From: Isurus oxyrinchus | Taxonomy: Eukaryota | Direction: 5' to 3' | DNA length: 64,000 nt | Assembly: GCA_026770705.1 (NCBI GenBank) | Contig: JANJGN010000546.1 | Span: 62,001 to 126,000, forward strand | Shown here: one piece after another, positions 1-64,000 of the stretch | Layout of the letters: each line of letters opens with the position of its first letter | Numbering within the stretch: the first letter of the stretch is position 1 | Made by a program: the position numbers and the translations under genes | Notes under the pieces: model-generated | What the model was told of the DNA's origin: nothing | The model's input: the letters and a program-made list of their open reading frames with translations, nothing else | Database searches by the model: none

Positions 1-895
1 GTAGGGAGGGTTGGAAAGGCTGGTGGAGGTTTCAGAGGTAGGGAAGGTTGCAGGGACTGGAGGGGTTTACAGAGATGGGGGAGTTTTTGGGGCAGGATGG
101 GGTTACAGAGATAGGAAGGGTTGTAGGGGCAGGACGAGGTTACATAGATATGGAGTGTGGCTGGGGCTCAGGGAGGCTACAGATAGGGAGGGTTATAATG
201 GCTGGAGGAGGTTACAGAGATAATGGAAGCTTTTAAGGACTGGAGGAGGTTACAGAGATAGGGAGGGTTGTAGTGGGCTGGATGAGGTTACAGAAATATG
301 AAGGGTTGTAAGAGATGGAGCAGCTTACAGAGATAGGGAGAGGTATTCGGTCTGGAGGAGGTTGCAGAGATAGGGGAGGTTGTTAGGACTGAAGGAGGCT
401 ACAAATATCGCGAGGGTTATCGGGGCTTGAGGAGGTTAAAGAGATAGGGAGGGGTGTTGGGTCCGGAGGAGTTTGCAGTGATAGGAATGGTTTTCAGGAT
501 TGGAAGAAGGTACTGAGATAGGAGGGTTGTAGAGACTGGAGGAGTCTCCTGAGATAGGGAGGGTTGTAGGGACTGGAGGAGGCTCCTGAGATAGGGAGGG
601 TTGTAGGGACTGGAGGAGGCTCCTGAGATAGGGAGGGTTGTAGGGACTGGAAGAGGCTCCTGAGATAGGGAGGGTTGTAGGGACTGGAGGAGGCTCCTGA
701 AATAGGGAGGGTTGTAGGGACTGGAGGAGGCTCCTGAGATAGGGAGGGTTGTCGGGACTGGAGGAGGCTCCTGAAATAGGGAGGGTTGTAGGGACTGGAG
801 GAGGCTCCTGAGATAGGGAGGGTTGTAGGGACAGGAGGAGACTCCTGAGATAGGGAATGTTGCCGTGGATGAAGGAAGAGGAGGAGATTACTGTA
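1..895. repeat. 37-bp minisatellite array (GAGATAGGGAGGGTTGTAGGGGCTGGAGGAGGTTACA) contiguous with the 3' end of an L2 LINE
   Basis: Tandem 37-bp units that run directly into the L2 ORF2 remnant at about 900. Confidence 0.9.
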
Positions 896-899
896 ATAG

Positions 900-1880
900 G
901 GAGGAAAAATATTCAAAAATTTGGACATTGAGACTTTGCTTGACCAGGAACCAGTCTCGGGACTTGGTGTGAGTAAGGATGTGGTCAGCAGTTTTGGATG
1001 GCCTCAAGTTTATGGAGTGTAGAGCGTGTGTTGGAACAGTCGAGTCTGGAGGTAATGAAGGCGTGGATGAGGGTTTCAGCAGCAGATGAGCTGAGACAGG
1101 GTGACGTCGTACAATGTTACGGAGGTGGAAATAGACGGTGTTAGTGAGGGCGCAGATATGAGGCCGGAAGCTCATCTCAGGATCAAATGGGACAACAAAG
1201 CTGTGAACAGATTGGCTTCAATCTCAGAGAGCTGCCAGGGAGAGGAATGGAGTTGGTAGCGAGGGAACAGAGTTTGGAGCGGGGAATGAAGACAATGGCT
1301 TCAGTCTTTCCAATATTTAATTGGAGGGAATTTCTGCCCATCCAGTACTGGATGTCGGATAAGCAGCCTGATAATTTAGCAGCAGTGGCGGAGTCGAGAG
1401 AGGTGGTGGTGAGGTAGAGCTGGGGATCCTCAGTGGACAGGTGAAAACTAAAACTGTTCAGATGATGCTGCAAAGCCATTGCAAGTGATTCTCTGGCTAC
1501 GATGAGATGGATAAGAATGGAGCCAGGGGAGAGCAGTCCCACCCAGCTGGACGACAGTGGACAGGTGTTTGAGGAGGATGGTGTGGTCGAGCGTGTCAAA
1601 GGCTGCAGACAGATCGAGAAGGACGAGGAGGGAAAGTTGACCTTTGTCACAGTCACACAGGATTCCATTTCTGACCTTGATAAGAGCTGTTTCAGCACAG
1701 TGGCTGGGGTGGGAACCTGATTGGAGGGATTCAAACATGGAGATCCGGGAAAGATGGGAACGGATTCGGGAGATGGAAACACGTTCAAGGACTTTGGAGG
1801 GGAAAGAGAGGCTGGAGATGGGACGGGGGTTTACACGGACAGTGTGAGGGGTGGAAGGTGTAGTGGGGAGGAGATACTTC
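900..1880 (-). mobile_element. L2-clade LINE ORF2 (reverse transcriptase) fragment, degenerate
   Basis: Frameshifted RT peptides: RPISSLSFPSKVLE, LLVLLDLSAAFDTLDH, WMGRNSLQLNIGKTE, YFHLRNI. Confidence 0.85.
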
Positions 1881-2102
1881 ACTCAGGGGGGAGGTGTCAT
1901 CACCCCTCAGCTCGGTTTACATTACAGCTATGATGTGGATTCAATCACACACAATAAGCTCATGGATCTGGGAGCAGAAATAGACAAATCATTAAAAATA
2001 GTGACGCTGGTTAACACGGCCAAAAAACAAGCAAATCAAACACTATTATTTCCCATTGAGTGTTGGATGTGAATTGTTGAGTAATTATAACACAGCACTT
2101 AC

Positions 2103-2480
2103 CAGAAACCTGAAGCTGGGTTACAGGGTAATAGTTATGGCTCGGACGATTGCCAAATTTTATCGTGAAAAAATAAGGTCCTGCATCTTCCCGTCTGATG
2201 TTGTTTATAATCAGGGAACAGTCGCCATCTTTCAGGTCTCCAGACAGCCGGGTCCGATGGCGGAACCGTGGTAACTCGTGACTGTGACCCTTGGAGTGAA
2301 AGGCTGTAGACCATTTAGACCATTTGTTCCGTATGTAGCTTCTCATTTTCCAGATTCCGACATGTGGTTTCTTTACCAAATCTGATGGATAACTGTAATG
2401 ACATGGAATCTGTACACACGAACCTTCCTGCGCTGTCACCTCTCGTGGAGTGTCACCTTTCCACTCTTGTGACAATCCAA
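2103..2480 (-). CDS. Siglec-like gene A, V-set Ig exon (phase 1-1, 378 nt)
   Basis: ccccAG acceptor and G|GTAAGT donor. Siglec Cys pattern GSCVQIPC...DCSL with no F-strand Cys. F strand reads GPYFFTIK (Thr at the essential Arg position). Confidence 0.9.
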
Positions 2481-2769
2481 CTGGGGAGAGAAATATCAAT
2501 ATTTAACTCTGGATGTTTTGTTGATCCACTAGACTCGATATCCACCCCCTCCATCACTCGGGCACAGTGGCTGCAGTGTGGACCATCTACAGGACACACA
2601 ATGAACTCCACAAGGTATCACACCAGATGGAAGAGAATCCTGGACACAAAAGTGGAAAAGTTCATTCTACATTGGTTCATGGTCCTCAGGACCCTGTTTG
2701 TACAGAAGCCTGCTATCCAACAGAACTGAAGTTGGGACAATGCATTTGGAATTCCACTGTCCGGGGCAT

Positions 2770-5700
2770 TGGGTTAACTTGCTGATTTTGTTTTGCCTAA
2801 AGCAAAATAGGCTTGCGAGAAGCCAGAAGATCCTAGGAGACACCACAGGTTGGTGACTCATTACTACGGCCATGTGAAGCCATGGTGTTCCATTGACACG
2901 GCTGAGCATTGGAGAGACAGGGCGTGGAAGGAAGGCTGAATGCACGTGGCGATCCAGGGGGCAGGAACATGGGAAGGAGAGTTTGAAATAGTGAAAGTGG
3001 ACCCTTGTGGAAGGTGTCTGAGTGAAAGTGTCATGTTGGAGAAGATTCCAAAGTGAGTTCTTGGAGAGTGGAGATTGGAAACTCTCATATGAAAGAAGCT
3101 TTTCAGTGAGACTGGTTGGCTCACAGTGTAACAAGCGTCTGGGGACAGATGAGACATAGATATTGTTTCAAGTGGGCTCTGCCACTTGCTTTCAGAATGT
3201 GGTGTCCCTGACCACAGGGCGTCTATTGGTTTATATCGAAAGTGCACTTAGGGTGAACATGAGAATATAAGATAGTTATTGTAACTTGTGTTCTACTTAT
3301 GAATCTGCAAAGGTATAGAACTGGGTGAAGGTGTAATGTAATATAGTTTGTCTTTCCTAGTTTAATAAATGTTTCACTTTGGCCTGTGAGCAGAACACAG
3401 CTCACACAGTTTGGCCGCAGGTGTCTCCCAGCTTTCTATCCTTGTATATCTGTTCTCATGTCCCTGTTCTAAATAACTGAACCCACAATGTATTTACCCA
3501 ATTCCGTATCAGTGGCTGGTGCCTTTATATCATTAGAAAAACACAACATGGTGATCAGCGGTGGCCAAACATTCTGGCAGCAAGATTCAGTACAGGTATG
3601 ACATGGTGAACAGCCTTAGATCGAACTACATGGCATGAGACGACCCTCGACGCTTTGGTCAGACCACAACAGAGACACAGCATCAGAGAGGGTTGAAATC
3701 GCAGTGTACTGACTGCTCAGGAAACCTTTGAAGACACAGTGACGGGAAAGAGCTCAAGTAAAGAGCTGGGGAGCAGACGGATCCCTCGTGGTGAGATTAC
3801 AGCACACGGCCTGTAGGTCAGTGAGTGGGACAGTGTGTATTGCCAGGACCAGCAGCGGGTTAGCTCAGTCAGGGAAGGCGAGTGACCAGGGTGTGGGCTG
3901 GATTGATAGTGAGCGAGGGAGATTCAAACACACAAAAACCATTATAAAAATCAGCCCAGAGAAGTTAGTGATTATAATGGGCGGCTTTGAGATTGATGAA
4001 CAGCAAATTGAATAAAAAACAAAGACTCCATTACTCCGTGGTGTGTTCCTGCCACAACCCGTCTCCGTGGGCGGAGCTTCAGAAAAGCGCACAAAAGGGG
4101 CTAAAGCGACACTCATCCCAGGTCCTGTAGAAGAAGGAACGTCAAAGGAATATTGTCAGAATGTCCACGAAATTCCCCAGTTTGAACTGGGATGTAGCTG
4201 ACCGACTATCTGAATTCAGAATGTTTAAACAGCGTACAGAGCTCTGGTTTCCTGATTCAGGTGTGACTGAACCAGACGAACCACCCATAAAAATTCACCT
4301 CGCGATTGGGAATGAAGGTCTACACAGGCTGAACACGTCAGGATTAACAGCAGAAGAGCGAAAGGATCCCCAATAGATATGGACGACATTGGAAGACTGG
4401 TTCAGAATCAGGTGAAACTCCATATTCATCAACTAGAGTTTATGTCATTTCATCAGCCTACACAATCCATAGACCACTTCATCAGCCGATGTAGAGAAAA
4501 GGGTACGCACTGTGATTTCAAACACAGAGCCTGCAGACACAGTTGTTGAGTTGGTGATCGCATCCACTCCCATGGAAGCCTTCCAGAAAGATCTGCTAGA
4601 TAAGACCAAAACCTATAGCATTGAAGAGCTACTCTAGGATGGACATAAATACGAAGTGATCCTCGCAGGTCAACGAAGCTTATAGGTCCTCAGTACAACA
4701 TCAATTGTTGACACACTCACTAGAACATCCAAACCTAGTGAGACGTGTGGAAGGTGTGGCCTTCTGCGGACACCAAGGAAATGCCCAGCTTTCCACCAAT
4801 ACTGCAAGGCTTGGGGCAGAAAGGGCCATTGACAGCGGCAGGGCACTAGAGCAAAGGCTGATGCAGCTACAAAGAGCCGTGCGCTGATCCAAACAAACCC
4901 TGCACAACGGGGAACCTTCAAGCAATAAGAATGACCATCCGCTATCCCATCAGGAACATATACATGTGGTGACTGACAAACCAGGAAATGGCGATGATGT
5001 ACACGACGAGACTAGGAGCGGTGATCGATATTCCACCTCTCACACATATCCTGATGTGGCTTGCCAATAAATTGTGGATTGTGGTCTTTATTGATCTCTC
5101 TGGGCACATCAAATAAACTGAAAATGTTCCCATAGGGGTGGGATTTTCTGGCCCCACCCACTTCCATGATTGTCCGGTCCGGCCGAAAACCAATGGATTT
5201 ACGTCTGTCCCAGTCTCAGAAACTATCCCATCAGCTCAGTGCATGACATAACATTGAAATATGCAGAAAGATTCAACAATATTGGCAGTTTCAAGGGAGC
5301 TGCAACATTACACCTGCAGGAGAATGCAAGTCTGTCAGACTCCTTGCATTAAAATTAATACAATCCAACTTTGCCATGCTATCTTGAGCCTTAAATGGCC
5401 AATAATTTCTATGCCTTCCAGGTTCATTTGGTCTCTCTTCTAATTTTGGCTGTGCATCTCTCTCTGTTGAACCTCCTCTCGGGATCCCATCCCCTGCCAT
5501 ATTAGTTTAAAGCCTCCTCAATTGCATCAAGGGTGTAATGTCAGTTGAAACCAGGGACAACATCGAAGAATGACAATCCCACAGATCAATGTGAGCAATT
5601 AAAGAAACCTCCAGACAATTTTGCCACCACAAGATCTCGACATAACAGCAGATTACCTCTACGCTTTAGAGACTCAAATATTCAACAGATCTATACACTT
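2770..5700 (+). mobile_element. Ty3/Gypsy LTR retrotransposon remnant in gene A intron 2
   Basis: ACA|TGGTGATCAG LTR-end/PBS-like junction at 3548. Gag-like LNWDVADRLSEFRMFKQR and degenerate zinc knuckle CGRCG..CPAFHQYCKAWGRKGH near 4745-4830. Block is absent from the paralogous introns. Edges approximate. Confidence 0.65.
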
Positions 5701-6724
5701 ATGTAATTGTCAAGAAATATGAAAATGATACCAGGAACCTCTTGTTCCCTGTCCTTCTCAAAGATCCATCCCTGCAGCAGGAGCCTGAAGAGTTACTGAT
5801 GTGGGGCTTAATTTATCAGATTGTAGAATGATCCGGAACAGAAGGATGCCATTTGGCCCATCGAGCCTGTGCTGGGCCTTTGAAAAATCTGTCCAATTAG
5901 TCCCATTCTAACCTCTGCTCTCTCCTCCACAGCCCTGCAAAATGTCTCCTTCAAGTACTTATCTAGTTCCCTTTCTGAAAGTTCCTGTTGAATCTGCTGC
6001 CACCGCCCTTTCAGGCAGTGAGTCAATGGTCTCTCTCTGAGCTGCAAAGTGCTAATGTTCTGAGAACTTTAAACTCTGCAGCAGATCAGAGACAATCATG
6101 ATAACTCAGAATATTTGACAGTTTTACACACAGACAGCTTTACCTTCCTTCCCTCTTTCAGTTATCTTGCTCCCTTATTGAAGTATCTAGCATGGTGAGA
6201 ATGGACAGGAAGTGTGACACTGAACAGCCTGTCTATTCTAGGAGCTGCTGTGTTGTCTTCATGGGCAATTCTGACAAAATCAGCAAAAGACACAAAATTT
6301 CAGGGCATTGTTATCCGAGTCCCAGCATCAGGATAGACTTCATCCCCCAGTTGGTATTCCTGATTCTCTATTCAGCTGATCGCTCCCCTGTCACTGGCTG
6401 AACTACACTGGCTCCCAGTCCAGCAATGACTCAAATTTCAAATTCTCATCATCGATTTCTTACCCCACCATCCCCCCTCTACACTCCCGATCCCTGTAAC
6501 CTCCTCCAACCCTAAAACCCTCTGAGATCTCTGCTCTCCTCCAATTCTGCTGTCAGACAGGGAGTCAGTGTATATCAGTGAGCACAGGGGTGATGGGTGA
6601 ATGGGACTTGGTGTGAGTTTGTGCACTGGCTCACTGCTGAATCGGTTCCCAATCACACTCAATAAGAATGATCTTTTACAAAGACTATTAGCCATAAACC
6701 AGTCCGAGCTGACGATGTTATTAC

Positions 6725-6764
6725 CTTGGAGAAGTGACATGAGGAAGTAGGATTTCCCGATCAT
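6725..6764 (-). CDS. Gene A signal-peptide exon, coding part MIGKSYFLMSLLQ (whole exon 6725-6806)
   Basis: ATG at 6764 and CAAG|GTAAT phase-1 donor that joins the V exon in frame (LLQ-VGLSQEW). Confidence 0.85.
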
Positions 6765-7213
6765 TGTCCACTCCCAGATATTTCATAAGCTTCTGACTCT
6801 CAAACTCTGAAAGAGAAAGGAGTTAATGAGACCTCACCTCTTGTCCGACAGCTCTCAAGAGATCAGAACTGTTTTTGGACAATGTCTTTACAGAGTAATT
6901 TGATTCTCTGTGGGATGATAGGTGCTCTGCAGAGAGTTACAAGGCTTTAAGAAAGAAAAACATTGAAGGATTTGCATTTCTATAGCACCTTTCACCACCT
7001 CAAGACGTCCCAAAGCTCATGTCTCTGCACTTCCCTCATCCCTTGAGCTAGAAAGATGTTCTGTACAACAGACTTGAGTCTCACACCCAGATCTCAATAA
7101 CCAGTAGAAATCTTTCAAATGCATCAATCATTGGATCTGTCTTTATAAAGTCACAACATCAACAAAGGACGGTGTTGGTGGTGGAAGTGAATTCTAATCG
7201 TTCCGTTACTTAC

Positions 7214-7354
7214 CCAGGACATGTCCGACTGCTCGCCTGGGGATGAACTGCCCACACGCTCTGCTTGGGCTGAATGACCTCTTCCTGTGCTGCTCCCTCT
7301 GTGTATTTAATTAGAAAGGGTGGATGTGTCACTGTGAGACAAAATGAGGAAGTG
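7214..7354 (-). promoter_or_regulatory. Gene A putative non-coding exon 1 and promoter (TTAAATA box 7304-7310; PU.1/ETS motif AAAATGAGGAAGTG 7341-7354)
   Basis: CCTGG|GTAAGT donor at 7214/7213. Block conserved in four copies in this window. Confidence 0.6.
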
Positions 7355-7559
7355 GGTAACCAGTGAGAAGATCGAGGATGTTTTGTGCTCTCAGCAAAAC
7401 GCTTACCATGTGATGATCTGTCAGCTCATATTTGGGCAGCTGTAGTCATGAAGCTTCTCCATTGGCTCTGTGGGATTAGACTCCTGCCCCTCACCTCGGA
7501 GGCTGAAACTCAGGCGATAAGAGTTCCCAATACAGGTCTCTGGCCTTATGATACATTTC

Positions 7560-10320
7560 AACGATCCCTGTTATCATTACGGAGGGAGTGCTGCACTGTC
7601 AGCGGGAGTTTACTGTGGGAGTGCTGCACTATCAGAGGGTCAGTAATGTGGGAGGGCTGCACTGTCAGAGAGTCAGTAATGTGGGAGGGCTGCACTGTCA
7701 GAGAGTCAGTAATGTGGGAGTGCTGCAACATCAGAGCGTCAGTAATGAGGGAGTGCTGCACTATCAGAGGGTAAGTAATAAGGGAGTGCTGAACTGTCGG
7801 TGGGTCTGAACTGAGTGAGTTCCGCACAGTTGGAGGGTCAGTATTGAGGGGGTGCCGGACTGTGGGAGGGTTAGTACTGAGGTAGAGTGGAGTGTGAGGA
7901 GATATCCTTTCATGGCAAAGTTTAACTGGAATTTATTTAAACACAATTCTTGTACTGTGTGTTATTGCAAAAGAAAGGATTTGAGGAACTAAGTCTTGTT
8001 CCCGTAAGCCTAAAAATAATTTTCACGGATTTCAATGATTTAGCAATGAAACCTCCCTCTTTGTGCACCAGTCTTGATTGAAACAACTCGCTCAGCACAG
8101 TGGGAGGGTGAGTACTGAGGGAGTGCTGCACTGTGGGAGGGTGAGTACTGAGGGAGTGCTGCACTGTGGGAGTATGAGTACTGAGGGAGTGCTGCACTGT
8201 GGGAGAGTGAGTACTGAGGGAGTGCTGCACTGTCAGAGGTTCAGTAATGAGGGAGTGCTGCACTGTCAGAGGGTCAGTAATGTGGGAGGGCTGCACTGTC
8301 AGAGGGTCAGTAATGTGGGAGGGCTGCACTGTCAGAGGGTCAGTAATGTGGGAGGTCTGCACTGTCAGATGGTCAGTAATGAGGGAGTGCTGCACTGTCA
8401 GAGGGTCAGTAATGTGGGAAGGCTGCACTGTCAGAGGGTCAGTAATGTGGGAGTGTTGCACTGTCGGAGGGTCAGTACTGAGTGAGTTCCGCACAGTTGG
8501 AGGGTCAGTATTGAGGGGGTGCCGGACTGTGGGAGGGTTAGTACTGAGGTAGAGCGGAGCGTGAGGAGATATCCTTTCATGGCAAAGTTTAACTGGAATT
8601 TATTTAAACAGAATTCTTGTACTGTGTGTTATTGCAAAAGAAAGGATTTGAGGAACTAAGTCTTGTTCCCGTAAGCCTAAAAATAATTTTCACGGATTTC
8701 AATGATTTAGCAATGAAACCTCCCTCTTTGTGCACCAGTCTTGATTGAAACAACTCACACAGCACTGTGGGAGGGTGAGTACTGAGGGAGGGCTGCACTT
8801 CGGGAGAGTGAGTACTGAGGGAGGGCTGCACTGTGGGAGGGTGAGTACTGAGGGAGGGCTGCACTGTGGTTTGTGAGTACTGAGGGAGTGCTGCACTGTG
8901 GGAGAGTGAGTACTGAGGGAGTGCTGCACTGTCAGAGGATCAGTAATGAGGGAGTGCTGCACTGTCAGAGGGTCAGTAATGTGGGAGGGCTGCACTGTCA
9001 GAGGGTCAGTAATGTGGGAGGTCTGCACTGTCACGTGGTCAGTAATGAGGGAGTGCTGCACTATCAGAGGGTCAGTAATGTGGGAGGGCTGCACTGTCAG
9101 AGGGTCAGTAATGTGGGAGGGCTGCACTGTCAGAGGGTCAGTAATGTGGGAGGTCTGCACTGTCAGTTGGTCAGTAATGAGGGAGTGCTGCACTATCAGA
9201 GGGTCAGTAATGTGGGAGGGCTGCACTGTCAGATGGTCAGTAATGAGGGATTGCTGCACTGTCAGAGGGTCAGTAATGTGGGAGGGCTGCACTGTCAGAG
9301 GGTCAGTAATGTGGGAGTGCTGCACTGTCGGAGGGTCTGTACTGAGTGAGTTCCGCACAGTTGGAGGGTCAGTATTGAGGGGGTGCCGGACTGTGGGAGG
9401 GTTAGTACTGAGGTAGAGCGGAGAGATATCCTTTCATGGCAAAGTTTAACTGGAATTTATTTAAACACAATTCTTGTACTGTGTGTTATTGCAAAAGAAA
9501 GGATTTGAGGAACTAAGTTTTGTTCCCGTAAGCCTAAAAATAATTTTCACGATTTCAATGATTTAGCAATGAAACCTCCCTCTTTGGGCATCAGTCTTGA
9601 TTGAAACAACTCGCACAGCACAGTGGGAGGGTGAGTACTGAGGGAGGGCTGAACTGTGGGAGGGTGAGTACTGAGGGAGGGCTGCACTGTGGTTTGTGAG
9701 TACTGAGGGAGTGCTGCACTGTGGGAGAGTGAGTACTGAGGGAGTACTGCACTGTGGGAGGGTGAGTACTGAGGGAGGGCTGCACTTCGGGAGAGTGAGT
9801 ACTGAGGGAGGGCTGCACTGTGGGAGGGTGAGTCCTGAGGGAGTGCTGCACTGTGGGAGGGTGAGAATTGAGGGAGTACTGCACTGTGGGAGTGTCAGTA
9901 CTGAGGGAGTGCTGAACTGTCGGAAGGTCAGTAGTGAGGGAGGGATACAGTGTCAGAGGGTCAGTACTGAGGGAATGCTGCACTGTCAGTTTGTCAGCAC
10001 TGTGGGAGTGCTGCACAGTCAGAAGGTGTGTACCGAGGGAGTGCCGAACTGTCGGAAGGTCAGTAGTGAGGGAGGGATACAGTATCAGAGGATCAGTACT
10101 GAGGTAATGCTGCACTGTGGGTGAGTGAGTACTGAGGGAGTGCTGCACTGTCAGATTGTCATCCATGAGGGAGTGCTGCACTGTCAGAAGGTCAGTGCTG
10201 ACGGGGTGCTGCACTTGAAAAGGGTCAATAATGAGGTAGTGCAGCACTGTCAGAGGGACAGTAATGAGGGAGCGCTGCACTGACGGAGGGTCAGCACTGA
10301 GGAAACGCTGCACTGTCAGT
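7560..10320. repeat. 33-bp satellite arrays interleaved with three copies of a ~190-bp AT-rich block
   Basis: GAGATATCCTTTCATGGCAAAG...GAAACAACTC recurs at about 7900, 8567 and 9425. Confidence 0.9.
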
Positions 10321-11049
10321 TCTGAGCGTGGTCTGCACTGTTCTAAGTGCATTCTAGGCACTGCCCAAGGTTCCGCCTGATGTCCGTGTAACAACAACAT
10401 CATGTACACGTCGAGAATATTTCCCACTGTTCGGTGCAGCAAGACAGCTTTGGAATGGCACCACCACTGGCAGGAGTGTGAAACTACAATGTGACATGTT
10501 TACATGGGAAATTTCTATTATAAAGCTGGGCACAGGAATTCGTATGATAGAACAAATGTGACAACATGAAGTAATGTCTTTGAGCCAAAAATTTGGCTTC
10601 AAAATAAGAATTTTAATCTATAAATATCTACAGAACAGGCTGAGCATTTTAATCACTTGTGTTAATCAATGTAATTTTATTCATAACCCAAATGCTTCTT
10701 ACAATCTATCGCAGCATGAAAAAGGTGCAGCATTCAGAAAGCACATTCCAATCAGAGAACAGAGTTTAGCAACGTCACATTTCCGTTCATTCCTATTCGA
10801 CCATGTTGGCTGCACACAGCCAGATAATGCCGTGGTTATGATGTGTCCACACAGCAGGACTGGGGAGCACCAGGTATAAGGAAAAGTTTCAGCTTGCTGA
10901 GGAGAAGAAGGAGAATCTCTCGTTGCAGGTTTCTCTCCGTACATTAAGAAGCAGGCATGCCGATGTTTCATTGCACTCTGTCTGCTGATGGGAGTCCGCT
11001 TGGAAATTGCTGTTTGTGCTGATGGAAAGAATAAGCTTTTCATAAATCG

Positions 11050-11640
11050 AGGGATTGAGTAAAAACACAGGGAGGTTATGCTGAACATTTATAAAGCTCT
11101 GGTTAGGTCACAACTAGAGTATTGTGTCCAGTTCTGGTCTCCTCACTTTGGGAAGGAAGTGAGGGTCCTTGAGAGGGTGGGGAGGAGATTGAGCAGAATG
11201 GGTCCAGGGATGAGGGATTTTAGCTACAAGGTTGGGTTGGAGAAGCTGGGGTTGTTCTCCTTGGAGCAAAGGAGATTGAGGGGGGATCTGATCGAGGTGT
11301 ACAAGATGATGATGGGTTTAGATAAGGCAGACAAAGAGATGCTGTTGCCATTAGCTGATGGTACAAGGACTGGGGGACACAGATTGAAGGATTTGGACAG
11401 GGGGTGATGTGAGAAGGAACTTTTTTACACAGCGAGTGGTAATGAGCTGGAACTCGCTGCCTACGAGGATGGTGGAAGTGGAGACGATGAACGATTTCAA
11501 AAGGAAATTGGATGGACACATGAGGGGAAATAAACTCACAGGGATACGGGGATAGAGCGGGGGAAATGGGACTGAGTGGATTGCTCTACAGAGAGGCAGC
11601 ATGGACTCAATGGGCTGAATGGGCTCCTACTGTGCTGGAA
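11050..11640 (+). mobile_element. CR1 LINE 3' fragment in the gene B 3' region
   Basis: YKALVRSQLEYCVQFWSPH, LEQRRLRGDLIEVYK and CR1 tail GGGCTGAATGG. Inverted twin at about 45750-46360. Confidence 0.9.
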
Positions 11641-11758
11641 TACCTCTCTGATACGAAGGTGATTCTAACCAGGACACTGACCAGTTTCATTACAACTTAA
11701 CCCAACATCACACGTTATTTGTCCGCACTGACTGACCAGATTGTTGCTGTACAAAGCT

Positions 11759-11898
11759 TCAAACAGTCTGTCGACTTCCTTTCACTGTTTGTCTCTCCCA
11801 GACACAGACTCCAGTGATAGTGATAACCACAGCCACAAGGAATATCACAGCTCGTATTCCCAGGATCAGGATCACGTGCAGAATCTCTCCTCCACTGT
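11759..11898 (-). CDS. Gene B transmembrane/terminal exon: (D)SGGEILHVILILGIRAVIFLVAVVITITGVCVWERQTVKGSRQTV*
   Basis: Pyrimidine tract plus TCTAG acceptor, phase 1. Hydrophobic helix with internal Arg. TGA at 11759-11761. Confidence 0.85.
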
Positions 11899-13018
11899 CT
11901 AGAGAACACACAGAAAGAAATCATCACTGACTCTCCGCTTTCAATCTCTCACTCTGGCTGAACAATCAAGCTTCATATCACTGCAACATTTGCTGTAATA
12001 TTGACTCATCCACTGGGATTCAATGTGGAATGAATGTTTTCATTGTAAACACTCGAAGAGTGGACAATCGGAACTTTCCCGTTAGCGTGGAACATTGGTG
12101 AGAATGGATCATTGTGCTGTTGGACTCCCTGTCCAATGTTTCTCTCCATCACTGTGTACAGGATTGTGCTGTAGAAAATTCTGGAAACGTTTAGTGCAGG
12201 GTGGAAATCCATCTCGGACGCGTGTGTGATTCGGGCAGGATCGAGATGGACTCCCCCACGGACTTACACCCCCCGCTTAATAAACAGTTCCAATCTTTAC
12301 CCAGAGAGAGGGGAGAATGTGGAACTCGCTCCCACTGGGAGTGGTTGAGGTGAGTAGTAGCGAATTAGGAAGTGAAATTGCTTGAAAAGCTGGGAGATGC
12401 AAGGGTTAAGTGCAACCGTGCCACCACTGGTGGGAGAGTGTAACTACAGCATAACGTTTACATAGGCAATCCCCATTATGAACATGGACATTGGACATCA
12501 TGTGAAATATGTGCACTGGAAAGCTGAGAACTTGATGTAAGCTTTTCACCAACAGGAATTCCCTTCCTAAACCTCTCCACCTCTCACTTACTCTCAGATA
12601 CTCAAACAAAATTTCACACAAAATCACGTAAGGACGAGTTGGGACAGGTGACTGGTCAAAGGGTTAGGTTTCAGGAAGCTTCTTAAAGGAGGATAGAGAG
12701 TTGGAGAGGCAGAGAGTATCTGTGAGTATCTCTGTGCATCTGAGTGTCTGTAGTAGACTTTGAAATTTCCATATTCTTCCATTAATATGAAAGGGAACAC
12801 AAATCCCAGAATCCAGGTCAACTCTCCGGTGCAACACTGAAGGAGGTCAGGAAACCCACAGGGCAGTATGTGATAGTGTATTTGTTTGTGAGTGTGTCTT
12901 TGTGTGTGCTCATAGATGTGGGATTGTGTGTCTGCAGCTGTCTATTTAGGTCTGTATATTTATGTGTGTTTGTGTAGTGTTTGAATCTAAGAGAGATGTT
13001 GAAGTCTGTGTAACTCAC

Positions 13019-13171
13019 GTTCCACAGTGATGGTTATGAACCCCTCCACTGCTCCATGTTCATTCTCTGCCACACACTGATAGTCTCCAGTGTCCATGGA
13101 TGTAACATGAGGAATCACCAACCACAGCTCATTGTTGGAACTTGTTCTGTTCATTGGGACATTGAGATGTC
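13019..13171 (-). pseudogene. 3' half remnant of the third Ig exon of gene B (acceptor and 5' half replaced)
   Basis: Encodes HLNVPMNRTSSNNELWLVIPHVTSMDTGDYQCVAENEHGAVEGFITITVE with a GTGAGT donor. Homology to exon 43506-43787 stops at about 13171. Confidence 0.85.
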
Positions 13172-13492
13172 AGCGCAGGACTCAACAAGACAGATCGCAG
13201 GTTTACCACAGAAAATGAACAACAATTTATATTTAAAGGGAAGAGAGTGCTGATTGGGTGGCAAGTGATCTCTGATTGGAGGAGAGTTGCCATGGAAAAT
13301 AATGTGTGCGAGCTGTAAAGTTTAGACAGCTTGTCTCTTCATTCAGCAATAATCAATTAAAGATCAATTAACTTCTATCGACTGTGAAGCACTTTGAGAG
13401 GCATGAGAATGTGGACACTGAGAACGGGCTGCACTGTCAGAGGGTCAGCGCTGAGGGAGTGCTGATGTGGAATGAAAGGTGTATGTACTTAC

Positions 13493-13789
13493 CTTGCACA
13501 GTTAGTACGAGGGTCCGCTCCGATGAAACAGATGGATATCTCACTCTGCAGCTGAGAGTGTGTCCGTGGTGTTTGAGTGATGGGATCAGGGTCAGAACAG
13601 AAGTATAGGTCAGAGTGACACCATGCTGAGTTACAGTGTTTGAGACTGATCCAGGTACGTCAGTGGGAGTGTCCCAGGTTAAGACAGGTGCTGCTGTTCC
13701 ATTGCACGTTGTGTTGAAGGTGCAGCTTACATCCACACGCTTTCCTGCAATAATTTCAGCAGGGAATATCGTGGGTTTATCAGTGAAAT
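13493..13789 (-). CDS. Gene B second C2-set Ig exon (297 nt, phase 1-1)
   Basis: FTDKPTIFPAEIIAGKRVDVSCTFNTTCNG...LSCRVRYP...LTVQ with TTAG acceptor and GTAAGT donor. Confidence 0.9.
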
Positions 13790-15104
13790 CTAACAGACAG
13801 AGAATGGATCCTTTTAGAGAAATATAACGTGAAGCATCAGTTCAAATAGAAACCACAGTCCCACAAGAGAAAGCACTTTTACAAGGATGATATCAGAACT
13901 GAGAGGTTACAACGATCATTTTAGAATTGTCTATTTTTACACTTGTTGAATCTCTGTCACTCAGATTAATACACTCTCACTCAGTGACCCTTGATTTGAC
14001 CAGACTGGGTGAGGGTGGAGGAACAGCTCACAGCTCGGGGAGAACAGACTCAGCATTTGGAAAAGGATATAGAGACACTGGAGAGGGTGGTAAAAAGCTT
14101 CACAAGGATGATCTCCGCAATGTGAGGCTTTACCTATCAGGAGAGGATGTACAGGCTGGGTCTCTGTTCTCTTGAACAGAGAAGGTTGAAGGGTGACCTC
14201 ATTTGACCTTTGAAGTAGTGAAAGGTTTTGATCGAGTAGACATGGAGAGAGTGTTTCCACTCATCACAATGAACAAAACCAGAGGCTGACAGTATAACAT
14301 CCTCACTAATAAATCCAATGGGGAATTCAGGAGAAACTTCTTTACCCAGAGAGTGGGGAGAATGTGTACTTCAAGAATCACTTCATTGGCTGTGAATCGA
14401 TTTAGGATCGTCCTGAGGTGGTGAAAGGCGCTATAGAAATGTGAGACTTGCTTTTGTATTTTGAAAGCAGGTTTCCAAGGATGAGATGGGAACTGAGAGG
14501 TCACAACAATCAGCAGCAACTTTCCTATTTTCAAACTTGGTGGGGAATGTGTCACTGAGCTGAATACACTTTCACTCCCAGACCCTTGAATTGCCAACAC
14601 TGGGGTGTGGGTGATGGAGCAGCCCACAGCTCATGGAACCCTGGCTCATCATTCTCTCAGAGATCTGGGTCACTGATCCCATTGCTCTCTGTGGGAGCTT
14701 CCTGTGTACAAACTCACTGCCACGTTAGACAGTGGCTATACTTCAAGAATTTCTTCATTGTCTGTGAAGTGATTTGAAGTTTGTTGAGGTGGTGAAAGGT
14801 GCTATAGGAATGCACGTCCTTCTTTTGTCAAATTGTTAGACTTTTAAACAGGATTAGAGAGACTGATGGGAGTGGATAGCCTGATAGCATTGATGGACAC
14901 AGTCAATACATTTAATCATTGACATTAAAGTGATTATTAGAGGTTGCTTTAAGACTGAACTGGAAGCAATCACCAGGTTATTGAGAATCAGACAGTGTGT
15001 AAAAATAAACTGTGTTTTGTGTTAATATGTAAACGTCACAGTTTGTGTTATTTCCCATTGAGTGTTGAATGTGAATTGTTGAGTAATTATAACACAGCAC
15101 TTAC

Positions 15105-15469
15105 CAGAAACATGAAGCTGGGTTACAGGATAGTAGTTGTATCTTTTCCTGCCGTCAAATTCTATCCTGAAAAAATAAGGTCCTGCATCTTCCCGTCTGA
15201 TGTTGTTTATAATCAGGGAACAGTCGCCATCTTTCAGGTCTCCAGACAGCCGGGTCCGATGGTGGAACCGTGGTAACTCGTGACTGTGATCCTTGGAGTG
15301 AAAGGCAATGGGAGAACCCAATTTGTGTGTTTCTTTATTACACCAGATTCCATCTCGTGGTTTGTTTTCCAACTCTACTGGATAACTGTAACGAAATGGA
15401 ATCTGTACACAGATTCCTGCGCTGTCACCTCTCGTGGAGTGTCACCTTTCCACTCTTGTGACAGTCCAG
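15105..15469 (-). pseudogene. Frameshifted V-set exon (B2) inside gene B
   Basis: 365 nt against 369 nt in paralogs: 4-nt deletion near 15410, TAG at 15375-15377, B-strand Cys changed to Phe. Splice sites intact. Confidence 0.88.
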
Positions 15470-15648
15470 CTGGGGAGAGAAATCTCAATATTTATCCCTG
15501 GATCCTCATTGTTTAATGAATCTCTTTGGATCTTCTTTGTCTAAGGAATCTTTTTGGATCCTCATTGTCTAAGGGATTATTTCTGATCCAAACCCCATAT
15601 TGTTGTATTGTTGATTCCGATGCAGCATTGTAGACTGACTTGTCCCCC

Positions 15649-18400
15649 AAAAAACTGTGTATCTCAGCCTTGAATATAATTAATGACCCAGCCTCTGCAG
15701 CTCTCTGCGGTATAGAATTCCACACATTCACTACCCTCTGAGAGAAGAAACTCCTCATCTCTGTCTTAAATGGGTGACCCCTTACTCTGAGATTATGCCC
15801 TCTGGTCCTAGACTCTCCCACAAGGGGAAACAACCTCTCAGCATCTACCCTGTCAAGCACCCTAAGAATCTTATATGTTTCAATAAGGTCAGCTCTCATT
15901 CTCCTAAACTCCAATGAGTACAGGCCCATCCTACTCAACCTCTCCTCATATGAAAATCCCTCCATTACTGGGATCAACCTAGTGAACCTTCTCTGGACTG
16001 CCTCCAATGCCAGTACATCTTTCCTTAGATAAGGGAACCAAAACTGCTCACAGTATTCTAGGTGTGGTCTAACGAGTGCCTTGTAAAGTTTTAGCAAGTC
16101 TTCCCTATTTTTATACTCCATTCCCTTTGAAATAAAGGCCAACATTCCACCTGCCTTCCCTATTAACTGCTGAACTTGTATGTTATCTTTCTGATGACCC
16201 CCAAATTCCTCTATGCTTCAGCTTTCTAATGTCTTTCTCCATTGAAATAATATTCAGCTCCTCTATACATCCTGCCACAGTGCAGCAGCTCACATTTTCC
16301 CACATTATATTCCATCTGCCAAGTTGATGCCCACTCACTGAACCTGTCTATGTCTCTCTGTAACTCTTCGTGTCACCCTCACCGCTTGCCTTCCCATCTA
16401 TTTTTGTGTCATCCGCAAACTTGGCGATAGTACATTAATTTCCCTCATCCAAGTCATTAATTATATATTGTAAATAATTGTGGCCCCAGCACTGATCCGT
16501 GTGGCAATCCACAGGTTGTCATCCTGAAAATGCCCCCCTTATCCCAACTCTCTGACTTCTATTAGTTAGCCGATCCTCTATCCATGCTAATATACTGCCC
16601 CCAACACCATGGGCTCTTATCTTATTAAGTAGCCTTATATGTGGTACTTTACTGAATGCCTTTTGGAAATCCAAATATATTACATCTACTGGTTCCCCTT
16701 TATCTATCCTGTTTGTTACCTCCTCAAAGAATTCTAATAAATTTGTCATGCATGATTTCCCCTTCATGAAGCCTGTGTTTGTTTAAATTATGCATTTCTA
16801 AATAGTCTGCTATTACATCCTTTATAATGGACTCTAACATGTTCCCAATGACAGATGTTAAGCTAACTGGCCTATAGTTACCTGTTTGTTGTCTCCCTCC
16901 CTTTTTGAATATGGGTGTTACTTTGGCAGATTTCCAATCCTCTGGGAGTTTCCCAGAATCTAAGGATTCTTGGAAGATTAAAACCAGTACATCCACTATC
17001 TCTGCATCTACTTCCTTTAATATCCTAAGATGCAACCTATCAGGTCCAGGAGACCTATCAGACTTGAGACCCATTAGTTTCGCTAGCGTTATTCTCTAGT
17101 GATAGTTATTGTATTTATTTCCTCTCCCCACCCCCCTTTTGCCCCTTGATTATTTAGTATTTTTGGAATGATATTAGTGTGTTCTACTGTGAAGACTGAT
17201 GCAAAGTATTTATTCAACTCCTCTGTCATTTTCTGGTTCCCCATTATTATTTCCCCAGCCTAGTTCTCTAAGGGGCCCATGTTCACTTTGGTCTCTCTCT
17301 CCCTTTTTATATATTTAAAGAAGCTTTTACTGTCCTTTTTTATATCAATTACTAGTTTACCTAGTTTTCTCCCTCTTTATTTATTTTTTGGTCATCTTCT
17401 GTTGGTTTTTAAAACTCTCTCAATCCTCTGGCTTACCACTAATCTTTGTCGTGCTGCATGTTTTTTCTTTCAATTTGACACACACCTTAACTTCTTTGGG
17501 TAACCCAGGTTGGTTTATTCTCTTCCTACAATCCTTCTTCCTCACTGGGATATATCTTTGTTGTGAGTCATGAGCTATTTTGTTAAAGATCTGCCATTGT
17601 TCATCCAGCATCTTTTCTGCTAAACCCCTTTCCCAGTCCACTCCAGACAACCCTGTCCTTATTCCTTTGTCATTACACTTATTTAAGTCCAGCACAGTTG
17701 TTTCCGACCCACGTTTCTCAGTCTCAAACGGAATGCTAAATTCTACCATGTTATGGTCACTGTTTTCCAGGGGATCATTTATTCTGAGATCATGTATGAA
17801 ACCTGCCTCATTACACATTACCAGATCCAAAATAGCCTGATCACTGGTTAGATCCACGACATATTATTCCAGGAAACTGTCTTGAATACACTCTATGAAT
17901 TCTTGCTCATGGCTACCTCTGCCAATTGGGTTTTCCCAATCTACATGAAGATTAATGTACTGCCTTTTTTACATGCCCTCATTATCTCATGATTTATTCT
18001 CTGTCCTATAGCCGAGCTACAGTCATGGGGTTGATAGACCACTCCCACCAGTTCCTTCCTCCACTTGTTATTCATTACCTCGAGCCATATGGATTCTATA
18101 CCCTCCGATCCAAGATCATTTCTTGCTTTCGTACTTATTCCATCTCCTATTAACAAAGCTACCCCACCACCTTTCCTTCCTGCCTGTCTTTTTGAAAAGT
18201 CACATACCCCTGAATATTTATTTCAAAGCTTTGATCTCCTTGTAACCATGTCTCCATAATGGCTATAAGATCAAACCCATTAACCTCTATTTGTGCCTTT
18301 AATTCATTTATGTTGTTCCAAATACTATGTGCATTTAAGTCAAGAGCCATTAATTTTGTCTTTTTATCATTTTCCTCCCTCTGACACTATTTGCTGATGT
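15649..18400 (-). mobile_element. CR1 LINE, long degenerate ORF2 (endonuclease to RT to C-terminus)
   Basis: LIAIMETWL, NYRPVSLTSVIG, GKSCMTNLLEFFEEVT, YLDFQKAF, LVRPHLEYC. Confidence 0.92.
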
Positions 18401-18549
18401 ATTTTAATGTTTGGACACTGTGTACCCACCTGTCACACACTGGGTATCATCACCAAAACAGCTATCCTGCAATGCTGACAAATCCTTTTGCTTTGTAAGC
18501 CTACATATACCCTCTCCAGAACACTCTCCCCATCTATTTAGTTTAAAGG

Positions 18550-20370
18550 CAATACTGAGGGAGAGCAGCACTGTCAAAGGGTCATTACTGAGGGAGTGTT
18601 GCACAGTTGGAAGCTCTGGAACAAGGGACTGCAGCATTATCTGAGGGTCAGTCGGGAGGGAGGTATTCAATGTTGGATTGTAAGATCTGAGGGAGCGCTG
18701 CAGAGTTGGAGCTTCAGTAGTGAAGGAGTGCTGCACTGTCAGAGGGTCAGTACTGAGGGAGTGCTGCACTGTCAGAGGGTCAGTACTGAGGGAGTGCTGC
18801 ACTGTTGGAGGGTCCGTACTGTGGGAGTGCTGCACGGATGGAGGATCAGTACAGAGAGATTTCTAAACTGTTGGAGGATCAGTACTGAGAGAGTGCTGCA
18901 CTGTCAGAGGGTCAGTACTGAGGGAGTGCTGCACTGTCAGAGGGTCAGTACTGAGGGAGTGCTGCACTGTCAGCGGGTCAGTTCTGAGAGAGTGTTGCAC
19001 TATCAGAGGGACAGGACTGAGGGAGTGCTGCACTGTCAGAGGGTCAGTACTGAAGGAGTGCTGCACTGTCGGAGGGTCAGTACTGAGGGAGTGCTGCACT
19101 GTTGGAGGGACATTATTGAGGGAGTGCTGCGATGTCGGAGGATCAGTACTGAGGGAGTGCTGCACGATCAGGGGGTCAGTACTGAGGGATTGCAACACTG
19201 TTGCAGGGTCTGTACTGATTGAGTGCTGCACTGTTGGAGGGTCAGTACTAAGGGAGTGCTGCACTGTCAGAGGGTCAGTACTGAAGGAGTGCTGCACTGT
19301 CGGAGAGTCAGTACTGAGGAGGTGCTGCACTGTCGGAGGATCAGAACTGAGGGGGTGCTGCACTGTCAGAGGGTCAGTACTGAGGGAGTGCTGCACTGTC
19401 AAAGGGTCAGTACTGAGGGAGTGCTGCCCTGTCAGAGGGTCAGTATTGAGGGAGTGCTGCACAGTCAGAGGGCCAGTACTGAGGGAGAGCTGCACTGTCG
19501 GAGGGTCAGTACTAAGGGAATGCTGTACAGTCAGAGGGTCAGTACTGAGGGAATGCTGTACAGTCAGAAGGTCAGTACTGAGTGAGTGCTGCACGGTCAG
19601 GGGGTCAGTACTGAGGGAGTGCTGCACTGTCAGAGGGTCAGTACTGAGGGAGTGCTGCACTGTCAGAGGGTCAGTACTGAGGGAGTGCTGCACTGTCAGG
19701 GGGTCAGTACTGAGGGAGTGCTGCACTGTCAGAGGGTCAGTACTGAGGGAGTGCTGCACTGTCAGAGGGTCAGTACTGAGGGAGTGCTGCACTGTCAGGG
19801 GGTGAGTACTGAGGGAGTGCTGCACTGTCAGAGGTTCAGTATTGAGTGAGTACTGCACTGTCAGAGGGTCAGTACTGAGGGAGTGCTGCACTGTCAGGGG
19901 GTCAGTACTGAGGGAGTGCTGTACTGTCAGAGGTTCAGTTTTGAGTGAGTGCTGCACTGTCAGAGGGTCAGTACTGAGGGAGTGCTGCACTGTCAGGGGG
20001 TCAGTACTGAGGGAGTGCTGCACTGTCAGAGGGTCAGTACTGAGGGAGTGCTGCACTGTCAGAGGGTCAGTACTGAGGGAGTGCTGCACTGTCGGAGGGT
20101 CAGTACTGAGGGAGTGCTGCACTGTCAGGGGGTGAGTACTGAGGGAGTGCTGCACTGTCAGAGGGTCAGTACTGAGGGTGTACTGCACTGTCAGAGGGTC
20201 AGTACTGAGGGAGTGCTGCACTGTCAGGGGGTCAGTACTGAGTGAGTGCTGCACTGTCAGAGGTTCAGTACTGAGGGAGTGCTGCACTGTCAGAGGGTCA
20301 GTACTGAGGGAGTGCTGCACTGTCAGAGGGTCAGTACTGAGGGAGTGCTGCACTGTCAGGGGGTGAGTAC
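18550..20370. repeat. 33-bp satellite array (ACTGAGGGAGTGCTGCACTGTCAGAGGGTCAGT)
   Basis: About 55 tandem units. Confidence 0.95.
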
Positions 20371-20581
20371 ATTGCGATTCCTGCTCTGCTCTATCGGTCT
20401 CTTGGCTGGAAATAAAAGCCGCTGTGTTACTGTTCAGAAACTGTTATTAATTGTGTTCCGGTCACAATTTTCCCTAAAAAACAGATTCTCTGATTCTCAT
20501 CAGAATACCTTTCTATGGGATCCTGCTGTGCATTATCTACACTGTTCTAGCTAATGTAGAATAAAAGGTGTCCGTACTTAC

Positions 20582-20878
20582 ATTGCACAGTTAGTACGAG
20601 GGTCCGCTCTGATGAAACAGATGGATATCTCACTCTGCAGCTGAGTGTGTGTCCGTGGTGTTTGAGTGATGGGATCAGGGTCAGAACAGAAGTATAGGTC
20701 AGAGTGACACCATGCTGAGTTACAGTGTTTGAGACTGATCCAGGTACGTCAGTGGGAGTGTCCCAGGTTAAGACAGGTGCTGCTGTTCCATTGCACGTTG
20801 TGTTGAAGGTGCAGCTTACATCCACACGCTTTCCTGCAATAATTTCCGCAGGGAATATTGTGGGTTTATCTGTGAAAT
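20582..20878 (-). CDS. Gene B first C2-set Ig exon (297 nt, phase 1-1)
   Basis: Same peptide as 13493-13789. Extra Cys (CTFNTTC) typical of the Siglec inter-domain disulfide. T|GTAAGT donor. Confidence 0.9.
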
Positions 20879-21737
20879 CTAACAGACAGAGAATGGATCC
20901 TTTTAGAGAAATATAACGTGAAGCATCAGTTCAAATAGAAATCACAGTCCCACAAGAGAAAGCACTTTTACAAGGATGATATCAGAACTGAGAGGTTACA
21001 ATGATCAGGAGAGATTTTCTTGCTCTTTGGCAGTAGTGTTTCTGTCTCTCAGCTTAATACACGTTCACTCCGAGACAGGTGAATTGAGAACACTGGATGA
21101 GAGAAGAGGCTCAGACCAGAGATTGGAGTTAAAAGCAGAATACTGTGGATGCTGGAAATCTGAAACCAAAACAAAAATTGCTGGAAAGACTCAGCAGGTC
21201 TGACAGTATCAGTGGAGAGGAAGACAGGGTTAACGTTTCGAGTCCGTATGACTCTTCATCAGACCAGAGGTTTGAGTTCACTGGCTTCTCATTTCCTCAG
21301 CGATCTGGGTGATTTATTACATTGTGGTTTGCTGGATCTTGCTGTGCACAAACTGCCAGCTGTGTTTAACATCTGTGACCACAATTCAGGAATAATTTCA
21401 TTGGCTGTGAAGGGATTTGGATCCTCCTGAGGTGGTAAATTGCGCTGCAGAAATGCACATCTTTCTTTTATCGATAAGTCAGACTTTTAAACAGGACAGG
21501 AGAGATTGATGGGAGTGGATAACCTGATAATACAGTTAATGCTTTTCATCATTGATATTAAAGTGAGTATTAGAGGTTGCTTTAGGACTCAACTGGAAGC
21601 TATCACCAGGTTATTGAGAATCAGACAGTGTGTTATAATAAGCTGTGTTTTGTGTTAATACGTAAACGTCACAGTTTGTGTTATTTCCCATTGAGTGTTG
21701 AATGTGAATTGTTGAGTAATTATAACACAGCACTTAC

Positions 21738-22106
21738 CAGAAACGTGAAGCTGGGTTACAGGGTAATAGTTATGGCTCGGACCATTGTCAAATTCTATTC
21801 TGAAATAATAAGTTCCTGCATCTTCCCGTCTGATGTTGTTTATAATCAGGGAACAGTCGCCATCTTTCAGGTCTCCAGACAGCCGGGTCCGATGGCGGAA
21901 CCGTGGTAACTCGTGACTGTGATCCTTGGAGTGAAAGGCAATGGGAGCCCAGGGAATCTGTTCCTCATTATTAAACCAGAGTCCACCTCGCGGTTGGCTT
22001 TCCAAATGTGATGGGTAACTGTAATGACATGGAATCTGTACACACGAACCTTCCTGCGCTGTCACCTCTCGGGGACTGTCACCTTTCCACTCTTGTGACA
22101 GTCCAA
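21738..22106 (-). CDS. Gene B V-set Ig exon with the essential Arg intact (GTYYFRIE)
   Basis: 369-nt open exon, canonical splice sites, Siglec Cys pattern. Confidence 0.92.
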
Positions 22107-23642
22107 CTGGGGAGAGAAATATCAATATTTAACTCTGGAAGGTTTGTAGATCCATTAGACTCGATATCCACCCCCTCCATCACTGGGGCACAGTGGCTGC
22201 AGTGTGGACCATATACAGGACACACAAGGAACTCCTCAAGGTTTCACAATGGATGGAAGAGAATCCTGGACACAGGAGTGGACAAGTTCATTCTACATTG
22301 GCTCATGGTCCTCAGGACCCTGTTTAGTGAAGCCAGTGAGACAGTGTCACTGTGCCTTGTATTATAATGCTCCTGTGTAGCCCCTTGGATTGTTTTTTGT
22401 TACAGTTAAGGCGCTATGTAAATATAATCTATTGCTCTCTGCTCATCTGGACCATTTGGATTCTTCATTTCAAGCGGCCTGGTGACTGCTTCATGTTCAG
22501 TGCAAATGCAGCCTCTAATTATCACTTTAATGTCAATGATTAAATGTGACCCAACACTGTGTCTACAAGACACACCAACTGAGATCCATTCAGTGCTGAT
22601 TTACAAGACAGGACAATGGATTAGGAGCCCTCAGAACTCCCCCCATTATCACCGTCATGAATCACTAATTAGCCTAACATTCCTGTCTGCTCTTCAACAC
22701 AGCTGATTGGTTAATCTGGTTCAATATGATTGGTGCACTTTAGACCTTCATTGTCTGAGGAATCTCTTTGGATCCTCATTGTTTCAGGAATCTCTTTGGA
22801 TCCTCATTGTCTAAGGAATCTCTATGGATCCTCATTGTCTAAGGGATTATTTCTGATCCAAACCCCATATTGTTGTATTGTTGATTCCGATGCAGCATTG
22901 TAGACTGACTTGTCCCCAAGCTCAGCACTGACCCTACTCCAGCAGACACTGTGAAACACACTAACAAAGCGCCTCTCGCCTGAGCTCTGCATGTGTCAAG
23001 AGCAAAGACAAATATACAAACTGTATATTGACACCTTTACACACGGACAGCTTTGCCTTCCTTCTCTCTTTCAGTTATCTTGCTCCCTTATTGAAGTATC
23101 TAGCAAGGTGAGAATGGACAGGAAGTGTGACACTGAACAGCCTGTCTATTCTAGGAGCTGCTGTGTTGTCTTCATGGGAAATTCTGAATAAAATCAGCAA
23201 AAGACACATTTTAGGATATTGCTATCAGACACCTAACATAGGGAGAGACTTCATCCTCCAGTTTTTATCCCTGATTTTCTACTCAACCTTTTACCACCCT
23301 TCCCCCCATCCACACTGACTTACATAGGCTCCCAGTCAAGCAGTGCCTCCATTTTAAGATTCTCATCCTCAATTCCCAATCCCCCCAACCCCCTCTCCAG
23401 TCCCTACCTCTGTAACCTCATCCAGCCCCTTCACCCCTCTGAGATCTCTGCTCTCCTCCAATTCTGCTGTCAGACAGGGAGTCAGTGTATATCAGTGAGC
23501 ACAGGGGTGATGGGTCAATGGGACTTGGTGTGAGTTTGTACACTGGCTCACTGCTGAATCTGTTCCCTATCAGAGCTCAATAAGAATGATCTTTTACAAA
23601 GACTATTCACCATAAATCTGTCCGAGCTGACGATGATATTAC

Positions 23643-23682
23643 CTTGGAGAAGTGACAGGAGGAAGTAAGATTTCCCGATCAT
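23643..23682 (-). CDS. Gene B signal-peptide exon, coding part MIGKSYFLLSLLQ (whole exon 23643-23724)
   Basis: ATG at 23682 and phase-1 GTAAT donor. Confidence 0.88.
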
Positions 23683-24133
23683 TGTCCACTCCCAGATAAT
23701 TCCTCAGCTTCTAACTCTGATTTTCTGAAAGAGAAAGGAGTTAATGAGACCTCACCTCTTGTCCGACAGCTCTCGAGAGATTAGAACTGCTTTTAGACAA
23801 TGTCTTCACGGATCTAATTTGATTCTCTGTGGGATGATAGGTGCTCTGCAGAGAGTTACAAGGCTTTAAGAAAGGAAAACATTGAAGGACTTGCATTTCT
23901 ATAGCACCTTTCAACACCTCAGGATATCCCAAAGCTCATGTCCCTGCTCTTCCCTCATCCCTTGAGCTAGAAAGATGTTCTGTACAACAGACTTGAGCCT
24001 CACACCCAGATCTCAATAATCAGTAGAAATCTTTCAAAGGCATCAATCATTGGAATCTATCTTTATAAAGTCACAACATCAACAAAGGACGGTGTTGGTG
24101 GTGGAAGTGAATTCCAATCGTTCCGTTACTTAC

Positions 24134-24274
24134 CCAGGACCTGTCCGACTGCTCGCCTGGGGAAGAACTGCCCACACGCTCTGCTTGGGCTGAATGACCT
24201 CTTTCTGTGCTGCTCCCTCTGTGTGTTTAATTAGAAAGGGTTGATGTGTCACTGTGAGTCAAAATGTGGAAGTG
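24134..24274 (-). promoter_or_regulatory. Gene B putative exon 1 and promoter
   Basis: Paralog of 7214-7354 with GTAAGT donor and AAAATGTGGAAGTG ETS-type motif. Confidence 0.6.
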
Positions 24275-24504
24275 GTCACTTTATGAGAATGCAACTGATG
24301 TTTAGAGTTTTTTGAAGCTGTTAACCCTTTGCATTCTGGACTTGTGATGATATTTCTGCTCAAAAGTGGAAAGTCATTGACCAGGAATTCTCCTGTGGGT
24401 CATTGGGATTCAAACCCTCTCTCGCTGTCTGAGTGAGAAGGTCGTCTGTTCGAGATTCATTTGGCAAAATTCAGACTGACAAACCAGACCGGCAATCGGT
24501 GTCA

Positions 24505-24897
24505 GGACTGAGAGTCCTGCACTGTCAGAGGGTCATTCCTGAGGGCATGCTGCACTGTTGGAGGGTCAGTACTGAAGCAGTGCTGCACTGTCAGAGGCTC
24601 AGTATTGTGGTAGTGCTGCACTGCCAGAGGGTCAGTACTGAGGGAATGCTGCACTGTCAGAGGCTCAGTATTGTGGGAGTGCTGCACTGCCAGAGGGTCA
24701 GTACTGAGGGAGTGCTGCACTGTCAGAGAGTCATTCCTGAGGGCGTGCTGCACTGTTGAAGGGTCAGTATTGTGGGAGTGTTGCACTGCCAGAGGGTCAG
24801 TACTGAGGGAGTGCTGCACTGTCAGAGGGTCAGTACTGAGGGAGTGCTGCACTGTTGGAGAATCAGTACTGAGGGAGTGCTGCACTGTCAGAGGATC
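24505..24897. repeat. 33-bp satellite array
   Basis: Tandem units. Confidence 0.9.
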
Positions 24898-24899
24898 AA

Positions 24900-25050
24900 A
24901 TTATTTCTGATCCAAACCCCATATTGTTGTATTGTTGATTCCGATGCAGCATTGTAGACTGACTTGTCCCCAAGCTCAGCACTGACCCTACTCCAGCAGA
25001 GACTGTGAAACACACTAACACAGTGCCTCTAGCCTGAGCTCTGCATGTGT
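24900..25050 (-). other. Orphan fragment of Siglec-gene intron 2
   Basis: TTATTTCTGATCCAAACCCCATATTG... matches about 22848-22995, 15578-15648 and (inverted) 38335-38480. Confidence 0.8.
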
Positions 25051-25899
25051 CGGAGGTGCCGCTGTGGTGGGTTCATGACCTTCACCATCCGCTTCACTGA
25101 GTTTCGGTTAAAACTGAACTGGAACACACACTAAACACTGATGGAAACCATCACTTCCTCTTCTCCAACATGAAGAGTTTCAGCAGAAGAAGTAAACTGT
25201 TGCTGAAAAGGAACTTTCTTCATCATATCACAGAATCACACAGAATAGCAGGAGGCCATTCATGCCATTTTGGCTGTGCTAGCTCTTTAAAAGAAGCACA
25301 CAATTGGTTTCAATCCACCTCTCTTCCCCCATCGTCCTTCAAATTCTTCCTGTCTCAGATTGAATCCAAATTCATGAATATAAATCCCCTCAGATGGGAG
25401 TAACCATCACTGAGCAGGCAGGTTAGGTTTTATTGTGCACAGCGAGTTGCTGTGATCTGGAAGGTGCTGCCTGAAAGGGCGGTGGAAGCAGATTCAATAG
25501 GATCTTTCAAAATACTTGCAGAGTGTGAGAGAATGGGAGATTGGGACCAATTGGATATCTGTCCCAGGAGACCAGGACAGGGACAATGGGCTGAGTGGCC
25601 TCTTTCTGTGCTGTTTGATTCTGTGGTTTTCTAATATTTATCTGCGCTGCAGATCAGAGACAAACAGGAAACAATAAACTTCTGATCTTTCCACACAGGC
25701 TGAATTGTCATCTCTTTATTTTCAGCCAGTTTGCTTAATTCTTGTGGTTTGGTGGTGAAACTGTGCAGCAAGTGTGAGTGTTGGGTTGTAGATCTGTCTA
25801 TTCTGACTGCTGCTGTGCTCATGGTGACTTCTCAATTACATGAGAGTCTCTGAGATCCTCCACACCCAAGGATTAAGGAGAGACTTCCAAAGATTCAGG

Positions 25900-28800
25900 A
25901 CGCAGTACTGAAGAGGTGCTGCACTGTCAGAGGGTCAGTACTGAGGGAGTGCTGCACTGTCAGAGGGTCAGTACTGAGGGAGTGCTGCACTGTCAGAGGG
26001 TCATTACTGAGGGAGTGCTGCACTGTCAGAGGGTCAGTACTGAGGGAGTGCTGCACTGTCAGAGGGTCAGTACTGAGGGAGTGCTGCACTGTCAGAGGGT
26101 CAGTACTGAGGGAGTGCTGCACTGTCAGAGGGTCAGTACTGAGGGAGTGCTGCACTGTCAGAGGGTCAGTACTGAGGGAGTGCTGCACTGTCAGAGGGTC
26201 AGTACTGAGGCAATGCTGCACTGTCAGAGGGTCAGTACTGAGGGAGTGCTGCACTGTCAGAGGGTCAGTACTGAGGGAGTGCTGCACTGTCGGAGGGTCA
26301 GTACTGAGGGAGTGCTGCACTGTCGGAGGGTCAGTACTGAGGGAGTGCTGCACTGTCAGAGGGTCAGTACTGAGGGAGTGCTGCACTGTCAGAGGGTCAG
26401 TACTGAGGGAGTGCTGCACTGTCAGAGGGTCAGTACTGAGGGAGTGCTGCACTGTCAGAGGGTCAGTACTGAGGGAGTGCTGCACTGTCAGAGGGTCAGT
26501 ACTGAGGGAGTGCTGCACTGTCAGAGGGTCAATACTGAGGGAGTGCTGCACTGTCAGAGGGTCAGTACTGAGGGAGTGCTGCACTGTCAGAGGGTCATTA
26601 CTGAGGGAGTGCTGCGCTGTCAGAGGGTCAGTACTGAGGGAGTGCTGCACTGTCAGAGGGTCAGTACTGAGGGAGTGCTGCACTGTCAGAGGGTCAGTAC
26701 TGAGGGAGTGCTGCACTGTCAGAGGGTCAGTACTGAGGGAGTGCTGCACTGTCAGAGGGTCAGTACTGAAGCAATGCTGCACTGTCAGAGGGTCAGTACT
26801 GAGGGAGTGCTGCACTGTCAGAGGGTCAGTACTGAGGGAGTGCTGTACTATCGGTGGGTCAGTACTGAGGGAGTGCTGCACTGCCAGAAGTTCAGTACTG
26901 AGGGAGTGTTGCACTATCGGTGGGTCAGTACTGAGGGAGTGCTGCACTGTCAGAGGGTCAGTACTGAGGGAGTGCTGCACTGTCAGAGGGTCAGTACTGA
27001 GGGAGTGCTGCACTGTCAGAGGGTCATTACAGAGGGAGTGCTGCACTGTCAGAGGGTCAGTACTGAGGGAGTGCTGCACTGTCAGAGGGTCAGTACTGAG
27101 GGAGTGCTGCACTGTCAGAGGGTCAGTACTGAGGGAGTGCTGCACTGTCAGAGGGTCAGTACTGAGGGAGTGCTGCACTGTCAGAGGGTCAGTACTGAAG
27201 CAATGCTGCACTGTCAGAGGGTCAGTACTGAGGGAGTGCTGCACTGTCAGAGGGTCAGTACTGAGGGAGTGCTGTACTATCGGTGGGTCAGTACTGAGGG
27301 AGTGCTGCACTGCCAGAAGTTCAGTAGTGAGGGAGTGTTGCACTATCGGTGGGTCAGTACTGAGGGAGTGCTGCACTGTCAGAGGGTCAGTACTGAGGGA
27401 GTGCTGCACTGTCAGAGGGTCAGTACTGAGGGAGTGCTGCACTGTCAGAGGGTCATTACTGAGGGAGTGCTGCACTGTCAGAGGGTCAGTACTGAGGGAG
27501 TGATGCACTGTCAGAGGGTCAGTACTGAGGGAGTGCTGCACTGTCAGAGGGTCAGTACTGAGGGAGTGCTGCACTGTCAGAGGGTCATTACTGAGGGAGT
27601 GCTGCACTGTCAGAGGGTCAGTACTGAGGGAGTGATGCACTGTCAGAGGGTCAGTACTGAGGGAGTGCTGCACTGTCAGAGGGTCAGTATTGAGGGAGTG
27701 CTGCACTGTCAGAGGGTCAGTATTGAGGGAGTGCTGCACTGTCAGAGGGTCAGTACTGAGGGAGTGCTGCACTGTCAGAGGGTCATTACTGAGGGAGTGC
27801 TGCACTGTCAGAGGGTCAGTACTGAGGGAGTGCTGCACTGTCAGAGGGTCAGTACTGAGGGAGTGTTGCACTGTCAGAGGGTCAGTACTGAGGGAGTGCT
27901 GCACTGTCAGAGGGTCAGTATTGAGGGAGTGCTGCACTGTCAGAGGGTCAGTACTGAAGCAATGCTGCACTGTCAGAGGGTCAGTACTGAGGGAGTGCTG
28001 CACTGTCAGAGGGTCAGTACTGAGGGAGTGCTGTACTATCGGTGGGTCAGTACTGAGGGAGTGCTGCACTGCCAGAAGTTCAGTACTGAGGGAGTGCTGC
28101 ACTGTCAGAGGGTCAGTACTGAGGGAGTGCTGCGAAGTCAGAGGGTCAGTACTGAAGCAATGCTGCACTGTCAAAGGGTCAATATTGAGGGAGTGCTGCA
28201 CTGTAAGAGGGTCAGTACTGAGGGAGTGCTGCACAGTAAGAGGGTCAGAATTGAGGGAGTGCTGCACTGTCAGAGGGTCAGAAGTGAGGGAGTGCTGCAC
28301 TGTCATAGGGTCAGTACTGAGTGAGTGCTGCACTGTCAGAGGGTCAGTACTGAGGGAGTGCTGCACTGTCAGTGAGTCAGTATTGAGGGAGTGCTGCACT
28401 GTCAGAGGGTCAGTATTGAGGGAGTGCTGCACTGCCAGAAGTTCAGTACTGAGGGAGTGCTGCACTGTCAGTGAGTCAGTATTGAGGCAGTGCTGCACTG
28501 TCAGAGGGTCAGTACTGAGGGATTGCTTCACTATCGGTGGGTCAGAACTGAAGGAGTGCTGCACTGTCAGTGAGTCAGTATTGAGGGAGTGCTGCACTGT
28601 CAGTGAGTCAGTATTGAGGGAGTGCTGCACTATCGGTGGGTCAGTACTGAGGGAGTGCTGCACTGTCAGAGGGTCAGTACTGAGGGAGTGCTGCACTGTC
28701 AGAGGGTCAGTACTGAAGCAATGCTGCACTGTCAGAGGGTCAGTACTGAGGGAGTGCTGCACTGCCAGAAGTTCAGTACTGAGGGAGTGTTGCACTATCG

Positions 28801-30712
28801 GTGGGTCAGTACTGAGGGAGTGCTGCACTGTCAGAGGGTCAGTACTGAGGGAGTGCTGCACTGTCAGAGGGTCAGTACTGATGGAGTGCTGCACTGTCAG
28901 AGGGTCATTACTGAGGGAGTGCTGCACTGTCAGAGGGTCAGTACTGAGGGAGTGCTGCACTGTCAGAGGGTCAGTACTGAGGGAGTGCTGCACTGTCAGA
29001 GGGTCAGTACTGAGGGAGTGCTGCACTGTCAGAGGGTCAGTACTGAGGGAGTGCTGCACTGTCAGAGGGTCAGTACTGAAGCAATGCTGCACTGTCAGAG
29101 GGTCAGTACTGAGGGAGTGCTGTACTATCGGTGGGTCAGTACTGAGGGAGTGCTGCACTGTCAGTGAGTCAGTATTGAGGGAGTGCTGCACTGTCAGAGG
29201 GTCAGTATTGAGGGAGTGCTGCACTGCCAGAAGTTCAGTACTGAGGGAGTGCTGCACTGTCAGTGAGTCAGTATTGAGGCAGTGCTGCACTGTCAGAGTG
29301 TCAGTACTGAGGGATTGCTTCACTATCGGTGGGTCAGAACTGAAGGAGTGCTGCACTGTCAGTGAGTCAGTATTGAGGGAGTGCTGCACTGTCAGAGGGT
29401 CAGTACTGAGGGAGTGCTGTACTGCCAGAAGTTCAGTACTGAGGGAGTGCTGCACTGTCAGAGAGTCAGTATTGATGGAGTGCTGCACTGTCAGAGGATC
29501 AGTACTGAAGCAATGCTGCACTGTCAGAGGGTCAGTTTTGAGGGAGTGCTGCACTGTCAGAGGGTCAGTACTGAGGGAGTGCTGCACTGTCAGAGGGTCA
29601 TTACTGAGGGAGTGCTGCACTGTCAGAGGGTCAGTACTGAGGGAGTGCTGCACTGTCAGAGGGTCAGTACTGAGGGAGTGCTGCACTGTCAGAGGGTCAG
29701 TACTGAGGGAGTGCTGCACTGTCAGAGGGTCAGTACTGAGGGAGTGCTGCACTGTCAGAGGGTCAGTACTGAAGCAATGCTGCACTGTCAGAGGGTCAGT
29801 ACTGAGGGAGTGCTGCACTGTCAGAGGGTCAGTACTGAGGGAGTGCTGTACTATCGGTGGGTCAGTACTGAGGGAGTGCTGCACTGCCAGAAGTTCAGTA
29901 CTGAGGGAGTGCTGCACTGTCAGAGGGTCAGTACTGAGGGAGTGCTGCACAGTAAGAGGGTCAGTACTGAAGAGGTGCTGCACTGTCAGAGGGTCAGTAC
30001 TGAAGCAATGCTGCACTGTCAGAGGGTCAGTATTGAGGGAGTGCTGCACTGTCAGAGGGTCAGTACTGAAGCAATGCTGCACTGTCAGAGGGTCAGTACT
30101 GAGGGAGTGCTGCATTGTCAGAGGGTCAGTACTGAGGGAGTGCTGCACTATCAGAGGGTCAGTACTGAGGGAGTGCTGCACTGTCAGAGGGTCAGTACTG
30201 AGGCAATGCTGCACTGTCAGTGGGTCAGTATTGAGGGAGTGATGCACTGTCATAGGGTCAGTACTGAGGGAGTGCTGAACTGTCATAGGTTCAGTACTGA
30301 GTGAGTGCTGCACTGTCAGAGGGTCAGTACTGAGAGGGTGCTGCACTGTCAGAGGGTCAATGCTGAGGGAGTGCTGCACTGTGGGAGAGACAGTACTGAG
30401 GGAGTGCTGCACTGTCGGAGGGTCAGTACTGAGGCAGAGCTGCACTGTCAGAGGGTCAGTACTGAGGGAGTGCTGTACTAATGGTGGGTCAGTACTGAGG
30501 GAGTGCTGCACTGCCAGAAGTTCAGTACTGAGCGAATGCTGCATTATCGGTGGGTCAGTACTGAGGGAGTGCTGCACTGTCAGAGGGTCAGTACTGAGGA
30601 AGTGTTGCACTGTCAGAGGGTCAGTACTGAGGGAGTGCTAAACTGTCAGAGGGTCAGTACTGAGGGAGTGCTGAACTGTCAGAGGGTCAGTACTGAGGGA
30701 GTGCTGGACTGT
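25900..30712. repeat. 4.8-kb 33-bp satellite array with higher-order periodicity
   Basis: About 145 units; variant monomers recur at 429-bp and 792-bp spacings. Confidence 0.97.
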
Positions 30713-30719
30713 GAATTAT

Positions 30720-30950
30720 TGGAATCTGTCTTTATAAAGTCACAACATCAACAAAGGACGGTGTTGGTGGTGGAAGTGAATTCCAATCGTTCCGTTACTT
30801 ACCCAGGACCTGTCCGACTGCTCGCCTGGGGAGGAACTGCCCACACGCTCTGCTTGGGCTGAATGACCTCTTCCTGTGCCGCTCCCTCTGTGTATTTAAT
30901 GAGAAAGGATGGATGTGTCACTTTGAGACAAAGTGGGAGGTGTTTGCTGT
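30720..30950 (-). promoter_or_regulatory. Orphan exon 1/promoter copy with no downstream leader exon
   Basis: Near-identical to about 24052-24260 and 37050-37258; donor at 30803/30802; runs into satellite. Confidence 0.7.
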
Positions 30951-31019
30951 CAAAGTATGAAAGCAAACTGTTAACCCTTGGAGTGCCAAGGCTGTGTCCG
31001 AATGTGATTAAACTTTTTC

Positions 31020-31810
31020 CCATGTAACAGGCTCGAGGGGCTGAATGGCCTCCTCCTGTTCCTGTGTAATGGGATTGAGGGGGCTGAATGGGCCCCTCAT
31101 GTTCATGTGTAACAGGCTCAAGGGGTTGAACGGCCTCCTCCTTTTCTTTTCTTACAAGCTCGAGAGGCTGAATGGGCCTCCTCCTGTTCCTGTGTCATAG
31201 GCTCGATGGGCTGAATGGGCCTCCTCCTGTTCCTCTGTCACAGGCTCGATGGGCTGAATGGGCCTCCTCCTGTTCCTGTGTCACAGGCTTGAGGGGGCTG
31301 AATGGTCCTCTTCCTGTTCCTGTGTAACAGGCTCGAGGGGGCTGAATGGGCCTCCTCCTGTTCCTGTGTAACAGGCTCGAGGGGGCTGAGTGGGCCTCCT
31401 CCTGTTCCTGTGTAACAGGCTCGAGGGGGCTGAGTGGGCCTCCTCCTGTTGCTGTGTAACAGGCTCAAGGGGCTGAATGGGCCTCCTCCTGTTCCTGTGT
31501 AACAGGCTCAAAGGGCTGAATGGCCTCCTCCTTTCTTCTGTGTAACAGACTCGAGGCGGCTGAATGGGCCTCCTCCTGTTCCTGTGTAACAGGCTCGAGG
31601 GGGCTGAATGGCCCTCCTCCTGTTACTGTGTAACCGGCTCGAGGGGGCTGAATGGGCCTCCTCCTGTTCCTGTGTAACAGGCTCGAGGAGCTGAATGGGC
31701 CTCCTCCTGTTCCTGTGTAACAGGCTCGAGGAGCTGAATGGGCCTCCTCCTGTTGCTGTGTAACAGGCTCGAGGGGCTGAATGGGGCCTCCTCCTTTCTT
31801 CTGTGTAAAT
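31020..31810. repeat. ~42-43-bp minisatellite (TGTAACAGGCTCGAGGGGCTGAATGGGCCTCCTCCTGTTCCTG) resembling the CR1/SINE 3' tail
   Basis: Tandem units; same motif at 61570-61760 and similar to the CR1 end near 11610-11630. Confidence 0.9.
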
Positions 31811-32886
31811 GGCCAGTCCAAAGGATGTGTTTGATGCTGGGGTTAATGGCCTCCAACACAATCCTGTCCTCACATGATTAACTTAGTTAGTGACTGGTTA
31901 CTGGTTAATGCAGGAGGACTATTTATTTTCCCAATCTTTTATCCATGTGTCTGGTTAGGATCTTTTCATCAAACACAGAGCAGAACCAGGATCGAGGATG
32001 TTGGTGTCTGAAATCTGTAACACATCGCACAGTCCGCCCATTCACTCAGCCTTCAGGATGGAGGCTAATTGTTCTTTCAAAAACTGAAAGACTGAAATGG
32101 TTGTAAGTTGTAGCTTTAGCTCATTCTGTTGTCCAAGCTGTTTCAGCCATCCAGGATACAGTGAAAAACGTACATTTGCAAGCAACTTTTCACATCATAG
32201 CTCCCTCTGTTCACAATGACATTGGCAACATCAATGTAAACATGTCACGCTGTAATGACATCCTCCCACCAGTGCTGGCACTGTAGCACACCTGTTTTCC
32301 TCTGTGTTGTCGGAAGTCTACCAATTCTCCAATCAAATTGTTTCCCTTTCCCAGGCTGCGATTAGTTTAATATTAAACAATAACTCATAAAATACACATG
32401 TTCTCTGAACATATGTTTGACTGCAAAATGGTGAATAAATTGTAGGGATCTGCTCTGGTCCAATTATCCACTGATCCTGCATTTCCTGAAGTCTACACTG
32501 GCTGATGAATATTCTGTAAACACTGACAGACAGGAAGGTGAATAACAGAATGAAAATTAACTCATAATCACGGACACGGGATTGAATTTGTCCGTTCTGT
32601 CCTGGTACATCATCGAACGATATCTAAAGACATTTACAATCAGAATGGAGAGAAGGATGTTTCCAACAGGGAGGGACAATTCTGAAGGAGGATGTTCGAA
32701 TTGAAACCCACAGACAATCATCCTGGATAGATCATTCCGAAGAAATTCCATCAGATTGTAACAAGAGGTTTAAATCTATTTCCTGGGAGTGAGTTCCTGT
32801 GGATATTAGGAAGGTAAATTGGAGTTTTGAATGATTCTCCCATTCTGTATTCTCCCCACACTGTGTGTGTCTCATTCTTGCTCAGT

Positions 32887-33003
32887 TTATAAATTCCCAT
32901 AAACAGAATCCTTGGCAAATTCACAGTTTGCGTAAAGATCATCATCTGTATCAGGACTGACTCCGCGGTTAGATTTCATTTCCAGATCCTTCTCATCTTT
33001 CTT
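32887..33003 (-). CDS. Orphan terminal cytoplasmic exon KKDEKDLEMKSNRGVSPDTDDDLYANCEFAKDSVYGNL*
   Basis: TCTGTTTCTATTACAG acceptor, phase 0, 39 codons including TAA, two Tyr motifs. AATAAA on minus at 31922-31927. Confidence 0.7.
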   Translation of the reverse strand, partial: KKDEKDLEMKSNRGVSPDTDDDLYANCEFAKDSVYGNL

Positions 33004-33119
33004 CTGTAATAGAAACAGAAATGATCAGAGTGACAATCAGAGTGATCAGTGTTTAGTATTATTGATCCAAATCAAAAATTCCACCCACAATACATACATT
33101 AATTATTGATACTATTGGA

Positions 33120-36100
33120 TGCTGGTCACGAGTTTGTTGGGACTTATGGATCCAGGCTTGTTTTGGAGAGGCTGAGTAGGTACAATAGACAGAGTAGATC
33201 AGCAGACAGTTCTTAGATGAAACACATTCTGCTTATTTACAAAGGAACTCAGCAGCTACACTTGTGTGCTTTCAACTCAAGCCCTGTCTCCGCATTACAG
33301 GCTCTAACTAAAGGTGACCGACTACTGAGGTACCTGCGCCACTCGGCTGTTGGACACGGATATAAGAGTTAAACAGGGACTTCTATTAGTGAAAACCAAA
33401 GGTCAGCAGAATTCTCCAGGTGAACCTTGTGCACCATGGGGCTGACATCAGCAGAACTCTCCAGAAAGGCCTTGAAGATCACGAGGGATTAACTCGAGAA
33501 GAGACATAAAGAGATGCTGAGGGTAAACAGATAAGGTAAAGGCAAACAGCACCAGGCTAGAACGAGATAAACAGCTCTTGCTTGGGTAAGGAGCAGATAT
33601 GTACCTGGGACTGGGAACATATGCTTATTATGTGATTATGTACTGACAAGATTTGAATTTAAATAACCCAATGTGTACGTGACTAACTCTGTGAACAAAA
33701 AAGATGGTTTCCCTGTAATGGGTAGAGTTCTGTTTTTAGCCAGGCCTGAGGTTGATTCTGAGAACACACCACAACACTGAGCTCATGTTATCTTCCATTG
33801 TAACCTTCTTCTTAAAGGTATATCACACATCAGATTACCACCACCCTCCCCCTTTACTCAGAAATACATTTTACACTTACTTTTACCATTTTCTCAAAGT
33901 ATCAAATGATTTACACAGATCAGTAATTTACAAATTCAGTCTTTCTGGGGGGTTTCCTTATGCGTCTGGAACGTCTCAGATCCACAGCTTCAGATGCTTT
34001 GTCAGGAGTCTCCTTTTCTGATGTTGTCCCAACACCAGCTTCTTCGGTGGACACCTGCAAACCTGTTTCCTCAACTCTTGCAGGTACAACGGACCCTTCA
34101 GACACATCTGTTCTCAGCTGAGTTCTTTCAACAGGAGACATAGACGCAGCCGTGAAGACTGGTGGGAATGTTTCTTGGTACTTTGTTTCTCTCCTCCTTA
34201 TATGACCCACATGTCTCCATATGACTCGGTCTTCCACTTTCACATGGTGAGAAAGAGTTCCAATCGCTGCATTTATTTCACCCGGTGACCACTTTGGCCC
34301 CTCTCTAAAATCCTTCACATATACCGTCTCTCCTACGGTCAGCTTCCTGTCATGACTATGCCAGTCATGTCCAGTTTCCTGTCTTCCTGGACTCCTTTCC
34401 ACCTTCCCGCTGACATTTAGCATGACTGATGTTGCAAATGTGACGTGAGAAAAAACTTTTTCACACAACTAAGTTTTGGGCCTGGATTGCACGGCCTGGA
34501 AGTGTTGTGGAGGCAGGTTCAATCGAGGCATTCAGGAGGGCATTAGATGGTTATTTGGATAGAGAAAAGGTGCAGGGGCATGGGGAAAGGCAGGGCAATG
34601 ACACTAGGTCATGATGCTCATTTGGAGAGCTGGGATAGACACGATGGGCTGAATGGCCTCCTGCTGTGCCATTAAGACTCTGTGATCCTGCAGAGGAGAC
34701 TCTGAAAGGCAAACCGGTTTATTGATACAACCCTTTGTGTGTATTAATTGTGACAAACTTCTGGGAGGCCTTCTCGAACTCCAATTGTTGATAAGCATGG
34801 CTCATATCAGCTCCGTGTAGGCCGTTCCAGTCAATTCTTGTCATCTCCACAAACACTTTGGCCAGGCTCAGGTCCAGGGACTATTGGTGCTGCCCATTCT
34901 GAGGACTGCACAGATTGTATCACTCCCAGTTTCTAGAACCTGCCCAATTCAGCATCTGCCTTTTCCCACATTGCATAAGGTACTGGCCGTGCCTTCATAA
35001 ATCAGAGGGGTAGAGTCTGGATCCACATGAATTTTTGCTTGCAGCCCCTGGATCTCCCCGAGTTCATCTTGGAAAACTGAGATGTATTTTTGTAGTAGCT
35101 CAGGTTGCCCACTGGCTCTCAGTTGGAAGATCTCAGACCAATCCAGTTTAATATCTTTCAGCCAGTTTCGTCCAAGGAGGCTTGGTCCCTCACCAGCTCC
35201 CATCATCAAGGGTCATTTTACTGATTGACTTCCATACTGTATAACAACCCTGCTTATGTCTTTGGCTTGAATGTCTTCTCCCGTGTGAGTTTTCAATTAG
35301 TCATCTGTTTCTTCCAAATTTAATTGACTTTCCCCATGATTCCAGTATTTGAAAGTATGCTCACCAATTAGCGTAATGTTAGCTCCTGTGTCCACCCCCA
35401 TTCTGAGAGCTCTATCATTCACCCTCACTGTTACATAGATTGGCTCTGTTCTTCCTACCTTTAAATTATACAATGAATAACTATCTGAATCTGTTACTTC
35501 AGGCTCTTCTATGTTATGGATCTCACAGGGTTTTCTCTCTTGATTGAAACTCTGCCTGATTCTATCCTTGCAATCTCTCATGGGCTCTCTGTTTCGATGA
35601 CAGTAAAAACAATTGATTTTTTTAAAGTTCCATTCACTACGAGGTTGTCTGCTTCACCTCTGTTCACATTATTCCATGTTTTCTCTGCTAAGTCATTCCT
35701 TTTTATTTGCTGCTAGTGGTGGACGTTTCCCGTTTCTCATCAGAGCTGTACATTTTCCCGCACTTCTTGGCTGAGGCTCCTCACCCAACATGAGGACGGT
35801 GACATTTTGCACTCTCCATATGTTTTTCGAGTCCCTCACTGCTCTTTCCATAGCCAGCACTATTCCCAGAGCTTTCTGAATATCCAAATCTGTTTCAGAC
35901 AGTAATCTCTTCTGAATCGAATCTTCATTTATACTGCACACCAGTTGATCTCTCAGCATATCATTTATAGATTTACCAAACTCACAATGTCCTGTTAACT
36001 GTTTCAGACTTTCCACATAACATGCAGCTGCCTCCCCTGGGACTCTATTTCTTGAGTTAAATTTGGACCGTTGCATCGTTACCGAGGGCTGGGGCTGGGA

Positions 36101-36490
36101 AGGAATCTTCACAAGGTTTACTATATCATCTAAACTTTTTGAATCCATGGCACCGGGTGGCATTAAAGTTCGCATCAATCCCTAAATCTTACTGCCACAC
36201 GTGGATAAGAGGGTCGCTCGCCTCTTCTCCTCCCCATCAATGTCATTCACTTGGAAAAAGAACGCGAGGAGTTCACCATAATGGGACCAATCGCCCACCG
36301 TTGGGTCGAAAGGATCAACTCTTCCAAACTGCAGCATTCTTCGAGGGGACTGCTTCGGTTATTAGGATGGAAATTATATTTATAATCACTGCGTGAGGCA
36401 CAGCCCGATTTCAGTTCCCTTGCTCTCATTCCTTGATTTTTCTTCCTTGTTTTTCACCTCATCACCAGTTTATTCAACCCTTGTCACTAC
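33120..36490 (-). mobile_element. Ty3/Gypsy LTR retrotransposon (gag, protease, partial pol; probable 3' LTR)
   Basis: Gag QRSKFNSR..DMLRDQLVC, protease VDTGA, LLGRNWL, integrase C-terminus VYVKDFREGPKW, PPT near 33840-33860, PBS-like TGGTGATGAG near 36460. Confidence 0.85.
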
Positions 36491-37035
36491 TTTAGTTTGC
36501 ACTCCCTCGGTACTGAGCCTGCGACAGTGCAGCATTCCCTGGGTACGGACCCTCCGACTGTGCAGTGGTCCCTTAGTCATGAGCCCCTGATAGTGCAGCA
36601 GCCCCTAGGTACTGATGCTCGAAAAGTGTAGCGCTCCCTCAGCATTGACCATCTGACAGTGCAGCACTCCTTCAGCACTGGCACACCCAGAGTGCAACAC
36701 TCGCAGTACAGACCCTCCGACAGTGCAGCACTAAGTCAGTGCTGACCGTCCAACAGTGCAACACTCCCTCAGTACTGACTCTCCGACTGTGCAGGACACT
36801 CAGTCCTGACACCGAGTGCTGGTCTGGTTTGCCAGCCTGAATTTTGCCAAATGAATTTCGAACTGACGACCTACTCACTCAGAGAGAGAGAGGGTTCGAA
36901 ATCCAGTGTCCCACAGGAGAATTCCTGGTCAATGACTTTCCGCTTTTGAGCAGAAATATCATCACAAGTCCAGAACGCAAAGGGTTAACAGCTTCAAAAA
37001 ACTCAAAACACGAGCTGTTCTGTCACTTTGATGCA

Positions 37036-37175
37036 ACTTCCTCATTTTGTCTCACAGTGACACATCAACCCTTTCTCATTAAATACACAGAGGGAGCAGC
37101 ACAGGAAGAGGTCATTCAGCCCAAGCAGAGCGTGTGGGCAGTTCCTCCCCAGGCGAGCAGTCGGACAGGTCCTGG
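37036..37175 (+). promoter_or_regulatory. Gene C putative promoter and exon 1
   Basis: ACTTCCTCATTTT PU.1-type motif 37036-37048, TTAAATA 37079-37085, CCTGG|GTAAGT donor. Confidence 0.6.
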
Positions 37176-37583
37176 GTAAGTAACGGAACGATTGGAATTC
37201 ACTTCCACCGCCAACACCGTCCTTTGTTGATGTTGTGACTTTATAAAGACAGATTCCAATGATTGATGCCTTTGAAAGATTTCTACTGATTCTTGAGATC
37301 TGGGTGTGAGGCTCAAGTCTGTTGTACAGAACATCTTTCTAGCTCAAGGGATGATGGAAGTGCAGGGACATGAGCTTTGGGACATCCTGAGGTGGTGAAA
37401 GGTGCTATAGAAATGCAAGTCCTTCATTGATTTATTTTTTTAAAGCTTTTTAACTCTCTGCAGAGCACCTGTCATCCCACAGAGAACCAAATTAGTCTGT
37501 GTAGACATTATGTAAAAGGAGTTCTGATCTCTCGAGAGCTGTCGGACAAGAGGTGAGGTCTCATTAACTCCTTTCTCTTTCAG

Positions 37584-37665
37584 AGTTTGAGAGTCAGAAG
37601 CTAAAGGAATATCTGGGAGTGGACAATAATTGGGAAATATTACTGCCTCCTGTCACTTCTCCAAG
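37584..37665 (+). pseudogene. Gene C leader exon with start codon mutated from ATG to ATA (37626-37628)
   Basis: GGACA-ATA-ATT-GGG-AAA against GGACA-ATG-ATC-GGG-AAA in A and B; in-frame TAA upstream in the same exon. Confidence 0.85.
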
Positions 37666-38530
37666 GTAATATCATCGTCAGCTCAGACAGATTTATGGTT
37701 AATAGTCTTCGTAAAAGATCATTCTTATTGAGCTGTGATTCGGAACCAATTCAGCAGTGACCCAGTGCACAAACTCACACCAACTCCCATTCACCCATCA
37801 CCCCTGTGCTCCCTGATATACACTGACTCCCTGTCTGACAGCAGAATTGGGGGAGTGCAGAGATCACAGATGGTTGTAGGTTTGAGTAGGTTACAGAGAC
37901 AGGGAGTGGAGCGGAGTGATGGAGGGATTGGAAATCAAGTGTGAAAATAATCACATCGAGGTGTTGTTGGACTGGGAGCCAGTGTAGGTCAGCGAGTGAC
38001 TTGTGGGGTCGGGGTGGGTGTGTGCGGAGGTGAAAGCTTGAGTGGAAAATTGGACACAAAATTCAGGGGATGAAGTCTATCTTGTGGCTAGCACTCTGAC
38101 AGCAATGGCCTGAAATTAGTGTCTTTTGCTGATTTTAATCAGAATTTCCCATGAAGACAACACAGCAGCTCCTAGAATAGACAGGCTGTTCAGTGTCACA
38201 CTTCCTGTCCATTCTCACCATGCTAGATACTTCAGTAAGGGAGCAAGATAACTGAAAGAGAGAAGGAAGGTAAAGCTGTCTGTGTGTAAAGGTGTCAATA
38301 TTCAGTTTGCATATTTGTCTTTGCTCTTGACACAGGCAGAGCTCAAGCTAGAGGCACTGTGTTAGTGTGTTTCACAGGGTCTGCTGGAGTAGGGTCAGTG
38401 CTGAGCTTGGGGACAAGTCAGTCTACAATGCTGCATCGGAATCAACAATACAACAATATGGGGTTTGGATCAGAAATAATCCCTTAGACAATGAGGATCC
38501 AGGGTTAAATATTGATATTTCTCTCCACAG

Positions 38531-38899
38531 TTGGACTGTCACAAGAGTGGAAAGGTGAAACTCCACGAGAGGTGACAGCGCAGGAAGGTTCGTGTGTACA
38601 GATTCCATGTCATTACAGTTATCCATCGTGTCTGGAAAACCAACCGCGAGGTGGAGTCTGGTTTAATAATGAGGAACAGATTCCCTGGGCTCCCATTGCC
38701 TTTCACTCCAAGGATCACAGTCACGAGTTACCACGGTTCCACCATCGGACCCGGCTGTCTGGAGACCTGAAAGATGGCGACTGTTCCCTGATTATAAACA
38801 ACATCAGACGGGAAGATGCAGGACCTTATTTTTTCAGAATAGAATTTGACAATGGTCCGAGCCATAACTATTACCCTGTAACCCAGCTTCACGTTTCTG
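38531..38899 (+). CDS. Gene C V-set Ig exon (open frame; GPYFFRIE)
   Basis: CCACAG acceptor, G|GTAAGT donor, 369 nt, close to the gene B V exon. Confidence 0.88.
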
Positions 38900-40214
38900 G
38901 TAAGTGCTGTGTTATAATTACTCAACAATTCACATTCAACACTCAATGGGAAATAACACAAACTGTGACATTTACATATTAACACAAAACACAGCTTATT
39001 ATAACAGACTGTCTGATTCTCAATAACCTGGTGATAGCTTCCAGTTCAGTCCTTAAGCAACCTCTAATACTCACTTTAATATCAATGATTAAATGTATTG
39101 ACTGTGTCCATCAATGCTATCAGGTTATCCACTCCCATTAGTCTCCCTAATGCTTTTTAAAAGTCTAACAATTTGACAAAAGAAGGATGTGCATTCCTAT
39201 TGCGCCTTACACCACCTCAGCAAACTTCAAATCACTTCACAGACAATGAAGAAATTCTTGAAGTATAGTCACTGTCTAACGTGGCAGTGAGTTTGTGCAC
39301 AGGAAGATCCCATAGAGAGCAATGGGATCACTGACCCAGATCTCTGAGAGAATGATGAGCCAGGGTTCCATGAGCTGTGGGCTGCTCCATCACCCACACC
39401 CCAGTGTTGGCAATTCAAGGGTCTGGGAGTGAAAGTGTATTCAGCTCAGTGACACATTCCCCACCAAGTTTGAAAATAGGAAAGTTGCTGCTGATTGTTG
39501 TTACCTCTCAGTTCCCATCTCATCCTTGGAAACCTGCTTTCAAAATACAAAAGCAAGTCTCGCATTTCCATAGCGCCTTTCACCACTTCAGGACGATACT
39601 AAATCAATTCACAGTCAATGAAGTGATTCTTGAAGCACACATTCTCCCCACTCTCTGGGTAAAGAAGTTTCTCCTGAATTCCCCATTGGATTTATTAGTG
39701 AGGATGTTATATTGTCAGCCTCTGGTTTTGTTCATTGTGAGGAGTGGAAACACTCTCCCCATGTCTACTCGATCAAAACCTTTCATTACTTCAAAGGTCA
39801 AATGAGGTCACCCCTCAACCTTCTCTGTTCAAGAGAACAGAGACCCAGCCTGTTCATCCTCTCCTGATAGGTAAAGCCTCACATTGCTGAGATCATCCTT
39901 GTGAAGCTTTTTACCACCCTCTCCAGTGTCTCCATATCCTTTTCCAAATGCTGAGTCTGTTCTCCCCGAGCTGTGAGCTGTTCCTCCACCCTCACCCAGT
40001 CTGGTCAAATCAAGGGTCACTGAGTGAGCGTGTATTAATCTGAGTGACAGAGATTCAACAAGTGTAAAAATAGACAATTCTTTAATGATCATTGTAACCT
40101 CTCAGTTCTGATATCATCCTTGTAAAAGTGCTTTCTCTTGTGGGACTGTGATTTCTATTTGAAATGATGCTTCACGTTATATTTCTCTAAAAGGATCCAT
40201 TCTCTGTCTGTTAG

Positions 40215-40511
40215 ATTTCACAGATAAACCCACGATATTCCCTGCTGAAATTATTGCAGGAAAGCGTGTGGATGTAAGCTGCACCTTCAACACAACGTGC
40301 AATGGAACAGCAGCACCTGTCTTAACCTGGGACACTCCCACTGACGTACCTGGATCAGTCTCAAACACTGTAACTCAGCATGGTGTCACTCTGACCTATA
40401 CTTCTGTTCTGACCCTGATCCCATCACTCAAACACCACGGACACACTCTCAGCTGCAGAGTGAGATATCCATCTGTTTCATCGGAGCGGACCCTCGTACT
40501 GACTGTGCTAT
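40215..40511 (+). CDS. Gene C C2-set Ig exon
   Basis: 297 nt, TTAG acceptor and GTAAGT donor, near-identical to the B copies. Confidence 0.88.
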
Positions 40512-40689
40512 GTAAGTACAAACACCCTTCAATCTACATTAGCTGGAATAGTATCAAATGTGCACAGCAAGCTCCCACATACTGCACTTTGTTTATAAAC
40601 AAACCATTGGTATTTAACTGGTAAAAAGTGAGCCCTGACAGGCAGTACATCCTTACTACTGACTCTCCGATAGTGCATCATGGACTCAT

Positions 40690-42400
40690 AGACTCATAGA
40701 CACTTACAGGACAGAAGGAGGCCATTTAGCCCATCATGTCCATGCTGGTCAGCAACTCCCTCCCCAAGTGCATCACCTCATATTTTTCCAGGTTGAATTC
40801 CATTTGCGTCGTGATCATTTCCCCTTTATATAAGTCCAATTCATTTATATACACCACAAACAGCAAGTGCCCCAGCACTGAGCCCTGTGGAACCCCACTG
40901 GAAACAGACATCCAGTCACAGAAACATCCCTCCACCATCACCCTCTGCTTCCTGCCTCAGCCAATATTGGATCCAACGTGCCACTTTGCCTTGGATCCCA
41001 TGGGCTCTTACTTTCTTGGCCTCTCTGCCAAGAGGCACCTGATCAAAAGCCTTCCTCAGCCCATGTCGACCACATCAAAGGCATTACTCTCATCAACACT
41101 CCTGGTTACCTCCTCAAAAGATTTGATCAGGTTTGTCAAACATGACCTTCCCTTAACAAATCCATGCTGAATATCCCAGATTAATCCTTGTCTCTCCCAG
41201 TGCAGATTCATTCTGTCCTTCAGAATTCGTACTAGTAACTTCCCCACCACCGAGGTTAGACTGACTGGCCTGTAATTTCCTGATCTATCCCTTCCTCCCT
41301 TTTTTAATAATGGGACAACATTAGCCATCCTCCAGTCCTCTGGCACCTCACCTGTGGCCAGAGAGGATTTGAAAATTACTGCCAGGGCCCCTGATATCTC
41401 TTCCCTTTCCTCCTTCAACAGCTTTGGATTCATCTCATCTGGGCTTGTGGATTTATCCACTTTTCAGGCCACTAAACCCACTAGTACCTCCTCTCTCTGT
41501 GTTAATTTCCTCTCATATTTCACAGTCCTCCACCCTGATGTTATACCTGCATCATCCTTTTCCATTGTGAAGACTGATGCAAAGTATTCATTGAGGACTG
41601 TACCCACGTCTTCCAGGTCCACACACACATTACCTCGATGGTCCCTAATCAGCCCCACTCTTTCCCGAATTATTCTGCTGCTCTTTGCATATTTAAAAAA
41701 CCCCTCTGGGTTTTGCTTTATTCTACACACCAGTGTTTTCTCATGCACTCTCTTATCTTTCCTAATGTCCTTTTTCAGTTCCCCTCTGCACTATTTATAC
41801 TCCTCTAGGGACTCTGCTGTATTTAGCCCTCAGTATCTGCCATAAGCTTCTCTTTTTTCTAAATTCAAACCTTTATGTTCCTTGTCTTCCAGGGTTCTCC
41901 AGACTTGGTCTCCCTCTTTGTCTTTACAGGAAGATATCTGCTCTGTACTCTCGCTATTCCCTCCTTGAATGCCTCCCACTGCTCTGACACAGTTTTATCT
42001 GCAAAGAGCTTCTCCCAGTCCACTTGGGCCAAATCATATCTCATCTTAGTAACATTAGCCTTTCCCCAGTTTAGAATTTTTATTCCCAGCCCAAACTTAT
42101 CCTTCTCCATAACTGTCCTAAATCCAATTGAGTTACAGTCACCATCTCCCCTACTGATACGCTTTCCAACTTCCCCGGCGCTTTTCCATATATTAGGTCC
42201 AGAACTGTCCCCTCCCTTGTTGAGCTTTCTATGCACAGGCTAAAAATCTTCTCCTGGATGCAACTTCAGAATTTTTCTCCCTCCCTACCTTGCTCACTAA
42301 AGCTGTCCCAGTTAATATTTGGGTAGTTAAAATCCCTGAGTATTACTGCTTTATTATTCTTACACATCTCTGAAATGTGATCACATGTTGGATTGTCCAT
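40690..42400 (-). mobile_element. CR1 LINE ORF2 fragment
   Basis: NYRPVSLTSVVGKLL, HGFVKGRSCLTNL, SGVPQGSVLG. Confidence 0.9.
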
Positions 42401-42496
42401 CTCTCCCTGACTGTTTGTTGGTTTTATATCTTGAGTCTATGAGTTCACTGGTTGAGTAAATTCGAATTGCACTCCATATACACTTGTTAGTTGATA

Positions 42497-42700
42497 AAAA
42501 CAAAAAAACTGCGGATGCTGGAAATCCAAAACAAAAACAGAATTACCTGGAAAAACTCAGCAGGTCTGGCAGCATCGGCGGAGAAGAAAAGAGTTGACGT
42601 TTCGAGTCCTCATGACCTCAGTTCTGTCGAAGGGTCATGAGGACTCGAAACATCAACTCTTTTCTTCTCCCCCGAAGCTGCCAGACCTGTTGAGTTATTC
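42497..42700. mobile_element. Palindromic MITE-like repeat (arms about 42554-42616 and 42633-42696)
   Basis: Near-perfect ~63-bp inverted arms; related half copy at about 21130-21260. Confidence 0.7.
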
Positions 42701-42964
42701 TTAGCTGATGCTCGCTATCAATAACCAAGAGAGACCTACATTAGAACAAGCTGATTATTTATTGTAACAGAGGGCAGAGCACTAAATCCTTGCATGCTCC
42801 CACAGCCACCTCCAGCTCTAGACTTACAGTTAACCAGTGGCCCACACTGTCCAGTGATTGGTCAGTACTGTCACATGGTTTATCCACTTGTATTCTCTTA
42901 AAGGTACCTGGCACTCCACATTATCACAGGAGGCCTATAGTACACACATAACAGCGTGTTTGCC

Positions 42965-43375
42965 TCCTCAGCACTGACCCTTCTACAGTGCAGCACTCCC
43001 TCATTACTGTCTCTCTAATAGTGTAATGATCCCTCAGTAGTGCTCCTCCAACATTGCACTGGTCAATCAGAACTGACGCTCTGACTGTGCAGTTTTACCT
43101 CAGCAGTAACCCTCCTACAGTGCAGTGCTCCCACAGTACTGTCCCTCCTACAGTGCAGCACTCCCTCAGGACTGACCCTCTGACAGTGCAGCACTCCCTC
43201 AGTACTGAACCTCTGGCAGTGCAGCACTCCCTCAGTACTGACTCTCTGACAGTGCAGCACTCCCTCAGTACTGACCCTCTGACAGTGCAGCACTCCCTCA
43301 GTACTGACTCTCTGACAGTGCAGCACTCCCTCAGTACTGACCCTCTGACAGTGCAGCACGCCCTCAATACTGAAC
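42965..43375. repeat. 33-bp satellite array (reverse orientation)
   Basis: Tandem units. Confidence 0.9.
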
Positions 43376-43505
43376 TGAAGTGTCTGCCTGGATTACGGGC
43401 TATGTGGAGAAAGAACCTACATTGACATCACACCTTTCACATTCTCAGTGTCTTTCAAAGTGCTTCACAGTCAGTCTAAGTTAACTGATCTGTATTTGTT
43501 TTTAG

Positions 43506-43787
43506 ACGCACCACGGAATCTCTCAATTACTTCTCCAGATATGATTAACGCTTCATCAATCAGTATAATTGAGTGGAATTCTGCAGTGATAATCTGCTCT
43601 GTCTAGAGCTCCCCAGCTTTTAACCTGATGTGGCGACATCTTAATGTCCCAATGAACAGAACAAGTTCCAACAATGAGCTGTGGTTGGTGATTCCTCACG
43701 TTACATCCAGGGATACTGGAGACTATCAGTGTGTGGCAGAGAATGAACATGGAGCAGTGGAGGGATTCATAACCATCACTGTGGAAT
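43506..43787 (+). pseudogene. Gene C third Ig exon with in-frame TAG (43604-43606)
   Basis: (Y)APRNLSITS...IICSV*SSPAFNLMW...DTGDYQCVAENEHG...TITVE with TTTAG acceptor and GTGAGT donor. Confidence 0.9.
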
Positions 43788-45492
43788 GTGAGTTACACAG
43801 ACTTTAATATTTCTCTCATCTCCGAACACATATACTCAGATGCTCTCCCACGCACACACACACACAAGCACTCACAAATGTACAAACCCTAAGTGCATGC
43901 ACACACACAATCCCACACTCATGAGCACACAGAAAGACACACTCACACACAAACACAGTAGTACACACTTCCCTGTGAGTTACCTGACCTCCCTCAGTAC
44001 TGCACTGGAGAGTTCTCCTGGATTCTGGGATATGTGTTCCCATTCATATTTATCGAAGAATATCCAAATTACAAAGTCTATTCCAGAAACTCACATGCAC
44101 AAAGATTCCAACAGATACTCCCCACTTCTCCGTGTCTCTCTCTCCTCCTTTAAGAAGCTTCCTAATCCCGAACTCTTGCCTGCCCTAACTCCTCCTTATC
44201 ATGCCCTGTGTCAAATTTTTTGTGTATCTGAGAGAAAGGGAGAGATAAGGAAGTTTAGGAAGGGATTTCCTGTTAGTGAAGAGCTTACTTCTTTTTCTCA
44301 CCTTTCCAGTGTTCAGTTTTGCCATCATGTCCAATGACCCTGTTTATAATGGGGGCATCCTATGTAAACGTCACACTGTCTTTACATCCTCCCACCAGTG
44401 GTGGCACTGTGGTGCTTAAGCTTGCACCTCCCAGCTTTTCAGCCAACTTCACTTCACAATTTGCTACACATGCTGTAAGGTCATCAAAATTAACATATAT
44501 CAAATGGTAGATTTGATAATACAGTTTATTGAAAGGTTCATCCGCGCTCTGGGAAGGGTTTACACTCTCCAGGAAGCAAAAATAGGCTGGATGTTGGAGA
44601 GTTCATCTTTTCCCAGAGAGTAGGGATCCTCGGGAATGTGCTGTCAGTGGGTGTGGTGGTTGCTGTCTCTCTGTTGCCTTCAAGAGGGATCTGGAGTGGT
44701 TACTAACTGGGGGAGAGATCATGGAAGCGGAGAATGGTACAGCACAGGAGGAGGCCATTCAGCCCATTGAGCCTGTGCCAGGTCTTTCAATGTTCTATCC
44801 AATCAGATCCACTAACCACCACACCACTTTGCCCCCATCTTCTTCCTTCAAGTGTTTATCCAATTTCCCTTTTGAAAGTTCCTATTGAATCTGCTTCCAC
44901 TGCCCTTTCAGGCAGCACCTTCCAGATCACAACAACTCGCTCTGTCAAAACAAATTCTCCTCATCTCCCCCTCCGGTTCGTCAATCTGTGTCCCTCTGGT
45001 TACCGACCCTCCTGCCCCTTAAATACATCGATACTGTTCACCTCAACCACTCCCTGTGGGAGCGAGTTCCACATTCTCCCCTTTCTCTGGGTAAAGATTG
45101 GAACTGTTTATTAAGTGGGGCGTGTAAGTCCGTGGGGGAGTCCATCTCGATCCTGCCCGATTCGCACACGCGTCCGAGATGGATTTCCACCCTGCACTAA
45201 ACGTTTCCAGAATTTTCTACAGCACAATCCTGTACACAGCGATGGAGAGAAACATTGGACAGGGAGTCCAACAGCACAATAATCCATTCTCACCAATGTT
45301 CCACGCTAAGGGGAAAGTTCCGATTGTCCACTCTTAGAGTGTTTACAATGAAAACATTCATTCCACATTGAATCCCAGTGGATGGGTCAATATTACAGCA
45401 AATGTTGCAATGATATGAAGCTTGATTGTTCAGCCAGAGTGAGAGATTGAAAGCGGAGAGTCAGTGATGATTTCTTTCTGTGTGTTCTCTAG

Positions 45493-45677
45493 ACAGTGGA
45501 GGAGAGATTCTGCATGTGATCCTGATCCTGGGAATACGAGCTGTGATATTCCTTGTGGCTGTGGTTATCACTATCTTCTGGAGTCTGTGTCTGGGAGAGA
45601 CAAACAGTGAAAGGAAGTCGACAGACTGTTTGAAGCTTTGTACAGCAACAATCTGGTCAGTCAGTGTGGACAAATAA
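45493..45677 (+). CDS. Gene C transmembrane/terminal exon with TM Arg and a frameshifted tail (..VITIFWSLCLGETNSERKSTDCLKLCTATIWSVSVDK*)
   Basis: Inverted paralog of 11759-11898 with a 1-nt indel after the TM. Confidence 0.8.
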
Positions 45678-45749
45678 CGTGTGATGTTGGGTTAAGTTGT
45701 AATGAAACTGGTCAGTGTCCTGGTTAGAATCACCTTCGTATCAGAGAGG

Positions 45750-46360
45750 CATTCCAGCACAGTAGGAGCCCATTCAGCCCATTGAGTCCATGCTGTCTCT
45801 GTGTAGAGCAATCCACTCAGTCCCATTTCCCCCTCTCTATCCCCGTATCTCTGCAAGTTTATTTCCCCTCAAGTGTCCAACCAATTTCTGTTTGATATCG
45901 TTCATCGTCTCCACTTCCACCATCCTCGTAGGCAGCGAGTTCCAGCTCATTACCACTTGCTGTGTAAAAAAGTTCCTCCTCACATCCCCCCTCTGCCCAA
46001 AACCTTCAATCTGTGTCCCCCAGTCCTTGTACCATCAGCTAATGGCAACAGCTTCTCTTTGTCTGCCTTATCTAAACCCATCATCATCTTGTACACCTCG
46101 ATCAGATCCCCCTCAATCTCCTTTGCTCCAAGGAGAACAACCCCAGCTTCTCCAACCCAACCTTGTAGCTAAAATCCCTCATCCCTGGACCCATTCTGCT
46201 CAATCTCCTCCCCACCCTCTCAAGGACCCTCACTTCCTTCCCAAAGTGAGGAGACCAGAACTGGACACAATACTCTAGTTGTGACCTAACCAGAGCTTTA
46301 TAAATGTTCAGCATAACCTCCCTGTGTTTGTACTCAATCCCTCGATTTATGAAAAGCTTA
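45750..46360 (-). mobile_element. CR1 LINE 3' fragment (duplicate of 11050-11640)
   Basis: Same YKALVRSQLEYCVQFWSPH peptide. Confidence 0.88.
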
Positions 46361-47059
46361 TTCTTTCCATCAGCACAAACAGCAATTTCCAAGCGGACTC
46401 CCATCAGCATACAGTGCAATGAAACATCGGCATGCCTGCTTCTTAATGTACGGAGAGAAACCTGGAACGAGAGATTCTCCTTCTTCTCCTCAGCAAGCTG
46501 AAACTTTTCCTTATACCTGGTGCTCCCCAGTCCTGCTGTGTGGACACATCATAACCACGGCATTGTCTGGCTGTGTGCAGCCAACATGGTCGAATAGGAA
46601 TGAACAGAAATGTGACGTTGCTAAACTCTGTTCTCTGATTGGAATGTGCTTTCTGAATGCTGCACCTTTTTCATGCTGCGATAGATTGTAAGAAGCATTT
46701 GGGTTATGAATAAAATTACATTGATTAACACAAGTGATTAAAATGCTCAGGCTGTTCTGTAGCTATTTATAGATTAAAATTCTTATTTTGCTGCCAAATT
46801 CTTGGCTCAAAGACATTACTTCATGTTGTCACGTTTTCCAATCAGATGAATTCCTGTGCCCATCTTTATAATAGAAATTTCCAAAGTAAACATGTCACAT
46901 TGCAGCTGCACACACTCCTGCCAGTGGGTGGTGCGATATGAAGGCTGCCTTGCTGCTCAGAAACAGCGAGAAATATTCCTGTTTTTGCATGAACTTCATG
47001 TCTGCATGAAACACAGGCATCAGATGCAATTTTGTACAATTTGTACAATGTTCTTTAGA

Positions 47060-47445
47060 CAGCACAGCACTCCCTCTGTTCAAACCCTCCAACAGTGCAG
47101 CACTCCCTCAGTTCAAACCCTCCGACATTGCAGCTCTACCTCAGTTCAAACCCTCCGACAGTGCAGCACTCCCTCAGTTCAAACCCTCCGATAGTGCAGC
47201 ACTCCCTCAGTTCAAACCCTCTGACAGTGCAGCACTCCCTCAGTTCAAACCCTCCGACAGTGCAGCACTCCCTAAGTACTGAACCTCCGACAGTGCTGCA
47301 CTCCCTCAGTACTGACCCTCCGACAGTGCAGCACTCCCTCGGTACTGAACCTCCGACAGTGCTGCACTCCCTCAGTTCAGACCCTCTGACAGTGCAGCAC
47401 TCCCTCAGTACTGATCCTCCGACAGTGCTGCACTACCTCACTAAT
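47060..47445. repeat. 33-bp satellite array
   Basis: Tandem variant units. Confidence 0.88.
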
Positions 47446-47819
47446 TAGCGATTGGAAAGTTTATGTTCATTTATCTTTATTTTCCATTCCTATTGAGCAA
47501 TGGAGCTCCTGATTTGTCACCTTTCTGTACCTCGTCCAATGCTTCTTTTATCAGGACTTCCACATCGATGTGAAAGAGCCATGATGATAGCAGACAGTCG
47601 CACAATGGGAATGGCACTAGGCCAGTGATCCAGAGGCCCAGGTGAATGCTTTGAAGGCACGGGTTCAAATCCCACCACGGCAGCTGGAGGAATTTCGATT
47701 CGATTAATCAATAAATTTAATTGATTGATACATTTTTTTCTTATTCATTTCAGGGATGTTGGTGTTGCTGACTAGGCCAGTATTTGTTGCCCATCCCCAA
47801 TTGCCTTTGAGAACATATG

Positions 47820-48760
47820 GATATCTGAGTTAGGATCAGGAGTAGGTCACTCAGCCCCTCGAACCTGCTCCGCCATTCAGTAAGATCATGGCTGATCTGA
47901 TTGTCACCTCAACCTCACATTCCTGTCTACCCCCAATGACCTTTCACCCCCTTGTTAATCAAGAATCTATCTAGCTCTGCCTTAAAAATATTCAAAGACC
48001 CTGTTTCCACTGCCTTTTGAGGCAGAGTGTTCCAAAGACTCACTACCCTCTGAGAGAAAACATTTCGCCTCATCTCTATCTTAAATGAGCGACCCCTTAT
48101 TTTTAAACCATGACCCCCTAGTTCTAGATTCTCACACAAGAGGGAACATCCTCTCCATATCCACCCTGTCAAGACTCCCCTGGATCTTAAAGGTTTTAAT
48201 TAAGTCGCCTCTTACTCTTCTAAACTCCAGTGGATACAAGCCTAACCTGTCCAACCTGACCTCATAAGACAAACCACCCATTCCTGGTATTAGTCTAGTA
48301 AACCTTCTCTGAACTGCTTCTAATGCATTTACATCTTTCTTTAAGTAAGGTGACCTTACTGTACAGAGTACTCCAGATGTGGTCTCACCAGTGCCCTGTA
48401 CAACTGAACGTAACCTCCCTACTTTTCTATTCAATTCCCCCACAGTAAATTATAACATCCCATTAGCTTTCCTCATGACCTGCTGTATCTGCAAACCAGC
48501 CTTTTGTGATTCATGCACGAGGACACCCAGATCCCTCTGCATCTCAGAGCTCTACCATCTCTCACCTTTTAGATAATAATCTTCCTTCTTGTTCTTTCTG
48601 ACAAAATGAACAATTTCACATGCGCCCACATTATACACCATTTGTCAGATCTTTGCCCACTCACTTAACCTATCGATGTCACTTTCCAACCACCTTACAT
48701 CCTCTTCACAATTTACTTTCCAACCTATCTTTGTGTCAGCAGCTCATTTAGCCGCCATTC
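47820..48760 (-). mobile_element. CR1 LINE 3' fragment
   Basis: LEAVQRRFTRLIPGM, LEFRRVRGDLI, FSQRVVSLWN. Confidence 0.88.
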
Positions 48761-49239
48761 CTGGGCAGTCCAGGTGCTTCTCCACCGAGGTTCAAATGAG
48801 CACAGTTTATATATTTTTTACTCTCAGTTACAAGGTAATGGTATTAGTTAGACACAGGCCACAGCACAATGACCCTCCGGTGGGCTGATAATTGTGTTCT
48901 TGTTCAGTAATTACAGGGCAGAGACTGGCTATTGTCCTTTTGAGACAGCAAAGAATCTATGTTTGTTCACTACAAAAGGTTTCCGGAGGCTGACTGGATG
49001 TGGTTCAAGGCCATCGGACGGTGTGAAATAACCTTCCCCATTTCTTGATTGAGTCACCCTGTGTCCTTGTGTGTGTGTCTCCCATTTCCTCATTGCAAAT
49101 TTACAGCTGAGCCCTTTGTACAGGTTTTTAGCTTTCACGTAAGGATGTGATTGTCTGTGTACGCTTTGTCACCCTAGCTGCTGGTCCTGGCTGGCTCTTT
49201 AAAATAAATCCAAATTTTCTGCACCTTCAATGAGATTCT

Positions 49240-50300
49240 CTCTTGTTGGAGCTGGTCATTGCCTGGCACTTGTGTGGCATGAATGTTACTTGTCACCTGT
49301 CAGCCCAAGCCTGGATGTTGTCCAGGTCTTGCTGCATTTGGACATAACTTGCTTCAGTATCTGAGGAGCCGTGAATGGTGCTGAACATTGTGCAAACATC
49401 AGCAAAAATCCCCAATTCTGACCTTATGATGGAAGGAAGGACATTGATGAAGCAGCTGAAGATGGTTGAGCCTAGGACACTACCCTGAGTAACTCCTGCA
49501 GTGATGTCCTGGAACTGAGATGATTGACCCCCAATAATCACAACCATCGTCCTTTGTGCTGGGTATGACTCCAAGCAGCAGAGAGTTTTCCCCCGATTCC
49601 CATTGACTCCAGTTTTGCTCGGGCTCCTTGATTTGCCACATTCAGTCAAATGCTGCCATGATGTCAAGGGCAGTCCCTCTCACCTCACCTCTGGAGTTCA
49701 GCTCATTTGTGCATGTTTGAACCAAGGCTGTAATGAGGCCAGGAGCTGAATGATCCTGGTGGAACACAAACTGAGCGTCAGTGAGCAGGTTCTTGGTAAG
49801 CAGGTGCTGCTTGCAAGCGCTGTTGATGACCCCTTCAATCACTTTAGTAATGATCAAGAATAGACTGCTGGGGAATTGGCTGGGTTGGATTTGTCCTGCT
49901 TTTTGTGTACAGGATGTACCCCATAGCCGGGTAGTTGCCAGTGTTGCAGCTGTACTAGAAAATTCCAGAAAAGCTTGGCTAGGGGCGCAGCAAGTTCTGG
50001 AGCACAAGTCTTCAGTACTATTGCCGGAATAATGTCAGGGTCTGGAGCATTTGCAATATCCAGTGCCTTCAGCCCTTCCTTGATGTCACGTGGAATTAAT
50101 CGAATTGGCTAAAGATTGGCATCTGTGATGCTGGGGACCTCAGGAGGAGGCCGAGATGGATCACCCACTCAGCACTTCTGGCTGAAGGTTGTTGCGCATG
50201 CTTCAGTCTTGTCTTTTGCACCGATGTGCTGGGCTCCTCCATCATTGAGGATGAGGATATTTGTGGAGACTCCTCCTCCAGTGAGTTGTTTAATTGTCCA
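49240..50300 (-). mobile_element. LINE reverse transcriptase fragment (CR1/L2 group)
   Basis: AGVTQGSVLGSTIFSCFIN, ALDIMAAFD, QQDLDNIQAWAD. Confidence 0.8.
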
Positions 50301-52149
50301 CGACTGGATGTGACATCTGGAATGCGAAGCTAGTCTCAGTAATGGTGACCATGAAACTAAGGCCAATTGTTGCAAAAACCCATCTGGGTCACTAATGCCC
50401 TTTGGGGAAGGAAACCTGCCGTCCTTACCCATTCTGGCCTACGTGTGACTCCTGACCCACAGCAATGTGGTTGACTCTTAACTGGCCCCTGAAATGGCCG
50501 AGCAAGCCACTGAGTTATATCAAAACCCGCCACAGACCAGTCAAACCAGGTGAACTGCAGCACTTCGAAAAGGCAGCTCAGCACCCCCTTCTCAAGGGGT
50601 CAGTCAGGAACAGGTAACAAACGCTGTCCACATCCCGTGAAAGAATTTTGGTAAAAAGGTAGCCGTGTATCACCACCCACGGCCAGCGCCAACCCCCCCA
50701 CCCCTACCTGATTGCACCAGTTTCAGATTATACCAGGTCAATGAACGGATAGAAACCCAAACCAATGAGATGAGCACAGAGAAGGATCAAGCCAGAGAGA
50801 GTTGGTGGGAAGAATTGGGAAAGCAACAAAAAAGGCAGAGCGGACACTAACACTATAACAAAGTAAAGACCAGAGGAGGAAGGAAGCAAGTGTGAAGAGG
50901 AATTGAGAGTAGAGCTGGTAGGCTGCTTGTCGAAGCCAAGGAACCTCCATAGGGCACACCCACAGTGCTTTTGGGGAGGGAGTTACATGATTTTGACCCA
51001 GGATCATCAAGTGTTGCGCTGGCAGACCCTTTAAAGTAAAGGGACCTTCACTACCTGCGCACCACCCCGCCCTACAAAGTTGTTGACCTGCTGAGTCCAC
51101 CTGTACAGGCAACCTCCAGACAGTTGGCTACAGAGGCCATTGCAGCTGCTGAATATGACTTCCAGTTTCAAAACCTTCATGAATGCAAGGATGGAGAATT
51201 CAGCAGGAATATTCCTGCACATCCTGTGGCAGATCCTGTAAATAAAAGGGACCTTCACTCACTCCCCAAAGCTGCTGACCTGCTGATTCACATCTACAGG
51301 CAACCTCCAAACAGTCGACTAGAGAAGACAATGCAGCTGCTGAATGTGACTCCTAGCATCAAACCCTTCACTCTGGAAAGAAGGAATCCAGAGCAATGGC
51401 CTCACTATGATACTTGACAGAAACTGATTTTAAATCTCATCTCTAAGTATTATTTTTCCTTTGTTTACATTTTAATCCCTGCACCTGATGGCTTTATCGC
51501 TTCAACTTAAATAACTTTCAGCAGGAGCCAGGTTCAAATGGAATGGACAAGCAGGCTCGGGGGGGCCAAATGGCCTACTCCTGCTTCTGTTTATTTATGT
51601 TGGTGTTGTTATGTAGTGGAACTAGAGAGGTTATAGCAGTTATGAGAGCATTAAGCAAACAGCAGCAAGAATTGAACACCTACGTTGTGGTTTATGAAAA
51701 GGTTTTCTACCTGGTCAACTGGTAAAATCTGTTGAAAGTGGGCTATCATGGCGTGTGCCCTTTGTGAGATATTTGTAACAACGTTCTCGATGTCGGAACA
51801 GCTTGCATTGAACAAAGCTGATCTTTACCCAGAACTTCAGAGGAAGGGGGGACAATTGTTCCCTGGTGTGGGGGGCATGGTGGGGGGGGAGGGTGAGGGG
51901 GAGACAAATAGCCTGAAATACCAAGCCAGACACTTTGTGAAGACAAAAGTTCTTTATTCATTTTTTTTCACAAATCATAATCTTTACAATTAAAGTCCCG
52001 ACAAGATAATGGTGAATCATGAACACATTGTCGGGGTGAATCTGTGCCCGGGAGTATAAAGCAGCAAAATCAGGAGCCCGCTTTACATCTCTCTGAATTT
52101 TAACTATCATTAACCCCAGTTACATCCATTCAAATGACTGTCATAAGAT

Positions 52150-52705
52150 TCCTCACACATTCACTTGCACACTCACACACCCACACCCACACAGACACAC
52201 TGACACACTCACTCATTCACATTGACACACACTGACACAGTCACACACACCCACACAGACACACTGACACACTCACTCATTCACATTGACACACACTGAC
52301 ACAGTCACACACACCCACACAGACACACTGACACTCTCACTCATTCACATTGACACACACTGACACAGTCACACACACCCACACAGACACACTGACATAC
52401 TCACTCATTCACATTGACACACACTGACACAGTCACACACACACACACACACGCTGACACAATCAAACACATTCACATTGACATGCACTGACAGTCACAC
52501 ATACACACACACACGCTGACACAATCACACACATTCACATTGACACACACATATTGACAGTCACACATACACACACACACTCACTCATAAAGACAGACAC
52601 AAACACAGCCACGCACACACTAACACATACTCACACACACTCACTCACGCACACACACACTGATACACTCAAACACTCACAGACACACACATACTCACAC
52701 ATAAA
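52150..52705. repeat. CA-rich compound microsatellite with ~62-bp units
   Basis: Repeated ACACAGACACACTGACACACTCACTCATTCACATTGAC block. Confidence 0.85.
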
Positions 52706-53195
52706 CAAAGAAGTTTACATTATAAACACTATAAACACAAGTTAGATTCAAAGTGCAGTATATTGGTACAAAAAATAGGTCATAATGAAAACTTCAATAT
52801 GAGATCGTCACTAATAAATCCAATGGGGATTTCAGGAGAAATCTCTTTACCCAGACAGTGGGGAGAATGTGGAACTCGCTCCCACAGAGAGTGGTCGAGG
52901 TGAATAGTGTCGATGTATTTAAGGGGAAGCTGGATAAACACACGAGGGAGAAATGAATAGAAGGATATGGTGATGGGGTGAGATGGAGAAGGGGTGGGCG
53001 GAGACTCGTGTGGATCAGAAACTCCAGCATGGAACAGATGGGCCAAATGGCTTCTTTACCTGCTGTAAAACGCAGGTAAAGTTTCAGTTGGAATTAATGA
53101 ACAGGGCCTGTGTGAAATAGATTGCTAAGCAGTAGATAAGGAGGGGAGAGGCTGTGGCATGGTGCAGGATGACCTTGCGTGAATGAGGCCAGGGT

Positions 53196-53312
53196 CTAAT
53201 ATCTACAGCAGAGACCACAAGTCTCATTTGGTTCTCTCCAATTACAGCAGTGACAGCAGAATCTGCAGAGCTGCTGTCTGCTCATTCTCTTCTGGCGCTG
53301 CAGCAAGGAGCC
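53196..53312 (-). CDS. HAMP: Hepcidin-like gene exon 3: GSLLQRQKR|MSRQQLCRFCCHCCNWREPNETCGLCCRY*
   Basis: CTGCTTTTCCAG acceptor, phase 0, RQKR furin site, C-x2-CC-x-CC-x8-C-x2-CC eight-cysteine hepcidin pattern. Confidence 0.9.
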   Translation of the reverse strand, partial: GSLLQRQKRMSRQQLCRFCCHCCNWREPNETCGLCCRY

Positions 53313-53419
53313 CTGGAAAAGCAGGAGCACAATAGGTGAGAACATTCCGGAAAGAAAGAAGGCACCGCCTCCCTTTGACTCTGGCATCATTTCAATCAGG
53401 CACGTCATTGGAAGGAGGA

Positions 53420-54100
53420 TGGCGCATTTCTATAGCGCCTTTCCCCTCCTCAGGATGGCCAAAAATGTTCAACAGCAGATGGAAGGACTTTTTCTGAAGT
53501 GAGCTCACCGCTGTAATGTAGGAAACGCAGCAGGCAATTCACGCACAGCAAGATCCCACAAACAGAAATGTGATAATGGCCCCGATTTTCAGTTTTTTAC
53601 CAATGTCAGTTGAGGGATAAATGTTTGCCCCAGGAAAGCGGACATAACTCCACCCCATCCAGCCCCCACCACCCCCTCCACACATACCCCCCAACTCCTG
53701 ACGCACTTCATTTAAATTGTGGCCATGGAATCCTCTACATCCATCTGAGAGGGCAGATGTTGTCTCAGTTTAACATCTCATCTGAAAGACAGCACCTTCA
53801 ACAGTGCAGCACCCCCTCAGTACTGACCCTCCGACTGTGCAGCACTCCCTCAGTACTGACCGTCTGACAATGCAGCACCCCCTCAGTACTGACCCTCCAA
53901 CAGTGCAGCACTCCCTCAGTACTGACCGTCTGACAATGCAGCACCCCCTCAGTACTGACCCTCCGACTGTGCAGTCCCCCGCCGGTACTGACCCTCTGAC
54001 AGTGCAGCACTCCAAGACTGACTGTCTGACAATGCAGCACCCCCTCAGTACTGACCCTCCGACTGTCCTGCCCCCCCGCCGGTACTGACCCTCCGACAGC
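53420..54100 (-). mobile_element. DeuSINE-like SINE whose end expands into the 33-bp satellite
   Basis: Minus strand reads ..GTGCTGCACTGTTGAAGGTGCTGTCTTTCAGATGAGATGTTAAACTGAG..CCCTCTCAGATGGATGTAG, resembling the Deu domain. Similar element at about 55790-56345. Confidence 0.65.
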
Positions 54101-55631
54101 TCGGTAATTTCTCAATTATGCCTGGTGGTCCTTTTAACTCAGAGCAGAGAGTCGCAGAGAATCGAGCAGACACCCTGAACTGACACTTGCAGTGCAAGTA
54201 CTGGGAGCGCGCTGGTCATTATCATGCTGCTGTCTGTGGGATCTTACTGTGCGCCAATGGCTGATTCTTTTCCCACAGTACATCAGTGACCTCACATGAA
54301 AGAAAAAAAGCACTTGATTGTCTGCGAAACACTTTGGGACGTCCTGATGTGTTGGAAGGCGCTAGAGAAATGCAAGTCCTCTTTGTCTTTCACTCGATCC
54401 TCTAAGGTGTCTGTTGATTAACCAGCCTCTCGGTGTTTGATGTAGGCCTGGTTATAAACAGTTAGAAGGATCAAATATCAAAAGTGCTTTGGCTGACAGT
54501 CAAACCGATTGTGCATTCGGAGAGATAAGATATGGTCTGCACACAATGACTCCAGTCTCTGGCACTGACTGCCGCCTGGGGTCTCCCTTCCACATAACAC
54601 TCACAACTTGCATTTACACAGCGCCTCTGACATTGCAAAATGTCCCAGCCCACATTACCGGAGCGTAAATCAGAGAGAAGTCTAACACTGAGTCACATAT
54701 GGAGATATTAGGGATAGGTGACCAAAAGCTTGGTCAAAGATGTCAGTTTTTAAGGAGCGTCTTAAAGGAGAGAGAGAGAGAGAGGCAGAGAGGTTAAGGG
54801 AGGGTATTCCGGAGCTCAGGGCCCCAGGCAGCTGAAGGCACGGCCACCAATGGTGGAGCGATGGGAATCAGGGGGACCCGGGAGATGCAGTAATGTCAGA
54901 GATTTTGGAGGAACATCGGGACCGGAGGAGGTGTTCTCCTGCTCCATATCTCTCTCTCTCTTCCTCTCATCCACTCCTCCTCTCCCTGTCTCTCTCTCCT
55001 ACTCTTCCTCTCAATTGCCCTCTCTCCCAATCTTTCTCTCCTCTCTCCCTTTTCCTGTCTCTCTCCCTCTCTCTCTCCCTGTCTCCTTCTCCCACTCTGT
55101 ATCTCTCCCTCTCTCTCACACTATTTTTGTACCTTTCGCTCACTCTGTAACTCTCCCTTTCCTGTTAATTTCTCTCTCTTGGACAATCTCTCTTCCCTTT
55201 TCACTTTCCCTCACTCTGCATCTCTTTAATTTCTCCCTCTGTCACTCTCTCCCACCTATGTTCTTTCCCTTTCACCCCTCCCCGTCCCACTCTCTGTCTC
55301 TCTCTTCCAATCCCTCCCTCCCCCATTCCATCCCTCTCTCCGACTCTCGACTCCCAGCCTCTCTTTAACCCACTCCCAGGCTGGATCAGTCTCCCTCTCA
55401 CTATCCCGGCGTGGGTTACATTTAAAATTCCTGTGGGGATATGTTCACTTCCTTGGAATTGTCTCTTCCCAGCTTTGCAAAAAAAGTTGGGTGGGGGGGG
55501 CTCGATTTCAAACCTGCCTCCTGAGTATAACCGAGACAGACTGCCACTGAAATCAGCTTGAAATCAGAAAACTTTCTGTGGAAGAAACGAGCAGGGAGAA
55601 ACCTTAAAATAAGGAATGAATTTCCACCTAC

Positions 55632-55688
55632 CGTGTCCGGGGAATCCACAGATTTCTCAATCGTCGAAGAACCTAAAGCAGTGTCAAC
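55632..55688 (-). CDS. HAMP: Hepcidin-like gene exon 2 (propeptide VDTALGSSTIEKSVDSPDT, 57 nt, phase 0-0)
   Basis: TTCTCTCTTTTTGCAG acceptor and ACG|GTAGGT donor; size and phase fit a HAMP exon 2. Confidence 0.75.
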
Positions 55689-56404
55689 CTGCAAAAAGAG
55701 AGAATTTATCAGGGAGAAAGTGAGAGGAGGATTGAGGGAGAGGGAGAGAGAGAGAGAGAGGTACAGGAGAGAGAGGGGGAGGAAGACAGACTTGCATTTC
55801 TCTAACGCCTTTCACCACATCCCAAAGCATTTCACAGCCACTGAAGGATGTTTTTGAAGTGCACTCACACTGTAGGAAATGTGGCAGCTGATTTGTGCAC
55901 AGCAAGATCCCACAAATAGCAATGTGATCATGGCCTAGATCATCTGTTTTTGGTGATGTTGGTTGAGGGATAAATATTGGTCCCAGGACACCGGGGAGAA
56001 CACCCCCTGCTCTTCCTCCAAATAGTGGCTGTGGGATCTTTCACACCCGCCCGAGAGGGCAGACGGGGGACTCAGTTTAATGTCTCATTCAACATTGTTG
56101 CGCTCCCTCAGTACTAACCCTTTGACACTGCAGCACTCCCTTAGTATTAACCCTTCGATAGTGCTGCGCTCCCTCAGTACTGTCCCTCCGTCAGTGCAGC
56201 TCTATTTCAGTACTAACCCTTCGACACAGCAGCACTCCCTCAGTACTGACCTCCGACAGTATAGCACTCCCTCAGTACTGTCCCTCCAATAGTGCAACTC
56301 TTCCACACTACTGACCCTCTGAGAGTGCAGCACTCCCTCAGCACGGAGCGTTGATCTACATTATGGGACTGAATTCCCTGGAGTGAGACTCAGACCAGTG
56401 ATTT

Positions 56405-57915
56405 AGGTAGGGTTGTGGGGGCTGGAGGAGGTTACAGAGATAGGGAGGGCTGTAGAGGCTGTAGGAGGTTACAGAGAAAGGGAGGGTTGTAAGGGCTGTA
56501 GGAAGTTACAGAGATAGGGAGGGTTGTAGAGGCTGTAGGAGGTTACAGAGATAGGGAGGGTTGTAGGGGCTGGAGGAGGTTACAGAAATAGGGAGGGCTG
56601 TAGAGGCTGTAGGAGGTTACAGAGATAGGGAGGGTTGTAAGGGCTGTAGGAAGTTACAGAGATAGGGAGGGTTGTAGAGGCTGTAGGAGGTTACAGAGAT
56701 GGGGGAGTTGTGGGGGCTGGAGGAGGTTACAGAGGTAGGGAGGTGTGTAGGGGCTGTAGGAGGTTACAGAGATGGGGTGGTTGTGGGGGCTGGAGGAGGT
56801 TACAGATGTAGGGAGGGTTGTAGAGGCTGGAGGAGGTTACCAAAATAGACACTGCTGTAGGGGCCACAGTAGGTTACAGAGATAGGGAGAGTTATAGTGT
56901 GGAGAGTTCAGGAGGATTGTAGGGGCTGGAGGAGGTTACAGTGATTGTGAGGGTTGTGGGGCCTGGAGGATTTTAAAGAGATAGGGAGGGTTGTAGGGTC
57001 TGGAGCAGGTTACAGAGATAGGGAGGGTTGTAGGGTCTGGAGCAGGTTACAGAGATAGGGAGGGTTGTAGGGTCTGGAGCAGGTTACAGAGATAGGGAGG
57101 GTTGTAGGGTCTGGAGGAGGTTACAGTGATCGTGAGTGTTGTGGGGCCTGGGGGAGGTTACAGAGATAGGGAGTGTTGTGGGGACTGTAGGAGGTTACAT
57201 AGATAGGGAGGGTTGTCGGGTCTGGAGGAGGTTACAGAGATAGGGAGGGTTATAGGGACTGGAGGAGGTTACAGAGATAGGGAGGGTTGTAGAGACTGTA
57301 GGATGTTACAGAGATAGGGATTGTTGTAGGGGCTGGAGGATGTTACAGAGATAGGGAGGGTTGTAGGGGCTGGAGGAGGTTACAGAGATAGGGAGGGTTG
57401 TAGGGGCTGGAGGAGGTTACAGAGATAGGGAGGGTTGTACGGGCTGGAGGAGGTTACAGAGATAGGGAGGGTTGTAGGGGCTGGAGGAGGTTACAGAGAT
57501 AGGGAGGGTTGTAAGTCCTGGTGGAGGTTACAGAGATAGGGATTGTTGTAGGGGCTGGAGGAGGTTACAGAGATAGGGAGGGTTGTAGCGGCTGGAGGAG
57601 GTTACAGAGATAGGGAGGGGTGTAGGGGCTGGAGGAGTTTACAGAGATAGGGAGGGTTGTACGGGCTGGAGGAGGTTACAGAGATAGGGAGGGTTGTAGG
57701 GGCTGGAGGAGGTTACAGAGATAGGGAGGGGTGTAGGGGCTGGAGGAGGTTACAGAGATAGGGAGGGTTGTAAGGCCTGGTGGAGGTTACAGAGATAGGG
57801 AGGGTTGTAGGGGCTGGAGGAGTTTACAGAGATAGGGAGGGTTGTAAGGCCTGGTGGAGGTTACAGAGATAGGGAGTGGCTGAGGAGGGATTGAAAACAA
57901 GAATGAGAATTTCAG
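56405..57915. repeat. 37-bp minisatellite array with an adjoining L2 ORF2 C-terminal stub, in hepcidin intron 1
   Basis: About 40 units; the stub translates on minus as EILILVFNPSSATPYLCNL. Confidence 0.92.
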
Positions 57916-58053
57916 GGGAAACGACAGAAGGAAATGATGTTAAATTCATAGAGGGCGACAATATTAAAGGCACGAACTTAATAATATCAAACTGCGGAAG
58001 AGACCAGTCTATCTGGGTGGTAGACGTAGAGTCATGTGCAAGAAACACCTCAC

Positions 58054-58170
58054 CCAGAGGGACATCTCTTAGCTTAACCTCGACAAGGAGAAGAAGTGAC
58101 TCAGCTGCAGGGAGAGCAGCAAAGTCAGAGTGAACAAGACAAGTCGCCATTTCATCTGGGAGCTTCCCAT
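58054..58170 (-). CDS. HAMP: Hepcidin-like gene exon 1, signal peptide MGSSQMKWRLVLFTLTLLLSLQLSHFFSLS; 3' boundary defective as assembled
   Basis: Basic/hydrophobic signal peptide below a TATAAG box. AG|GTTAAG donor (58079) is out of phase; TGG|GTGAGG donor (58054) is in phase but follows TAA at 58069-58071. Confidence 0.65.
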
Positions 58171-58241
58171 CTCTGCCTGTCTCTTCTGATCTTCTGGCTC
58201 TGCTTTGATGCTTTGGTTTGTAACTAGAGGAGCTTCCTGCT

Positions 58242-58431
58242 CTTATACCTGAAACACTTGAAGGGGACAGCCGCGGGTGGGTAGCTGTGTGGTATCACAC
58301 CCATTTCTGGATATTGCAGTGTCGATGTTCCCTGTCCCACTGGCCTGGGACCAGCAGTAAGGTCACTGGGACATTGACTGTCTGGCGCCGAGAACTATCA
58401 GTCCCTCCGCAACGCCCTTCACCTTGTGCAA
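58242..58431 (-). promoter_or_regulatory. Candidate hepcidin promoter: TATAAG (58242-58247), GGCGCC next to AGAC SMAD element (58380-58389), C/EBP-like TTGTGCAA (58424-58431)
   Basis: Motif matches only, in a non-repetitive island upstream of exon 1. Confidence 0.5.
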
Positions 58432-58849
58432 ATATGTGTTCATACTGATGCAACACAACATAGCAAAAACATAGGGGCTGGTTCTTATGTTGGCAAATCA
58501 GGTGAAGCGCACGCCCCCTAACCCCTTACTCCTCTCATTGCTCCTCCTTCCTGCCAGACACTTACTATTTTACAAATTGTGTGCGTTGCTTTTATTTCGG
58601 ACAAGGGGCCTCGAGGGGGAACTGATTTACGCTGAGGTTTAGGGGTTAACAGCCATGTCATGTGTTGATCGGTCAGTGTTTACCATGTGGAGACTGTCTG
58701 TCACCAGCTTTGTTAATGGTTTATCCAGGAACATTGAAGGGCATGAACGTTCTTGCTTTGTATGGAACAAGTCACCAACTGGGTTCAGTCATCGACTCAG
58801 ACTCACATCAACATAAACTGGCTTCTGACAGGTAAGTTTCTATTACATA

Positions 58850-59440
58850 AGGGTAGGAGGAGGCCATTTGGCCCCTCGAGCCTGCTCCACCATTCAAAGA
58901 GTTCATGGCTGATCTGCAAACTAGCCCCATATGGCTTTGTCCCATCTCCTTTAATACCTTTGGATAACAAAAATCTATCAGTCTCACAGGTTTAAAATGA
59001 ACAACTTGATCGTGCATCAGTTCCTGTTTGGGGAAGAGAGTTCCAAATTTCTCCCACCCTTTGTACTTCCTAATTTAATTCCTTTTTAGGCTCTGACCCC
59101 GAGTCCCAGACTCCCCCCAACCAGGGGAAATGGTTTCTCTTTATCGCCCCCGATCTGTTCCCCTTAATATCATGCGAACTTTCATCAAATCTCCTGCTTA
59201 ACATTCTAACTTCCAGGGAATACAAGCCGAGTTTGTGTTTAATCTCTCCTTGTGATTTAACCCTTGGAGTCCCGGTCTCATTCTGGTAAACTGACACTGC
59301 TCTCCCTCCGAGGTCAATATATCCTTCCTAAGGTGTGGGGCCCAGAATGTCTCACAGTGACTCCAGGTGTGGTCTAGCCAGGGCTTTATGTAGACTGAAG
59401 CATGACCTCTGCCCCCTTATATTCTAATCCGTGAGATAGA
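58850..59440 (-). mobile_element. CR1 LINE 3' fragment, degenerate
   Basis: Tail GGCCATTTGGCCCCTCGAGCCTG; peptides LGLYSLEVR and GLEYKGAEVML. Confidence 0.75.
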
Positions 59441-60039
59441 AAGGGCAGAGTTCCAGAATTGTTGTGTTTATTCGACAACAGAATAACAGAGGAAGGTTTC
59501 CTCTCTGCCCTCTTCAGCCCCACTGGGAAGGTCAGGATGAGAAGGTTGGGCTGGGTCCCCTGTACTGGACACTCGCTGAATCTTCCAATGATAGTTCTGG
59601 GCTGGATTTCAAAACGCATAGACAAGGATTCAGTGTTCCATCACATTCTGCCTTTGTCTCTTTTCCTCTCGTTCTCTTTCTCTTCCATCCTCTCTCTCTA
59701 TCTATCTATCTTTCTCCTCATTCTCTCCTGCTTCATCTCTATCACTTTCTTTCTACTTCTTTGTGTGTCTCTGTCTGTCTCTCTCTCTCACTCTTTCTTT
59801 CCTTGTCCTTATCTCATTCAGTGTCTCCCTCTTTCTCTCTCTCTCTCTCTCTCTAAATGTGACCCTCTCTAACAGTTTGGCCCAGTACTCTTATTTCCCT
59901 GTTTTACTGGTGTTCCATTTGAAGGTATACAAGACCAGATCAGACCAGAATGTTTATTTTCCAGTGTTTACTGTGTTTTTTTCATTCTGGGTGTCTCTCG
60001 ACTCTGTCTGTCCCTCTCTGTCCTTTTATTTCATTCTTT

Positions 60040-60375
60040 CATGTGATGTGGACATCACTGCCTAGGCCAGCATTTATTGCCCAACCCTAATTGCCCTTGT
60101 TCAGAGGCCACTTTTTAAAAGTGAACCACATTGCTGTGGGTCTGGAGTCACATGTTGGCCAGACCAGGTAAGGACAGCAGATTTCCCTCCCTAAAGGGCA
60201 TTTGTGACCCAAATACAAGAATCAGCAATGGTTTCCGGGTCATCATCGGACTTTTAATTCCAGGTTTTTATTGAATTGAAATTCCACCAACTGCTGTGGT
60301 GAGATTCTAACCAGGGTCCCAGGAGCATTACGCTGGGTCTCTGGATTACTGGTCCAGTGAAAATACCATCAGGCC
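60040..60375 (-). mobile_element. tRNA-derived SINE; related pieces near 47600-47810 and 50320-50650
   Basis: B-box-like GGTTAGAATCTC on minus (GGTTCAAATCCC in the 47660 copy) and shared body sequence. Confidence 0.6.
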
Positions 60376-60524
60376 AACACCTCCCCACTCTTCCCTTCCA
60401 CCATCTTTCACACTTGTTCTGTCTCTCTCTCACTCTCCTTCTCTCTTCTCCCTCTCTCAGTCTCTGTCTGTCTCTCAATCTCTCTATCGCTCTCTCTCTC
60501 CCTGTCGCTCTCTCTCTGACTGTC

Positions 60525-61180
60525 TCCCTCCCTATATCTGTAACCTCCTCTCTCTGTCCCTTTCCTCCAGCCCCTACAACCCTCCCTATCTCTGTAACCT
60601 CCACCAGCCCCTACAATCCTCCCCATCTCTGTAACCTCCTCCACCTCCCACAACCCTCCCTATATCTGTAACCTCCTCCACAAGCCCATACAATCCTCCC
60701 TATCCCTGTAACAACCTCCAGCCCGACAACACCCCTATACATGTCACCTCCTCTAGCCACTGTAACCCTAATAATCTCCCAAGCCTCCACCAGCCTTGAC
60801 AATCCTGTCCATCTCTGTAACATCCTCCAACCACCACAACCCTCCCTATTTCTCTAATCTCTTCCAGTCCCTACAACCCTCCCTATCTCTACAACCTGCT
60901 CCACCCCCTGCAACTCGCCCTATCTCTGTGTCATCCTCCAGCCCCTACAACCCTCCCTATACCTGTAACCTCCTCCAGCCCCTACAACCCTCCCTATCTC
61001 TGGAACAGCTTCCAGCAGCTACAACCCTCCCTATCTCTGTAACCTCCTCCAGCCCCTACAACACTCCTTATCTCTGTAACCTCCTCCAGCCCCTACAACC
61101 CTCCTTATCTCTGTAACCTCCTCCAGCCCCTGTAACCCTCCCCATCTCTGTAACCTCCTCCAGCCCCTGTAACCTTCCCC
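60525..61180. repeat. 37-bp minisatellite array (reverse orientation)
   Basis: CCCTACAACCCTCCCTATCTCTGTAACCTCCTCCAG units. Confidence 0.88.
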
Positions 61181-61764
61181 ATCTCTTGAAGGGTTCTCAA
61201 AATTTCCAACTGTCAAGGAACCCTGGGTTGGTGAGCGTGACCCCTGACCTCTCCTAGTGCAATTTAGTTAGGGTTTGGGGGTGGGACAAGGGTAAGGGCA
61301 TTAGTAGCGTGATTCTCCCTCGTTATGCCGTGTGTTCCCCATTCTTAACTCAGTGTACTTTCTAAGTCTGTATAATCTCAGTGTCATCCTAATGTTAGAA
61401 GTTCATTTGTGACTTCAGTAAACTCAGTTTTTGTCTTGCACCAAAACCAGTTGTCTGCTGCACTTTGTGACAAGCCCCGAATAAGTCCAAGGTCTAGAAC
61501 CCAGGGAGTGGGAGCGATTCAGACGGCTCAGAAGTCGCAGGTGAAGCTGACACACACCACCACACCCTACAAGGGGCTGAATGGCCTCCTCCTGTTCCTG
61601 TGTAACGGGCATCAGTGGCTGAATGGCCTCCTCCTGTTCCTGTATAACGGACATAAGTGGCAGAATGGCCTCCTCTTGTTCCTGTGTAACGGACATAAGT
61701 GGCAGAATGGCCTCCTCCTGTTCCTGTGTAACAGGCTCAAGGGGCTGAATGGCCTCCTTCTGCA

Positions 61765-63130
61765 CTGTAAACTTGTTGTGATACTGTAACTGCCTCTTTG
61801 GTTTCATTCAGCTGAATCTTCAGCTCTTCAGTCTCTTCCTTGTATCTCTTGCCTTCCTCCTGGAACATTGGACATGGTTGGGTCTTCCCTGCCAACTGTT
61901 TCTTCAGTTTGCTCAGAGCGGCACAGAATTCGCTTTCTTTCTCTTCAGGATTTTCCAGTGGAACCAACTCTGACCTGAGGGACACTTGCAGCCTGTGAGG
62001 ATGCTTCAATTCTTCAAACTCATTCCGAGATACACTCTCATATTCCCCCAGCAACTCAGCAACTCCTCCAGTGAAACATTTCAGAGCAGCTGAGCTTGGT
62101 TTTCTGGAACCAGTCTCGGCCCAGAAGACTAGGGCCCTCACCTGTCGCTATGATCACTGGAAGCTGGGCTGTCTGCTGCCTGTAGGACACAGGTACTGGG
62201 ATGAGGTCCTTTCCCTGTATGGATTCTCCAGTGTGTGTCTTCAGCTGATCCATTGTTGGCTCTAAATTCAGCGTCTGGGTTCCTTCATTTAGCTGTTTAA
62301 ATGTGGGCTCTTCCACCACTGTGTCTGAGGCTCCCGTATCTGCCCCATTACTAGTGGCTGCCCATTCACTTGGGTTGTGATGGTTATAGGTTCAGTTTTT
62401 ACCACTGTGACATTGGACAGGGAATAGACATCGGTATCAGCAGCTTCAGGCTCTGTGATATTATTCACTTCCATCATGTTGGTGCACTGCCTGATGGGCT
62501 GTCTCGATTTCACCCTGCATTGCTTTATTACCTGCCCCTTTCTTGTGGCAGTGATGGCATTCTGCCCCCTTGAACCTGCAGGTGTCCAGTACGTGCTCAA
62601 TGCCCCCCACATCGAGAACAGGCCAACTTCGGAGTTGCTGCTGAAATACTCCCACGAAGCCTTTTAGTTTCTGGAGCGGCAGAGACTGTCTCTCGCTTGG
62701 CGGCTGTCTCTCTCTCTCTCTCTCCAGTTTGAGCCTCACGCCCGGTGGTTGGTTCCTGTCCCAGCTGAGGACTGGCGCCATGTTGTACATCCTGTAAATC
62801 CCGCCAGTCTCTCCCAGCACTTTCCATGCCTGGCGCTATTTCCATAGTGCGCTTCAAATCGATGTCGGCTTCTGCGAGTAAACGGCTCTGAATGGCGTTG
62901 GGGTGAACGACACAAACCAATCGGCCCCGCAACATGTCATTGAGTGTGTCTCCGAGGTCCCAGTGCTCAGTCACCTGCTTCCACTTCATTGTATAGGTTG
63001 CGATGGACTCTCCCTGGGCCCTTACTCTGGAGTTAAACTTAAACCTCTGCATTATTACCCACGGCTTCAGCTGAAAATACATCTTCATGAGGTCGACTAA
63101 TTGGTGAAAAGATTTAGAATTGGGTGCAAT
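61765..63130 (-). mobile_element. Ty3/Gypsy gag-protease remnant
   Basis: IMQRFKFNSRVR, DMLRGRLVC, CSRCGGH knuckle, GEGPSLLGRDW; same family as 33120-36490. Confidence 0.85.
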
Positions 63131-63415
63131 ACACGTCACTGTCTTCAGCTCTGAGACTGTCAATCCTCACCGAACAATTCTTCCCTTCCAAGTCGCCGAT
63201 TATTTTAGCACGTCCCACGAATGTGGCCATCCCATAATTGGGATCTTTGGTGTATGTGACGGTATATTTCCATCTATACCAATATTTATACCAAGCTCCG
63301 TGCAGTGCTGTGTAAGAGTGGGAAGGAAAGTCAAAGCTACACGGAATAACCACACAAGAGCTGCTGATGGCCCTCAGAGGCAGCGCCTTCATAGACCATC
63401 CCTCTGACGTCACTC
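63130..63415 (-). pseudogene. Gene D: MAG/Siglec-like V-set exon truncated at the F strand
   Basis: TTTCAG acceptor, then SCVVIPCSFDFP..HGAWY..FVGRAKIIGDLEGKNCSVRI..DSDVY, then direct fusion to gag sequence and TAA at 63114-63116. Confidence 0.82.
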
Positions 63416-63479
63416 CTGAAAGGCAACAAGGGAAGAGACAGGACATCAAAAAGCAGAATATTACTTCAATGGAGAGAGG

Positions 63480-63925
63480 CAGCAGAATGCGGTACAGAGG
63501 GATCTGGGTGTCCTTGTACATGAATCACAGAAAGTCAGCATTCAGGAACAGCACGGAATGATGAAGGCAAGTGGAATGTTGGCCTTTATTGCAAAAGGAT
63601 GGAGTATAAAAGGAGGGAAGTCTTGCAACAGCTGCACAGGGCGTTGGTGAGATTGTATCAGGAGCAGTGTGTACAGTTCTGGTCTCCTTACTTAGGGAGG
63701 GATAGACTCTGCATTGGAGGCAGCTCAGAGGAGGATCACTGGGCTGATTCCCGGGATGAAGGGGGTTTGTCTTATGAGGAAATGTTGAGCAGGTTGGGCC
63801 CTGTATCCATTGGAGTTTAGAAGAATGAGAGGTGATCTTATTGAAACATATAAGATTCTGAGGTGGTGGGGGGTTTGACAGGGTGGATGCTGAGGGGATG
63901 TTACCCCTTGTGGGGGAATCCTGTG
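63480..63925 (+). mobile_element. CR1 LINE 3' ORF2 fragment
   Basis: MEYKRREVLQQLHRALVR..CVQFWSPYL. Confidence 0.85.
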
Positions 63926-64000
63926 AAGCAATAAGGATGTTTTACTGCATTAAAGGTGCTATATAAATGCACTGTCATTCCTATTGAAACAAGCTCTCTG

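Follow-up and report, generated by a model that had tools for sequence, protein, structure and literature searches.

Loss of the essential arginine from the outermost V-set domain, with its retention in inner domains, in a clade of shark Siglec-like genes

RESULTS

Organization of gene A and of its neighbours

The window analysed here is a 64-kb stretch of DNA (G000:C546:62001-126000) from the 5-Gb genome of Isurus oxyrinchus. It carries the first exons of a Siglec-like gene, gene A, together with paralogs B, C and D. In the following list, positions are those of the window.

2103..2480, minus strand: V1 exon of gene A, N-terminal V-set domain of Siglec fold; 378 nt, phase 1-1, AG/GT ends
2158..2160, minus strand: Lys107 of V1, a Glu in most paralogs
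2164..2166, minus strand: Thr105 (ACG) of V1, at the essential-arginine position of the F strand
2299..2352, minus strand: long basic Trp-rich C-C' region of V1 (W43-F60, including Lys44); DSSP strands 39-49 and 52-61 in the model
2416..2418, minus strand: Cys21 of V1, the Siglec inter-domain cysteine, aligned with the CD33 'LCV' cysteine
6725..6764, minus strand: leader exon of gene A (MIGKSYFLMSLLQ, GT donor)
About 11762-11899: TM exon of paralog B with an intramembrane Arg, preceded by C2 exons
15105..15469, minus strand: V exon of paralog B, Arg retained, frameshifted, 365 nt
21738..22106, minus strand: V exon of paralog C, Arg retained (YYFRIE), 122 aa
38531..38899, plus strand: V exon of paralog D, Arg retained
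43505-43786 and 45492-45611, plus strand: C2 exon with a stop and frameshifted TM-Arg exon of gene D

The remainder of gene A lies to the left of the window.

G000:C546:60759-60391: V2, YFFRIE, Arg retained
G000:C546:57405-57037: V3, YFFRIE, Arg retained
G000:C546:56224-55928, 51408-51127, 50214-49933, 48064-47789 and 46832-46539: five C2 exons
G000:C546:45617-45521: TM exon, uncharged
G000:C546:44797-44716 and about 43730-43485: tail exons
G000:C546, about 42335-40505: duplicate tail, frameshifted

Gene A reads, in order, leader, V1 with Thr, V2 and V3 with Arg, five C2 domains, an uncharged TM segment and a tail with a FLYANP motif that ends in TEYAQI, with splice sites and phases mutually consistent along the gene. 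Of the three tandem V-set domains, V1 lies farthest out. The features expected of a Siglec beyond its V domains, i.e. C2-set domains, a single TM segment and tyrosine motifs, are all found, one of the C2 exons having a stop. The original prediction, made from the window alone, was that gene A has lost the essential arginine; this is wrong at the level of the gene, because V2 and V3 both read YFFRIE. Missing or dead downstream exons were named with it as what would speak against it. A search beyond the window located V2, V3, the five C2 exons, the TM exon and the tails, which rules out the first possibility, and the second is partly borne out by two lesions: an in-frame TGA in the second C2 exon (G000:C546:51280) and the frameshift in the duplicate tail exon, which is the only place where a canonical ITIM was located in gene A.

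These lesions raise a real possibility, compatible with the other readings considered below and independent of what holds for the clade to which the gene belongs, that gene A is a dying copy, whose C2 stop would lead to decay of the transcript or to a secreted V1-V2-V3-C2 fragment. The TGA reads CAA in a near-twin locus (C150:463433), and the neighbours B and D are likewise broken. Against it, neither the first tail nor any splice site is damaged, and the stop-bearing C2 exon is symmetric (282 nt, phase 1-1), with a near-duplicate after it, so that its skipping would preserve the frame. Both lesions can, judging from the exon structure, be bypassed by splicing, and a full-length gene A receptor requires that the stop-bearing exon be skipped. 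Furthermore, the near-twin, which is either an allele or a paralog and has two V exons, has a V1 identical to that of gene A, is 97-99.7% identical to it in blocks over about 30 kb and carries neither lesion, the corresponding C2 and tail exons being open. The tandem duplication of the two cytoplasmic exons (G000:C546:40505-44800) was also seen at many other loci; through it, a gene has a choice of two terminal tails, with FLYANP in one and a canonical I/L-x-Y-x-x-I motif in the other.

The V1 domain of gene A

The V1 exon is an open frame whose translation contains GPYFFTIKFGN. Its Thr105 is the aligned equivalent of the Arg in 'SYFFRVE' of Siglec-5 and 'TYNFRFE' of sialoadhesin. The three other V copies of the window keep the Arg, with YFFRIE in B and D and YYFRIE in C, so that the Thr codon was read correctly in the original prediction; the frameshift of the B exon, in contrast, was absent from it. 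The greater length of V1 in an open frame (125 aa against 122 aa in C and D, the three additional residues falling in WKMRSYIRNKWSKWSTAF, in the C-C' region) was likewise well described. V1 is also more basic as a whole, its net charge being +8 where C has -4 and D has -5. Chance and an error of sequencing or assembly are ruled out as the source of the Thr codon, the same ACG being present in 43 genomic copies.

V1 matched the Pfam V-set (1.7e-11) as well as Ig_CD22, and its top sequence matches in the PDB were Siglecs. Its AlphaFold model (pLDDT 89) had MAG and sialoadhesin as best fold matches, with TM scores of 0.80-0.85 at 26-29% identity. All three types of match agree on an N-terminal V-set domain of Siglec fold; the canonical arginine expected of such a domain is replaced by Thr105 in V1 and is found in V2 and V3. 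From its sequence, we class V1 of gene A as Siglec-like and not as a canonical sialic-acid-binding N-terminal domain.

The B-E intra-sheet cysteines, C26 and C87, and also C21, are invariant in the 43 aligned rows, and the F-strand position is a Phe, not a Cys. Siglecs have aromatic residues next to the site on the A and G strands: here, Trp6 of the A strand is retained, and the G-strand position aligned to a Tyr of Siglec-5 is His114 in V1 and V2 and Tyr in V3. Two lysines, Lys44 and Lys107, flank the arginine site; the strand register would place Lys107 on the same face as position 105. Lys107 is present in all 55 extracted exons with Thr or Met at position 105 (see below), and the Arg-Ile-Lys combination is seen in named proteins of other sharks. 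As for the C-C' region, the model predicts an extended beta-hairpin, not a loop.

A clade of 56 loci with Thr or Met

A 30-base F-strand pattern gave 526 exact matches in the whole genome and none when reversed. The codon at the arginine position was AGR (Arg) in 473 of them, ACG (Thr) in 43, ATG (Met) in 3, AAG (Lys) in 6 and AGC in one. To the 46 Thr/Met pattern loci were added the 10 with Thr or Met among 19 further close matches, chosen from 150 that were scored, which brings the number of Thr/Met loci to at least 56 (48 ACG, 1 ACA and 7 ATG). We then worked with 153 extracted V exons, including those of 55 of the 56 loci, plus one Arg-reverted copy added by hand.

The Thr/Met exon is, like that of gene A, the first V exon of its gene. 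An Arg-bearing second V lies downstream of it at 56 of 56 loci, at about 3.4-4.4 kb, and is intact at 52. No V or first-C2 exon was found in 20 upstream stretches of 6.5 kb, 18 of which belong to Thr/Met loci; 15 of these 18 contain a leader (two with a changed ATG, one without a donor), and at another Thr/Met locus a leader, the sixteenth, is found 7 kb upstream. In the tree, a single branch separates the 40 distinct Thr/Met sequences from the 76 others, and the grouping was not rejected when codons 105-107 were masked (p-AU 0.93). On these sequences the loss of the arginine had one origin and marks one clade, which rules out a loss specific to gene A. Thr is not fixed within it: Met is found at seven of the 56 loci, and one nested, broken copy has Arg. 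This copy (G000:C385:393529) reads Arg-Ile-Lys with an AGG codon, is nested among Met copies, has lost its donor and is followed by a V2 truncated at its 5' end; its Arg is likely to be a reversion. Stops interrupt four of the 56 V1 exons (4 of the 35 distinct long V1 sequences) and the donor is lost in one, a frequency much like that among the exons with Arg, where 8 of 94 are broken.

The closest named proteins to V1 of gene A are basking- and white-shark 'Siglec-12/13-like' models, with up to 82% identity. In 86 named elasmobranch proteins the motif was matched 129 times, always without Thr (118 Arg, 10 Lys and 1 Ser), six proteins giving no match; similarly, a search for proteins of near length returned three named shark proteins, with Arg in all and Thr in none.

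Loop, charge and selection

The original prediction tied the long basic Trp-rich region to the loss of the arginine. This link does not hold: six distinct exon sequences in this genome combine the same long region with Arg, and so do basking-shark and white-shark proteins. Its presence in Arg-bearing sister copies and in other lamniform sharks indicates that the loop is older than the loss, and rules out that the two arose together. Compared with the Arg-bearing long sisters, the clade shows Y44K, R105T, E107K, D109G and often G111R, the order of substitutions being deduced solely by comparing living sequences. The mean charge is +7.6 (4 to 10) in the clade, +1.0 (0 to 3) in the Arg-bearing long sisters and -3.6 in the short V exons. 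Basic charge is nevertheless independent of the loss of the arginine, since three basking-shark long-loop domains range from +4 to +7 with Arg retained.

The pairwise pN/pS ratio was 1.84 for the clade (codon bootstrap 1.00-4.12; 31 distinct stop-free sequences) and 0.62 for the short Arg/Lys exons (0.40-1.00; 54 sequences); pairs are non-independent and conversion is likely, and the interval for the clade touches neutrality. The distinct clade variants comprise 60 non-synonymous and 17 synonymous changes, near the neutral ratio of 2.5-2.9. Amino-acid variants are almost absent at C26, W43 and C87. The Thr/Met clade is released from the usual constraint, and new function and drift fit the pN/pS data alike.

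Relaxed constraint is accordingly to be taken seriously as an explanation, and we regard it as possible, if not strongly so. By this account V2 supplies the sialic-acid site, V1 has become a redundant spacer that lost its Arg in a single mutation, and copies of it then spread along with the gene units through segmental duplication and conversion, no new ligand being gained. The lower bound of 1.00 and the nearly neutral 60:17 speak for it, as do the Met and reverted Arg codons within the clade, the single origin of the loss and the greater age of the loop; with no Thr among the 129 matches in named elasmobranch proteins, the change also looks recent. It accounts less well for an Ig core that has been kept, with nearly invariant C26, W43 and C87 and V1 frames open at 52 of the 56 loci, for the charge-raising changes around the site (Y44K, E107K, D109G and G111R), and for the near-identity of the same V1 across opposing tails, to which we return below.

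V1 and V2 in one chain

An extra cysteine in the BC loop distinguishes inner from outer V domains. It is present in 67 of 68 exons that have another V upstream and in none of the 55 Thr/Met exons; among named multi-V proteins, it is found in 35 of 45 later domains and in none of 26 first domains. In CD33, an inter-domain disulfide joins C36 to C169 (PMC6669322). In the relative P0014, the V cysteine and the second cysteine of the first C2 align with their CD33 equivalents. The cysteines by which a Siglec ties its V domain to the next one thus have apparent counterparts here, C21 being invariant. As the BC-loop cysteine of inner V domains mirrors the C2 cysteine that pairs with C36 in CD33, a V1-V2 disulfide, between Cys21 of V1 and the extra BC-loop cysteine of V2, is likely on sequence grounds. 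The first V of gene D bears the BC-loop cysteine typical of inner V domains.

Transcript evidence came from run X1 (presumed RNA, one sample). In one of its contigs (137 nt, depth 6), the 3' end of a clade V1 continues across the intron position into the beginning of a V2, of which it covers 31 letters; subtraction of depths indicates that ACG-ATA-AAA is retained in it. A second contig (124 nt, depth 14) is identical to the loop region of another clade copy, L119. The two are 8 and 2 letters away from gene A, respectively, and so derive from paralogs or from a related species. Three of the four runs examined at the codon (X3, X5 and X19) had only Arg; in six runs (X3, X4, X5, X7, X13 and X19), no Thr-bearing piece was present among the matches listed, which is uninformative as to expression.

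Tails and family size

A TM type could be assigned at 46 of the 56 clade loci, nine of the assignments being made from positions in the pattern lists. The GRDSS type (26 loci) is followed, where read, by an ITSM/ITIM-like tail and the SNEWK type (10 loci), where read, by a tail with SVYGNL; 7 loci have a TM-Arg exon with a short tail, and 3 the same TM exon with Gln for Arg. The last are three short-loop Thr V1 genes (L079, L089 and L113), where CGA has become CAA. Going by these motifs, the tails of the clade would signal in opposing directions, inhibitory and activating. Near-identical V1 domains are found on both sides: the V1 of C52:1751043 (TM-Arg) is identical (0 nt) to that of C71:1127084 (ITSM tail), and the V1 of gene A is 2 nt away from those of C52:314129 (TM-Arg) and C52:745349 (SNEWK). 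ITSM-tail and TM-Arg genes with V1 domains 0-2 nt apart present the paired-receptor layout described for Siglecs (PMC6288428).

With up to one mismatch allowed, the leader pattern gave 479 matches in the genome, and the patterns for the three types of TM exon gave 223, 228 and 109 (560 in all); the reversed controls gave none. Among the 100 listed matches to the second type of TM exon, 98 have the intramembrane Arg codon. One contig of 4.2 Mb (C52) has 54 + 66 + 31 = 151 exact TM matches listed, so that a family this large cannot be put down to duplicated haplotypes. The counts point to a Siglec-like family of several hundred, about 500, genes, a total that is inflated by haplotype duplicates and pseudogenes. 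For comparison, Siglecs number fifteen in humans and four are regularly present in fish (PMC7226832).

On the same contig, two stretches (G000:C52:1875446-1886984 and 2282212-2294308) have six and seven V exons about 2.0-2.3 kb apart, all with Arg codons, which suggests that some receptors carry as many as seven V domains in tandem; one basking-shark model has seven. A much longer contig (G000:C34:15142486-15272606) contains a leader, a V exon (FRIK) and two SNEWK-type TM exons, and is possibly the chromosomal anchor of the cluster.

DISCUSSION

A non-canonical tip on receptors that may still read sialic acid

Loss of the essential arginine abolishes canonical sialic-acid binding in Siglecs. 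The R119A mutant of CD33, for instance, no longer binds (PMC6669322). V1 of the clade would, on this basis, be devoid of canonical sialic-acid binding. The multi-V receptor as a whole is likely to have kept it through V2 and V3, if their arginines are a guide. A changed ligand for V1 of gene A is plausible from its sequence, and to that extent the switch of ligand put forward in the original prediction is partly supported, V1 being both deprived of the canonical Arg and more basic; the two arguments that went with it, loss at the level of the gene and a link with the loop, are not.

The reading that we favour, with a confidence that stops a little short of even, is that the V1 tip of the clade binds a ligand other than sialic acid, probably microbial or polyanionic, and that the inner Arg-bearing V domains still read sialic acid. 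The basic tip would be a pathogen-facing surface common to inhibitory and activating receptors, behind which V2 and V3 would go on reading sialic acid, V1 and V2 being held together by the putative disulfide between Cys21 and the BC loop. We infer from the near-identity of V1 on opposing tails that the tip came to be shared by the two kinds of receptor through duplication or gene conversion, in the manner of the primate pairs Siglec-5/14 and Siglec-11/16. Pathogen pressure could have driven both the loss of the arginine and the gain of lysines. Two observations on other Siglecs are of interest here: Siglec-5 has a bacterial protein ligand that it recognises independently of sialic acid (PMC6288428), and the arginine is changed in both Siglec-5 and Siglec-14 of apes (PMC7379906).

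It is improbable that V1 has remained a binder of sialic acid, or of a related nonulosonic acid, with Lys107 or Lys44 taking over the salt bridge. In favour of this, Lys107 is fixed in the clade and sits on the same strand as position 105, two residues away, Trp6 is retained on the A strand and, according to a review, the canonical Arg is dispensable for binding in some bacterial Siglec-like proteins (PMC13358205). Against it, Arg-Ile-Lys also occurs in genes that keep the arginine, so that Lys107 need not be compensatory, and binding is absent from the Arg mutants of CD33, of Siglec-XII and of ape Siglec-5/14 (PMC6669322, PMC6288428, PMC7379906).

The favoured reading, that of a non-sialic-acid tip in front of sialic-acid-reading domains, can be carried further. 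A single chain would then have two specificities, an Arg-less basic tip for microbial or polyanionic ligands and inner heads for sialic acid; with the tip mounted on both inhibitory and activating tails, the receptors would act as two-input sensors of self and non-self in a shark system of several hundred genes, an arrangement not described for any Siglec. In this full form we consider the proposal rather doubtful.

Relation to known systems

Receptors without the arginine, such as human Siglec-XII, are usually read as retired; the second V of Siglec-XII, too, is not known to have the Arg. Human Siglec-XII has two V-set domains, with R122C in the first, a signalling tail that has been kept and common null alleles (PMC6288428, PMC7379906). 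The shark clade resembles it in the loss of the essential Arg from the first V and the retention of a signalling tail, and differs from it by inner V domains that keep the Arg, by two or three V domains, and by 56 loci with three types of tail instead of one gene. The second parallel is with great-ape Siglec-5 and Siglec-14, inhibitory and activating partners with near-identical outer domains that have both lost the Arg (PMC6288428, PMC7379906). There, the single V means that the whole receptor loses binding, whereas in the shark a back-up V keeps the Arg, in dozens of genes. In Siglec-11 and Siglec-16, finally, extracellular domains are homogenised across opposing tails by gene conversion (PMC5701461); unlike the shark clade, they form one pair only and are not reported to have lost the Arg.

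The closest relatives are the shark and ray RefSeq proteins called 'Siglec-12/13-like', 'CD33-like' or 'MAG-like', names that are automatic labels and not statements of orthology. They belong to the same family, with tandem V domains and the same C2, TM and tail exons, but differ by the absence of Thr in their 129 motif matches. MAG (Siglec-4) and sialoadhesin are the best fold matches, but have a single V domain, with Arg. What links the shark family to the CD33-related Siglecs here is sequence similarity. A literature search covering mainly open papers found nothing on an expansion of Siglecs, or on tandem-V Siglecs, in sharks.

The loss of the Arg in a first V (Siglec-XII) and in both members of an ape pair is thus already known, as is the Siglec-like nature of the relatives according to their RefSeq labels. 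What sets the present case apart is the Arg-bearing back-up domains, the scale of 56 loci and the size of the family. With the loss spread over dozens of genes that have a back-up Arg domain, 'retired or re-purposed' becomes a testable question: this genome has V1 domains that are nearly alike and that naturally carry Thr, Met or Arg. If this is confirmed, a large Siglec-like family of paired receptors would be a main innate recognition system of sharks.

Other features of the window

Three further features were seen in the window. A SNEWK-type tail exon (DDLYANC...SVYGNL) lies at 32890-33006 on the minus strand; no same-strand upstream partner exons were seen in the window, and it was likely left there by an inversion. 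At 63130-63416, also on the minus strand, is a truncated V exon of a different, sialoadhesin-like type (YKYWYRWKY, 66% to a Heptranchias model), which ends after EDSDVY, before the F-strand position. Long minisatellite arrays, with units of about 33 and 37 bases, lie between exons at 25900-30712, 18580-20370, 1-900 and 56400-57880.

Follow-up and report, generated by a model that had tools for sequence, protein, structure and literature searches.

A chimeric Siglec-like locus in the shark Isurus oxyrinchus, likely joined by a deletion between two paralog units

The question raised by gene B is what a gene made of parts of two paralogs can encode. The window, that is the whole stretch analysed, comprises 64,000 nucleotides of Isurus oxyrinchus DNA (contig JANJGN010000546.1, positions 62,001 to 126,000, forward strand). 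A sequence-only reading had described two broken units, B1 and B2, fused by unequal recombination or deletion and still able to encode a 380-aa receptor of new domain architecture. All exons of gene B lie on the minus strand and are bounded by AG/GT ends. The features in window coordinates are the following.

23683..24478, minus strand: conserved upstream region of unit B1 (putative promoter and 5' UTR), 89% match upstream of the gene C and gene A leaders.
23643..23682, minus strand: leader exon, 40 nt, with ATG and phase-1 donor; leader-to-V joints of the family occur in RNA contigs.
21738..22106, minus strand: V1, intact Siglec-type V-set exon, 369 nt, with Cys35, Cys40, Cys98 and Arg116 in YYFRIE.
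20582..20878, minus strand: C2a, Siglec domain-2 C2-set exon, 297 nt; intron read-through stops after 246 aa.
20372..20581, minus strand: flank marking the TM-less B1 class, at 18 genome places at ≤1 mismatch.
18687..20370, no strand: 33-bp satellite, repeated 51 times; the arrays of stand-alone B1-type loci are much shorter.
15649..18560 (approximate), minus strand: decayed LINE, part of the B1-class unit, its 3' part cut by the deletion.
15648..15649, no strand: deletion breakpoint between LINE and leader-V intron of the second paralog, with TT microhomology and one extra G.
15470..15647, minus strand: leader-V intron remnant of unit B2, 178 bp, carrying the family's commonest acceptor.
15105..15469, minus strand: dead (frameshifted) V exon (psiV), 365 nt, 4-nt deletion, splice sites intact.
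13493..13789, minus strand: C2b, second copy of the domain-2 exon, 297 nt; 6 nt differ from C2a, domain sequence identical.
11759..11898, minus strand: short TM/stop exon, 140 nt, with Arg inside the membrane segment and a tyrosine-free tail of about 12 residues.

The layout read earlier from the letters agrees with these features. Unit B1 possesses leader, V and C2 but no TM, and its upstream sequence, a putative promoter, is conserved among paralog leaders. Unit B2 has no leader and consists of the 3' end of a leader-V intron (178 bp; about 175 in the earlier reading), dead V, C2 and TM. The satellite and the LINE lie between the two units; the LINE holds an RVT_1 fragment (E 1.2e-5, below Pfam's cut-off) and is presumably of the type called CR1. 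The frame L-V1-C2a-C2b-TM was reproduced exactly, all junctions being phase 1: 40+369+297+297+140 = 1143 nt, or 380 aa. V-C2a-TM and V-C2b-TM, which skipping could give equally well, are also open, at 281 aa. Because every exon of the gene is phase 1, an open frame after skipping is automatic and is not evidence for a product.

By sequence likeness gene B is a shark CD33-type Siglec-like receptor, the CD33-type assignment being made by best-match ranks to mammalian proteins. V1 matches best Siglec-5 (E 6.5e-16), Siglec-7, Siglec-8, MAG, sialoadhesin and CD33; C2 matches domain 2 of MAG and CD33. Pfam detects V-set (E 1.5e-13), Ig_CD22 (above cut-off) and C2-set_2 (E 2.2e-9). The order of domains is that of a type I Siglec, N-terminal V-set and then C2-set, with leader and TM exons present. 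In alignment YYFRIE corresponds to YFFRVE in Siglec-5 and to YFFRME in Siglec-7, and Arg116 within it is taken by us to be the essential Siglec arginine. Cys35/40/98 and 159/165/217 align with cysteines of Siglec-5/7 and MAG, and are predicted candidates for intra-sheet and V-to-domain-2 disulfides. The charged TM (ILILGIRAVIF...) and the short tail without Tyr are features of activating paired Siglecs of the Siglec-14/-15/-16 type, and the intramembrane Arg with the tyrosine-free tail suggests an activating-type exon. Likeness to CD33-related mammalian Siglecs (CD33, Siglec-5, -7, -8) and to activating Siglec-14/-15/-16 thus extends over V, domain 2 and the charged TM. Excerpts of PMC11011055 describe, as Siglec features, an essential V-domain arginine and a V domain with 1-16 C2 domains; in activating forms the TM bears a charged residue.

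The assembly contains 753 V, 523 C2 (domain-2) and 227 short-TM matches to cluster motifs. Members of the cluster include long forms bearing an ITIM, short forms with an Arg-TM, and forms that lack a TM; the long ones end in LFYANI and TEYAQI, which are ITIM- and ITSM-like by consensus. Internal V exons are usual here: two to five V exons precede C2 in 22 of 45 units (1.06 Mb sampled), and multi-V proteins are annotated in other sharks. In contrast to mammalian Siglecs, the shark cluster has hundreds of copies, and genes in the sample have 1-5 V exons in tandem. Annotated shark and ray homologs (101 automatic gene models) are up to 93% identical to V1, and some, e.g. P0026 and P0033, have leader, domain 2 and Arg-TM exon as in gene B. 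These homologs are built of one to seven V and a single domain 2, followed by other C2 exons or TM. Three of the models hold two whole genes end to end. The architecture claimed as new is in part ordinary: a V domain and then several C2 domains is how Siglecs are normally built, and members of this family form such a series with other exons. Only the doubling of domain 2 is unusual (two in a row in 0/101 homologs). There is precedent for V-C2-C2 Siglecs and for Siglec fusion-deletions, and novelty would be limited to a doubled domain 2. Automatic annotations already name shark Siglec-like genes. No paper on a shark Siglec-like expansion was found; gene-family tables of shark genomes, e.g. those belonging to PMC8455134, could list it. 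Excerpts of a teleost Siglec paper (PMC7226832) state that inhibitory CD33-related Siglecs are lacking in fish genomes and do not mention sharks.

Judged from its sequence, the joint is likely the result of a non-homologous deletion between two paralog units. The breakpoint joins the LINE to the leader-V intron, and only TT (2 nt) is common to both sides. Of the two origins proposed earlier, deletion stands and homologous unequal crossing-over does not, TT alone being shared. The edge of a LINE insertion was ruled out as the joint, because in stand-alone loci the LINE continues beyond the breakpoint position. Homologous crossover through an orphan 150-bp copy of the leader-V intron (window 24901-25051; also upstream of many promoters) was likewise ruled out: the joint starts in the middle of that segment and then follows the true intron beyond the end of the orphan copy. 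According to excerpts of PMC4042635 and PMC7379906, the human SIGLEC14/5 allele is a deletion in a paired-Siglec cluster that fuses the 5' portion of one gene to a neighbour's 3' portion. Gene B resembles it as a 5'-part/3'-part fusion by deletion in a paired-receptor cluster. SIGLEC14/5 arises between highly similar 5' regions and yields a normal Siglec-5 coding sequence, whereas gene B has a non-homologous joint, retains both V-C2 sets and a frameshifted internal exon, and is present in six copies; no crossover within homologous sequence giving a normal-length hybrid is seen at its joint. No intact parent of the dead V was found in the genome at ≤1 mismatch, so that fusion and frameshift may have occurred in either order.

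Five contigs carry the junction DNA, at 6 places in all, and the 381 bp compared are 99-100% identical; 34 further matches of the 40 scored contain the LINE side alone, without the joint. The motif of the 4-nt deletion and that of the dead V are each found at the same 6 places only. The order L-V-C2-satellite-LINE-psiV-C2-TM is common to 6/6 copies, and their non-coding segments differ by 0-3.5%. On one contig two copies are separated by 2.4 Mb, and the window is 99.2% identical over 12 kb to the copy on C150. Some of the six may, from their sequences, be uncollapsed alleles. The region is rich in repeats, and an assembly artefact across satellite and LINE could be imagined; it is highly improbable, since the base-exact joint recurs at all six places, with substitutions, satellite length and flanks particular to each, and it lies in non-satellite sequence, creating a sequence present in neither parent. 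The misassembly feared earlier is accordingly very unlikely at this joint.

Fifteen stand-alone TM-less units of B1 type were found in the assembly, which argues against B1 as a uniquely broken gene. None of the 15 has a short-TM or long-form exon as far as the following leader or the limit of the DNA covered. V is present in 13 units and lacking in 2. L-V-C2 is open to 245-286 aa in all 13 V-bearing stand-alone units and in 5/6 fused ones. As to B1 possibly being the 5' end of a long inhibitory gene, only 66 bases of its flank match long-form introns, weakly, and the match to gene C is at least as good.

The splice sites of the dead V are those of working exons. Its donor, CTG/GTAAGT, is that of 57/57 sampled intact V exons, and its acceptor is the commonest in the family (51/69). 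Inclusion leads to a stop at codon 267, 567 nt upstream of the last coding junction; under the 50-55 nt rule such a message is predicted to undergo nonsense-mediated decay (NMD).

RNA was represented by assembled contigs of four runs, which drop rare forms, from organisms sharing 0.11-0.39 of words with the window. V-to-C2 joints are present in 4/4 runs; leader-to-V and C2-to-TM joints of the family are also present. None of the 10 joints listed from these runs is C2-to-C2, C2-to-V or V-to-V. A V-to-V joint is expected from multi-V genes yet is missing, so the absence of C2-to-C2 is weak and proves nothing. The read-through region 20372-20548 is covered by no contig in the four runs, an absence that likewise proves nothing. 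The listed joint 20583-11899 carries G at the C2 end where the window has T, and is therefore a generic family joint, not one of this locus. The absence of transcripts linking 20582 to 13789 or 11898 was named earlier as a refutation; the joints listed from the four runs include C2-to-TM joints of the family and none specific to the locus (a weak negative).

The favoured reading, held with some confidence, is a chimeric Siglec-like locus formed by deletion and then copied, whose default transcript gives no membrane-anchored receptor. The 5' part (leader, V, C2, satellite, LINE) is an ordinary member of the TM-less class, and the 3' part (dead V, C2, Arg-TM) is the leaderless remains of an activating-type gene. 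A single deletion event would have joined them, the V frameshift having become fixed ahead of the spread of the module; the copies would later have diverged through segmental duplication, gene conversion and exchange of 5' ends. The C2a donor is predicted to join the next strong acceptor, that of the dead V, leading to the stop at codon 267 and NMD; alternatively the transcript may read into the intron after C2a. Either route would give at most a soluble V-C2 protein, of 266 aa by inclusion or 246 aa by read-through. Exon skipping would yield the anchored forms (281 or 380 aa) in minor amounts, and the fused gene would have arisen incidentally in the birth-and-death turnover of a paired-receptor cluster. 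Against the default-splice prediction is the lack, among the RNA joints listed, of C2-to-V and of any transcript of the gene B locus; against the favoured reading as a whole is the state of the anchored frames, with the 380-aa frame open in 4/6 copies and the TM exon intact in 6/6.

The 380-aa receptor inferred earlier is unlikely as the main product. It would be an activating V-C2-C2-TM form with domain 2 doubled, made by skipping of the dead V alone, messages with psiV being cleared by NMD. All its splice sites are canonical, the module is present six times, C2b is the nearest acceptor once one exon is skipped, and NMD would enrich in-frame messages. It requires, however, that a single exon be passed over selectively whose splice sites fit the family consensus and equal working ones in 6/6 copies; C2a or C2b is frameshifted in the remaining 2/6 copies, domain 2 is not doubled in the annotated homologs, and the missing C2-to-C2 joint adds a weak negative. 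Cys264 of C2b, presumably the V-linking cysteine by alignment with MAG/CD33, would be without a V partner. Broken exons have a family background of 4/38 C2 and 12/69 V. Slightly less likely is a selected, expressed six-copy module in which the dead V is skipped or NMD-cleared, and a TM-less gene, re-anchored by the deletion as an activating V-C2-C2-TM receptor, has been amplified. Six-fold presence could reflect selection, a point against the favoured reading. C2b has pN/pS 0.53 (2 synonymous and 3 non-synonymous variants, n=5, frameshifted copy dropped; family 0.46), a value made uninformative by few variants and gene conversion, from which selection is inseparable; rows of non-modal length were dropped (1/19 B1-type V and C2; 1/6 for each fused exon).

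Skipping of two exons to a standard 281-aa V-C2-TM activating Siglec, the TM-less 5' gene gaining the TM of the 3' gene as a hybrid of paired receptors would, is more doubtful still. L-V1-C2a-TM or L-V1-C2b-TM is open in 6/6 copies by one route or the other, the TM exon is intact in each, and V-C2-TM is a normal family form with its joints in RNA. Two exons would nevertheless have to be skipped over 8.7 kb, and joint 20583-11899 is not from gene B. Improbable is separate transcription of the units, B1 as a functional secreted V-C2 decoy lectin and B2 as silent debris. Its product overlaps that of the favoured reading, and the difference is the claim of function. The open L-V-C2 frames of B1-type units, the lack of a hydrophobic stretch past the leader (best 19-residue mean 0.74, versus 2.95 for TM), the AATAAA/ATTAAA hexamers on the gene-sense strand of the LINE (10, raw count) and pN/pS of 0.5-0.6 are consistent with it. 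The copies are young, however (about 1-4% apart), so open frames are expected anyway; V has been lost in 2/15 stand-alone units, and read-through contigs number 0 in 4 runs.

As a record of how a cluster of paired receptors turns over, the locus is clean and datable, with one deletion and one frameshift followed by amplification and exchange of 5' ends. Should the skipped isoform exist, it would give such clusters a way to produce receptors of new length. Should the selected module exist, its amplification would have taken place within a cluster of several hundred paired Siglec-like genes that is so far undescribed. The setting, a shark Siglec-like family, is the larger point than the gene B locus itself.

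Gene B is encoded on the minus strand by six exons. All have AG/GT ends and phase-1 joints, at the positions proposed by the sequence-only reading.

23682-23643, minus: leader exon
22106-21738, minus: V1 exon
20878-20582, minus: C2a exon
15469-15105, minus: dead V exon, frameshifted
13789-13493, minus: C2b exon
11898-11759, minus: TM exon

The first three exons form unit B1, the last three unit B2. A 33-bp satellite and a decayed LINE with a reverse transcriptase (RT) fragment lie between the units. V1 is about 87% similar to the dead V, and 6 of 297 bases distinguish C2a from C2b. Pfam backs the assignment to Siglec-type V and C2 domains. The nearest solved relatives of V1 are Siglec-5, -7, -8, MAG, sialoadhesin and CD33; C2 aligns with domain 2 of MAG and CD33 and has their cysteine spacing. 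The database relatives, at ≤93% identity, come from sharks and rays and are labelled Siglec-12/13/14-like or CD33-like, which assigns the window to a shark. The TM exon encodes an intramembrane Arg and a short tail that lacks tyrosine, like the activating Siglecs as described in PMC11011055.

The window spans positions 62001-126000 of contig C546 in assembly G000 (G000:C546:62001-126000). Within this assembly, 381 bases spanning the LINE-intron joint are found at six places at 99–100% identity; 34 further scored matches carry the LINE side only. The 4-nt deletion of the dead V and its private motif are both present at these six places and nowhere else in the assembly. The order of parts is identical in 6/6 copies. 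By sequence comparison the joint is best read as the end of a non-homologous deletion, since in stand-alone loci the LINE extends past the breakpoint, the intron side begins mid-way in the leader-V intron, and only TT is common to both sides (one extra G). An insertion edge is ruled out by the continuing LINE, a homologous crossover by the shared TT alone. The earlier proposal of unequal recombination or deletion thus stands for deletion, now extended to six places, and falls for homologous crossover. Non-coding parts of the copies are 0–3.5% apart. Two copies lie on contig C52, 2.4 Mb from each other. The C121 copy has a different V1 (88%), apparently a sign of later 5' exchange. The window copy and the C150 copy, 99.2% alike across 12 kb, may be alleles. 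The human Siglec cluster, too, has fusion-deletion, pseudogenes and gene conversion (PMC4042635 and PMC7379906); unlike human SIGLEC14/5, gene B has a non-homologous joint, a retained second V-C2 and six copies.

Unit B1 belongs to a class and is no accident. In the assembly, 18 places carry the motif of its flank. In the stand-alone units of this type (n = 15: all 12 non-fused motif places plus 3 others), neither a short-TM nor a long-form exon precedes the next leader or the limit of the retrieved DNA. Two of them are without V, and the 13 with a V read open to 245–286 aa. The view of B1 as a singular broken gene is therefore abandoned: the fusion placed a TM exon downstream of a normally TM-less gene type. 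Three such genes stand in direct tandem at G000:C838:33001-73000, and in all three the L-V-C2 read-through is open for 246 aa; they are candidate secreted decoys.

The L-V1-C2a-C2b-TM frame is open, as had been claimed (1143 nt, 380 aa). The 281-aa forms L-V1-C2a-TM and L-V1-C2b-TM are likewise open. With the dead V included, a stop follows at codon 267; an unspliced C2a donor gives a stop after 246 aa. The dead V donor is that of 57/57 intact V exons, its acceptor is the commonest of the family, and both are kept in all six fused copies. Because these are working family splice sites and the family regularly has internal V exons, dead V inclusion is the simplest prediction. The stop would lie 567 nt ahead of the last coding junction, predicting nonsense-mediated decay if the TM exon is last; any protein left would be soluble, a V-C2 ending in a 31-residue tail, and would closely resemble the 246-aa read-through product. 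Two of the six copies have a frameshift in the 380-aa frame and four keep it open; this does not suggest strong maintenance, although the numbers are small. Domain 2 twice in succession is found in 0 of 101 annotated relatives. The proposed 380-aa receptor therefore keeps its open frame but, with the dead V splice sites intact and two copies frameshifted, is unsupported as a product; a doubled-domain-2 receptor is improbable. Nor would several C2 domains be a new architecture, being standard in Siglecs (1–16 per protein in the part of PMC11011055 consulted).

RNA was available as contigs from four runs of three samples. Family splice joints are leader-V, V-C2 and C2-short TM; links between C2 and other exons occur as loose ends. 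Among all 10 joints listed on 20372-22130 none is C2-to-C2 or C2-to-V, in contigs that drop rare forms and from animals that may be without the module; under the same limits no contig covers 20372-20548. The joint 20583-11899 is the generic family joint and not one specific to gene B. V-to-V joints are also missing from the 10, though 22 of 45 sampled units are multi-V. Splicing to a single V per transcript could account for this; the different linker, EPSQEW, with which internal V exons often begin speaks for tandem use. The V-to-V absence is probably a limit of the contigs or of the read-mapping method, and with it missing too, the missing C2-to-C2 and C2-to-V joints count little against either product.

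Gene C, 37626-45633 (+), is an L-V-C2-TM paralog 92–96% alike to unit B2 outside V. ATA in place of the start codon, 1-nt insertion in the TM exon; LINE and satellite in the C2-TM intron. A near copy with identical lesions lies at G000:C52:538147-546160. Of gene A (minus), an L-V-V-V-C2 gene that runs out of the window at its start, the window contains the leader and the first V (6725-6764 and ~2103-2480); a long-form exon of the gene lies at G000:C546 ~46.8 kb. A divergent Siglec V domain at 63117-63413 (-), whose nearest matches are sialoadhesin and MAG (E 8e-11), has a frame that stops just ahead of the essential-Arg position and a LINE fragment directly upstream. At 24901-25051 and 30714-30942, satellite flanks orphan copies of the leader-V intron and of the upstream region; the intron copy is repeated upstream of many paralog promoters. 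Broken ORFs at 33920-36396 and 62056-63166 (-) are presumably LTR-retrotransposon gag/pol pieces; a Pfam scan of three such ORFs gave no match. Satellite arrays of 33 bp (146 copies), 37 bp and 43 bp (25903-30712, 56404-57876, 2-856, 60563-61186, 31023-31808) yield spurious long ORFs.

The Siglec-like cluster, several hundred genes, is spread over C52, C71, C121, C150, C189, C323, C385, C546, C838 and other contigs. Members have 1–5 tandem V exons, in ITIM/ITSM-like long, Arg-TM short and TM-less forms. Two domain-2 motifs (G000:C34:15136816 and 15183311) and one V motif (G000:C25:36073479), on much larger contigs, are possible synteny anchors. No paper on a shark Siglec-like expansion was found in the literature searched, including the accessible part of PMC8455134; subscription journals and supplements lay outside the search. 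Assembly-wide matches (≤1 mismatch), which may contain uncollapsed alleles, number 753 for V, 523 for domain 2, 227 for short TM and 64 for the long-form exon, with 0 for each reversed-motif control. An annotated stretch of 1.06 Mb holds 45 leader-defined units: 22 with 2–5 V exons ahead of C2, two of the fused type, the remainder with a single V, without C2, or with the leader alone. In the long forms the further C2 exons differ, the TM is another one, and the tail bears ITIM- and ITSM-like motifs. Broken exons make up 4/38 C2 and 12/69 V among the family exons sampled. The family appears to be a paired-receptor cluster in rapid turnover.

Follow-up and report, generated by a model that had tools for sequence, protein, structure and literature searches.

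The minus strand of positions 11759-11898 holds a real membrane exon, with an arginine buried in its hydrophobic span and a short, tyrosine-free tail behind it. We read it as the exon that supplies the membrane anchor, and ends the coding sequence, of an activating-type receptor in a Siglec-like (CD33-like) family of elasmobranchs, at a probability of roughly 0.65, and the sequence gives good support to a putative activating-type partner of an inhibitory Siglec-like family. A buried arginine followed by a 12-residue tail is the usual build of an activating receptor. By the window we mean the whole stretch of 64,000 nucleotides that was analysed; within it, B denotes the copy that carries this exon, C the upstream gene on the minus strand, D the inverted paralog (called gene C in the first-pass annotation) and A the gene with the V exon at 2103-2480. 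The 3' part of copy B consists of these features:

11759-11898, minus strand: coding part of the membrane exon, with the stalk DSGGE, a 29-residue hydrophobic span containing the Arg, a 12-residue tail and the stop TGA (11761-11759)
11852-11854, minus strand: the Arg codon CGA, inside the membrane span and its invariant motif ILGIRA; Arg stands here in 10/10 public shark proteins with this cassette
11737-11898, minus strand: full extent of the exon in RNA (162 nt), with the donor CTG/GTCAGT after 11737, 22 nt beyond the stop
10660-11018, minus strand: last exon, 3' UTR in the membrane-exon frame, with the acceptor ...ccatcag/CAC and AATAAA at 10681-10676; its 3' end is approximate
13493-13789, minus strand: C2-set Ig exon of 297 nt and phase 1-1 (Pfam C2-set_2, 5e-9), with the membrane exon as its direct splice partner

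The membrane exon opens in phase 1 at 11898, directly behind an acceptor AG at 11900-11899 that follows a pyrimidine tract; a phase 1 opening is usual for exons of the Ig superfamily. Its frame within 11759-11898 reads SGGEILHVILILGIRAVIFLVAVVITITGVCVWERQTVKGSRQTV and then TGA, the longer open frame (11759-11911, minus strand) ends in ...DSGGEILHVILILGIRAVIFLVAVVITITGVCVWERQTVKGSRQTV at the same TGA, and the peptide is [D]SGGEILHVILILGIRAVIFLVAVVITITGVCVW-ERQTVKGSRQTV-stop. The arginine is residue 11 of the 29 in the hydrophobic span, whose best 21-residue window has a Kyte-Doolittle mean of 2.9 with the arginine included, which bears out the earlier placement of an arginine within the membrane (CGA, 11854-11852). 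After ...VCVW the tail, ERQTVKGSRQTV, has neither tyrosine nor ITIM. Its length is 12 residues, so that the 11-residue tyrosine-free tail of the first-pass annotation was right in composition and wrong in length. The stop is retained in RNA contigs and in the great white and catshark models.

Expression was assessed with the contigs of four public runs, compared with the window over 11400-15520; the status of these runs as RNA rests on their spliced joints, the library type being a guess. A GT..AG joint on the minus strand, 13493 to 11898, skips 1594 bases and is present in X1, X5 and X6, three runs from three studies. It joins the C2-set Ig exon about 1.6 kb upstream to the membrane exon, so that in RNA the exon is spliced to an Ig exon. 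A further joint, 15105 to 13789, occurs in two runs (X1 and X6), and the two joints together match the donor and acceptor sites by which a V-set exon, the C2-set exon and the membrane exon are linked. At the joint between C2 and membrane exons two letters fit either side, and the junction requires a C2 exon that ends in G. The C2 exon at 13493 does so, forming the codon GAC (Asp) across the joint, while the other two C2 copies of the window end in T; the joint in X1, X5 and X6 has this B-type last base.

The main contig of X1 is identical to the window copy across the membrane exon. X5 and X6 differ from it by 11868 L>Q, 11815 T>A and 11794 R>G, exactly the residues of the great white shark, and these variants leave frame, arginine and stop intact; two versions are therefore expressed, both with frame, Arg and stop. 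At 15112 the X1 contig over the joint between V and C2 exons is of C/D type and not of B type. One contig that retains the intron mixes B-type and D-type bases with others and matches neither copy, so further copies exist. Pinning the RNA contigs on one copy was ruled out, since each side of a joint covers only 23-28 nt and near-identical paralogs elsewhere are possible. Among the contigs over 11400-15520, none connects the membrane exon of copy B with an intact leader and V exon.

Downstream, X1 has a loose end at 11737, below which depth drops, and the loose letters match 10989-11018 exactly, directly after the acceptor of the last exon. Because the stop lies 22 nt before this last exon joint, the downstream exon is 3' UTR in the membrane-exon frame. 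A splice inside the tail, at a donor ACA/GTGAAAG, was considered and discarded: no RNA joint uses it and the exon continues to 11737. The last exon also contains, at 10702-11016 (minus strand), 105 open codons in the frame that continues the membrane exon beyond TGA, ending just before the poly(A) signal. The TGA as a recent nonsense mutation truncating a long tail was rejected, given that the great white and catshark models share the position of the stop, that the 105-codon frame matched no Pfam family, and that copy D has a 2-bp gap in its counterpart.

The ectodomain exons of the cluster, searched one by one and not as a joined spliced model, belong to a Siglec-type family. The intact V exons of genes C, D and A match V-set and PF24518 Ig_CD22 at 35.9-39.4 bits (cut-off 27; E-values 1e-8 to 9e-10), and the frameshifted V exon of copy B scores 26.1, just under the cut-off; the exon after V matches Pfam C2-set_2. 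In a PDB sequence search with an intact V exon the top 18 matches were all Siglecs, led by Siglec-5 (1e-15) and followed in order by Siglec-8, Siglec-7, MAG, CD33, Siglec-10, sialoadhesin and Siglec-15, with MAG (5e-14) nearly as good a match as Siglec-5, -8 and -7. Siglecs are marked by a cysteine pattern, C-x4-C in strand B plus a cysteine in strand E, and by an essential arginine of strand F (YFFR-x-E) that contacts the carboxylate of sialic acid. Alignment of the V exon with Siglec-5 sets SCVQIPC/GDCSLII/GPYFFRIE on LCVLVPC/KNCSLSI/GSYFFRVE. The cysteine pattern is present in C, D and A, and the second cysteine is Phe in the V exon of copy B. The codon of the predicted sialic-acid-binding arginine is kept in B, C and D and encodes Thr in A. 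The V domains of the cluster may bind sialic acid.

Several observations concern the V exons themselves. Gene A (2103-2480, minus strand) reads YFFTIKF, with Thr for the sialic-acid-binding arginine, and its C-C' region is longer, basic and rich in Trp; outside that region it is about 90% identical to the others. Across the four exons at 15105-15469, 21738-22106 and 2103-2480 (minus strand) and 38531-38899 (plus strand), the 3' halves are near-identical and the 5' halves (strands B-C') strongly divergent, a pattern that would fit gene conversion together with diversification of the binding face. The right edge of the window holds a further, divergent V-set exon at 63117-63524 (minus strand; V-set, 4e-5), about 30% identical to the others.

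A profile-free search of 1.84 billion representatives returned 285 proteins below 1e-10. The first ten named, mostly among the best of the 285, are elasmobranch RefSeq models called CD33-like or Siglec-8 to Siglec-15; a second set also included models labelled MAG-like or hemicentin-like and others without a name. In most relatives the membrane span is uncharged and 70-120 tail residues follow it, with an ITIM (LLYASI, LLYINV) and a distal TEYAQIRF or TEYASIRF (TEYxxI). Such ITIM-tailed relatives are common in other sharks, and the window has only remnants of inhibitory-type cytoplasmic exons, which match the great white CD33-like model P0015:

7214-7306, minus strand: inhibitory-type cytoplasmic exon remnant
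24134-24214, minus strand: inhibitory-type cytoplasmic exon remnant
30803-30895, minus strand: inhibitory-type cytoplasmic exon remnant
32890-33003, minus strand: inhibitory-type cytoplasmic exon remnant
37083-37175, plus strand: inhibitory-type cytoplasmic exon remnant

They align with residues 264-294 and 295-332 of P0015, the part ending in DPVYVNV, and three of the five sit just upstream of a leader exon. The best PDB matches (Siglec-5, -8 and -7) and the relatives with ITIM and membrane-distal TEYxxI hint, and only hint, at a CD33-related affinity of the shark family. Since relatives with ITIM tails exist, the earlier description of this type of exon, as one of an activating-type Siglec-like receptor of a cartilaginous fish, is fair: a spliced C2 Ig exon, a conserved arginine, a tyrosine-free tail, Siglec-type V domains and ITIM relatives all speak for it. 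The description does not extend to an intact receptor from copy B, whose V exon is frameshifted and has no leader.

The Arg cassette is present in 10 RefSeq models from five sharks of three orders (lamniform, carcharhiniform and orectolobiform), named CD33-like or Siglec-12, -13 or -14; word-indexed searches with the cassette only gave few proteins, and a full-length query was needed. The models compare with the window exon as follows:

Carcharodon carcharias: P0164 (43/46 identical), P0165 (43/46) and P0166 (41/46)
Scyliorhinus torazame: P0079 (38/46), P0006 (35/46) and P0154 (27/38)
Scyliorhinus canicula: P0152 (31/39) and P0153 (30/39)
Chiloscyllium punctatum: P0021 (33/42)
Chiloscyllium plagiosum: P0231 (identity uncounted; the model continues past the cassette)

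Identity thus ranges from 27 to 43 residues over the 38-46 covered per model. ILGIR(A/G) with its arginine is found in all ten while other positions of the span vary, and half of them share the tail E(R/G)(Q/R)(T/R)VKGSRQTV and the same stop (with three more tail differences in P0166), the remainder stopping 4-8 residues into the tail. The models are 219 to 987 residues long, and the cassette forms the C-terminus in nine; in P0231 further Ig sequence comes after it. In the stingray model P0227 the span with an arginine is a different one, LAVRGVLF, and the tail has 11 residues; that this span is related to the shark cassette would be only a guess.

The closest known counterparts are the great white CD33-like P0166 (270 aa) and Siglec-12 P0164/P0165 (346-348 aa), which have the same order of V, C2, DSGGE, ILGIRA span and 12-residue tail, and the same stop. 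The window V and C2 exons are 88-97% identical to these three models, which are automatic annotation of another assembly and differ from the window at the residues L/Q, T/A and R/G; a search for an experimental study of P0164, P0165 or P0166 found none. The build is accordingly not new, RefSeq models of the great white shark, catsharks and bamboo sharks already having it. What is added here is the damage in copy B and in its mirror copy D, the broken V exon being a feature of the window copy that sets it apart from the great white models.

The locus is degenerate and rearranged. An inverted duplication within the window aligns 10415-12363 with 46978-45028 at 96% and 13461-15516 with 40543-38484 at 95%, and both of its arms are damaged. 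The locus has these further features:

15105-15469, minus strand: V-set exon of copy B, disabled by a 4-bp deletion between 15414 and 15413 and a premature stop at 15377-15375
13020-13169, minus strand: 3' half only of an I-set Ig exon of copy B (tblastn, 82-86% to P0006; I-set, 1.7e-6)
20582-22106, minus strand: upstream gene C, with an intact V exon (21738-22106) and a C2 exon (20582-20878), without a membrane exon of its own
23645-23698, minus strand: leader exon of gene C, the nearest leader upstream of the membrane exon (tblastn, 100% over 18 residues to great white P0013, q3-20)
45493-45655, plus strand: membrane exon of copy D, the inverted paralog, with the same Arg and a 1-bp insertion within 45570-45585 that shifts the frame of the tail
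38531-43786, plus strand: Ig exons of copy D, namely V (38531-38899), C2 (40215-40511) and I-set (43506-43786, with an in-frame TAG at 43604-43606)

The V exon of copy B has also exchanged the second Siglec cysteine for Phe, in the stretch CCATTTCGT at 15391-15399. Copy D can be aligned only as far as 15516, 47 bp upstream of this exon, and a LINE fragment and a 33-bp satellite take up the space from there to gene C. By tblastn no leader exon was found between 15469 and 20550; leaders occur in the window only at 6727-6786, 23645-23698 and 37607-37663. The half I-set exon has lost its 5' half and its acceptor, homology to copy D ending at 13171, and is skipped by the joint between C2 and membrane exons. 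The same region (12918-13193, minus strand) shows very high contig depth in X1, and X1 loose ends at 13017/13018 continue as a membrane exon of the inhibitory type (translation ...RDSSKWTVG); the contigs therefore derive from ITIM paralogs elsewhere. The C2 and membrane exons of copy B, for their part, are intact and have consensus splice sites.

In copy D the V and C2 exons are intact. The earlier statement that a second gene has the same membrane arginine was borne out for this copy (45493-45655, plus strand), where the insertion lies 3' of the arginine and turns the tail into ...ITIFWSLCLGETNSERK.... This tail frame was rejected as the ancestral one, the 1-bp insertion being in no RNA contig and all orthologs following the frame of B. 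Large arrays of the 33-bp satellite, with several of their frames open, lie between the receptor genes at 7560-10500, 18400-20450, 24430-24900, 25850-30860, 42960-43430, 47010-47445 and 53770-54115, and other satellites lie at 1-1000, 56400-57880 and 60540-61190.

As the V exon of copy B is frameshifted and has no leader, a protein from the membrane exon requires 5' exons taken from the neighbouring gene; failing that, the copy is a transcribed pseudogene. This second outcome, which we place somewhat below even odds, would make copy B a partial tandem duplicate (V, C2, half I-set and membrane exons) that lost its leader and gained a frameshift, with no receptor made from the locus and functional activating genes elsewhere. 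The 4-bp deletion, premature stop and Cys-to-Phe exchange of its V exon argue for this, as do the truncated I-set exon, the end of homology to copy D at 15516 followed by LINE fragment and satellite, and the C/D-type base at 15112 in the X1 contig that joins V to C2. It is countered by the intact C2 and membrane exons with their consensus splice sites, by the B-type donor base of the C2-to-membrane joint and the agreement of the main X1 contig with copy B over the exon, and by the intact leader, V and C2 upstream on the same strand, which could feed the exon. Gene C is a possible candidate supplier of such 5' exons. A composite gene would take its leader and V exon, with or without its C2 exon (20.5-23.7 kb), skip the broken V exon, and continue with the C2 exon at 13789 and the membrane exon, to give V-C2-(C2)-TM(Arg). 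The exons are on the same strand, in order and all of phase 1-1, gene C lacks its own membrane exon, its C2 donor is still GT (T/GTAAGT), and X1 contains both a C/D-type V joined to C2 and a B-type C2 joined to the membrane exon. We nevertheless consider this arrangement less likely than not: its intron would span 6.8 kb, packed with LINE and satellite sequence, a V exon with a good acceptor would have to be skipped, paralogs elsewhere are equally able to give both joints, and no contig linking the two halves was seen in the comparison of 11400-15520, which stops short of 20.5 kb.

A different objection accepts the short-tailed Arg form and questions its function: it could be a non-signalling decoy, be retained in the ER until assembly with an unrelated partner, or tune clustering. 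An arginine 8-11 residues into the span points clearly to no one adaptor class by comparison with mammalian receptors, and the adaptor repertoire of sharks is poorly documented in the literature searched. That depth is, weakly, nearer to DAP12-type than to FcR-gamma-type receptors. Against a non-activating role, which we find improbable, stand the invariance of the arginine and of ILGIRA across three shark orders while other span positions vary, and the adaptor coupling that goes with the same build in all well-studied paired receptor families (PMC13358205).

Under the preferred reading of an activating-type receptor, the membrane arginine would pair with a membrane aspartate of an ITAM or YxxM adaptor dimer of the FcR-gamma, DAP12 or DAP10 type, and ligand binding by the Siglec-type V domain would trigger activation, as opposed to the ITIM-mediated inhibition by the long-tailed relatives. 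The exon of copy B itself would be translated only by way of a leader and a V exon from the neighbouring gene, 6-12 kb upstream, and would otherwise be a transcribed remnant. Binding of DAP12, FcR-gamma or DAP10 by the Arg span is what we infer by analogy: as a general rule a short tail with a basic membrane residue means adaptor coupling, the pairs Siglec-5/14 and Siglec-11/16 being examples (PMC13358205). A 2014 survey did not find FcR-gamma in sharks (PMC4016189), which counts against the preferred reading. Our literature searches on shark Siglecs and shark adaptors found nothing specific.

Human Siglec-14 and Siglec-16, the activating partners of Siglec-5 and Siglec-11, likewise combine a Siglec-type V-set domain, a basic membrane residue and a short tail without ITIM, and have long-tailed ITIM relatives with near-identical ectodomains (PMC13358205); ITIM relatives also exist in the shark family. 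The likeness is one of build; the shark family was expanded independently, and in the searches made its membrane cassette had no detectable similarity to mammalian cassettes. Siglec-15, conserved from fish to mammals, uses a membrane Lys with DAP12/DAP10; it is an activating-type Siglec that occurs in fishes (PMC7226832). The shark V exon matches it at 2e-8, far more weakly than Siglec-5, -7, -8, CD33 or MAG (1e-15 to 1e-13), the cassette has Arg in place of Lys, and the domain build also differs. The same logic of membrane Arg or Lys, short tail and inhibitory twins is found in other paired Ig receptors, such as LILRA, KIR-S, PILR-beta and the teleost LITR/NITR. Their ectodomains belong to different Ig families and are no sialic-acid lectins, and PILR-beta matches the shark V exon at only 1e-3; what they have in common with the shark receptor is the logic.

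Beyond this locus we would propose, tentatively and with less than even confidence, that the Arg span and 12-residue tail form an old exon cassette of lamniform, carcharhiniform and orectolobiform sharks, with a possibly related Arg span in a stingray model, and that duplication and unequal crossing-over grafted the cassette onto Siglec-like ectodomains with anything from two to more than six Ig domains, to give paired activating and inhibitory sialic-acid receptors in cartilaginous fishes, the window being a case of such grafting in progress. If that is true, the broken duplicate B would donate its C2 and membrane exons to the upstream gene, and the family would conflict with the published statement, from teleost work, that fish genomes lack CD33-related Siglecs (PMC7226832). 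In the literature searched, no paper on shark Siglecs or on the Arg-membrane build was found. This one exon is of limited value, since the same build is already annotated in other sharks and the copy is partly decayed. A large shark cluster with both ITIM-tailed and Arg-membrane Siglec-like forms would push the design of paired sialic-acid receptors back to the cartilaginous fishes, or mean that it had two origins, and would offer a concrete receptor for asking which ITAM adaptor sharks use.

What the first reader, a model, noticed from the sequence alone, without database searches (positions are those of the whole stretch)
32887..33003. Orphan ITIM-bearing tail exon suggests a paired activating/inhibitory receptor system
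Seen: a clean acceptor then 38 codons ending DDLYANC..DSVYGNL*. SVYGNL fits the ITIM consensus (S/I/V/L)xYxx(I/L/V), and both Tyr are YxN (Grb2-type). I found no matching TM exon upstream; a Gypsy element and the inverted gene C lie there. Inference: it is the tail of an inhibitory partner, either severed by rearrangement or spliced from far upstream across gene C and hepcidin.
Basis: partly seen in the sequence, partly recalled or inferred. Interest (0 to 1): 0.8.

Follow-up and report, generated by a model that had tools for sequence, protein, structure and literature searches.

The report
Stranded tyrosine-tail exon of shark Siglec
This is a real copy of the last coding exon of a long-tailed shark Siglec immune receptor, but here it sits cut off from the rest of any such gene, and its two tyrosines look more like adaptor docking sites than a classic inhibitory motif.

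Summary
On the minus strand a good acceptor at 33003 opens 38 codons, KKDEKDLEMKSNRGVSPDTDDDLYANCEFAKDSVYGNL, then a stop.

It is not chance. The same tail ends Siglec-like proteins of sharks and rays: 12 blastp hits among 96 stored proteins, best 76% to a Cetorhinus model.

A near-identical exon is transcribed and spliced at this acceptor in 4 of 4 runs laid. The upstream partner read from one of those runs is absent from the window.

The window holds no uncharged membrane exon and no penultimate tail exon. The exon lies in a 5.5-kb single-copy island between 222-bp inverted repeats. No run shows the window's own letter at 32913, which gives Lys where homologues are acidic.

Most likely it is a stranded copy, and the RNA comes from a twin elsewhere.

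The ITIM reading is weak. The -2 residue fits ITIM in only 7 of 14 homologues. Asn at +2 and Cys at +3 of the first tyrosine are kept, so it is a dual YxN tail with ITAM spacing that is not an ITAM.

The scan noted the same tail on other pieces of this genome (s1-871256, s1-868856, s1-863554).

The parts
32887..33003 (-). Terminal coding exon: 38 codons plus TAA, KKDEKDLEMKSNRGVSPDTDDDLYANCEFAKDSVYGNL*
   Evidence: Homologous to the C-termini of Siglec-like proteins. RNA-like contigs cover it in 4 of 4 runs.
33004..33024 (-). Splice acceptor with pyrimidine-rich tract (tcatttctgtttctattacag)
   Evidence: Contigs of X5, X6 and X7 and a loose end of X1 leave the window at 33006/33007. Depth falls from 67-560 to 4-24.
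32400..32886 (-). 3' untranslated part, covered by RNA-like contigs down to the edge of the laid stretch. ATTAAA at 32371-32366 and AATAAA near 31927-31922 lie further on (read).
   Evidence: tables 2 and 8. The contigs depart from the window's letters at about 32467 (X1) and 32448 (X7).
30714..30942 (-). Left arm of a 222-bp inverted repeat. It holds a copy of the juxtamembrane exon (30895-30803, RGSGTGRGHSAQAERVGSSSPGEQSDRSW), which lies downstream of the tail exon, the wrong order for splicing.
37043..37264 (+). Right arm of the inverted repeat (96.8% to the left arm). Its juxtamembrane-exon copy at 37091-37175 is on the opposite strand and is spliced to gene C's leader exon.
   Evidence: Joint 37174 to 37583 in X5 and X6.
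33920..36178 (-). Remains of a retroelement (gag-like, protease-like and integrase-tail-like ORFs) in what would be the last intron
   Evidence: Sub-threshold aspartyl-protease hits only. Single copy in the window apart from a gag-like relative at 62597-63163.
31017..31808 (.). Minisatellite between the 3' untranslated part and the left repeat arm
   Evidence: self matches; a related array lies at 61570-61762.

Best explanation
Shown: the stretch is a genuine copy of the conserved last coding exon of the long-tailed class of elasmobranch CD33-like Siglec receptors. In annotated relatives the order is V, C2, sometimes a third Ig domain, an uncharged membrane anchor (WKAGLL...FIFKC), a juxtamembrane exon (STGRGHSAQAERVG...), sometimes a YENC exon, and then this exon, which ends the protein.

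Shown: in this window the exon is stranded. It lies in a 5.5-kb single-copy island, with retroelement remains, between two 222-bp inverted repeats. An inverted activating-type gene lies upstream and a satellite downstream. No uncharged anchor or YENC exon is anywhere in the 64 kb.

Inferred: the abundant spliced RNA with a roughly 99% identical exon comes from a twin copy on another locus or haplotype. This copy is a leftover of rearrangement that has begun to drift (Lys at a position that is otherwise acidic).

Inferred mechanism of the tail where it is in use: after phosphorylation, its two tyrosines, (D/N)(L/I)Y-x-N-C and (V/I/L/M)Y-x-N-(V/I/L) at the very C-terminus, dock SH2 proteins that need Asn at +2 (Grb2 type). 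In some copies the last motif may also dock SHP-type phosphatases. This would give the receptor a signalling end of its own, beside paired relatives that use a membrane arginine.
For: Homology. E 5.8e-5 against 1.84 billion proteins, to the C-terminus of a Scyliorhinus torazame membrane protein; 12 Siglec-like proteins of 96 stored match the tail, best P0022 (Cetorhinus) with 29 of 38 identical, at residues 426-463 of 463; the motif is in 14 of 96, and in 13 of those 14 at the exact C-terminus.

Pairing; gene C's V is 84.5% and its C2 95% identical to P0022.

Splicing; 4 of 4 runs show exon-level depth that collapses at 33000, and contigs that go on for 59 to 451 further letters not found on 33008-38399.

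Stranding; the one upstream end I could read, X1's 30 letters and their peptide, is not in the window; no uncharged anchor and no penultimate exon; four juxtamembrane-exon copies, three downstream of the tail on its strand and one upstream on the other strand. The island 30942-36499 is flanked by inverted repeats.

Drift and another source of the RNA. table 3: at 32913 all four runs read C where the window has T, so codon 31 is AAG (Lys) here and GAG (Glu) in the RNA; that position is D or E in 12 of 14 homologues and never K. X1 and X7 share 3' UTR letters that differ from the window beyond about 32467/32448 (loose ends, aligned by eye).

Motif. Asn at +2 of both tyrosines and Cys at +3 of the first are kept. 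The ITIM -2 residue is not.
Against: The exon shows no decay beyond one substitution: ORF, acceptor, both tyrosine motifs and the stop position are intact.

The X1 contigs differ from the window at only 4 places in about 460 letters (records 1 and 2). That could be allelic variation in a polymorphic immune cluster, so this very copy may be the transcribed one.

Contigs drop rare variants. They also cannot be assigned to one of several near-identical copies, and I laid them at 90% likeness.

I could not see the sequence beyond 64000. Earlier notes of this scan, unchecked, place Siglec tail cassettes 18 kb beyond the end, and V exons 30 kb beyond it.

SH2 binding is inferred from motifs alone. 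In CD22 a Grb2 site takes part in inhibition together with SHIP (passages of PMC13299070), so 'YxN' does not exclude an inhibitory role.
Confidence: 0.5

Rival explanations
1. The exon is in use here. It is the true 3' end of a minus-strand Siglec gene whose other exons lie beyond the window's right edge. They would be joined through an intron of more than 31 kb that contains the inverted gene C, the hepcidin gene and a lone V exon.
For: The exon is intact. RNA-like contigs at about 99% identity are spliced exactly at its acceptor. No other copy of the exon exists in the window. Earlier unchecked notes place tail cassettes and V exons 18-30 kb beyond the end.
Against: The window's own letter at 32913 is seen in 0 of 4 runs. 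The 3' UTR of the contigs departs from the window. Such a transcript would have to run through the polyadenylation site of a same-strand hepcidin gene. Notes of this scan report the same tail on other pieces, so other sources of the RNA exist.
Confidence: 0.25
2. Assembly or haplotype artefact. In the real chromosome, or in the other haplotype, the exon sits directly behind its gene. The island between the inverted repeats and the 4.7-kb satellite was misplaced, inverted or collapsed in this assembly.
For: The exon is flanked by 222-bp inverted repeats at 96.8% identity and by a long satellite (25.9-30.7 kb), which are classic sites of misassembly and of inversion. The same orphan exon is noted on another piece (unchecked), which could be an alternative haplotig.
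Against: Flipping the island does not bring any upstream partner exon into line. The window holds no uncharged anchor on either strand. The window has no N runs.
Confidence: 0.15
3. The tail is a true inhibitory ITIM tail. SVYGNL recruits SHP-1/SHP-2 and damps signals from the Arg-anchored partners.
For: SVYGNL fits the ITIM consensus. Of 14 homologues, 7 have S or V at -2, and all have a hydrophobic residue at +3. The pairing with Arg-anchored relatives of near-identical ectodomain is the usual setting of inhibitory partners. In CD22 a Grb2 site works within an inhibitory complex (passages of PMC13299070).
Against: The -2 residue is A or P in 7 of 14 homologues, while Asn at +2 is kept. The family has other members with a canonical LLYA(T/N)I motif, which are the more obvious inhibitory partners. 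No residue follows +3.
Confidence: 0.3
4. A chance open reading frame behind a chance AG.
For: None beyond its short length.
Against: Homologues across sharks and rays carry it at the C-terminus. There is spliced RNA coverage.
Confidence: 0.01

Closest known systems
Long-tailed CD33-like Siglec models of sharks and rays in public automatic annotation. Examples: Cetorhinus maximus 'sialic acid-binding Ig-like lectin 13 isoform X3' (P0022), Mustelus asterias (P0039), Carcharodon carcharias 'CD33-like' (P0032).
   Same: The same terminal exon: 76%, 63-65% (63% in the alignment, 65% in the blastp) and 53% identity. It ends the protein at the same residue, with the same Y-x-N-C ... Y-x-N-(V/I/L) pattern.
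   Different: In those models the exon follows an uncharged anchor and a juxtamembrane exon. Here neither precedes it. The window has Lys where 12 of 14 homologues have Asp or Glu.
Mammalian CD33-related Siglec tails (a membrane-proximal ITIM and a distal ITIM-like motif; motif details recalled, not from a call)
   Same: A tyrosine tail behind a Siglec V-set plus C2 ectodomain. It is paired with Arg-anchored relatives.
   Different: No L-x-Y-x-x-L type ITIM. The two tyrosines are only 11 residues apart, both have Asn at +2, and the second lies at the extreme C-terminus.
CD22 (Siglec-2) Grb2 site
   Same: A Siglec tail tyrosine that binds Grb2. Passages of the review PMC13299070 say Y807 binds Grb2 and SHIP. 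That this site has Asn at +2 is recalled, not from a call.
   Different: CD22 has seven Ig domains and further ITIMs that bind SHP-1. No sequence homology of the tails was tested, because I had no CD22 tail sequence from a tool.
ITAM (YxxL/I-x6-8-YxxL/I) of DAP12, FcR gamma and CD79 (consensus recalled)
   Same: The spacing fits: seven residues between the motifs in sharks and six in rays. An acidic run precedes the first tyrosine.
   Different: The first motif has Cys, not Leu or Ile, at +3 in 14 of 14 homologues and in the window. It is therefore not an ITAM by definition.
YxN docking sites of LAT and Shc for Grb2/Gads (recalled, not from a call)
   Same: Y-(V/E/A/G)-N-(V/I/L), as in the last four residues here.
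   Different: Those are adaptor proteins, not lectin receptors.

Membership tests
Terminal exon of long-tailed elasmobranch CD33-like Siglecs | Sequence homology to the C-terminal 38 residues of annotated family members | tested here: met
   12 of 96 stored proteins match, best 76% (P0022). E 5.8e-5 against 1.84 billion proteins.
Terminal exon of long-tailed elasmobranch CD33-like Siglecs | The stop follows directly after Y-x-N-(V/I/L) | tested here: met
   13 of 14 motif-bearing homologues end there.
Terminal exon of long-tailed elasmobranch CD33-like Siglecs | Preceded in the same gene by an uncharged membrane exon and a juxtamembrane exon | tested here: not met
   no uncharged anchor in the window; the four juxtamembrane copies are in the wrong order or on the wrong strand.
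Terminal exon of long-tailed elasmobranch CD33-like Siglecs | Transcribed and spliced at its acceptor | tested here: inconclusive
   4 of 4 runs hold a spliced, near-identical exon. The window's own letter at 32913 is in none, and the runs are only guessed to be RNA.
ITIM tail | (S/I/V/L)-x-Y-x-x-(I/V/L) | tested here: met
   SVYGNL.
ITIM tail | Motif kept among homologues | tested here: not met
   the -2 residue is S in 6, V in 1, A in 4 and P in 3 of 14.
ITIM tail | Binds SHP-1, SHP-2 or SHIP when phosphorylated | not testable with these tools
   Needs a binding assay.
ITAM | YxxL/I-x6-8-YxxL/I | tested here: not met
   The spacing fits (7), but the first motif is YANC. Cys is at +3 in 14 of 14 homologues.
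Grb2-type YxN docking site | Asn at +2 of the tyrosine, kept among homologues | tested here: met
   Window: YAN and YGN. Among the 12 blastp-defined homologues, 11 of 12 keep it at the first tyrosine (P0032 has YKS) and 12 of 12 at the second. The set of 14 was picked with Asn at +2 of the second tyrosine, and Asn or Ser at +2 of the first, written into the pattern, so it is circular for this point.
Grb2-type YxN docking site | Binding of Grb2-family SH2 domains | not testable with these tools
   Needs a binding assay.
Siglec (the cluster around the exon) | V-set domain of Siglec type | tested here: met
   the best PDB sequence matches are Siglec-5, -7, -8, MAG and sialoadhesin; the motif YFFRIEF lies in V exon 38512-38982; that its Arg is the residue which binds sialic acid is recalled, not tested.

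The most novel reading that the evidence does not exclude
The C-terminal module (D/N)(L/I)Y-x-N-C-x6/7-(V/I/L/M)Y-x-N-(V/I/L)-COOH is a third signalling end of Siglec-type receptors. It is kept since before sharks and rays split, and it is neither ITIM nor ITAM. It would let one ectodomain family signal in three ways: a membrane arginine, a canonical ITIM, or dual YxN. In this locus it might even be reached by splicing across more than 31 kb that holds a hepcidin gene and an inverted receptor gene.
Probability: 0.25. Interest if true: 0.55.

Novelty: new member of a known kind. Interest (0 to 1): 0.35.

Why it matters
The finding shows that shark Siglec clusters hold paired receptors with near-identical lectin heads and different signalling ends. 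One of those ends is an old, conserved dual-YxN tail, and I found no paper on it.

For this locus the main lesson is one of caution. Exons of these genes are scattered by duplication, inversion and retroelement insertion. A clean exon with good RNA support may therefore still be a stranded copy, and RNA contigs cannot be assigned among near-identical copies.

If the tail proves to bind Grb2-type adaptors and not phosphatases, the simple activating/inhibitory picture of paired Siglecs would need a third category in cartilaginous fish.

Tried and rejected
Paralogous tail in the window. blastn of 31901-33900 and tblastn of the peptide against the window found only the exon itself. The 50-bp matches at 44362 and 12463 have no open frame and are a short repeat.

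Membrane exon nearby. Of the minus-strand ORFs of 22 residues or more in 33004-38500, 2 passed the hydrophobicity cut, and neither was convincing.

Catshark homologue as a probe. tblastn with P0002 hit only the tail exon. P0002's first 45 residues match a repeat, so that model's start is not real.

Upstream partner exon. No match by pattern search with up to 3 mismatches, by blastn-short (best 11 letters), by tblastn with its three reading frames, or by motif scans for HYKDI, QENGQ or a Y..(I/L/V/M)...Q exon end before GT. This also rules out this window's hepcidin exons and juxtamembrane copies as the partner.

3' loose end of X7. It is not elsewhere in the window. By eye it is a diverged version of the window's own 3' UTR, not a splice.

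Protein searches. The search for homologous proteins with P0002 residues 45-158 found only P0002 itself, because of the length limit. I then went up by length: the V exon gave a 270-residue hit, which gave 92 hits. P0001 is a repetitive, unrelated protein.

Retroelement typing. Pfam gave nothing for the tail and only sub-threshold protease hits for the retroelement ORFs. PDB gave nothing.

Literature. 'Siglec, shark, ITIM' (35 papers, 15 listed), 'Siglec, cartilaginous fish' (22, 12 listed) and 'Siglecs, elasmobranch' (2) gave no paper on elasmobranch Siglec tails. I saw listings and the starts of abstracts only. Of PMC13299070 I read passages found with 'Grb2', 'ITIM' and 'shark'. Supplements were not consulted.

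The findings index gave nothing by sequence.

Inversion idea. Flipping the island between the inverted repeats does not restore a colinear gene, so I dropped it as a rescue.

Exons were searched one at a time.

Full report
**What is there.** On the minus strand a pyrimidine-rich tract and CAG (33024-33004) precede an open frame from 33003. It reads KKDEKDLEMKSNRGVSPDTDDDLYANCEFAKDSVYGNL and stops at 32889-32887. Both tyrosines have Asn at +2, and the last six residues fit the ITIM consensus. The 2 kb around the exon has no second copy in the window at DNA or peptide level. The window has no N runs.

**The neighbourhood.** The window is a cluster of Siglec-like genes.
- V-set exons lie at 2499-2047, 15488-15025, 22125-21658 and 63521-63117 on the minus strand, and at 38512-38979 on the plus strand.
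- C2 exons lie at 13736, 20825 and 40268.
- A membrane exon with an arginine and a short tail lies at 11900-11757 (minus), with a 98% twin at about 45491-45635 (plus).
- The V exons match Siglec-5, -7, -8, CD33, MAG and sialoadhesin among solved structures.
- A hepcidin-like ORF lies at 53196-53408 on the minus strand.

Gene C (38.5-45.7 kb, plus strand) is therefore complete in type, inverted relative to the tail exon, and of the Arg-anchored, short-tailed kind.

**The exon is not chance.** phmmer against 1.84 billion representative proteins gave two hits. One is an unrelated repeat protein. The other is P0002 (E 5.8e-5, 54% identity over residues 2-38), and the match is its own C-terminus. 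P0002 is a 'hypothetical protein' of Scyliorhinus torazame with a membrane segment and a cytoplasmic tail.

The word-based protein search only sees proteins of similar length. I therefore stepped up through natural proteins. Gene C's V exon found 12 proteins, best a 270-residue Carcharodon 'CD33-like' protein at 94%. That protein found 92 Siglec-like proteins of sharks and rays.

blastp of the tail against all 96 stored proteins gave 12 Siglec-like hits:
- Cetorhinus P0022: 29 of 38 identical, residues 426-463 of 463.
- Two Mustelus proteins, the catshark protein, and Carcharodon P0032.
- Stegostoma, Hemiscyllium, Chiloscyllium, Heptranchias, Leucoraja, Mobula and Rhinoraja.

A pattern for the two motifs is in 14 of 96 proteins, and in 13 of those 14 at the exact C-terminus. 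P0022's ectodomain is 84.5% (V) and 95% (C2) identical to gene C's exons. The Arg-anchored proteins share the same ectodomain. At family level, then, these are paired receptors with different membrane and tail ends.

**How the tail is built in relatives.** In P0022 the order after the last Ig domain is as follows:
- an uncharged anchor (WKAGLLAAGICLSVGLSGFFIFKCV);
- a juxtamembrane exon (RKWSSTGRGHSAQAERVGSS...SW);
- an exon with VYENC that ends in Q;
- this exon.

In P0032, P0039, P0035 and P0038 the juxtamembrane part runs straight into this exon.

**What the window holds of that build.** tblastn with those tails and with P0021 found four copies of the juxtamembrane exon: 30895-30803, 24226-24134 and 7306-7214 on the minus strand, and 37091-37175 on the plus strand. 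It found no uncharged anchor and no VYENC exon.

The three minus-strand copies lie downstream of the tail exon. The plus-strand copy lies upstream but on the other strand, where it is spliced to gene C's leader exon at 37583-37665 (joint in X5 and X6; sequence).

Self-comparison shows the layout. The stretch 36499-38501 is the same unit as 24814-22825 (87%) and, over 37036-38327, as 7353-6083 (88%). Two 222-bp arms, 30714-30935 and 37264-37043 (96.8%), are inverted repeats. The 5.5 kb between them is single-copy. It holds a minisatellite, the exon's 3' UTR, the exon, part of an intron, and gag-, protease- and integrase-tail-like ORFs.

The retroelement label rests on those ORFs and on sub-threshold Pfam protease hits for 1 of 4 ORFs. 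I could not confirm 'Gypsy'.

**RNA.** No run is on record as RNA. 13 small runs guessed to be RNA hold 22-46% of the sampled words of 32700-33300, about what the exonic half would give.

I laid four of them, from four studies and two organism labels, on 32400-38399 at 90% likeness. Depth across X1/X5/X6/X7 was:
- 32800-32999: 560/238/67/175.
- 33000-33199: 24/5/4/8.
- 33400-33599: 0-2.6.

Contigs leave the window at 33006 or 33007 and run on into letters that lie nowhere on the stretch. These are X5 records 11 and 12 (431 and 114 more letters), X6 record 19 (451) and X7 record 26 (59). X1 has a loose end of 255 or more letters. That is the signature of splicing at the predicted acceptor.

Read by eye, the 30 upstream letters of X1 continue the frame as ...PHYKDIQENGQ before KKDEKD. 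This is another tyrosine-bearing cytoplasmic exon ending in Q, as in the relatives. Those letters are not in the window. Nor is their peptide in any frame. The partner exon read from X1 is therefore further than 31 kb away on this strand, or on other DNA.

**Is this copy the one transcribed?**

Against:
- At 32913 all four runs read C where the window has T, and the window's letter has zero depth in each. That turns codon 31 from AAG (Lys) into GAG (Glu).
- The position is Asp or Glu in 12 of 14 homologues, Gln in 2, and never Lys.
- X1, the closest run, also differs at 32491, 32564 and 32914.
- X5 carries two different contigs over the first 76 letters of the exon (5 and 2 differences), so more than one copy is expressed.
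- Beyond 32467 (X1) and 32448 (X7) the two runs share letters that differ from the window at 8-9 of 30 places, plus an 8-letter gap in X1. This is my alignment by eye of the loose ends. It looks like the edge of a conversion or duplication tract, not scattered alleles.
- At gene C's leader, all four runs read G at 37628 where the window has A, giving ATG in the RNA and ATA in the window. The contigs therefore clearly include paralogues.

For:
- The exon is intact.
- X1 differs at only about 1% of letters.
- Contigs hide rare variants.

Earlier notes of this scan, unchecked by me, report the same tail on other pieces of this genome. One is an orphan exon of the same length, and another is an intact YENC/YANC/SVYGNL set. 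They also report Siglec tail cassettes 18 kb beyond this window's end and V exons 30 kb beyond it.

I weigh the readings as follows: stranded copy 0.5, in use through a very long intron 0.25, assembly or haplotype artefact 0.15.

**What the tail does.** The alignment of the window with 14 homologues keeps these features:
- (D/N)(L/I) before the first tyrosine in 12 of 14 homologues (NT in P0039, CI in P0010).
- Asn at +2 of the first tyrosine in 13 of 14 homologues (P0032 has Ser).
- Cys at +3 of the first tyrosine in all.
- Seven residues to the second motif in sharks, six in rays.
- A hydrophobic residue at -1 of the second tyrosine.
- Asn at +2 and V/I/L at +3 of the second tyrosine, followed by the end of the protein.

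Asn at +2 of the second tyrosine, and Asn or Ser at +2 of the first, were written into the pattern that picked the 14. In the 12 found by blastp alone, Asn at +2 holds for 11 and 12 of 12.

The ITIM-defining -2 residue is S in 6, V in 1, A in 4 and P in 3. The spacing fits an ITAM, but Cys at +3 fails the definition.

The conserved feature is thus a double YxN, the motif that Grb2-type SH2 domains need (recalled knowledge). In CD22 a Grb2-binding tyrosine acts with SHIP in an inhibitory complex (passages of PMC13299070), so the sign of the signal cannot be read from the motif. Other members of the same family carry LLYA(T/N)I, a canonical ITIM. They are the more obvious inhibitory partners of the Arg-anchored forms.

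**Verdict.** 'ITIM-bearing inhibitory partner' is only partly supported. The exon is one more copy of a tail class that public annotation already shows in many sharks and rays. It is stranded here by rearrangement, or at best reached over more than 31 kb.

I found no paper on this tail class in three searches.

Noticed in passing
window 37626-37628 (+), leader exon 37583-37665: Gene C's leader exon reads ATA where homologues start with Met (MIGKSYF...). All four laid runs read G at 37628 (ATG). Gene C may lack its start codon, or the RNA comes from paralogues.
   Followed up: partly
window 37091-37175 (+), 24226-24134 (-), 7306-7214 (-), 30895-30803 (-): Copies of the long-tail genes' juxtamembrane exon sit upstream of the leader exon of three activating-type genes, gene C among them; the copy at 30895-30803 has no leader exon after it. 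X5 and X6 contigs splice 37174 to 37583. A Cetorhinus model (P0021, isoform X4) reads anchor, this exon, its copy in another frame, the leader, and then a V exon out of frame, so it is probably a read-through artefact.
   Followed up: partly
window 43577-43786 (+) and 13169-13020 (-): A third Ig-domain exon (…DTGDYQCVAENEHGAVEGFITITVE), as in three-domain relatives. The plus-strand copy has an in-frame stop, so it looks like a dead exon inside the two-domain activating genes.
   Followed up: no
window 36400-36799: Summed contig depth is extreme in two runs (up to 448,581 in X7 and 134,406 in X6), with many small joints. This stretch is a copy of the 33-bp satellite that fills 25.9-30.7 kb, so the satellite appears to be heavily transcribed or very abundant in those libraries.
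   Followed up: no
window 63117-63521 (-): A lone, distant Siglec-type V exon, about 30% identical to the others. Its best solved-structure matches are sialoadhesin and MAG. A gag-like retroelement ORF (62597-63163) abuts it, and no C2 or membrane exon follows it in the window.
   Followed up: partly
window 31017-31808 and 61570-61762: A minisatellite with a roughly 43-88-bp register (self matches at 85-88%) is present at two places, once just downstream of the tail exon's 3' UTR.
   Followed up: no
P0028 (Mustelus asterias, 437 aa), residues 291-328: This is the one homologue where the tail is internal. The model reads on past YGNV for 109 residues of low-complexity sequence, probably an annotation read-through.
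   Followed up: no

What the first reader, a model, noticed from the sequence alone, without database searches (positions are those of the whole stretch)
53196..58170. Cryptic three-exon hepcidin (HAMP)-like gene buried in repeats
Seen: three small minus-strand exons give a signal peptide, a 19-aa propiece, and GSLLQRQKR followed by a 29-aa peptide with eight Cys (CRFCCHCC..CGLCC). Known: hepcidins have three exons, an R-x-K/R-R furin site and this Cys spacing, and the human precursor is 84 aa. Inference: an 83-88 aa precursor if the exon 1 junction is repaired. The ORF track does not show it as a gene, so automated annotation could easily miss it in a cartilaginous fish.
Basis: partly seen in the sequence, partly recalled or inferred. 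Interest (0 to 1): 0.95.

Follow-up and report, generated by a model that had tools for sequence, protein, structure and literature searches.

The report
Expressed shark hepcidin gene, flawed copy
This is a genuine three-exon gene for hepcidin, the small cysteine-rich hormone that controls iron, and it is abundantly transcribed in this species; the copy in this window has one changed letter at its first splice site, so it may be a dead copy or an assembly slip.

Summary

- **Family match:** the exon 3 peptide (window:53199-53312:-) matches Pfam Hepcidin PF06446 at 32.5 bits, above the cut-off of 27. It has an RQKR cleavage site and eight Cys.
- **Expression:** two RNA-like runs of the same species show exon bins about 100-1000x deeper than intron bins.
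- **Gene model:** exon 1 therefore ends at 58078, in phase 0. The precursor is 31+19+38 = 88 aa.
- **The "broken" junction** is one letter. The window has T at intron 1 position +1 (58077, minus strand). A DNA run of the same species and one of a relative read G, giving a canonical GTAAGC donor. As written, the nearest GT gives a stop after 35 codons.
- **Which copy is expressed:** the window also differs from the reads at several intron and 3'UTR sites. It is therefore not the copy or haplotype seen expressed.
- **Neighbours:** Siglec/CD22-like exons, as around human HAMP.
- **Earlier scan notes:** the scan has noted hepcidin genes on at least eight other pieces of this genome. I could not read those pieces. 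Contig depths hint at many copies.

Verdict: a new member of a known family with an atypical mature peptide. The shark origin was not verified here.

The parts
58242..58247 (-). TATAAG box, 77 nt upstream of the ATG; likely core promoter
   Evidence: Motif scan. RNA depth falls upstream of exon 1 (bin 58173-58350). The transcription start itself is not shown, because contigs cannot show starts.
58380..58389 (-). GGCGCC followed directly by AGAC: candidate BMP/SMAD response element at -219
   Evidence: Motif scan. There is one hit in 1.5 kb, and about 0.1-0.4 is expected by chance, so this is a lead only. No STAT site (TTCNNNGAA) was found in 1.5 kb.
58078..58170 (-). Exon 1 coding part: 31 codons holding the signal peptide, ending in phase 0
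   Evidence: The joint 55688|58078 is seen in 2 contigs of X1 and 8 contigs of X2. The Kozak context is G at -3 and G at +4.
58077..58077 (-). Intron 1 position +1. The window has T (A on the + strand). Reads of the same species (X4) and of a relative (X12) have G, giving AGG|GTAAGC.
   Evidence: table 3: 58077 A>C in X4 at depth 889.7 of 889.7, and in X12 at 9.31 of 9.31. As written, the nearest GT (58078-58077) gives a 92-nt coding part and a stop after 35 codons.
55689..58077 (-). Intron 1 (2389 nt), mostly minisatellites
   Evidence: Joint. Tandem arrays 56404-57876 (37-bp unit, 40 copies) and 56103-56341 (33-bp unit).
55632..55688 (-). Exon 2: 19 codons of the propeptide, phase 0 at both ends
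   Evidence: Depth peak in bin 55555-55741 (70,934 in X1 and 144,979 in X2, against tens to about 1,000 in neighbouring bins) and both joints. Translation.
53313..55631 (-). Intron 2 (2319 nt), GT..AG
   Evidence: Joint 53311/55631 with 'cut +1', ends CT..AC on the + strand, in 5 contigs of X1 and 9 of X2.
53196..53312 (-). Exon 3 coding part: end of the propeptide with the RQKR site, the mature peptide, and the stop
   Evidence: Pfam PF06446, 32.5 bits against a cut-off of 27. Best solved relative is bass hepcidin 1S6W. Deepest RNA bins.
53199..53285 (-). Predicted mature peptide: 29 aa, eight Cys, 8-residue loop with an N-E-T sequon, pI 8.2, net charge about +1.5
   Evidence: The cleavage position is inferred from the R-x-K-R rule, not shown.
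52897..53195 (-). 3'UTR, at least to 52897
   Evidence: RNA depth of 2x10^5 to 7x10^5 in bins 52937-53310. At 52897 the RNA contigs leave the window's sequence and continue with letters that match 52606-52585. There is no AATAAA or ATTAAA on this strand before 51958.

Best explanation
This is a hepcidin (HAMP-family) gene on the minus strand.

**How it works.** A TATA-type promoter drives a three-exon transcript encoding an 88-aa prepropeptide. Exon 1 gives the signal peptide, exon 2 a 19-aa propiece, and exon 3 the end of the propiece, an RQKR proprotein-convertase site and a 29-aa mature peptide with eight Cys. By analogy with other hepcidins, the peptide is secreted, cut after RQKR and folded into a hairpin with four disulfides. 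It then acts on ferroportin to lower iron export, and may also act as a cationic antimicrobial peptide.

**What is shown.**
- Family membership.
- The exon borders.
- Very strong transcription of this gene, or of near-identical copies, in the species.
- Conservation in a relative.

**What is inferred.** Cleavage, fold, target and tissue.

**Status of this copy.** The window differs from all reads by a G-to-T change at the first base of intron 1. My odds:
- About 55%: a real difference of this copy or haplotype. That would make it a mis-spliced null member of a multi-copy family.
- About 40%: an assembly error.
- About 5%: real but tolerated.
For: - **Family:** Pfam Hepcidin sits above its curated cut-off for the exon 3 peptide. 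The closest solved chain is bass hepcidin, sharing CRFCC, the CC pair and CG-x-CCR.
- **Transcription:** in runs X1 and X2, exon bins reach 6x10^4 to 7x10^5, while most intron bins are at 10 to 10^3, some repeat-bearing ones higher (table 2).
- **Splicing:** joints 55632|53312 (GT..AG) and 58078|55688 are carried by 7 and 17 contigs in all. All three exons are in phase 0.
- **Donor site:** the DNA run X4 and the relative X12 read G at 58077, which gives a consensus donor (table 3).
- **Conservation:** contigs of organism C cover exons 1, 2 and 3 at about 96-97% identity, with no gap in the exon 3 piece (table 8). Twenty runs from 9 studies and 4 organisms hold part of the exon 3 stretch.
- **Signal peptide:** it has the expected features.
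- **Neighbourhood:** the neighbours are Siglec/CD22-type V-set and C2-set exons. Human HAMP lies beside MAG and CD22 (own knowledge). PMC4453067 places HAMP with USF2 in the mammalian FFAR2 locus and names MAG as a marker near FFAR2 on human chromosome 19.
- **Literature:** hepcidin has been detected in nurse shark plasma (PMC9207270). The hepcidin-binding Cys of ferroportin first appears in cartilaginous fish (PMC8235187).
Against: - As written, the window's intron 1 starts with TT. The only nearby GT shifts the frame and gives a stop after 35 codons.
- RNA contigs differ from the window at 53058 (100% of the depth). They leave the window's sequence at 52897. They carry the same intron differences as DNA run X4: 54146, 54153, 54527, 55514, +TCT at 55222 and +T at 55403. 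So transcription of this very copy is not shown.
- The N-terminus of the mature peptide lacks the His3 found in human and teleost iron-type hepcidins. The loop is 8 residues rather than 4-5.
- The tissue of X1 and X2 is unknown, and their RNA nature is inferred from the splicing.
- Two large protein searches found no relative. Neither search can reach far with a 38-aa Cys-rich query.
Confidence: 0.87

Rival explanations
1. The window copy is fully intact and functional. The T at 58077 is a consensus error of the assembly, and this locus is the one hepcidin gene that the RNA comes from.
For: No contig in any of the four runs carries the window's letter at 58077. The same-species DNA run reads G at full depth. 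All coding letters of the window agree with the bulk of the RNA (table 3). A +1 donor change in an essential hormone gene would be selected against.
Against: The window also differs from X1, X2 and X4 at seven or more other sites and by a 282-nt stretch in the 3'UTR. It is therefore a different haplotype or copy, and 58077 may be just one more real difference. Logan contigs drop rare variants, so the absence of T there proves nothing. Scan notes report other, intact copies elsewhere, which would relax selection on this one.
Confidence: 0.4
2. It is a hepcidin-family peptide that works only as an antimicrobial or immune peptide (like teleost HAMP2-type genes), not as the iron hormone.
For: There is no His at position 3 and no DTH/QSH-like start. 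The core is most like bass hepcidin, a HAMP2-type peptide (the type assignment is own knowledge). It is cationic, with pI 8.2. There are hints of many copies with changes in the mature peptide (records 25/26; scan notes), a pattern typical of antimicrobial peptide families.
Against: Six residues precede the first Cys, as in the iron-type peptides. Leu precedes Cys1 and Phe stands at position 9, as in human hepcidin (own knowledge). The HAMP1/HAMP2 split is a teleost event. Cartilaginous fish ferroportin carries the hepcidin-binding Cys (PMC8235187), so some hepcidin must serve it. The net charge is only about +1.5.
Confidence: 0.3
3. It is not a gene: a chance Cys-rich ORF or a dead relic among repeats.
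For: It is not visible as a long ORF. It is surrounded by minisatellites and transposon pieces.
Against: The Pfam hit is above threshold. The transcripts are spliced at exact GT..AG borders and at very high depth. The exons are conserved in a relative.
Confidence: 0.02

Closest known systems
Human HAMP / hepcidin-25 (84-aa precursor)
   Same: Three exons. Signal peptide, propiece, and a polybasic convertase site directly before the mature peptide. Eight Cys in the order C, CC, CC, C, CC. Six residues before the first Cys. A neighbourhood of Siglec-family genes (MAG, CD22).
   Different: The mature peptide is 29 aa rather than 25. The loop between the second CC pair and the next Cys has 8 residues rather than 4 and carries an N-E-T sequon. 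There is no Asp-Thr-His copper/nickel-binding start. USF2 was not seen in the window.
Teleost hepcidins, e.g. hybrid striped bass hepcidin (PDB 1S6W)
   Same: This is the best solved match. It shares CRFCC-x-CC, CG-x-CCR and an aromatic C-terminal residue. It is a cationic liver peptide.
   Different: The shark-type loop is 3 residues longer. The N-terminal extension differs. The phmmer E-value is only 0.8 because the chain has 21 residues.
Nurse shark plasma hepcidin (PMC9207270)
   Same: This shows that elasmobranchs make and secrete a hepcidin, and that genome annotation (whale shark) can lack it.
   Different: No sequence was available to compare: no hit in the one supplementary file held as text. 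The gene structure and copy number are not described there.
LEAP-2
   Same: A small liver-expressed Cys-containing peptide made from a three-exon gene with a convertase site.
   Different: LEAP-2 has four Cys and belongs to another Pfam family. The only Pfam hit here is Hepcidin.

Membership tests
Hepcidin (Pfam PF06446, HAMP) | Profile match above the curated gathering score | tested here: met
   32.5 bits against a cut-off of 27, E = 1.1e-07. Profile positions 24-52 of 53 are matched.
Hepcidin (Pfam PF06446, HAMP) | Eight Cys in the pattern C-x2-CC-x-CC-xn-C-x2-CC | tested here: met
   The pattern is present once in the window, with n = 8. In bass hepcidin n = 5; in human n = 4 (own knowledge).
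Hepcidin (Pfam PF06446, HAMP) | R-x-K/R-R convertase site directly before the mature peptide | tested here: met
   RQKR lies at residues 6-9 of the exon 3 peptide. Cleavage itself was not tested.
Hepcidin (Pfam PF06446, HAMP) | N-terminal signal peptide | tested here: met
   A basic n-region (K, R) followed by a hydrophobic core, with an 11-residue Kyte-Doolittle mean of 2.51. No dedicated predictor was at hand.
Hepcidin (Pfam PF06446, HAMP) | Three coding exons spliced into one small mRNA | tested here: met
   Both joints were found in RNA-like runs of the species. For the window's own copy, the intron 1 donor reads TT, so its own splicing is not shown.
Hepcidin (Pfam PF06446, HAMP) | Hairpin fold with four disulfides | tested here: inconclusive
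   AlphaFold2 without an alignment gave pLDDT 70 and pTM 0.38, with helices. This is not a usable model.
Hepcidin (Pfam PF06446, HAMP) | Liver expression, induced by iron and inflammation | not testable with these tools
   The runs are coded and no tissue is given. Only very high transcript depth is seen.
HAMP orthologue by position | Conserved neighbours (USF2, MAG, CD22 in human) | tested here: inconclusive
   Siglec/CD22-like V-set exons exceed the PF24518 cut-off (34.7-39.5 bits against 27). A sialoadhesin/MAG-like V-set exon lies at 63114-63521. USF2 was not looked for exon by exon. Gene order differs from human.
Iron-regulatory hepcidin (ferroportin ligand) | N-terminal ferroportin-binding segment with His3 (DTHFPI in human, QSHLSL in teleost HAMP1) | tested here: not met
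   The start is M-S-R-Q-Q-L. The length (6) and the Leu before Cys1 are kept, but His3 is replaced by Arg. The comparison motifs are from own knowledge.

The most novel reading that the evidence does not exclude
Hepcidin has been amplified to ten or more copies in this lineage, duplicated together with Siglec genes. The copies diverge mainly in the mature peptide. The window's copy is a freshly disabled member, with the donor +1 changed from G to T.

Hints:
- In the same-species DNA run, contigs over the locus have depth 500-890. Divergent sister contigs of identical span have depth 12-52 (records 25/26 and 32/31). Those ratios are not allelic.
- Very small runs of a relative, 53-122 million letters, still hold the locus.
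- The Thr/Met variant at 55633 makes up about 20% of the joint depth in X1 and about 85% in X2, although both are from one sample.
- The scan's own unchecked notes list hepcidin genes of differing span on at least eight other pieces of the genome.
Probability: 0.45. Interest if true: 0.65.

Novelty: new member of a known kind. Interest (0 to 1): 0.42.

Why it matters
Hepcidin and ferroportin form the central iron-control pair of vertebrates, and cartilaginous fish are the earliest branch said to have the hepcidin-binding cysteine in ferroportin (PMC8235187). In the papers searched, the only shark hepcidin data found were a listing of hepcidin among nurse shark plasma proteins (PMC9207270). A gene model with RNA support would give:

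- a sequence to synthesise and test on the species' ferroportin;
- a case where small multi-exon peptide genes hidden among minisatellites may escape annotation;
- an atypical mature peptide (long loop, glycosylation sequon, no His3) that bears on which features of the hormone are ancestral.

If the multi-copy reading holds, it would be an expansion of hepcidin outside teleosts. This window would then show how copies die.

Tried and rejected
- **The search for homologous proteins** on the 70-aa ORF holding exon 3, region 31-70: no candidate shared three 5-residue words. This blank says little.
- **The search of protein representatives** with the 38-aa exon 3 peptide: no hit at E <= 0.001. A 38-aa query cannot reach significance against 1.8 billion proteins.
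- **AlphaFold2** on the 38-aa peptate alone: low confidence and helical, so it was not used and not sent to fold search.
- **Supplement of PMC9207270** searched for a nurse shark hepcidin sequence: nothing held.
- **The search of earlier findings by sequence**: blank.
- **Other ways to make exon 1 fit as written**, all rejected:
  - the GT at 58078-58077, which gives a stop after 35 codons;
  - a second acceptor after CTTTAG inside exon 2, which gives a stop;
  - skipping exon 2, which is out of frame;
  - the ATG at 58150 in the +1 frame, which is in phase but encodes an acidic, non-signal leader.
- **Poly(A) signal search**: none on this strand between the stop and 51958, so the 3' end is not placed.
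- **Joined model:** the joined 88-aa model was not sent to any search or fold tool. Exons were searched apart by reference. The only joining was a translation inside a script, to read the frame.
- **Taxon:** not verified, because organism names are coded.
Full report
**What is in the sequence.**
- **Exon 1:** an ATG at 58170, in a good Kozak context, opens a leader with a basic start and a strongly hydrophobic core.
- **Exon 2:** 55688-55632 is a 57-nt exon between an AG and a GT.
- **Exon 3:** 53312-53196 encodes 38 residues and a stop. These are the end of a propiece, RQKR, and 29 residues with eight Cys spaced C-x2-CC-x-CC-x8-C-x2-CC.

A six-frame scan finds this motif only once in the 64 kb window. 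The introns are mostly minisatellites: a 37-bp unit repeated 40 times at 56404-57876, and 33-bp arrays at 56103-56341 and 53801-54099.

**Family.**
- The exon 3 peptide, given by reference, matches Pfam Hepcidin (PF06446) with 32.5 bits against a curated cut-off of 27.
- Among solved structures, the best match is hybrid bass hepcidin 1S6W. It shares CRFCC-x-CC and CG-x-CCR, and the alignment needs a gap in the loop.
- Two very large protein searches gave nothing. For a 38-residue Cys-rich query this carries little weight.
The exons were treated apart.

**Transcription and splicing.**
- One search for sequencing runs, using the exon 3 stretch, found 20 holders from 9 studies and 4 coded organisms.
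- I laid four runs on 52750-58350: X1 and X2 (small, RNA-like, organism A), X4 (DNA, organism A) and X12 (organism C).
- In X1 and X2 the three exon-bearing bins reach 6x10^4 to 7x10^5. Most intron bins lie between 10 and 10^3.
- Contigs join 55632 to 53312 (5 and 9 contigs, GT..AG on the minus strand).
- Contigs also join 58078 to 55688 (2 and 8 contigs).
- These joints show that X1 and X2 are RNA, which the tool itself only guessed.
- All three exons are therefore in phase 0, and the precursor has 31+19+38 = 88 residues.

**The 'broken' exon 1 end.**
- The RNA keeps one more G than a GT..AG reading of the window allows.
- The reason is a single letter. At 58077 the window has A on the + strand, which is T at intron position +1.
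- The same-species DNA run X4 reads C there at full depth (889.7 of 889.7), and so does the relative X12 (table 3). That is G on the minus strand.
- With G, the donor is AGG|GTAAGC, which is canonical.
- With the window's T, the only GT lies one base upstream. It gives a 92-nt coding part and a stop after 35 codons.
- Other rescues fail: a second acceptor, skipping exon 2, and the ATG at 58150.

**Is this copy the expressed one? Probably not.**
- The RNA reads C, not the window's A, at 53058, in all of its depth.
- RNA contigs leave the window's sequence at 52897 and go on with letters that match 52606-52585. They therefore lack 282 nt (52615-52896), whose ends are not GT..AG.
- The intron-bearing contigs of X1 and X2 share with X4 a set of differences from the window: 54146, 54153, 54527, 55514, +TCT at 55222 and +T at 55403.
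- So the window is another haplotype or another copy than the majority sequence. 58077 may simply be one more real difference.
- Logan contigs drop rare variants, so the lack of T in X4 does not prove an assembly error.
- I put a real difference at about 55%, an error at about 40%, and a tolerated odd donor at about 5%.

**One gene or many.**
- The scan's own notes are unchecked, and I cannot read those pieces. They list hepcidin genes of spans from 4201 to 5446 letters on at least eight other pieces of this genome. Several are called intact, and some windows hold two copies that differ in the mature peptide.
- In one search, X4 has two contigs of the same 112 nt of exon 3, at depth 501 (1 other letter) and 52 (5 other letters). 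At exon 1 the pair is at 889.7 and 12.2. Ratios of 10:1 and more are not allelic.
- Very small runs of organism C still hold the locus.
- A Thr/Met variant in the last codon of exon 2 (55633) makes up about 20% of the joint depth in X1 and about 85% in X2, although both are from one sample.
- The tool warns that depth is not copy number, and I had no control locus. This stays a hint, which I rate at about 45%.

**Surroundings.**
- The window is a Siglec cluster. V-set exons at 2011-2499, 15022-15372 and 21655-22125 (all minus) and at 38512-38982 (plus) match V-set. All but the truncated 15022-15372 exon (22.9 bits) also exceed the CD22 first-domain family cut-off.
- C2-set exons follow at 13437-13736, 20547-20825 and 40268-40624.
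- A further V-set exon at 63114-63521 (minus) is closest to sialoadhesin and MAG.
- In human, HAMP lies next to MAG and CD22 on 19q13 (own knowledge; locus content partly in PMC4453067). The position therefore fits orthology, though the order differs and USF2 was not seen.

**Promoter.**
- A TATAAG lies 77 nt before the ATG.
- A GGCGCC directly followed by AGAC lies at -219, which resembles BMP/SMAD elements of HAMP promoters.
- No STAT site was found in 1.5 kb.
- One hexamer hit is weak evidence.

**How it most likely works.**
- Shown: a secretory leader, a convertase site, the hepcidin Cys frame and massive transcription.
- Inferred from the family: cleavage after RQKR, a hairpin with four disulfides, binding to ferroportin, and possibly direct antimicrobial action (pI 8.2, charge about +1.5).
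- The mature peptide keeps six residues before Cys1, with Leu before Cys1 and Phe at position 9.
- It lacks His3, and its 8-residue loop carries an N-E-T sequon.
- Whether it is an iron hormone, a defence peptide or both is open.
- The literature states that cartilaginous fish ferroportin has the hepcidin-binding Cys (PMC8235187), and lists hepcidin among nurse shark plasma proteins while whale shark annotation lacks an orthologue (PMC9207270).

**Novelty and score.**
- It is a new member of a known family. That hepcidin exists in elasmobranchs is not new.
- The gene model, the atypical peptide, the flawed donor and the possible expansion are the points of interest.
- The taxon was not verified here.
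- A single-sequence structure prediction was uninformative.

Noticed in passing
window 52615-52896 (minus strand, 3'UTR): RNA contigs of X1 and X2 jump from 52897 to about 52614, so they lack 282 nt that the window has. The ends are not GT..AG. This looks like a structural difference between the window's copy and the expressed one, not an intron.
   Followed up: partly
window 55633: The last codon of exon 2 has a Thr/Met (ACG/ATG) variant in the RNA. It makes up about 20% of the joint depth in X1 and about 85% in X2, although both runs are labelled as one sample.
   Followed up: no
window 54447 and 53200-53279: There are two minor RNA forms. In X2, exon 2 is joined to an acceptor at 54447 inside intron 2 (depth 844). 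In X1, one contig skips 80 nt inside exon 3, with non-canonical ends, and is possibly an assembly artefact.
   Followed up: no
window 2011-2499, 15022-15372, 21655-22125 (minus); 38512-38982 (plus); C2-set exons 13437-13736, 20547-20825 (minus), 40268-40624 (plus): This is a cluster of near-identical Siglec/CD22-like V-set and C2-set exons, including an inverted pair, which points to recent duplications around the hepcidin gene.
   Followed up: partly
window 63114-63521 (minus): A separate V-set exon is closest to sialoadhesin and MAG (E = 1.6e-10 and 6.5e-09). It lies upstream of the hepcidin gene on the same strand.
   Followed up: partly
window 25895-30610: A 4.7 kb array of a 33-bp unit stays open in frames of both strands (ORFs of 1571, 802 and 850 aa made of an 11-residue repeat). 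The same unit forms the small arrays in both hepcidin introns.
   Followed up: no
window 33920-34468, 35693-36178, 62597-63163, 15513-16145 (all minus): These ORFs look like retroelement pieces by eye (gag-like, integrase-like, reverse-transcriptase tail). The one tested, 62597-63163, matched no Pfam family. They sit between the Siglec genes and the hepcidin gene.
   Followed up: no
window 58148 and 58079: There are two coding variants in exon 1. Trp to Leu at codon 8 is seen in 5-11% of the RNA depth, and it is the only form in organism C. Arg to Lys in the last codon of exon 1 is seen in organism C.
   Followed up: no

Follow-up and report, generated by a model that had tools for sequence, protein, structure and literature searches.

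The window analysed here is a stretch of 64,000 nt from the shark Isurus oxyrinchus (positions 62001–126000 of contig C546, G000:C546, in a 4.98-Gb assembly). On its minus strand is a hepcidin-like gene whose first exon does not appear to end in a usable splice donor. An earlier note on this DNA took the defect for either a consensus error or a null allele, and the question is whether either description fits the locus. Positions given below are those of the window; C34, C52, and the like are other contigs of the same assembly, and L-numbers (e.g., L053) are labels of individual loci that were read.

The window gene and its first donor

The bases at the end of exon 1, and their phases, were confirmed on the minus strand as the earlier note wrote them: TCG AGG TTA AGC TAA at 58083–58069, followed by GAG ATG TCC CTC TGG and by GTGAGG from 58053. 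Counting from the ATG at 58155, codon 25 is TCG (58083) and codon 26 is AGG (58080–58078), and the TAA (58071–58069) follows in frame after TTA AGC. The GT at 58078 is in phase 2, and the phase-0 GT at 58053 is located past the TAA. The coding part of exon 1 (58078..58170, minus strand) has two candidate starts, ATG 58155 and an in-frame ATG five codons earlier (58170), as in the named shark homologues; its 3' end is at 58078, where RNA-like contigs leave the genome into exon 2. The leader is hydrophobic and signal-peptide-like, and in sequence comparison nearly identical to that of P0001, the Cetorhinus maximus hepcidin LOC144671611. A TATA box (TATAAG; 58242..58247, minus strand) lies 92 bases ahead of ATG 58155, the same place as in two conventional hepcidin genes on C34.

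The remainder of the gene has a hepcidin-type architecture, with three exons and phase-0 introns, the first of which begins with TT in the window. Intron 1 contains a 37-bp minisatellite of about 40 units (56404..57876). Exon 2 (55632..55688, minus strand; 57 bases, phase 0/0) has an intact AG acceptor and GT donor, and is followed by an intron 2 with a 33-bp minisatellite (53795..54100). The coding part of exon 3 (53196..53312, minus strand), in phase 0 and intact, encodes an RQKR furin-type site and then a 29-residue mature peptide with eight cysteines (C-CC-CC-C-CC), an eight-residue loop, and an N-E-T sequon, ending at a TAG (53198–53196); an AATAAA at 51953..51958 (minus strand) is the likely poly(A) signal. 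The hepcidin-like identity assigned earlier holds, exon 3 scoring 32.5 bits against the Pfam Hepcidin profile (PF06446; cut-off 27, E 1.1e-7). With the same exon as query, protein searches found no homologue (proteins of 71–2000 aa; 0 matches at E 0.001), and a PDB search found one weak hepcidin match only (E 4.4), negatives of little weight for so short a query. Judged by profile, cysteine pattern, and exon layout, the window gene is a member of the hepcidin family, with signal cleavage and secretion predicted from its leader. Elsewhere in the window (25903–30712), a 33-bp minisatellite of about 146 units yields long spurious open frames of up to 1580 codons, and its unit is scattered through the window.

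The +1 substitution across the array

The window junction is one of many. An exact 36-mer across it has 51 matches in the assembly, 26 of them on the forward and 25 on the reverse strand (reversed-pattern control, 0), and one further copy with the same TT has a nearby change (L053), for a total of 52. The intact-donor pattern gave 81 matches (control, 3): 75 array copies, two on C34, and four on the large contigs C3, C4, C15, and C24, which are absent from the listed exon-1 anchors and were dropped as chance. A 24-base exon-1 anchor occurs 130 times, with 129 of these classified (127 in the array and the two C34 genes). An exon-1 search likewise gave 130 candidates, and 39 of the 40 scored have the top score, with 100% identity over 231 bases. 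The 127 classified, near-identical hepcidin-like copies are on 15 contigs totaling 13.9 Mb, 39 of them (13 TT) on C52 alone. They fall into two classes, 75 copies with AGG|GTAAGC (GT copies) and 52 with AGG|TTAAGC (TT copies, the window included), the latter making up 41% of the array.

Codon 26 is AGG (Arg) in all 121 of the 127 classified copies that were read (six GT copies, like the one unclassified anchor, were left out), and is followed by GT in 69 and by TT in 52. The lesion is a single substitution, T for G at the +1 position of the intron 1 donor (58077, minus strand). The repair suggested earlier, one G deleted and one T inserted to restore TCG GAG|GTAAGC, has no counterpart in the 121 array copies or the two C34 genes, and the Glu that it would place at the end of exon 1 is unmatched in all three named shark homologues; both C34 genes and these homologues have Lys there. 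An exon 1 ending at 58054, with the TAA as a nonsense codon, was also tried and rejected, as GT copies carry the same TAA and splice at 58078.

Comparison with sister copies indicates that the TAA (58071), the ATG (58065), and the cryptic donor TGG|GTGAGG (58053), all within 58048..58071 (minus strand), are ordinary intron-1 bases. Of the 69 GT copies, 67 have all three, and both C34 genes have the TAA and ATG. It is extremely improbable that TT copies use the 58053 donor and, by reinitiation of translation at ATG 58065, yield a hepcidin that lacks a signal peptide and stays in the cytosol. The frame from this ATG is open for 61 residues and reaches all eight cysteines, and 58053 scores best among nearby GTs by a rough donor-frequency matrix; against this, the elements are inherited with the intron, reinitiation three bases past a frame of 28–33 codons is inefficient, and the cytosol would not allow four disulfides to form.

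A consensus or polishing error at 58077 is very improbable as well. The site is within a GGG run, and polishing across near-identical paralogues can spread a base, which could have happened to this T. However, 52 copies, spread over 14 contigs and both orientations, carry the T; the change is a substitution and not an indel; 75 copies of the same context keep the G; and the TT state is linked to neighboring variants at several sites within 2 kb (r2 0.13–0.30, p down to 1e-8). As far as an assembly can show, the T is real sequence, and the consensus error proposed in the earlier note does not account for it.

The TT class is clustered yet mosaic. In a tree of the 111 copies having exon 2, built with the diagnostic base omitted, the TT and GT labels change 21 times, vs 35 with shuffled labels (none of 500 shuffles giving so few), and well-supported branches force at least three TT/GT changes, in a tree whose bootstrap had not settled. 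The two classes are interspersed on C52 and C71 (runs test, p 0.39 and 0.20), no common exonic marker tells them apart, and TT is scarcely associated with exon-3 coding sites (r2 at most 0.04). TT copies have the longer intron 1 (median 2168, vs 1836 in GT copies). In an array of 94–98% identity, mosaic haplotypes may partly be assembly chimeras.

Between ATG−90 and ATG+125, TT is the only common variant, all others having a minor count of at most 4 among the 121 copies. Exon-3 variants are freely shared by both classes, and the mature region is variable, with 13 of 87 sites varying (count at least 3) vs 0 of 135 in exons 1–2 (66 copies; p 3e-6). These points could be taken as signs that selection maintains TT copies, either because they hold down the total dose or because they stock mature-peptide variants for recombination into working copies. 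Such selection is quite improbable: one early mutation in an expanding array could reach 40% without it, exon-3 deletions are about equally common and hit both classes alike, and the amplification may be driven by the Siglec-like exons counted below. By itself, a donor mutation such as this one, in copies of a redundant gene, is nothing unusual.

Splicing and decay of the TT copies

In three of four runs, all from one sample that is represented by contigs only and whose RNA status is a guess, 12, 1, and 2 contigs pass in frame from the end of exon 1 (58078) into a family-type exon 2; the summed depth over exon 1 in the RNA-like contigs of this sample is above 100,000. In run X1, 154 of 201 aligned contigs are at least 99% alike, so that the animal sampled probably belongs to this species or to one closely related. 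Once correctly spliced, a transcript of a TT copy would be indistinguishable from that of a GT copy, and the contigs fit either class as their source. No loose end at 58076 or 58054 was found among the matches listed, which comprise 18 of the 29 rows for loose ends and 24 of the 311 pieces; among the same matches, intron 1 is entered by low-depth C34-type contigs only. Coming from one sample and from contigs, which drop rare forms, this carries no weight as evidence on TT-type products.

The substitution creates a new GT one base upstream of the native junction (GAG|GTTAAG, with its GT at 58078; 58070..58081, minus strand). A cut at this −1 position would lose one base and lead to a stop four codons into exon 2, 30 aa from ATG 58155, and donors past the TAA would end the frame at 28 residues. 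The stop after a −1 cut would fall 41 bases ahead of the last exon junction, near enough that the transcript may escape nonsense-mediated decay. No in-frame product was predicted from the GT donors tried with the main exon-2 acceptor; two weak donors would give in-frame products when paired with a second acceptor at 55672. Pairing with U1 gives seven Watson-Crick matches in the −1 register, with one T bulged, and five plus a wobble in the +1 register.

Donors of this kind are used elsewhere. TT ranks second among the non-canonical donors in use, and non-canonical donors occur in highly expressed genes (PMC6280755). ETV1 has a constitutive TT-AG intron (PMC4176328), so some correct splicing at TT is possible. 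The window site, with G at −1 and TTAAG at +1 to +5, has the pattern of working TT donors, which it shares, together with the competition between −1 and +1, with the human FANCC c.165+1G>T mutant and the ETV1 and FBXO9 TT-AG introns (PMC6280755, PMC4176328). According to section 6 of PMC6280755, sites of the form "..G TTAAG" are cut at −1 or +1, and accurate cutting at +1 required a second GT at +5/+6; in the human reporter work described there, sites without it were spliced inaccurately or gave way to cryptic sites. The shark site lacks this second GT, having GC at +5/+6 with C at +6, and differs further from the human cases in being carried by 52 paralogues and not by one allele.

Splicing at the native position could still be sufficient for normal peptide in TT copies, with output merely lowered. 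The match to the FBXO9, ETV1, and FANCC-mutant core would agree with this, as would the deep coverage of the family in RNA-like runs, given that non-canonical donors are found in highly expressed genes, and the lack of excess decay in TT copies (below). It is nevertheless unlikely, given the missing second GT, the poorer U1 pairing of the +1 register, and a family donor already weaker than that of the C34 genes (4.67 vs 7.07, by the rough donor-frequency matrix); in human genes, splicing is upset by the majority of GT>TT changes (PMC6280755).

Predicted from their donor sequence, TT copies are quite likely null or weak. U1 would still bind the damaged site; most transcripts would be cut a base too early (giving a frameshift and a stop in exon 2) or at the cryptic donor past the TAA, and a minority would be spliced correctly at TT. 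The earlier note was right that the exon 1 donor is damaged and that the window copy is probably non-productive. "Null allele" is misleading, since what carries the lesion is a class of paralogues, and both C34 genes look intact, as do 41 of the 121 array copies read, which appear to be coding throughout and encode 21 different peptides.

Apart from the donor, TT copies have not decayed more than their sisters. Exon 3 was found in 36 of the 52 TT and 44 of the 69 GT copies, and apart from the donor the gene is intact in 29 of the 52 and 41 of the 69 (p 0.71). No extra decay of TT copies of the kind that marks a duplicated pseudogene was found among the 121 copies, and exons 2 and 3 of the window gene are intact. 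Three cysteine-changing alleles occur in two TT copies, and two exon-3 frameshifts in GT copies. Equal decay in the two classes agrees no less with residual function than with a recent origin or with exchange. An exact exon-3 anchor has 86 matches on array contigs (89, less two on C34 and one on C7), so that missing exon 3s are mostly absent and not just out of range. Many copies without exon 3 lose homology at the end of the 33-bp intron-2 minisatellite (~53795). Exon-3 copies without a listed exon-1 anchor just upstream, at C52:3596503, C71:1355365, C150:160626, C150:766584, and C323:427688, are orphan halves of rearranged genes.

The array, its probable parent locus, and its peptides

The two conventional hepcidin genes of C34 are 31 kb apart, and read AAG|GTAAGC, with a Lys codon before exon 2. 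In exon 1 and promoter, C34 and array are 94–95% identical (DNA), and window positions 51518–60476 match the C34 locus in pieces at 87–95%. The C34 exon 3 is 92% identical to P0001. Siglec-like V and C2 exons lie 14–64 kb to one side of these genes, and an FFAR-like gene, from a Pfam scan of 59 of 215 long frames in the surroundings, ~57 kb to the other; no LSR-family match (PF05624) was found on C34. The human HAMP neighborhood includes Siglec (MAG/CD22) and FFAR genes, and the same kinds of neighbor are found at the C34 locus, with Siglec-like exons in the window also. The amplified array likely derives from the C34 locus, as far as these sequence matches indicate. A 100-N gap lies on C34 just past the Siglec-like exons; that the array belongs in it is a guess. 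Four LSR-family exon matches are located elsewhere (C18 at 76.62 and 76.71 Mb, C452, and C1620), the two on small contigs being equal in score and possibly further duplications. Upstream of the hepcidin genes, the C34 copies (L016–L019) have a minisatellite of ~2.6–3.3 kb between the TATA region and a block that in the window (58284–58400) is directly upstream, so promoter spacing differs between array and parent. In the window this block holds a BMP-response-like GGCGCC motif, 234 bases before ATG 58155.

Siglec-like exons are spread through the window, with V-set exons at 2098–2457, 15100–15417, and 21733–22083 (all minus strand) and 38554–38904 (plus strand), and C2-set exons at 13512–13766 and 20601–20855 (minus strand) and 40238–40492 (plus strand). 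The window gene itself is in a duplicated block (48761..64000), pieces of which are 93–96% identical to two C52 copies; overall, duplicated blocks are 92–99% identical. Within this block is a sialoadhesin/MAG-like V-set exon (63120..63410, minus strand) with a stop just after its second Cys; in the 240 kb of C34 that were read, nothing closely matches it. On C52, in which hepcidin copies alternate with the same Siglec-like exons as in the window, 12 V-like and seven C2 exons were found beside two hepcidin exon-1 copies in 160 kb, and Siglec-like exons occur across array contigs C52, C71, C121, C150, and others. One V-set exon gave 834 first-look candidates, and the 40 of these that were scored are all on array contigs, at 97–100% identity. 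The V exons diverge (61–93% aa), and the C2 exons are 96–100% alike. The Siglec-like exons, rather than hepcidin, may drive the amplification, with the hepcidin copies as passengers. V exon 2098–2457 has Thr where the other V exons have Arg; the V-set Arg of Siglecs is essential for sialic-acid binding. Copies on C52 are often head to head, 20–33 kb apart (263893/295035, 557688/587993, 783053/803030, and others), which suggests inverted duplication units.

The 74 complete genes all differ, four pairs only reaching 99.5%, so the copy count does not reflect a simple double assembly of alleles; it may be inflated by diverged haplotypes if both were assembled. The array appears to be a case of birth-and-death turnover, in which the loss of one copy would cost little. 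The birth-and-death immune clusters of mammals (CD33-related Siglecs, beta-defensins) similarly have many recent copies, mosaic haplotypes, and many damaged members; the shark array differs in that its amplified block has taken in an iron-hormone gene that is normally single-copy.

Overall, the window gene is one of 127 hepcidin-like copies, shares its +1 G>T with 51 others, and likely gives little or no normal peptide. A block of hepcidin and Siglec-like genes from the C34 locus would have been amplified recently. The G>T, on the simplest reading, would have arisen once, in one copy, and then, through unequal crossing-over or gene conversion, increased in number and come to stand on many different backgrounds, and a damaged copy would cost little beside dozens of intact sisters and two conventional genes.

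The mature peptide has changed faster than the rest of the gene. Between the window and C34b, 29 of 87 mature-region bases differ vs 19 of 342 in the other exons and UTRs (p 7e-11), with both dN (0.43) and dS (0.48) raised in the mature region relative to C34, over few silent sites. Within the array, positive selection was not supported (22 amino-acid-changing alleles vs 1 silent, p 0.09; piN 0.048, piS 0.012). There are 34 mature-region haplotypes among 71 full-length exon-3 copies, and cysteines are conserved apart from three single alleles. In both GT and TT copies (L033, L049, L070, L074, L106, L108, L137), the mature peptide may lack three residues at its start, through an in-frame deletion. 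The array peptides share with the conventional shark hepcidins (the C34 genes, P0001, and the Scyliorhinus canicula hepcidin-2-like P0002 and P0003) the leader, an exon 1 ending in a basic residue before exon 2, the furin site (RQKR in 58 of 80 exon-3 copies, RQNR in 18), and the eight cysteines. They differ in having Arg, where P0001–P0003 and C34 have Lys, before exon 2, in the mature-region divergence just given, in an N-E-T sequon (79 of 80 array peptides), and in the loss of the S-H-L-S start, kept in the C34 genes and present in none of the 80. The eight-residue loop is also found in C34, P0001, and P0002, and is not special to the array.

The N-terminal iron-regulatory motif of type 1 hepcidin, Q-S/I-H-L/I-S/A-L (PMC8502971), to which the S-H-L-S of the C34 genes corresponds, is likewise in none of the 80 array peptides. 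Net charge is +2 in 40 of 71, vs +5 in the parent; as hepcidin antimicrobial activity has been tied to arginines (PMC6240063), this argues against plain cationic killing. By analogy with teleost hamp2, the array peptide likely has a non-iron, secreted immune role. Three multi-exon ferroportin-family loci (PF06963) are present in the assembly (C14:56.75–56.78 Mb, C14:74.67–74.73 Mb, and C3:138.65–138.68 Mb) and are possible targets for divergent hepcidins.

The closest parallel is with the hamp2 arrays of teleosts (Larimichthys crocea, PMC6240063; seabream, PMC11043163; seahorse, PMC9073008), which are also local multiplications beside a conserved iron-type gene, in multiple diverse copies with a fast-changing mature peptide and without the iron-regulatory N-terminus. 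Copy number is very different, 127 in the shark array vs 3–5 listed for several teleosts (PMC6240063) and names running from hamp2.1 to 2.14 in seabream (PMC11043163). In addition, the shark array is co-amplified with Siglec-like exons, its peptide charge is below the parent's, and about two-thirds of its copies look damaged. One of these accounts confines hampII to teleosts (PMC9073008). Because of its 94–95% DNA identity to the genome's own C34 genes, the shark array falls by sequence outside the teleost hamp2 clade, with a probable independent origin from the shark's own gene. Hepcidin is described as single-copy in most mammals (PMC8502971) and has been detected in nurse shark plasma (PMC3832898, PMC9207270). 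No shark hepcidin array was found in a search of literature listings with few subscription journals among its sources.

A more ambitious reading is that a shark lineage, independently of teleosts, built up ~127 hepcidin-derived peptide genes, evolving fast and expressed at a high level, within a 14-Mb immune array that also contains Siglec-like receptors; recombination would have spread a leaky donor change to 41% of the copies, where it acts as dose control, and those copies would still feed mature-peptide variants into working genes. Taken as a whole this is doubtful.

The finding of value is the array around the lesion rather than the lesion. For annotation, it matters that the small contigs bearing the array are not part of the long scaffolds and that some two-thirds of its copies are not straightforward genes. 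Its 52 natural +1 G>T donors, beside 75 matched controls, make a clean system for TT donors outside mammals. At ~127 copies, it would be an independent and much larger case than the multi-copy hepcidins of teleosts, and it allows a direct test of whether the split of a non-iron hepcidin recurs in vertebrates.
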